From: Octopus vulgaris
Taxonomy: Eukaryota
Assembly: GCA_951406725.2 (NCBI GenBank)
Contig: OX597839.1
Coordinates: 62,001-126,000 of the forward strand
Reading direction: 5' to 3'
DNA: 64,000 nt
In this document: piece after piece, positions 1 to 64,000 of the stretch
Layout: each line of letters opens with the position of its first letter
Numbering within the stretch: the first letter of the stretch is position 1
Position numbers and translations under genes: made by a program
The notes under the pieces: generated by a model
What the model saw: only the letters and a program-made list of their open reading frames with translations
Database searches by the model: none
Told to the model about the DNA's origin: nothing

Positions 1-854
1 TCTATCTATCTCTATCTCTATTTCTCTCCATTTCTCTCTCTCTCTTTTCAGACACTCTCTCTTTCCCAGGCCCTCTCAGCCTCCTTGTCTTTCATATTCC
101 TTTCTATTTTCCTCGTTTTGCCTCTTTTTTCTTTCTGTATCTTTCTCCTTCTCTCCAATTCCCTCTCGCTCTCTTTTCCTCTTTTCTCTTCCAATCTTTC
201 AAATTCGTTTCTATTTCTATTTTCCATTTTACGACCCTTTCGCTCTTAACGTATCTTTCTTCCCCTCCCCCTTTTCTCTGTGTTTCCTTCAATCGTTTTC
301 TCTCTTTTTCTCTCTCTATCACTCTCTCCTTCTCTCCCTCTCTCTCTCTCTCTCATCCGGCCTGGCTCTCTGTCAGTTACGATAACGCGTGCCCCAGCAT
401 GGCCGCAGTCTAATAATTAACACAAGTAAAAGATAAAATTTTTTTTAAAGAACCACCATTTACACCGAAATTATCCGGAAACAACCGAAGTGTTCCTTTC
501 TCCTTATCTCCAATCTTAAGCAGACGATTTCTATTTTCCCTTTTACGACCCTTTTGCTCTTACCGTATCTTTCTTTTACCCTTTTTCTCTGTGTTTCTCT
601 TTTCTCTCCCTTCTCTTTCCTTCCATCCTTCTCTCTTTCTCTCTCTCTCTTTCCCACTCTCCCCTTCTTTCTTTCTCTCTACCACTCTCTCTCTCTACCA
701 CTTTTTCACTCTCTCTCTCCCTCTCTCTTTCTTCCTCTACCTTTTCCCCCCTCTCTCTCTACCTCTCACCCTCTCTCCCTCCCTTTCTCTCTCTCTCTCA
801 TCGGGCCTCGCTCCCTGTCAGTTACTACACACACACACACACATTAACAGTTAT

Positions 855-1102
855 TCAACTCAAAAGGATTTCGTCGGCCCGAGGCTATCGTAGAAGACAC
901 TTGCCCAAGGTGCCACGCTGTAGGATTGAACCAGGAACCATGTGGTTGAGAAGAAAGCTTTTTACCACACAGGCACAGGTGTGACTGTGTGGTAAAAAGC
1001 TTTCTTCTCAACCACATGGTTCCTGGTTCAATCCTACAGCGTGGCACCTTGGGCAAGTGTCTTCTACGATAGCCTCGGGCCGACGAAATCCTTTTGAGTT
1101 GA
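855..1102. repeat. Perfect 118-bp inverted duplication (fold-back palindrome) of a SINE 5' half
   Basis: 855-972 is the exact reverse complement of 985-1102, including variants private to this copy (gacgaaatccttttgagttga). Confidence 0.95.
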
Positions 1103-1130
1103 TTTGGTAGACGGAAACTGAAAGCAGCCC

Positions 1131-1168
<38 letters not shown>

Positions 1169-2224
1169 TGAGTGTACGCGCGCGCGTTCTGTTTTTCCTT
1201 CCCTCCACCCACCCACCCACTTGACATCCGGTGTTGGTGTATTTGCATCCCATGTAACTTAGCGGTTCGGCAACAGGCCTAGATAGAATAAGTACCAGGC
1301 TTAAAAAATAAACATTGGAGTCGATTCATTCAACTAAAATTTCTTTCCAGCCGGTGCCCCAGCATGGCCGCAGTCTAATGATTGACACAAGTAAAAGAGA
1401 AAAAAATAAAATAAAAACCACCATTTACACCGAAATTATCCGGAAACAACCGAAGTGTTCCGTTCTCCTTTTCTCCAATTTTAAGCAGACGACATCATTC
1501 AAACAAGCTGTCGTCTGCTAATGGCTTACAACCATTACAAGTTCTTGTTAAGCTTTATTTGTTGCAGTTATAGACTGACTGTGGCCATACTGGGGCACTA
1601 TCTGAAGGAGTTCAGTCGAACAGATCGACTCGAGTTCCTTCTTTTATTGATACTTATTTTATTTTTTTTATTTTTACCGATCCGTTACCGCTAAATTTAC
1701 GGGGATGTAAGCAAGCTAACATCGGTTGTCAAGCAGTTTTAGAGGACAAACACGAATACAAATACAGAAGAACACACATACACACCAACATACGACACAC
1801 ACACGCATTCGAACACATACACATACACACCCTCACACGCATACACAAATATACACATGCCTACACATACACACAAACACACACATACACATATATACAC
1901 ACACACAGGCATACGCACATGCACGCACATACGCGCACACTCACATACCCACAGACATACACACACATATACACACACGCACACACAGGCACACGCACAC
2001 ACGAACACATACACGCACAAACGCACACACTAACGTGCACACATACACAAACGTATACGCATATACACACACAGACACACGCACACCCACAAGTACATAC
2101 GCACACACGCACAACGACACACACACGCGTTAAGTTAAATGCCTTACACAATTACTTCCCTTGGACCAGTAAACTTCCTTCCGTTTGACAATAGACTAAT
2201 GCCCCGTATTTGCCCACCGACCTC

Positions 2225-2259
<35 letters not shown>

Positions 2260-4344
2260 TCTCTTTTCAGACACTCTCTCCTTCCCAGACTTTTTCCTCC
2301 TCCTCCTTGTCTTTCATATTCCTATCTATTTTCCTCGTTCCACCTTTTTCTTTCCGTATCTTCCATCCCTTTCTCTCTCTCTCTCCCACTCTCTCCTTCT
2401 CTCTCTCTCCCACTCTTTCCTTCTCTCTCTCTCTACTACTCTCTCCTTCTCCCTCTCTCTCACTTTCCCCCTCTCTCTACCACTACCTCTTTCTTTCTCT
2501 CTCTACATCTTCCTCACTCTCTCTACCCCCTCTCTCATTGGGCCTCGCTCCCTGTCAGTTACGATACACACACACACACACACACACACATTAACAGTTA
2601 TTTAACACACAGTCACAGTATGGGGGGGTGTACGCACGCGTGTTCTGTTTTTCCCCTCCCTCCACCCACATACCACTTGACATCCGGTGTTGGTGTATTT
2701 TCATCCCATGTAACTTAGCGGATCGGCAACAGACCTAGATAGAATAAGTACCAAGCTTAAAAAATAAACATTGGAGTCGATTCATTCAAATAAAATTTCT
2801 TTCATGTCGGTGCCCCAGCATGGCCACAGTCTAATGATTGACACAAATAAAAGAGAAAATTTTTAAAAACCCACCATTTACACCGGAATAATCCGGAAAC
2901 AACCGAAGTGTTCCTTTCTCCTTTTCTCCAATTTTAAGCAGACGACATCATTCAAACAAGCTGTCGATTGCTAATGGCTTACAACCATTACAAGATTTTG
3001 TTAAGCTTTATTTGTTGCAGTCATTAGACTGACTGTGGCCATACTGGGGCACTACGTTAAGGGGTTCAGTCGAACAGATCGATTCCAGTTCCTTCTTTTT
3101 TTGATACTTATTTTATTGTTTTGTTTTTACCGATCCGTTTCCGCTAAATTTACGGAGATGTAAACAAGCTAACATCGGTTGTCAAGCAGTTTTAGGGGAC
3201 AAACATGAATACAAATACAGAAAAACATACATATACAGAAAAACACACATATACATACACACACACGCACTCGAAGACATACACATACACACCCTCACAT
3301 GCATACACACATATACACAAGCACACACACAGAAACATACACGCATACACACACAAACATACACACATACACACATACACACACATACACATATACACAC
3401 GCACGCACATACGCGCACACACATACTCACAGACATACGACACACACACATATCCACACACGCACACAGGCACACGCACATACGAACACACACACAAACA
3501 CACACACTAACATGCACACATACACAAACATATACGCATATACACACACAGGCACACGCACAACGACGCGCACATACGCACGCACACACACACACACAGA
3601 ATTACTTCCCTTGGACCAGTAAAATTCCTTCCGTTTGATAATAGATTAATGCACCTTATTTGTCCACCGGCCTCATTTCCATATTTTCTCTATGTCTCGC
3701 TCCCTCTCTCTCTATCTATCTATTTATTTCTCTCTCTCTCTCACTCTCTTTAGACACTCTCTCCTTCCCAGACATTCTCCTCCTCCTCCTCCTCCTCCTC
3801 CTCCTCCTCCTCCTCCTCCTCTCCTCCTCTCCTCCTCCGTGTCTTTCATATTCCTTTCTATTTTCCTCGTTCTGCCTCTTTTTTCTTTCTGTATCTTTCT
3901 CCTTCTCTCTAATTCCCTCTCGCTCTCTTTTCCTCTTTTCTCTTCCAATCTTTCAAATTCATTTCTATTTCTATTTTCCATTTTACGACCCTTTCGCTCT
4001 TACCGTATCTTTCTTCCCCTCCCCTTTTTCTCTGTGTTTCTCTTTTCTCTCCCTTCTCTTTCCTTCAATCCTTTTCTCTCCTTCTCTCTCTCCCTCTACC
4101 CCCACTCTCTCTCTCTCCCCCTTTCTCTCCTTCTCTCTCTCTCTCCCACTCTGTCCACTCTGTCCACTCTTTCCCTACCACTCTCTCCTTCTTTCTCTCC
4201 CTCTCCCCTCTCTTTACCACCCCTTCTATTTCTCTTTCTACCTCTCCCACTCTCTCCCGCTCCCCCTCTCTCTCATCGGCCTCGCTCCCTGTCCGTAACG
4301 ATAGACACACACACACGCATTGACAGTTATTTAACACACAGTCA

Positions 4345-4500
4345 CAGGTGTAGCCGTGTGGTAAGAAGCTTTCTTTTCAACCACATGGTTCCTGGTTCAG
4401 TCCCACGGCGTGGTACCTTGGGCAAGTGTCTCCTACGATAGCCTCGGACCGACCAAAGTTTTGTGAGTGGATTTGGTGAACGGAAACTGAAAGAAGACCA

Positions 4501-4561
<61 letters not shown>

Positions 4562-4805
4562 TGTGTGTGTGTGTACGCGCGCGCGTTCTGTTTTTCCTTC
4601 CCTCCACCTACCCACCCACTACTTGACATCCGGTGTTGGTGTATATGTACCCCATGTAACTTAGCGGTTCGGCAACACACCTACATAAAATAAGTACCAG
4701 GCTTAAAAAATAAACATTGGAGTCGATTCATTCAACTAAAATTTCTTTCAAGTCGGTGCCCCAGCATGGCCGCAGTCTAAAGATTGACACAAATAAAAGA
4801 TAAAA
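4345..4805 (+). mobile_element. tRNA-derived SINE, family A (representative array copy; others at ~975, 6497, 8350, 11740, 14965, 16275, 17905, 19780)
   Basis: A-box-like 'gtgtggtaag' and B-box-like 'ggttcagtccc' head, body 'ccttgggcaagtgtc', internal (GT)n, 3' 'ccagcatggccgcagtc' and A-rich tail. Confidence 0.85.
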
Positions 4806-6174
4806 ATAAAAAATAAAAACCACCATTTACACCGGAATTATCCGGAAACAACCGAAGTGTTCCTTTCTCCTTTTCTCCAATTTTAGCAGACGACATCATT
4901 CAAACAAGCTGTCGTCTGCTAATGGCTTACAACCATTACAAGTTCTTGTTAAGCTTTATTTGTTGCAGTCATTAGACTGACTGTGGCCATACTGGGGCAC
5001 TACGTTAAGGGGTTCAGTCGAACAGATCGACTCCAGTGCCTTCTCTTTTTTGATACTTATTTTATTGTTTTCTTTTTACCGATCCGTTACCGCTAAATTT
5101 ACGGGGATGTAAACAAGCTAACATCGGTTGTCAAGCAGTTTTAGGGGACAAATACGAATACAAATACAGAAAAACACACGTACACATAAACATACGATAC
5201 ACACATATATACATACACACGCACGCACGCACATGCACACACGCACTTGAACACATACACATACACACCCTCACACGCATACACACATATACACATGCCA
5301 ACACATACACACATGCACACACACACACATAGAAACATACACGCATACACACACACATACTCACATACACACATACACACACGTACACACATATACACAC
5401 ACACACACGCACACGCGCGCACATACGCGCACACTCACATACTCACAGACATACACACACATATACACACACGCACACCGACTCAGGCACACGCACAAAC
5501 GAACACACACACACACACACTAACATGCACACATATACATACATATACGCACATACGCACGCACACACAGACAAACACGCGCGCACGCGCACATACGCAC
5601 ACACACACTCGTTAAGTCAAATACCTTACACAATTACTTCCCTTTGACCAGTAAAATTCCTTCCATTTGACAATAGACTAATGCTCCGTATTTGTCCACC
5701 GACCTCATTTCCATATTTCATCTCTCTCTCACTCTCAATCTATCTAACTATCTATCTATCTCTCTCTCTCTTTTCAGACACTCTCTCCTTCCCAGACTTT
5801 TTCCTCCTCCTCCTTGTCTTTCATATTCCTTTCTATTTTCCTCGTTCTACCTTTTTCTTTCTGTATCTACCATCCTTTTCTCTCTCTCTCTCTCTCTCCC
5901 ACTCTCTTTTTCTCTCCCACTCTCTCCTTCTCTCTCTCACTCTCTACCACTCTCTCATTCTCTCTCACTCTCACCCTCCCCCTCTCTCTACCACTACCTC
6001 TCACTTTCTCTCTGTACGTCTTCCTCACTCCCTCTACTTCCTCTCTCATCGGGCCTCGCTCCCTGTCAGCTACGATACACACACACACACACACATTAAG
6101 TCAAATACCTTACCCAATTACTTCCCTTTGACCAGTAAAATTCCTTCCATTTGACAATAGACTCTATCTCTCTC

Positions 6175-6212
<38 letters not shown>

Positions 6213-9200
6213 CAGACACTCTTTCCTTCCCAGACTTTTTCCTCCTCCTCCTCGTCTTTCATATTCCTTTCTATTTTCCCAGTTCTACCTTTTTCTTTCC
6301 GTATCTTCCATCCTTTTCTCTCCCTCTCTCTCTTCCACACTCACCTTCTCTCTCTCTCTCTCTACCACCATCTCCTTCTCTCTCTCTCTTTCTCTCTCTA
6401 CCTCTTCCTCACTCTCTCTACCCCTTCTCTCATTGGATCTAGCTCCCTGTCAGTTACTACACACAAACACATTAACAGTTATTTAACACACAGTCACAGG
6501 TGTGTCTGTGTGGTAAGAAGCTTTCTTCTCAACTACATGGTTCCTGGTTCAGTCCTACGGCGTGACACCTTGGGCAAGTGTCTCCTACGATAGCCTCGGA
6601 CCGACCAAAGTTTTGTGAGTGGATTTGGTAGACGGAAACTGAAAGAAGCTCACTGTGTGTGTGTGTGTACGCGCGCGTGTTCTGTTTTTCTTTCCCTCCA
6701 CTTACACATCGCTTGACATCCGGTGTTATCCGGAAACGACCGAAGTGTTCCGTTCTCCTTTTCTCCAATCTTAAGCAGACGACATCATTCAAACAAGCTG
6801 TCGTCTGCTAATGGCTTACAACCATTACAAGATTTTGTTAAGCTTTAGTTGTTGCAGTCATTAGACTGACTGTGTGTCCATACTGGGGCACTACGTTAAA
6901 GGGGTTCAGTCGAACAGATCGACTCCAGTTCCTTCTATTTTTGATACTTATTTTATTGTTTTGTTTTTACCGATCCGTTACCGCTAAATTTACGGGGATG
7001 TAAACAAGCTAACATCGGTTGTCAAGCAGTTTTAGGGGACAAACACAAATACAAATACAGAAAAACACACATACACACCAACATACTACACACACATATA
7101 GACAGACACACCCACACACGCGCACATGCATACACACATATACACATGCATACACATACTCACATACACACACATACACATATATGCACACACACACAGG
7201 CACACGCACACGCACATAAGCACACACACATACATACATACACACACATACACACAAACATAAGACACACACACATATACATACACACACACACGCACTC
7301 GAACACATGCACATACACACCCTCAAACGTATACACACATATATACATGCCTACACATCCACATAGAAACATACACACACAGACATACTCACATACACAC
7401 ATAAACACACATACACACATATACACACACAGGCACACGCTCGCACATACGCGCACACACACATATCCACACGTACGCGCACACACACATACTCACAGAC
7501 ATACGACACACACACATATCCACACACGCACACGCACATACGAACACACACACAAACAAACACACTAACATGCACACATACACATACATATACGCATATA
7601 ACCACACAGGCACACGCACAATGACGCACACATACGCACACACACACACTCACAGAATTACTTCCCTTTGACCATTAAAATTCCTTCCGTTTGATAATAG
7701 ATTAATGCACCTTATTTGTCCACCGGCCTCATTTCCATATTTTCTCTAGGTCTCACTCCCTCTCTCTCTATCTATCTATCTATTTATTTCTCTCTCTCAC
7801 TCTTTTCAGACACTCTCTCCTTCGCAGGCCTTCTCCTCCTCCTCCTCCTTGTCTTTCATATTCCTTTCTATTTTCCTCGTTCTGCCTCTTTTTTCTTTTT
7901 GTATCTTTCTCCTTCTCTCTAATTCTCTCTCTCTCTCTTTTCCACTTTTCTCTTCCAATCTTTCAAATTCATTTCTATTTCTATTTTCCATTTAACGACG
8001 CTTTCGCTCCTACCGTATCTTTCTTCCCCTCCCCTTTTTCTCTGTGTTTCTCTTTTCTCTCACTTCTCTTTCCTTCATTCCTTTTCTCTCTCTCTCTCTA
8101 CCCCTCTCTCTCTCCCACTCTCTCCTCCTCTCTCTCTCCCACTCTCTCCTCTCTTTCCTTACCACTCTCTCCTTCTCTCTCTCCCTCTCCCCTCTCTTTA
8201 CCAACCCCTCTATTTCTCTCTCTACCTCTCCCACTCTCTCGCCCTCCCCCTCACTCTCAGCGGGCCTCGCTCCCTGTCAGTTACTACACACACACACACG
8301 CACACACACACACACACACACACATTGACAGTTACTTAACACACAGTCACAGGTGTGGCTGTGTGGTAAGAAGCTTTCTTCACAACCACATGGTTCCTGG
8401 TTCAGTCCCACGGCACCACACCTTGGGCAAGTGTCTTCTGCGATAACCTCGGACCGACCAATGTTTTGTGAGTGGATTTGGTAGACTAAAACTGCGAGAA
8501 GCCCATTGTGTGTATGTGTCGGGGGGGGGTACGCGCGAACGTTCTGTTTTTTCCCTCCCTCCCCCCACCCACCGCTTGACATCCGGTGTTGGTGCATTTG
8601 TACCCCATCTAACTTAGCGGCTCGGCAACAGACCTAGATAGAATAACTACCAGGCTTAAAAAATAAACATTGGAGTCGATTCATTCAACTAAAATTTCTT
8701 TCCAGCCGGTGCTCCAGCATGGCCGCAGTCTAATGATTGACACAACTAAAAGATAAAAAATAAAAATAATAAAACCAACCATTTCCGCCGGAACTATCCG
8801 GAAACAACCGAAGTGTTCCTTTCTCCTTTTCTCCAATCTTAAGCTGACGACATCATTCAAACAAGCTGTCGTCTGCTAATGGCTTCCAACCATTACAAGT
8901 TCTTGTAGGGGGACAAACACGAATACAAGTACAGATACGCACACGTACACACAAACATACGACACACAAACATATACAGACACATATACGCACATGCTCA
9001 CACGCACTTGAACACATACACGCCTTCACACGCATACAAACATATACACATGCCTACACATACACACATGCACACACACACATGCACATAGAAACATACA
9101 CACATATACAAACACACATACTCACATACACACATACACGCACATACACACATATACACACACAGAGACACACGCACACGCACGCACACTCACAGACATA

Positions 9201-12200
9201 CACACACATATACACACACGCACACACAGGTACACGCACATACGAACACACACACACACACTCACATGCACACATACACAAACATATACTCATATACTAA
9301 CGGACACACGCTCACCGACACGCACATACGCATGCACACACCCACACACACAAACAGACACACACACACACACATCAAGTCAAATACCTTACACAATTAC
9401 TTCCCTTGGACCAGTAAAGTTCCTTCCATTTGACGATTTCCATATTCTCTCTCTCTCACTATCTTTCTCTATCTATCTGTCCATCTCTCTATCTCTCTCA
9501 ATTTCTCTTTCTCTCTTTTCAGACACTTTCTCCTTCCCAGGCCTTTTCCTCCTCCTCCTCCTGCTCATTGTCTTTCATAATCCTTTCTATTTTCCTCGTT
9601 CTGCCTCTTTTTTCTTTCAGTATCTTTCTCCTTCTCTCTAATTCTCTCTCTCTTTCTTTTCAGACACTCTCTCCTTTCCAGGCCTTCTCTCCTCCTCCTC
9701 CTCCTCCTCCTGCTCCTTGTCTTTCATATTCCTTTCTATTTTCCTCGTTCTGCCTCTTCTTTCTTTCTGTATCTTTCTCCTTCTCTCTAAATCTCTCTCT
9801 CTCTCTCTCTTTAGACACTCTCTCCTTCCCAGGCTTTCTCCTCCTACTCCTCCTCCTGCTCCTTGTCTTTCATATTCCTTTCTATTTTCCTCGTTCTGCC
9901 TCTTCTTTCTTTCTGTATCTTTCTCCTTCTCTCTAAATCTCTCTCTCTCTCTCTCTTTAGACACTCTCTCCTTCCCAGGCTTTCTCCTCCTACTCCTCCT
10001 CCTGCTCCTTGTCTTTCATATTCCTTTCTATTTTCCTCGTTCTGCCTCTTCTTTCTTTCTGTATCTTTCTCCTTCTCTCTAATTCTCCCTCGCTCTCTTT
10101 TCCTCTTTTCTCTTCCAATCTTTCAAATTTATTTCTATTTCTATTTTCCATTTAACGACTCTTCCCCTCTTACCGTATCTTTCTTCCCCTCCCCTTTTTC
10201 TCTGTGTTTCTCTTTTCACTCCTCTTTCCTTCCATCCTTTCTCTCTCTCTATCACACTCTCCTTCTCTTTCTCACTCTCTCTCTCATCCGGCCTGGCTCT
10301 CTGTCAGTTACGATAACGCGTGCCACAGCATGGCCGCAGTCTAATGATTAACACAAGTAAAAGATAAAAAATAAAATAAAAACCCACCATTTCCACCGAA
10401 ATTATCCGGAAACAACCGAAGTGTTCCTTTCTCCTTTTCTCCAATCTTAAGCAGACGACATCATTTAAACAAGCTGTCGTCTGCTAATGGCTTACAACCA
10501 TTACAAGTTCTTGTTAAGCTTTATTTGTTGCAGTCATTAGACTGACTGTGGCCATACTGGGGCACTACGTTAAGGGGTTTCAGTCGAAAAGATCGCCTCC
10601 AGTGCCTTCGGTTTTTGATACTTATTTTATGGTTTTCTTCTTACCGATCCGTTACCGCTGAATTTACGGGGATGTAAACAAGCTAACATCGGTTGTCAAG
10701 CAGTTTTAGGGGACAAACACGAATACAAATACAGAAATGCACACGTACACATAAACATACGACACACACACATATACATACACACACATGCACGTGCACA
10801 CACGCACTTGAACACATACACATACACACCCTCACACGCATACAAACATATACACATGCCTACACATACACACATGCATACACGCACACATAGAAACATA
10901 CACACACAGACATACTCACATACACACATACACACACACACAGGCACACGCACGCACAGACGCTCACGCTCACATACTCACATACTTACACACACATATA
11001 CACACATGCACACACAGGCACACGCAAACACACACACTAACATGCACACATACACAAACATATACGCATATACCCACACGGTCACACGCACAATGACGCG
11101 CACATAGGAACGCACACACACACAGAATTACTTCCCTTGGACCAATAAAATTCCTTCCGTTTGATAATAGTTTAATGCACCTTATTTGTCCACCGACCTC
11201 ACTTCCATATTTTCTCTATGTCTCGCTCCCTCTCTCTCTATCTATCTATTTATTTTTCTCTCTCGCTCTCTTCAGACACCCTCTCCTTCCTAGGCCTTCT
11301 CCTCCTCCTCCTCCTCCTCCTCCTCCTTGTCTTTCATATTCCTTTCTATTTTCCTCTTTCTGCCTCTTTTTCTTTCTGTATCTTTCTCCTTCTCTCTATT
11401 TCTCTCTCGCTCTCTTTTCCTCTTTTCTCTTCCAATCTTTCAAATCCATTTCTATTTCTATTTTCCATTTTACGACCCTTTCGCTCTTACCGTATCTTTC
11501 TTCCCCTCCCCTTTTTCTCTGTGTTTCACTTTACTCTCCCGTCTCTTTCCTTCAATCCTTTTCTCTCCTTCTCTCTCTCCCTCTATCCCCCTCTCTCTCC
11601 CACTCTCTCCTTCTGTCTCTCTCTCCCACTCTTCCCCCTCCCCCTCTCTCTCATCGGGCCTCGTTCCTTGTCCGTTACGATAGACACACACACACACACC
11701 AACACACACACACATTGACAGTTATTTAACACACAGGCACGGGTGTGAATGAGTGGTAAGAAGCTTTCTTCTCAACCACATGGTTCCTGGTTCAATCCTA
11801 CGGCGTGACACCTTGAGCAAGTGTCTCCTACGATAGCCTCGGACCGACCAATGTCTTGTGAGTGGATTTGCTAGACGGAAACTGAAAGAAGCTCAGGGTA
11901 GGTGTGTGGGGGGGGGGAGACGCGCGCGTGTTCTGTTTTTTCCCTCCCTCCACCTACCCACCACTTGACATCCGGTGTTGGTGTATATGTACCCCTGTAA
12001 CTTAGCGGTTCGGCAACAGACCTAGATAGAATAACTACCAGGCTTAAAAAATAAACATTGGAGTCGATTCATTCAACTAAAATTTCTTTCCAGCCGGTGC
12101 CCCAGCATGGCCGAAGTCTAATAATTGACACAAATAAAAGATTAAAAAAAAAAAACCCCACCATTTACACCGGAATTATCCGGAAACAACCGAAGTGTTC

Positions 12201-15200
12201 CTTTCTCCTTTTCTCCAATCTTAAGCAGACGACATCATTCAAACAAGCTGTCGTCTGCTAATGGCTTACAACCATTACAAGTTCTTATAGGGGGACAAAC
12301 ACGAATACAAGTACAGAAACGCACACGTACACACAAACATAATACACACACACGCACATGCACACACGCACATGAACACATACACGCCCTCACACGCATA
12401 CAAACATATACACATGCCTACACATACACACATGCACACACACACATGCACATAGAAACATACACACATATACAAACACACATACTCACATACACACACA
12501 TACACACATATACACACACAGAGGCACACGCACACGCACGCACACTCACATACTCACAGACATACACATATACACACACGCACACACAGGTACACGCACA
12601 TACGAACACACACACACACACACACTCACATGCAAACATACACAAACATATACTCATATACTAACACAGGCACACGCACACCGACACGCACATACGCATG
12701 TACACACACACACACACAAACAGACACACACATCAGGTCAAATACCTTACACAATTACTTCCCTTTGACCAGTAAAATTCCTTCCGTCTGACGATAGACT
12801 AATGCTCCGCATTTCTCCGCGGACCTCATTTCCATATTCTCTCTCTCTCACTATCTTTCTCTATCTATCTATCCATCTCTCTATCTATCTCTATCTCTAT
12901 CTCTCTCAATTTCTCTTTATCTCTTTTCAGACACTTTCTCCTTCCCAGGCCTTTTTCTCCTCCTCCTCCTGCTCCTTGTCTTTCATAATCCTTTCTATTT
13001 TCCTCTTTCTGCCTCTTTTTTTTTCTGTATCTTTCTCCTTCTCTCTAATTCTCTCTCTCTCTCTCTCTCTCTCTCTTTAGACACTCTCTCCTTCCCTGGC
13101 TTTCTCCTCCTCCTCCTCCTCCTCCTGCTCCTTGTCTTTCATATTCCTTTCTATTTTCCTCTTTCTGCCTCTTTTTTTTCTGTATCTTTCTCCTTCTCTC
13201 TAATTCTCTCTCTCTCTCTTTTCATACACGCTCTCCTTCCCAGGCCTTCTCCTCCTCCTCCTCCTCATGCTCCTTGTCTTTCATATTCCTTTCTATTTGC
13301 CTCTTTCTGCCTCTTTTTTTTTCTGTATCTTTCTCCTTCTCTCTAATTCTCTCTCTCTCTCTTTTCAGACACTCTCTCCTTCACAGGTCTTCACCTCCTC
13401 CTCCTCCTCCTCCTCCTCCTCCTCCTTGTCTTTCATATTCCTTTCTATTTTCCTCGTTCTGCCTCTTTTTTCTTTCTGTATCTTTCTCCTTCTCTCTATT
13501 TCTCCCTCGCTCTCTGTTCCTCATTTCTCTTCCAATCTTTCAAATTCATTTCTATTTCTATTTACCATTTTACGACCCTTTCGCTCTTACCGTATCTTTC
13601 TTCCCCTCCCCTTTTTCTCTATATTTCTATTTTCTCTCCCTTCTCTTTCCTTCAATCCTTTTCTCTCTCTTTCTCTCTCTATCACTCTCACTTCCTTTCT
13701 TTCCCTCCTTCCCTCCCTCTCTCTCTCATCCGCCCTGGCTCTCTGTCAGTTACGATAACGCGTGCTCCAGCATGGCCGGAGTCTAATGATTAACACAAGT
13801 AAAAGATAAAATTTTTTTTTTAAAAACCACCATTTACACCGGAATTATCCGGAAACAACCGAAGTGTTCCGTTCTCCTTTTCTCCAATCTTAAGCAGACG
13901 ACATCATTCAAACAAGCTGTCGTCTGCTAATGGCTTACAACCATTACAAGTTCTTGTTAAGCTTTATTTGTTGCAGTCATTAGACTGACTGTGGCCATAC
14001 TGTGGCACTACCTTAAGGGGTTCAGTCAAACAGATCGACTCCAGTTCCTTCTTTTTTTTTATACTTATTTTATTGTTTTCTTTTTACCGATCCGTTACCG
14101 CTAAATTACAGGAATGTAAACAAGCTAACATCGGTTGTCAAGCAGTTTTAGGGGACAAATACGAATACAAATACAGAAACACACACATACACACCAACAT
14201 ACAACACACACACATAGACAGACACACCCACACAAGCGCACATGCATACACACATATACACATGCATACATATACTCACATACACACACATACACATATA
14301 TGCACACACACACAGGCACACGCACATAAGCACACACACATACATACATACACACACATACACACAAACATACGACACACACACATATACATACACACAC
14401 AAACACGCACTCGAACACATACACATACACACCCTCACACGTACACACATATACACATGCCTACACATACACACACGCACACACACACACACATAGAAAC
14501 ATACACACACAGACATACTCACATACACACATACACACACATAAACACATATACACACATGTATCTTTCTCCTTCCCTCTAATTCTCTCTCGCTCTCTTT
14601 TCCTCTTTTCTCTTACAATCTTTCAAATTCGTTTCTATTTCTAGTTTCCATTTTACGACCCTTTTGCTCTTACCGTATCTTTCTTCCCCTCCCCTCTCTC
14701 TCTGTGTTTCTCTTTTCTCTCCCTTCTCTTTCCTTCAATCCTTTTCTCTCCTTCTCTCTCTCTCTCTCTCTCTCTCTCCCACTCTCTCCTCTCTATCCCT
14801 ACCACTCTCTCCTTCCCACTGTCCCTCTCCCTTTCCTCTCTCTTTACCACCCCCTCTATTTTCCTCTCTACCTCTCCCCCCTCTCTCATTGGGCCTCGCT
14901 CCCTGTCCGTTACGATAGACACACACACACACACACATTAACAGTTCTTTAACACACAGGCACTGGTGTGACTGTGTGGTAAGAAGCTTTCTTCTCAAAC
15001 ACATGGTTCCTGGTTCAATCCTACGGCGTGACACCTTGGGCAAGTGTCTTCTACGATAGCCTTGGACCGACCAAAGTTTTGTGAGTGGATCTGGTAAACG
15101 GAAACTGAAAGAAGCCCATTATGTGTGTGTGTGTGTACTCGCGCGTGTTCTGTTTTTCTTTCCCTCCACTTACACATCTCTTGACATCCGGTGTTATCCG

Positions 15201-18200
15201 GAAACGACCGAAGTGTTCCGTTCTCCTTTTCTCCAAACATACAGCACACACATAGACAGACACACCCACACAAGCGCACATGCATACACACATATACACA
15301 TGCATACACATACTCACATACACACATAAACACACATACAGATATATGCACACACACAGACACACGCACACGCACATAAGCACACACACATACATACATA
15401 CACACAAACATACGACACACAGACACACGCACACACGCATACACACCGACATACGACACACACATATCTACACACACACACAAACACACACACTAACATG
15501 CACACATACACAAACATATGCGCATTTACTCACACAGGCACACGCACAACGACGCGCACATACGCACGCACACACACACACACACACACACAGAATTACT
15601 TCCCTTGGACCAGTAAAATTCCTTCCATTTCATAATAGATTAATGCACCTTATTTCCATATTTTCTCTTTGTCTCTCTCCCTCTCTCTCTATCTATCTAT
15701 TTATTTCTCTCTCTCACTCTTTTCAGACACTCTCTCCTTCCCAGACTTTCTCCTCCTCCTCCTCCTCCTTGTCTTTCATATTCCTTTCTATTTTCCTCGT
15801 TTTGCCTCTTTTTTCTTTCTGTATCTTTCTCCTTCTCCCCAATTCTCTCTCGCTCTCTGTTCCTCTTTTCTCTTCCAATCTTTCAAATTCATTTCTATTT
15901 CTATTTACCATTTTACGACCCTTTTGCTCTTACCGTATCTTTCTTCCCCTCCCCTTTTTCTCTGTGTTTCTCTTTTTTCTCCCTTCTCTTTCCTTCAATC
16001 CTTTTCTCTCCTTCTCTCTCTCCCTCTACTCCCTCTCTCTCTCCCACTCTCACCTTCTCTCTCTCTCCCACTCTCTCCTCTCTTTCCTTACCACTCTCTC
16101 CTTCTCTCTGTCCCTGTCCCTCTCCTCTCTCTTTACCACCCCCTCTATTTTTCTCTCTACCTCTCCCACTCTCTCCCCTTCCCCCTCTCTCTCATCGGGC
16201 CTCGCTCCCTGTCCGTTACGATAGACACACACACACACACACACACTTATTAACAGTTATTTAACACACAGTCGCAAGTGTGGCTGTTTGGTAAGAAGCT
16301 TTCTTTTCAACCACATGGTTCCTGGTTCAGTCCCACTGCGTGGCACCTTGGGCAAGTGTCTCTTACGATAGCCTCGGACCGACCAAAGTTTTGTGAGTGG
16401 ATTTGGTAGACGGAAACTCAAAGAAGCCCCTTGTGTGTGTGTGTGTACGCACGCGCGTTCTATTTTTCCCCTCCCTCCACCCACCCACTACTTGACATCC
16501 GGTGTTGGTGTATATGTACCCCATGTAACTTAGCGGTTCGGCAACAGACCTAGATAGAATAAGTACCAGGCTTAAAGAATAAACATTGTAGTCGATTCAT
16601 TCAAATAAAATTTCTTTCAAGTCGGCGCCCCAGCATGGCCGCAGTCTAATAATTGACACAAGTAAAAGATTAAAAAAAAAAAACCCCCACCATTTACACC
16701 GGAATTATCCGGAAACAACCGAAGTGTTCCTTTCTCCTTTTCTCCAATCTTAAGCAGACGACATCATTCAAACAAGCTGTCGTCTGCTAATGGCTTACAA
16801 CCATAACAAATTCTTGTAGGGGGACAAACACGAATACAAATACAGAAACGCACACGTACACACTAACATATGACACACACACATATACAGACACACACAC
16901 GCACATGCACACACGCACTAGAATACATACACATACACGACCTCACACACATACACACATATAACACACAGAGGCACACACACACGCACGCACATACGCG
17001 CACACTAACATACCAACAGACATACACACACATATACACACACGCACACATAGGTACACGCACATACGAACACACACACACACTCACATGCACACATACA
17101 CAAACATATACGCATATACTAACACAGGCACACGCACACCGACACGCACATACACACGCACGCACACACACACACACATCAAGGCAAATACCTTACACAA
17201 TTACTTCCCTTCGACCATTAAAATTCCTTCCATTTCACAATAGACTAATGCACCTTATTTGTTCACCGGCCTCATTTCCATATTTTCTCTCTCTCTCTCT
17301 CTCTATCTTTATCTCTCTCTATCTCTCTCTATTTTCTCTCTCTCTCTATTTTTCTCTCTCTACTTCTCTCTCTCTCTTTTTTCAGACACTCTCTCCTTCC
17401 CAGACTTTTTCCTCCTCCTCCTTGTTTTTCACATTCCTTTCTATTTTCTTTGTTCTGGCTCTTTTTCTTTCTGTATCTTTCTCCTTCTCTCTAATTCTCC
17501 CTCGCTCTCATTTCCTCTTTTCTCTTCCAATCTTTCAAATCCATTTCTATTTCTATTTTCCATTTTACGACCCTTTCGCTCTTACCGTATCTTTCTTCCC
17601 CTCCCCTTTTTCTCTGTGTTTCTCTTTCCTCTCCCTTCTCTTTCCTTCAATCCTTTTCTCTCTTTCTCTCTCTCCCTCTACACCCTCTCTCTCCTTCTCT
17701 CTCTCTCTCCCACTCTGTCCTCTCTTTCCCTACCACTCTCTCCTTCTTTCTCTCCCTCTACCCCTCTCTTTAGCACTCCCTTCTATTTCTCTCTCTACCT
17801 CTCCTACTCTCTCCCCCTCCCCCTCTCTTTCATGGGGCCTCGCTCCCTGTCAGTTACGATACACACACAAACACACACATTAACAGTTATTTAACACACA
17901 GGCACAGGTGTGACTGTGTGGTAAGAAGCTTTCTTCTCAACCACATGGTTCCTGGTTCAGTCCTACGGCGTGACACCTTGGGCAAGTGTCTCCTACGATA
18001 GCCTCGGACCGACCAAAGTTTTGTGAGTGGATTTGGTAGACGGCAAATGAAAGAAGCCCATTGTGTGTTTGTGTGTGTGTGTGTACGCCCGCGCCTTCTG
18101 TTTTCCTTCCCTCCACCCACCCACCCACTGCTTGACATCCGGTGTTGGTGAATTTGCATCCCATGTAACTTAGCGGTTCGCAACAGACTTAGATAAAATA

Positions 18201-19223
18201 AGTACCAGGCTTAAAAAATAAACATTGGAGTCGATTCATTCAACTAAAATTTAATTCCAGCCGGTGCCCCAGCATGGCCGCAGTCTAATGATTGACACAA
18301 ATAAAAGAGAAGAAAAAATAAAAACCCACCATTTCCACCGGAATTATCCGGAAACAACCGAAGTGTTCCTTTCTCCTTTTCTCCAATCTTAAGCAGACGA
18401 CATCATTCAAACAAGCTGTCGTCTGCTAATGGCTTACAACCATTACAAGTTCTTGTTAAGCTTTACTTGTTGCAGTCATTAGACTGACTGTGGCCATACT
18501 GGGGCACTACGTTAAGGGGTTCAGTCGAACAGATCGACTCCAGTGCCTTCTTTTTTTGATACTTATTTTATTGGTTTTTTTTTACCGATCCGTTACTGCT
18601 AAATTAAATGGGATGTAAACAAGCTGACATCGGTTGTCAAGCAGTTTTAGGAGACAAATATGAATACAAATACAGAAAAACACACATACACGCCAACATA
18701 CGACACACACACATATACAGACACACACACGCACATGCACACACGCACTCGAACACGTACACATATACACCCTCACACGCATACACACATATACACGTGC
18801 CTACACATACACACATGAACACACATGCACACACATCGAAACATACACGCATACACACATACACACATACACACACATACACACAAATACACACACAGGC
18901 ACAGGCACACACTCACGCACATACGCGCACTCACACATACTGACAGACATACACACACATATACACACACGCACATACGAACACAAACACACACACTAAC
19001 ATGCACACATACACAAACATATACGCATATACACATACAGGCACACGCAGACCGAGACGCACGTACGCACGCACGCACACATAAACACGTACAGACGTTA
19101 AGTCAAATACCTTACACAATTACTTCCCTTGGACCAGTAAATTCCTTCAATTTGACAATAGACTAATGCATTGTATTTGTCACCGACCTCGTCTATTTCT
19201 CTCTCTCTATCTCTCTCTCTCTA

Positions 19224-19266
<43 letters not shown>

Positions 19267-19391
19267 GTCTATTTCTCTCACTCTCTTCAGACACTCTCTC
19301 CCTCCCAGACTTTCTCCTCCTTGTCTTTCATATTCCTTTCTATTTTCCTCGTTCTGCCTCTTTTTTCTTTCTGTATCTTTCTCCTTCTCTC

Positions 19392-19422
<31 letters not shown>

Positions 19423-22400
19423 ACCACTCTCTCTCTCTCTCTACCACTTTCTCCCTCTCCCATTCTCTCTACCACTCCCTCTCTCTTTCTTTCTCTACCT
19501 CTTCCCCCCTTTTTCTCTACCTCTCATTCCTCTCTCCCTCCCTTTCTCTCTCTCTCTCTCTACCACTCTCTCTCTCTACCACTTTCTCCCTCTCTCTCTC
19601 CCTCTCCCTTTCCCTCTACCACTCTCTCTCTCTTTCTTTCTCTACCTCTTCCCCCCTTTTTCTCTACCTCCCACCCCTCTCTCCCTCCCTTTCTCTCTCT
19701 TTCTCTCATCGGGCCTCGCTCCCTGTCAGTTACGATACACACAAACACACACATTAACAGTTATTTAACACACAGGCACAGATGTGACTGTGTGGTAAGA
19801 AGCTTTCTTTTCAACCACATGGCTCCTGGTTCAATCTTACGGAATGACACCTTGGGCAAGTGTCTCCTACGATAGCCTCGGACCGACCACAGTTTTGTGA
19901 GTGGATTTGGTAGACGAAAACTGAGAGAAGCCCATTATGTGTGTGTGTGTGTACACACGCGGGTTCTGTTTTTTCTTTCCCTCCACCCACCCACTGCTTC
20001 ACATCCGGTGTTGGTGTATTTGCGTCCCATGTAACTTAGCGGTTCGGCAACAGACCTAGATAAAATAAGTACCAGGCTTAAAAAATAAACATTGGAGTCG
20101 ATTCATCCAACTAAAATTTCTTTCCAGCCGGTGCCCCAGCATGGCCGCAATCTAATAATTGACACAAATAAAAGAAAAAAACTTTTTTTAAAAACATCTT
20201 TTAAACCGGAATTATCCGGAAACAACCGAAGTGTTCCTTTCATATTCCTTTCTCCTTTTCTCCAATCTTAAGCAGACGACATCATTCAAACAAGCTGTCG
20301 TCTGCTAATGGCTTACAACCATGACAAGTTCTTGTTAAGCTTTATTTGTTGCAGTCATTAGACTGACTGTGGCCATACTGGGGCACTACGTTAAGGGGTT
20401 CAGTCAAACAGATCGACTCCAGTTCCTTCTATTTTTGATACTTATTTTATGCTTTTCTTTTTACCGATCCGTCACCGCTAAATATACGGGGATGTAAACA
20501 AGCTAACATCTGTTGTCAAGTAGTTTTAGGGGACAAATACGAATACAAATACAGAAAAACACACATACACACAAACATACGACACACACACATATACATA
20601 CACATACACGCATATGCACACATGCACTTGAACACATACACATACACACTCATACACACATATACACAGGCCTACACATATATACACATAGAAACATACA
20701 CGCATGCACACAAACACATACACACATATACACACACAGGCACACGCACACACGCACGCACATACGCGCACACACACATACTCACAGACATGCACACACA
20801 TATACACACACGCACACGGACATACGAACACACACACACAAACACACACACTAACATGCACACATACACAACCATATACGCATATGCACACACAGGCACA
20901 CGCACGCCGACACGCACATACGCACGCACACACATACACACGCACACGTCAAGGCAAATACCTTACACAATTACTTCCCTTTAACCAGTAAAATCCCTTC
21001 CATTTGACAATGGACTAATGCCCCGTATTTGTCCACGGACCTCATTTCCATATTTTCAGTCTCTCTCTATCTCTCTCTGTCTATCTATCTATCTCTATCT
21101 CTATCCATTTCTTTCTCTCTTTCTCTTTTCAGACTCTCTCCTTTCCCAGGCCCTCTCAGCCTCCTACTTGTCTTTCATATTCCTTTCTATTTTCCTCGTT
21201 CTGCCTCTTTTTTCTTACTGTATCTTTCTCCTTCTCTCTAATTCTCTCTCTCTCTCTCTTTTCAGACACTCTCTCCTTCAAGGCTTTCTCCTCCTCCTCC
21301 TCCTCCTATAGTCTTTCATATTCCTTTCTATTTTCCTCGTCCTGCCTCTTTCTTCTTTCTGTATCTTTTTCCTTCTCTATTATTCCCTCTCGCTCTCTTT
21401 TCCTCTTTTCTCTTCCAATCTTTCAAATTCATTTCTATTTCTATTTTCCATTTTACGACCCTTTCGATCTTACCGTATCATTCTTCCCCTCTTCTTTTTC
21501 TCTGTGTTTCTCTTTTCTCTCCTCTTTCCTTCCATCCTTTTCTCTCTCTTTCTCTCTCTCTATCATTCTCTCCTTCTCTCTCTCCATCCCTCCCTCCCTC
21601 CCTCTCTCTCTCATCCGAGCTGGCTCTCTCTCAGTTACGATAACGCGTGCTCCAGCATGGCCGCAGTCTAATGATTAACACAAGTAAAAGATAAAATTTT
21701 TTTTTAAAAAACCACCATTTCCACCGGAATTATCCGGAAACAACCGAAGTGTTCCTTTCTCCTTTTCTCCAATTTTAAGCAGACGACATCATTCAAACAA
21801 GCTGTCGTCTGCTAATGGCTTAAAACCATTACAAGTTCTTGTTAAGCTTTATTTGTTGCAGTCATTAGACTGACTGTGGCCATACTGGGGCACTACCTTA
21901 AGGGGTTTCAGTCAAACAGATCGACTCAGTTCCTTCTGTTTTTTATACTTATTTTATTGTTTTCTTTTTACCGATCCGTTACCGCTGAATTTACGGGGAT
22001 GTAAACAAGCTAACATCGGTTGTCAAGCAGTTTTAGGGGACAAATATGAATACAAATACAGAAACGCACACTTACACACAAACATACGACACACACACAT
22101 ATACAGACACACACACGCACATGCACACATACACGCCCTCACACGCATACAAACATATACACATGCCTACACATACACACATGCACACACACACATGCAC
22201 ATAGAAACATACAGACATACACAAACACACATACTCACATACACACATACACACACATACACACATATATACACACAGAGGCGCACATTCGCGCACACTC
22301 ACATACTCACAGACATACACATATACACACACGCACACACAGGTACACGCACATACGAACACACACACACTCACATGCACACATATACTCATATACTAAC

Positions 22401-23209
22401 ACAGGCACACGCACACCGACACGCACATATGCACGCACACACACACACACACACACACACAATTACTTCCCTTGGACCAGTAAAATTCTTTCCACTTGAT
22501 AATAGATTCATGCCCTGTATCTGTCCACCGACCTCATTTCCATATTTTCTCTCTTTCTCTCTATCTATCTATTTCTCTTTCTCACTCTCTTCAGACACTT
22601 TCTCTTCCTTCTCCTCCTTTTCCTCCTTGTCTTTCATATTCCTTTCTATTTTCCTCGTTTTGCCTCTTTTTTCTTTCTGTATCTTTCTCCTTCTCTCTAA
22701 TTCTCTATCTCTCTCTTTTTAGACACTCTCTCCTTCAAGGCTTTCTCCTCCTACTCCTCATCCTGCTCCTTGTCTTTCATATTCCTTTCTATTTTCCACG
22801 TTCTGCCTCTTTTTTCTTTCTGTATCTTTCTCCTTCTCTCTAATTCCCTCTCGCTCTCTTTTCCTCTTTTCTCTTCCAATCTTTCAAATTCGTTTCTATT
22901 TCTATTTTCCATTTTACGACCCTTTTGCTCTCACCGTATCTTTCTTCCACCCCCCTTTTTCTCTGTGTTTCTCTTTTCTCTCCATTCTCTTTCCTTCAAT
23001 CCTTTTTTCTCTCTTTCTCTCTCTATCACTCTCTTCTTCTCTCTCGCTCTCTCTCCCTCTCTCTCTCATCCGCCCTGACTCTCCTCCTCCTCCTTCTCTT
23101 TCATATTCCCTTCTCCTTTTCTCCAATTTTAAGCAGCGACATCATTCAAACAAGCTGTCGTCTGCTAATGGCTTACAACCATTACAAGTTCTTGTTAAGC
23201 CTTATTTGT

Positions 23210-23830
23210 TGCAGTCTTAGACTGACTGTGGCCATACTGGGGCACTACCTTAGGGGTTCAGTCAAACAGATCGACTCCAGTTCCTTCTGTTTTTTATACT
23301 TATTTTATTGTTTTCTTTTTACCGATCCGTTACCGCTAAATTACATACAGCACACACATATACAGACACACACGCACACACATATACACATAGACACATA
23401 GACAGACACACACACGCACATACACACACGCACTTGAACACACATACATATACAAACCTCACACGCATACACACATATACACATGCATACACACACACAC
23501 ATACACACACATACACATATATATACACACACATACGCACACGCACATGCACACGCACATTAGCACGCGCGCGCACACACACACATACATACATACACAC
23601 ACATACATACATATACACACACACACGCATGAACACGTGCGCGCGCACACACACACACTCACACATACACACGACGGGCTCGTTCAGTATCCGTCTATCA
23701 AATCCACTCACAAGCCTTTGATCGGCCTAGGGCTACAGTTGAAGACAGTTGCCCAAAGTACCGCGTAGCAGGACTGAAACTGTAACCTTACAGTTGTGAG
23801 CCCATAGCAACCACCATATACCTGTCGGTG
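23210..23830 (-). mobile_element. SINE family A, inverted copy retaining its 5' head (right edge of the array)
   Basis: 3' part at 23210-23340, then a CA tract, then the reverse-complement head 'ccgtctatcaaatccactcacaag...gttgcccaaagtaccgcgtagcaggactgaa' at 23672-23830. Confidence 0.7.
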
Positions 23831-24132
23831 TATTGGAATTGTTCATTTTCAACCAGATTTTGTGATCAATATTGGGACAATTTCTTCCAAATCTACGCTG
23901 TTTGGACGACATATTTTATTAGTTTCTGTCAAAAGACTGCGGCCATGCTGAGGCACCAACTTGAAAACGTTTCGTTAAAGAAATCGATTCCAGTATTTTT
24001 CTGGGGTTTTTTTTTAAAGTCTGATACTTATTTTATCAATCCTTTGTGATGAGCTGCTAAGTTATGAGGACGTAAAACAAGCCAGCACTGGTTGCCAAGG
24101 TGAGTAACAATCGCAAACACGAAAGCAACACG

Positions 24133-24197
<65 letters not shown>

Positions 24198-24321
24198 CAT
24201 ATATGTATGTATATATATACATATATATACAGACATACATATATATATATATATATATATAATTTATATAATATATACAATATATATAATATATAATATA
24301 TATATATATATATAATATATA

Positions 24322-24376
<55 letters not shown>

Positions 24377-24419
24377 ATATATATAATATATATAATATAT
24401 AATATATATATATATATAT

Positions 24420-24451
<32 letters not shown>

Positions 24452-24669
24452 GTTTTGGGATTTGGTTTGCAAGATTCTTTATGTGAGTTCGTGTGTTGAA
24501 GCATATTCTGTTGTGTCTGGGGAGAGTCATTCTCTTTTAGTGCCTTATAATGTAACACACTCACCAGTAAAATTTCCACTTATTTCTTATTTTTATTATC
24601 CTAAAATTTTCGTTGCATCTTGCAACCTTTTCAATAGTTTTGACTCTGTCCGTTCTTTACACGCAGTGT

Positions 24670-25703
<1,034 letters not shown>

Positions 25704-25759
25704 TAGTCGCGGATACCGTCGCTTGATTTTTTTTTATATATAGAAGTACACTGTATCTT

Positions 25760-26066
25760 GTGGAGGCACATGGCCTAGTGGTTAGAGCAGCAGACTCGCG
25801 GTCGAGGGATCGCGGGTTCGAATCTCAGACCGGGCGATGTGTGTGTTTATGAGCGAAAACGCCAAGCTCCACGCGGCTCTGGCAGAAGGTAATGGCGAAC
25901 CTCTGCTGACTCTTTCGCCACAACTTTCTCTCACTCTTTCCTCCTTCATCTTGCAGCTCACCAGCGATGGGCCGGCGTCCCGTCCAGGCGGGGAACCTAT
26001 ACGCCAAGGAAACCGGGAAACCAACCCTTACGAGCCAGACAGGGCTCGAGAAGGAACAAACAAAAA
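25760..26066 (+). mobile_element. tRNA-derived SINE, family C, with target-site duplication
   Basis: A box TGGCCTAGTGG, B box GGTTCGAATC, 3' 'aacaaacaaaaa' tail; flanked by the direct repeat ACACTGTATCT (25749-25759 and 26067-26077). Confidence 0.9.
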
Positions 26067-26488
26067 ACACTGTATCTAGTATCTCTTATTCCTGCTTTCA
26101 ATCAAAGCTTACTAATTTGTATAGCGACTACCATCCCCCACTTTTTTTAAATAATTGCTACACTTGATCATACACATTGTTTATTTCAACAGGATAATTT
26201 TTAAGGTCAGGAGCCAGATATAGCCTCATTGAAATGAGGTTACTTGCTGGCCCCCCTCTCTCTCTCTCTCATTATCATAGTATAGATTACTGTCTCTAGC
26301 AGTAATACAAACTCAATTTTACAAAACCATGATTATTTTTAATCTATGCTCAATCTCCCGTTGGTGGTATACACATACTGAAAATTTTTTTTTGGAGGAT
26401 AATTTGGTGGAAAAAAATGTGTCCAGTAGCTGTCTCCAGTATTTTGTTGAGTGCTGTGTTTTTCACAGCGAGTTATTAAAGCTCTAAG

Positions 26489-27230
26489 ATGCCGTTTAAA
26501 CGCCTTACATCTTCTAAGGCTTCTGGCAGTGAACCCAAGTGCCAGAAAAAGGTCATGACGCTCCATGAGAAGGCACAACTGCTGGATATGTTCCAGGAAG
26601 GTAAAAGTTATGCTGCAGTAGGTCGCTATTATCTTATCAATGAAAACACTATTCCCTACATTAAGAAGAACGAGGTGGCAATCAGGACTACCGTAGCAGT
26701 TAGTTTCTGTGAAAGTGCCAAAAAGATAACGATAATGAGAAATAAGCAATTTGTCAGGATGGAATCTGCCTTGGCATTGTGGATCGGTGACTACAAGAAG
26801 AAAAACATCCTCTCGAGCAGTAACATCATCCGCGAGAAAGCGCGAAAATTATACCAGCAGTTCAACAGAGGAGACGGAGCAGAAGGCACCGAAGAACTGT
26901 AACCAAGACCATTAACAGCACCGGAGCATGAAGATTTTCAAACCAGCAAGGGATGGTTTGACCGTTTTCAGAAACAGTTTACAATGAAGTGTGTTTCCTT
27001 GCATGGAGAGACAGCATCAACCGACAAAAAAGCCGCCGAGAAGTACCTCGAGACCTTCAGACAGATCATCGAGAACAAAGGATACAAGCCGGAACAGGTT
27101 TTCAGAATGGACGAGACTGATTTGTTGTGGAAGAAGATGCCTTCCAGAACGTACGTCATGAAGGGCGAAGTCAGAGCCTCAGCATTTATGGCACAGAAGG
27201 ACAGAGTGACGCTAATTATGTTTGGAACAT
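26489..27230 (+). pseudogene. Tigger/pogo-family transposase fragment (psq-HTH + CENP-B HTH + start of DDE domain)
   Basis: Translation KKVMTLHEKAQLL...MESALALWI...IIREKARKLY...[TAA 26900]...SKGWFDRF...LHGETASTD...YKPEQVFRMDETDLLWKKMPSRTY...KDRVTL carries Tigger/TIGD motifs. It has one in-frame stop and is truncated at the 3' end. Confidence 0.93.
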
Positions 27231-27776
27231 ATTTTAAAATAAGCATTAAAACGCCTACGCACGTTTCAGTTTAGTCGCTTGGCAAACAGTAATGCGGATC
27301 TGCAAGATTCGAACCTTGTTAAAAGTTGTTGATTTTATATATAACCGAACTGTACCAGATCTCATCAGGGCTTTCTATTGAAAAGAGCGTATTGTTACAA
27401 CCCCTAACCGTCTATTTTTCAAATCCCTCATAGTCTTTTAACACAATTCGATTAGCTAATACCTTCCTCTATTACTTTAATAACGTTCTTTCTTTATCTC
27501 ATAACTTAAAGTTTTCATTATACAGAAGTTTTACTACATATGAATATGCGGTCCTCCTTATCCATCTTCTTAAGTACGTTATTGCCATCTTGCTTATCGT
27601 ATCATATAATTCTAATTCCTCCGAAAAATATGTAAACCCTGATGAGATCTGGTCCAATTCAGTTATATATATAATCAACAACTTCTAACATGGTTCGAAT
27701 CCTGCAGATCCGCAGTACTGTTTACCAAGCGACTAAATGGAAACATGTGTCGGCCTTTTAATGCTTATTTTAAAAT
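27231..27776. mobile_element. MITE with ~140-bp imperfect terminal inverted repeats, truncating the Tigger ORF
   Basis: 27231-27370 (attttaaaataagcattaaaa...gatctcatcaggg) is an imperfect reverse complement of 27637-27776. Confidence 0.85.
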
Positions 27777-27888
27777 TATATTTTTTCCTTTAAATTTTTA
27801 TTTGTATTCATTTATTTGCTATATTTTATTGTGCTTATCATGATACAAATAACATAAACATTGATAATTAACTCTTCGTTTTCTTATA

Positions 27889-28660
27889 CTAGCTGACGCA
27901 CCCAGTAATTCCCGGGGAAGCTGGGCTTATCCCTTGGTTCCGTTCTCATAATTGTTTCGCTAATCCAATAACAACAATACAAAGTATGTAGCCCTGAAAA
28001 CGGTTTTTGTGCATTTACAGAGAATACCGGACTGTCTTATACAGGATCTCGTTTTTAGGAATTCCCAATAAGTTACGAATACCTAAATTGTGAAATCAGT
28101 TACATAATACCATGAAATTAGTTACCCGATAGTAAGAATTCAAAGAAAGTAACCCCGAAAAGCGCCTTAATGCGTTCCCAGAGTATATAGAACTTAGGAG
28201 GAAATACTAATAAGGTATGTATACTAAAATCGCGAAGCATGTTACGTAATAACAGGATAAAGAGATATGAGATAATAACAATTCAAAATAAATAACTCTG
28301 AAAAGGCCTTTTGTGCGTTTCCAGAGAATATTACCCTCAGCGGTGTTAGTGTTGGTATATTCGTGAATAAGTCACAAACCGAAATAAGTGGATCTATTGT
28401 TTAGGAAAATACTATTTATTTGTTTAAGAGTTGTACTGGATAAATTGTGAAAATAACTCTAACAGTTCAAATACTAAGAAATAAGCATACTCAATTTGAT
28501 TTATACCAAATAATTTAGGATATTGAATGGGTTATTTCCCTTGGCTATATATAAGGATCCCTTCCAGAGGCAAGTGGGTTATTTCCCTTGGGTGTTAAAA
28601 GAAAATATATTAGATATATATATATAAGGATCCCTTCCAGGGTTCCTGTTATCGATTTTT
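27889..28660 (-). mobile_element. Probable non-autonomous Helitron
   Basis: The minus strand ends cccgggaattactgggtgcgtcagCTAG-t, i.e. a GC hairpin followed by CTRR. The far boundary is uncertain. Confidence 0.5.
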
Positions 28661-28998
28661 TTCAACAATCTGAGTATGCCATGAGATTTCCAGACATGAG
28701 TTCTACTCACGTGTCATGTTTCATCAAAGTCAATAAAACGATGTAGGATGAGTTAGTTAACAACTCCACAAACACACCCACATACAGAATTTCCCACATA
28801 TGTTGTAGATTAATATTTATATATGTATATGTGTGTGTGTGTTCATATATATATACACACACACACACGCACGCACGCACACACACACACATATATACGT
28901 CACAAAAGATCTGAGATTCATTCCAGGTAAACATTTTTATCTGAGTAATCAACCTTTACTGTGAAAAATAAATTAGTTCAACTCTTCTTCCTTCACTC

Positions 28999-29040
<42 letters not shown>

Positions 29041-29079
29041 ACTCACGCGCACGCACACACATACACACACATTTATTCC

Positions 29080-29185
29080 ACAAATACCATTGAAACCGGA
29101 ATTGTCTAGAAACCATTCTTCTTTCAGTATTCTTCTTTCAGACGATAACATTCAAACAAGCTATCGTCTGCTAATAGCTTACAGG
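29080..29185 (+). repeat. Solo diverged copy of the array core
   Basis: 'accattgaaaccggaattgtctagaaac...cagacgataacattcaaacaagctatcgtctgctaatagcttaca' aligns to the array core and is preceded by CT and CA tracts, with no flanking SINEs. Confidence 0.85.

Positions 29186-64000: not shown

What the first reader, a model, noticed from the sequence alone, without database searches (positions are those of the whole stretch)
1..23340. 23-kb array of SINE-armed hairpin cassettes upstream of an immune-type receptor gene
Seen: in full units a + strand SINE 3' half and an inverted SINE 3' half converge on a conserved ~150-bp core (e.g. 1220-1390 vs 1565-1735). Each full unit could therefore fold as a long imperfect hairpin; the units are separated by CA and CT spacers. 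Inference: a read-through transcript would give serial dsRNA against a highly abundant SINE. That makes it a candidate endo-siRNA/piRNA source or an ADAR hyper-editing substrate (extensive A-to-I editing is established in coleoids). It could also be a neutral macrosatellite.
Basis: partly seen in the sequence, partly recalled or inferred. Interest (0 to 1): 0.7.

Follow-up and report, generated by a model that had tools for sequence, protein, structure and literature searches.

The report
Helitron-derived tandem array with nested SINEs
A 25-kb stretch of octopus DNA is about 16 head-to-tail copies of the non-coding front end of a rolling-circle transposon (a Helitron) that carries two oppositely facing SINE repeats; it likely grew by unequal crossing-over and is likely ordinary repeat DNA, and its long RNA hairpin is predicted but not shown to be made or kept by selection.

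Summary
The array is real: about 16 units, 25.5 kb, starting 1.8 kb left of the window. The 'core' is not a novel spacer. It is the 5' non-coding region of an old HLE1 Helitron whose dispersed copies continue into OTU, Rep and Pif1 remnants and end in hairpin+CTAG. Related cores form separate arrays on five other contigs. Two full-length SINEs inserted around the core in opposite directions; the 'CA spacer' is the inverted SINE's own microsatellite. The SINE hairpin folds in silico (z about -12) but only 5 units keep both arms, the arms are 63-68% identical (bottom tenth of random SINE pairs), paired sites vary as much as unpaired, and better opposed pairs occur elsewhere. Two guessed-RNA contigs match single genomic units with no editing, which settles nothing. 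One thing is unexplained: the core varies 2-3 times less than other blocks. The downstream gene starts 12 kb away and is only weakly TNFR-like. Verdict: new example of a known kind; low interest.

The parts
1..23672 (+). Tandem array of about 16 complex units (continues 1.8 kb left of the window; 25.5 kb in all)
17181..19096 (+). One complete unit: block H, CT-rich blocks I/J, block A, + SINE, core, inverted SINE 3' half, CA tract
17181..17273 (+). Block H, unit start; 16 copies, found only in this array; origin not shown (weak likeness to Helitron 5' region)
17381..17625 (+). CT-rich blocks I and J; match the CT-rich 5' region upstream of the core in some dispersed Helitron-family copies
   Evidence: I: 3 of 10 targets, J: 3 of 10 targets at 2 or fewer of 200 local shuffles
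17900..18320 (+). Full-length SINE (5' half, TG tract, 3' half) inserted just upstream of the core
   Evidence: very high copy depth
18335..18456 (+). Core: Helitron 5' non-coding segment (25-bp box, pyrimidine tract, 11-bp hairpin); least variable block
18457..18660 (-). Inverted SINE 3' half (second SINE insertion)
18680..19090 (-). CA tract = expanded internal microsatellite of the inverted SINE; unit junction
1207..1750 (.). Unit with both arms (others: 2662-3203, 4606-5154, 18115-18660, 19983-20539); predicted imperfect hairpin of 125-150 inter-arm pairs
23676..23787 (-). 5' half of the inverted SINE, kept only after the last unit; right edge of the array
855..1102 (.). Perfect palindrome of SINE 5' half, 118-bp arms with 0 mismatches
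29075..29330 (+). Solitary, SINE-free copy of the same Helitron 5' segment; shares the hairpin loop with the array core
35879..52019 (+). Neighbouring gene (signal peptide exon to stalk exon; later exons not mapped): Cys-rich type I membrane protein, weakly TNFR-like; no link to the array shown

Best explanation
The array is a complex tandem repeat built from the 5' non-coding region of an old Helitron into which two SINEs inserted in opposite directions; it was likely amplified by unequal crossing-over at its CA microsatellites and is likely without a function of its own, so the predicted SINE hairpin would be a by-product. Shown: the core's Helitron identity, the two nested SINEs, the unit structure, and the repeated loss of arms. 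Inferred: the order (Helitron piece, then SINE insertions, then duplication, since both insertions sit at the same place in all units that have them); exchange between a CA tract native to the Helitron 5' region and the inverted SINE's CA tract as the founding duplication; later multi-unit duplications and microhomology deletions; and more efficient homogenisation, or lower mutation far from the microsatellites, as the cause of the low variation in the unit's middle.
For: Core family members continue, in the same orientation, into an OTU frame about 370 bp downstream in 12 of 19 loci examined and into Pif1 remnants in 3 more. L035 is a 5.3-kb decayed element with OTU (E 1.5e-10), Helitron_like_N (E 1e-22), Pif1 similarity (tblastn E 1.6e-42 to a PIF1-bearing frame), a 5' TC after A and hairpin+CTAG before T. 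The same core forms tandem arrays with unrelated unit content on C12, C23, C25, C5 and C13, so tandemisation does not need SINE arms. In 26 dispersed copies found without the box, box and stems decay like flanks (7.9% and 8.2% against 5.7-11.1% non-majority letters; 8 of 21 covered boxes intact). Arms: 5 of 16 units complete, 63-68% identical where only 10% of 488 random SINE pairs are that unlike, no conserved pairing. 5 opposed SINE pairs within 1 kb among 40 copies in 353 kb of non-array DNA, two at 92-95% identity. Low variation runs on into the inverted SINE tail (18,454-18,513) and so is not bounded by the core. No distance-divergence trend among units (Spearman -0.11 to 0.16) and multi-unit matches up to 4 kb fit unequal exchange. 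Helitron-derived arrays are described (PMC12628747, PMC12001565, passages).
Against: The core is less variable than flanks in matched units (10 of 109 columns against 33 of 172, p 0.027, and 40 of 183, p 0.006; against B, J, H p 0.0013 or lower), shows no CpG-type change at 8 CpG columns where the other blocks show 12 in 60, and is kept in 14 near-complete copies while arms are deleted. The C25 array shows the same trend (3 of 90 against 22 of 210, p 0.042), the other three do not (pooled p 0.10). Contigs from two guessed-RNA runs of two studies cover core and inverted arm. The array core itself is only 72-79% identical to other family members, its downstream Helitron sequence is gone, and block H has no convincing match outside the array. 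The crossing-over mechanism was not tested.
Confidence: 0.72

Rival explanations
1. Same origin, but the core (by position likely the Helitron's promoter or 5' cis-element) is kept by selection as a multimerised promoter or enhancer, possibly for the Cys-rich receptor gene 12 kb downstream on the same strand.
For: Core 2-3 times less variable, no CpG decay, retained when arms are lost; lies between the 5' end and the OTU frame in full elements; the box is exact in 43 places with 0 for the reversed control; guessed-RNA contigs match the two gene-proximal units.
Against: The exact-match count selects for intact copies; unbiased copies decay. The trough extends into SINE sequence. Not replicated across four other arrays (p 0.10). 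Six paralogous genes at C26:152-498 kb have no core hit nearby. Promoter activity untested.
Confidence: 0.14
2. One reading: read-through transcription gives serial SINE hairpins that are hyper-edited by ADAR or diced into anti-SINE small RNAs, and this is why the array exists.
For: Strong predicted fold (z about -12); part of the + arm (18,258-18,311) is shared with very many genomic SINE copies; a perfect 118-bp palindrome sits at 855-1102; core and inverted arm are covered in guessed-RNA contigs.
Against: Both arms whole in 5 of 16 units; longest + strand helix 13-14 bp; arms 71% and 67% median identity to 32 dispersed copies, so few perfect targets; no conserved pairing; the listed differences in the two contigs (13 of 13 and 9 of 9) are genomic variants of single units, including the only A-to-G; better substrates are common. 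Incidental editing of any transcript remains possible but would not be special.
Confidence: 0.07
3. The units are rolling-circle concatemers made by the Helitron transposase from a SINE-bearing, truncated template and integrated in one step.
For: Six separate arrays share the Helitron 5' segment; this route, favouring 5' parts, is described (PMC12628747 passages).
Against: No Helitron 5' terminus motif in the array or its flanks and no Rep/helicase remnant in the window; junctions fall in microsatellites; the right edge runs on into the intact rest of the inverted SINE, as expected for duplication in place; units differ by 2-16% with nested deletions.
Confidence: 0.05
4. The core hairpin is a microRNA or other small RNA gene, and the array is a SINE-flanked cluster like primate C19MC.
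For: 11-bp perfect stem, z -4.8, nearly invariant among units.
Against: Stem far too short for a pre-miRNA (own knowledge); no Rfam match at gathering level; no covariation beyond shuffles in 14 family members (81 of 500); hairpin lost in several family members.
Confidence: 0.02

Closest known systems
Helitron-derived tandem arrays and satellites (Xenopus Heli1Xen1/Heli2Xen; oyster Cg170/HindIII; plant centromeric Helitron arrays; passages of PMC12001565 and PMC12628747)
   Same: Head-to-tail units of 0.7-2 kb made from part of a Helitron, biased to its 5' region; several arrays from one family in one genome.
   Different: Here the unit is an internal 5' non-coding piece without termini, carries two nested SINEs, has 16 units, and joins at microsatellites.
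HLE1 Helitrons with an OTU domain upstream of RepHel (PMC11417382, passages)
   Same: The parent family has TC start, hairpin+CTAG end, A|T site, OTU then Rep then Pif1.
   Different: All copies seen are decayed; the array holds no coding part.
Inverted SINE pairs as ADAR substrates (inverted Alus; recalled)
   Same: Two opposed copies of an abundant SINE about 150 bp apart, predicted to pair.
   Different: Only 63-68% identical, multiplied by tandem duplication, transcription and editing not shown.
Hairpin endo-siRNA loci (Drosophila hpRNAs) and C19MC miRNA cluster (both recalled, not tested against data)
   Same: Repeated cassettes with predicted hairpins; SINE-flanked units.
   Different: No long clean duplex, no compensatory changes, arms dispensable, core hairpin only 11 bp.

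Membership tests
HLE1 Helitron (parent family of the core) | 5' TC after host A | tested here: met
   12 of 30 loci align to the 5' end; A|TC start visible in L088, L097, L103, L107, L110
HLE1 Helitron (parent family of the core) | 3' short hairpin plus CTRR before host T | tested here: met
   CTAG then T after a GC-rich inverted motif in L035 and L129; the third copy printed (L036) is cut by the locus end
HLE1 Helitron (parent family of the core) | Rep domain and Pif1 helicase | tested here: met
   Helitron_like_N E 1e-22; tblastn to a PIF1/Pif1_2B frame in L035, L129, L131; the short C12 remnants alone gave no Pfam hit
Helitron element or rolling-circle concatemer (the array itself) | Termini or RepHel sequence within the units | tested here: not met
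   No 5' terminus motif, no RepHel remnant in the window; the 3' end was not searched for separately inside the array
Complex tandem repeat (macrosatellite) | Head-to-tail units of kilobase size at one locus | tested here: met
   16 block-H copies, all at C26:60-85 kb
Complex tandem repeat (macrosatellite) | Copy number varies between individuals | not testable with these tools
   Only short contigs available
Inverted-SINE ADAR substrate | Opposed nearby SINE copies predicted to pair | tested here: met
   5 units, 125-150 inter-arm pairs
Inverted-SINE ADAR substrate | Both arms in one transcript, with A-to-G clusters | tested here: inconclusive
   Guessed-RNA contigs only, no strand, rare variants dropped; listed differences are genomic
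Hairpin endo-siRNA locus | Long well-paired duplex kept by compensatory change | tested here: not met
   Longest helix 13-14 bp (+), 16-22 bp (-); 1 compensatory against 51 broken cells; paired sites not less variable
Hairpin endo-siRNA locus | Phased 21-22-nt reads | not testable with these tools
   No small-RNA run was offered
microRNA cluster | Pre-miRNA-length stem, family match, covariation | tested here: not met
   11-bp stem, no Rfam gathering hit, covariation within shuffles; MirGeneDB sequences not seen
TNF-receptor superfamily (neighbouring gene) | TNFR Cys-rich domain above Pfam cut-off; death domain or TRAF site | tested here: inconclusive
   Only TNFR_ELAPOR1_6th at E 0.02-0.07, below cut-off, in 4 of 5 proteins; no death domain hit
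tRNA-derived octopus SINEs OK/OR1/OR2 | Match to the published family sequence, tRNA-like head | not tested
   Names OK and OR1 recalled; OR2 seen in PMC4758252; ARAGORN found no tRNA. SINE nature rests on dispersed, very abundant copies with shared ends

The most novel reading that the evidence does not exclude
A Helitron's 5' cis-element, probably its promoter, has been multimerised 14-fold in front of an octopus-specific cluster of TNFR-like receptor genes and is now preserved by selection as an enhancer or promoter, with the same element seeding tandem arrays at five other loci.
Probability: 0.12. Interest if true: 0.55.

Novelty: new member of a known kind. Interest (0 to 1): 0.2.

Why it matters
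Mostly it removes a false lead: the hairpin cassettes are what results when two abundant SINEs land in one transposon fragment that is then tandemly duplicated. It adds an OTU-bearing HLE1 Helitron family in octopus whose 5' region has formed at least six separate kilobase-unit arrays, a usable case for studying how satellites arise from transposons. If the low variation of the core proved to be selection, it would be a case of a multimerised transposon promoter co-opted beside a young receptor gene cluster.

Tried and rejected
Rfam: 37 matches at E up to 1 in 1-24,000, all below gathering score and on microsatellites or the palindrome; none in six family loci. U7-like, SL-RNA or miRNA reading of the core: dropped once the core was tied to Helitron coding remnants and seen to lose its hairpin in family members. 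Pfam on two short C12 helicase remnants: no relevant hit. The 25-bp box as genome-wide constrained motif: an effect of searching for exact matches. Sequencing runs: no RNA holder listed on record; four runs of guessed or unknown kind were laid as contigs, no silent control stretch could be laid because both calls were used, so nothing is concluded on expression, and the lack of cover over the + arm is not used. Cross-species contigs (organisms B, C, D; E in part) hold the unit but differ about as little as units do, too close to separate selection from homogenisation; organism B shows a loop change and, in one contig, a 3-base stem deletion. Search of PMC9699675 supplements for six 9-letter stem words: 0 hits in only 24,410 characters, file 2 not searched, annotation file not unpacked, so uninformative. 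Block H and A homology to Helitron 5' regions: not significant in most of 10 targets. Alleles-per-cell test (p 1e-4 to 1e-6) is biased by unequal copy numbers and was replaced by matched tests. Link between core and gene paralogues: none. Earlier findings: none in three look-ups. C26:40,001-42,000 was not fetched.
Full report
Setting. The window is G000:C26:62,001-126,000 of a 2.80-Gb genome in 227 contigs. A protein matching an exon in the window at 100% is labelled Octopus vulgaris and lies on a contig of the same length as C26. The array lies about 60 kb from the contig start; no telomere repeat array was seen in the 50 kb fetched to its left (40,001-42,000 not fetched).

The array. Self-BLAST shows head-to-tail matches of up to 4 kb across 1-23,670. 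Eight non-microsatellite blocks recur in one order: H, I, J, A, SINE 5' half, SINE 3' half, core, inverted SINE 3' half. The first unit starts 1.8 kb left of the window. Block H has 16 matches in the genome, all here; the core has 16 here, 14 of them 110 bp or longer. Units differ by 6-10% in most blocks, so this is not an assembly duplication, and contigs of other runs and organisms hold unit junctions. With the calibration of PMC13282606 (distance 0.09 = 25 million years; part 1 of 3 and passages read) that divergence would mean roughly 8-14 million years; this is inference.

The SINEs. Alignment with three dispersed copies shows that the + element is a whole SINE with an internal TG tract, and that the inverted one is too: after the last unit its CA tract runs on into its 5' half at 23,676-23,787. 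So the CA 'spacer' is part of the SINE. The family is extremely abundant (summed contig depth of millions against hundreds on the core; one 3' half per 8.8 kb in 353 kb). Which named octopus SINE it is was not tested.

The hairpin. Units with both arms fold at z -12.0 and -12.6, with 125-150 inter-arm pairs, arms 63-68% identical, and longest helices of 13-14 bp on + and 16-22 bp on -. Only 5 of 16 units have both arms whole. Taking the fold of one unit and the four other complete units, 458 cells are unchanged, 20 kept by a one-sided change, 1 compensatory and 51 broken (some of these reflect private changes and a 1-base shift in the reference unit); across all copies 61 of 261 paired and 17 of 104 unpaired arm positions vary (p 0.16). 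The fold is real in silico but ordinary, and poorer than most.

The core. A genome search found 18 further matches at 76-93% identity, several in tandem on C12, C23 and C13; a second search added arrays on C25 and C5. The C12, C23, C20 and second C26 copies carry Pif1 remnants in the same orientation (the short pieces alone gave no Pfam hit, but match frames with PIF1 and Pif1_2B domains). L035 on C17 is a whole decayed element of 5.3 kb: TC start after A, about 420 bp to the 25-bp box, about 370 bp more to an OTU frame (E 1.5e-10), Helitron_like_N (E 1e-22), Pif1, and a hairpin with CTAG before T. L098/L129 and L089/L131 also run from the core region into Rep and helicase. Of 19 box-bearing loci examined, 12 have OTU downstream, 3 have Pif1 remnants, 4 neither. 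These are the features given for HLE1 Helitrons, including OTU upstream of RepHel, in PMC11417382 (passages). Blocks I and J match the CT-rich region upstream of the core in 3 of 10 related copies each at 2 or fewer of 200 local shuffles; H and A mostly do not. A short motif that opens block H follows a CA- or TA-rich tract upstream of the core in 5 of 10 related copies, weak support for a native CA tract there. A SINE-free copy with the same hairpin loop lies at 29,075-29,330. The array itself has no Helitron 5' terminus motif and no coding remnant.

How it likely arose. Shown: both SINEs sit at fixed places around a Helitron 5' segment in every unit that has them. Inferred: a Helitron fragment took two SINE insertions; exchange between two CA tracts about 1.7 kb apart duplicated the stretch; unequal exchange then added, deleted and shuffled units, with short-homology deletions removing one arm or the other. 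Multi-unit matches, no distance trend and the intact SINE remainder at the right edge fit this. Rolling-circle concatemer formation, described for Helitrons (PMC12628747 and PMC12001565, passages), may explain other arrays of the family but fits less well here.

What is left over. The core varies less than its flanks: 10 of 109 columns against 33 of 172 (same 8 units, p 0.027) and 40 of 183 (same 11 units, p 0.006), and against B, J and H at matched copy number p 0.0013 or lower; these p values are nominal, the copies are related, and the block was picked after seeing the data. None of 8 CpG columns shows a CpG-type change, against 12 of 60 in other blocks. Against a functional reading: in 26 dispersed copies found with a query that omits the box (30 loci, 4 near-duplicates dropped) box and stems decay like flanks; the four other arrays tested give p 0.38, 0.54, 0.042 and 1.0, pooled 0.10; the low-variation trough extends about 55 bp into the inverted SINE tail and sits where the unit is farthest from microsatellites; the hairpin shows no covariation beyond shuffles. 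Selection cannot be excluded.

Expression. No holder was on record as RNA. Of four runs laid, two guessed to be RNA, from two studies, have contigs over core and inverted arm (depth 43.8 and 2.8). All 13 listed differences of one are variants of the genomic unit at 21.7-22.0 kb and all 9 of the other are variants of the unit at 23.1-23.3 kb, including the single A-to-G. Contigs show neither strand nor rare variants and may be DNA, so this neither shows transcription nor excludes editing.

The neighbour. The gene starts at 35,879 and encodes a signal peptide, Cys-rich ectodomain, Thr/Pro stalk and membrane anchor by its close relatives. Pfam gives only below-threshold TNFR-like hits. The exon has 9 matches in the genome, 7 at C26:103-498 kb; no core hit lies near the others. 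No link to the array is shown.

Literature. Searches returned no description of this array or family; the library lacks most subscription papers and repeat databases were not available, so the family may be in a repeat library already. PMC8268682 and PMC7492417 were seen as listings only; PMC9699675 as passages and an incomplete supplement search, its miRNA sequences being held elsewhere; PMC4758252 as passages. Statements on inverted Alus, hpRNAs, C19MC and pre-miRNA length are recalled.

Verdict. Observation partly confirmed; origin identified; hairpin function unsupported. A new example of a Helitron-derived complex tandem repeat, interest 0.2, with a 0.12 chance that the core is a co-opted regulatory element.

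Noticed in passing
window 855-1102: Perfect palindrome with 118-bp arms (0 mismatches, z -35) made from a SINE 5' half and centred on a small natural inverted repeat present in every unit; a recent template-switch inversion or an assembly fault. It is the only clean long duplex in the array, and its inverted arm is 84-88% complementary to the other + SINE 5' halves.
   Followed up: partly
G000 C12:28.68-28.70 Mb, C23:8.18-8.19 Mb, C25:15.60-15.61 Mb, C5:113.94 Mb, C13:65.72 Mb; short tandems at C5:46.19, 46.31, 46.38 Mb: Separate tandem arrays, units 0.2-1.9 kb, all containing the same Helitron 5' box; C12 and C23 units also carry Pif1 remnants.
   Followed up: partly
L035 (C17:23.872-23.877 Mb, minus): Whole decayed OTU-Rep-Pif1 HLE1 Helitron of 5.3 kb; 46 matches to its 5' region in the genome.
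   Followed up: yes
L039, L040, L041, L042: A younger Helitron family with open helicase frames of 380-752 aa and many copies; no core within the 10 kb fetched.
   Followed up: partly
window 35,879-52,019 and C26:143-498 kb: Cluster of at least 7 octopus-specific Cys-rich type I membrane protein genes; the public model P0001 appears to fuse exons of more than one paralogue.
   Followed up: partly
window 26,480-27,270: Remnant of a Tc5/pogo-type transposase (CENP-B_N, HTH_Tnp_Tc5).
   Followed up: no
window 44,640-49,790: 5-kb G-rich trinucleotide-based satellite inside an intron of the Cys-rich gene.
   Followed up: no
window 37,316-37,873: Short element ending in a GC-rich motif and CTAG before T, like a non-autonomous Helitron; read by eye only.
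   Followed up: no
L012:2817-3537 (C26:44.8-45.5 kb) and L038:7613-8217: Opposed SINE 3' halves at 92% and 95% identity within 400 bp, better predicted duplexes than the array's.
   Followed up: no
window 24,676-25,352 and 54,118-54,792: Two copies of another dispersed repeat, 95% identical.
   Followed up: no
L050 (C23:8.168-8.178 Mb): A simple-repeat tract of more than 6 kb beside the C23 array.
   Followed up: no
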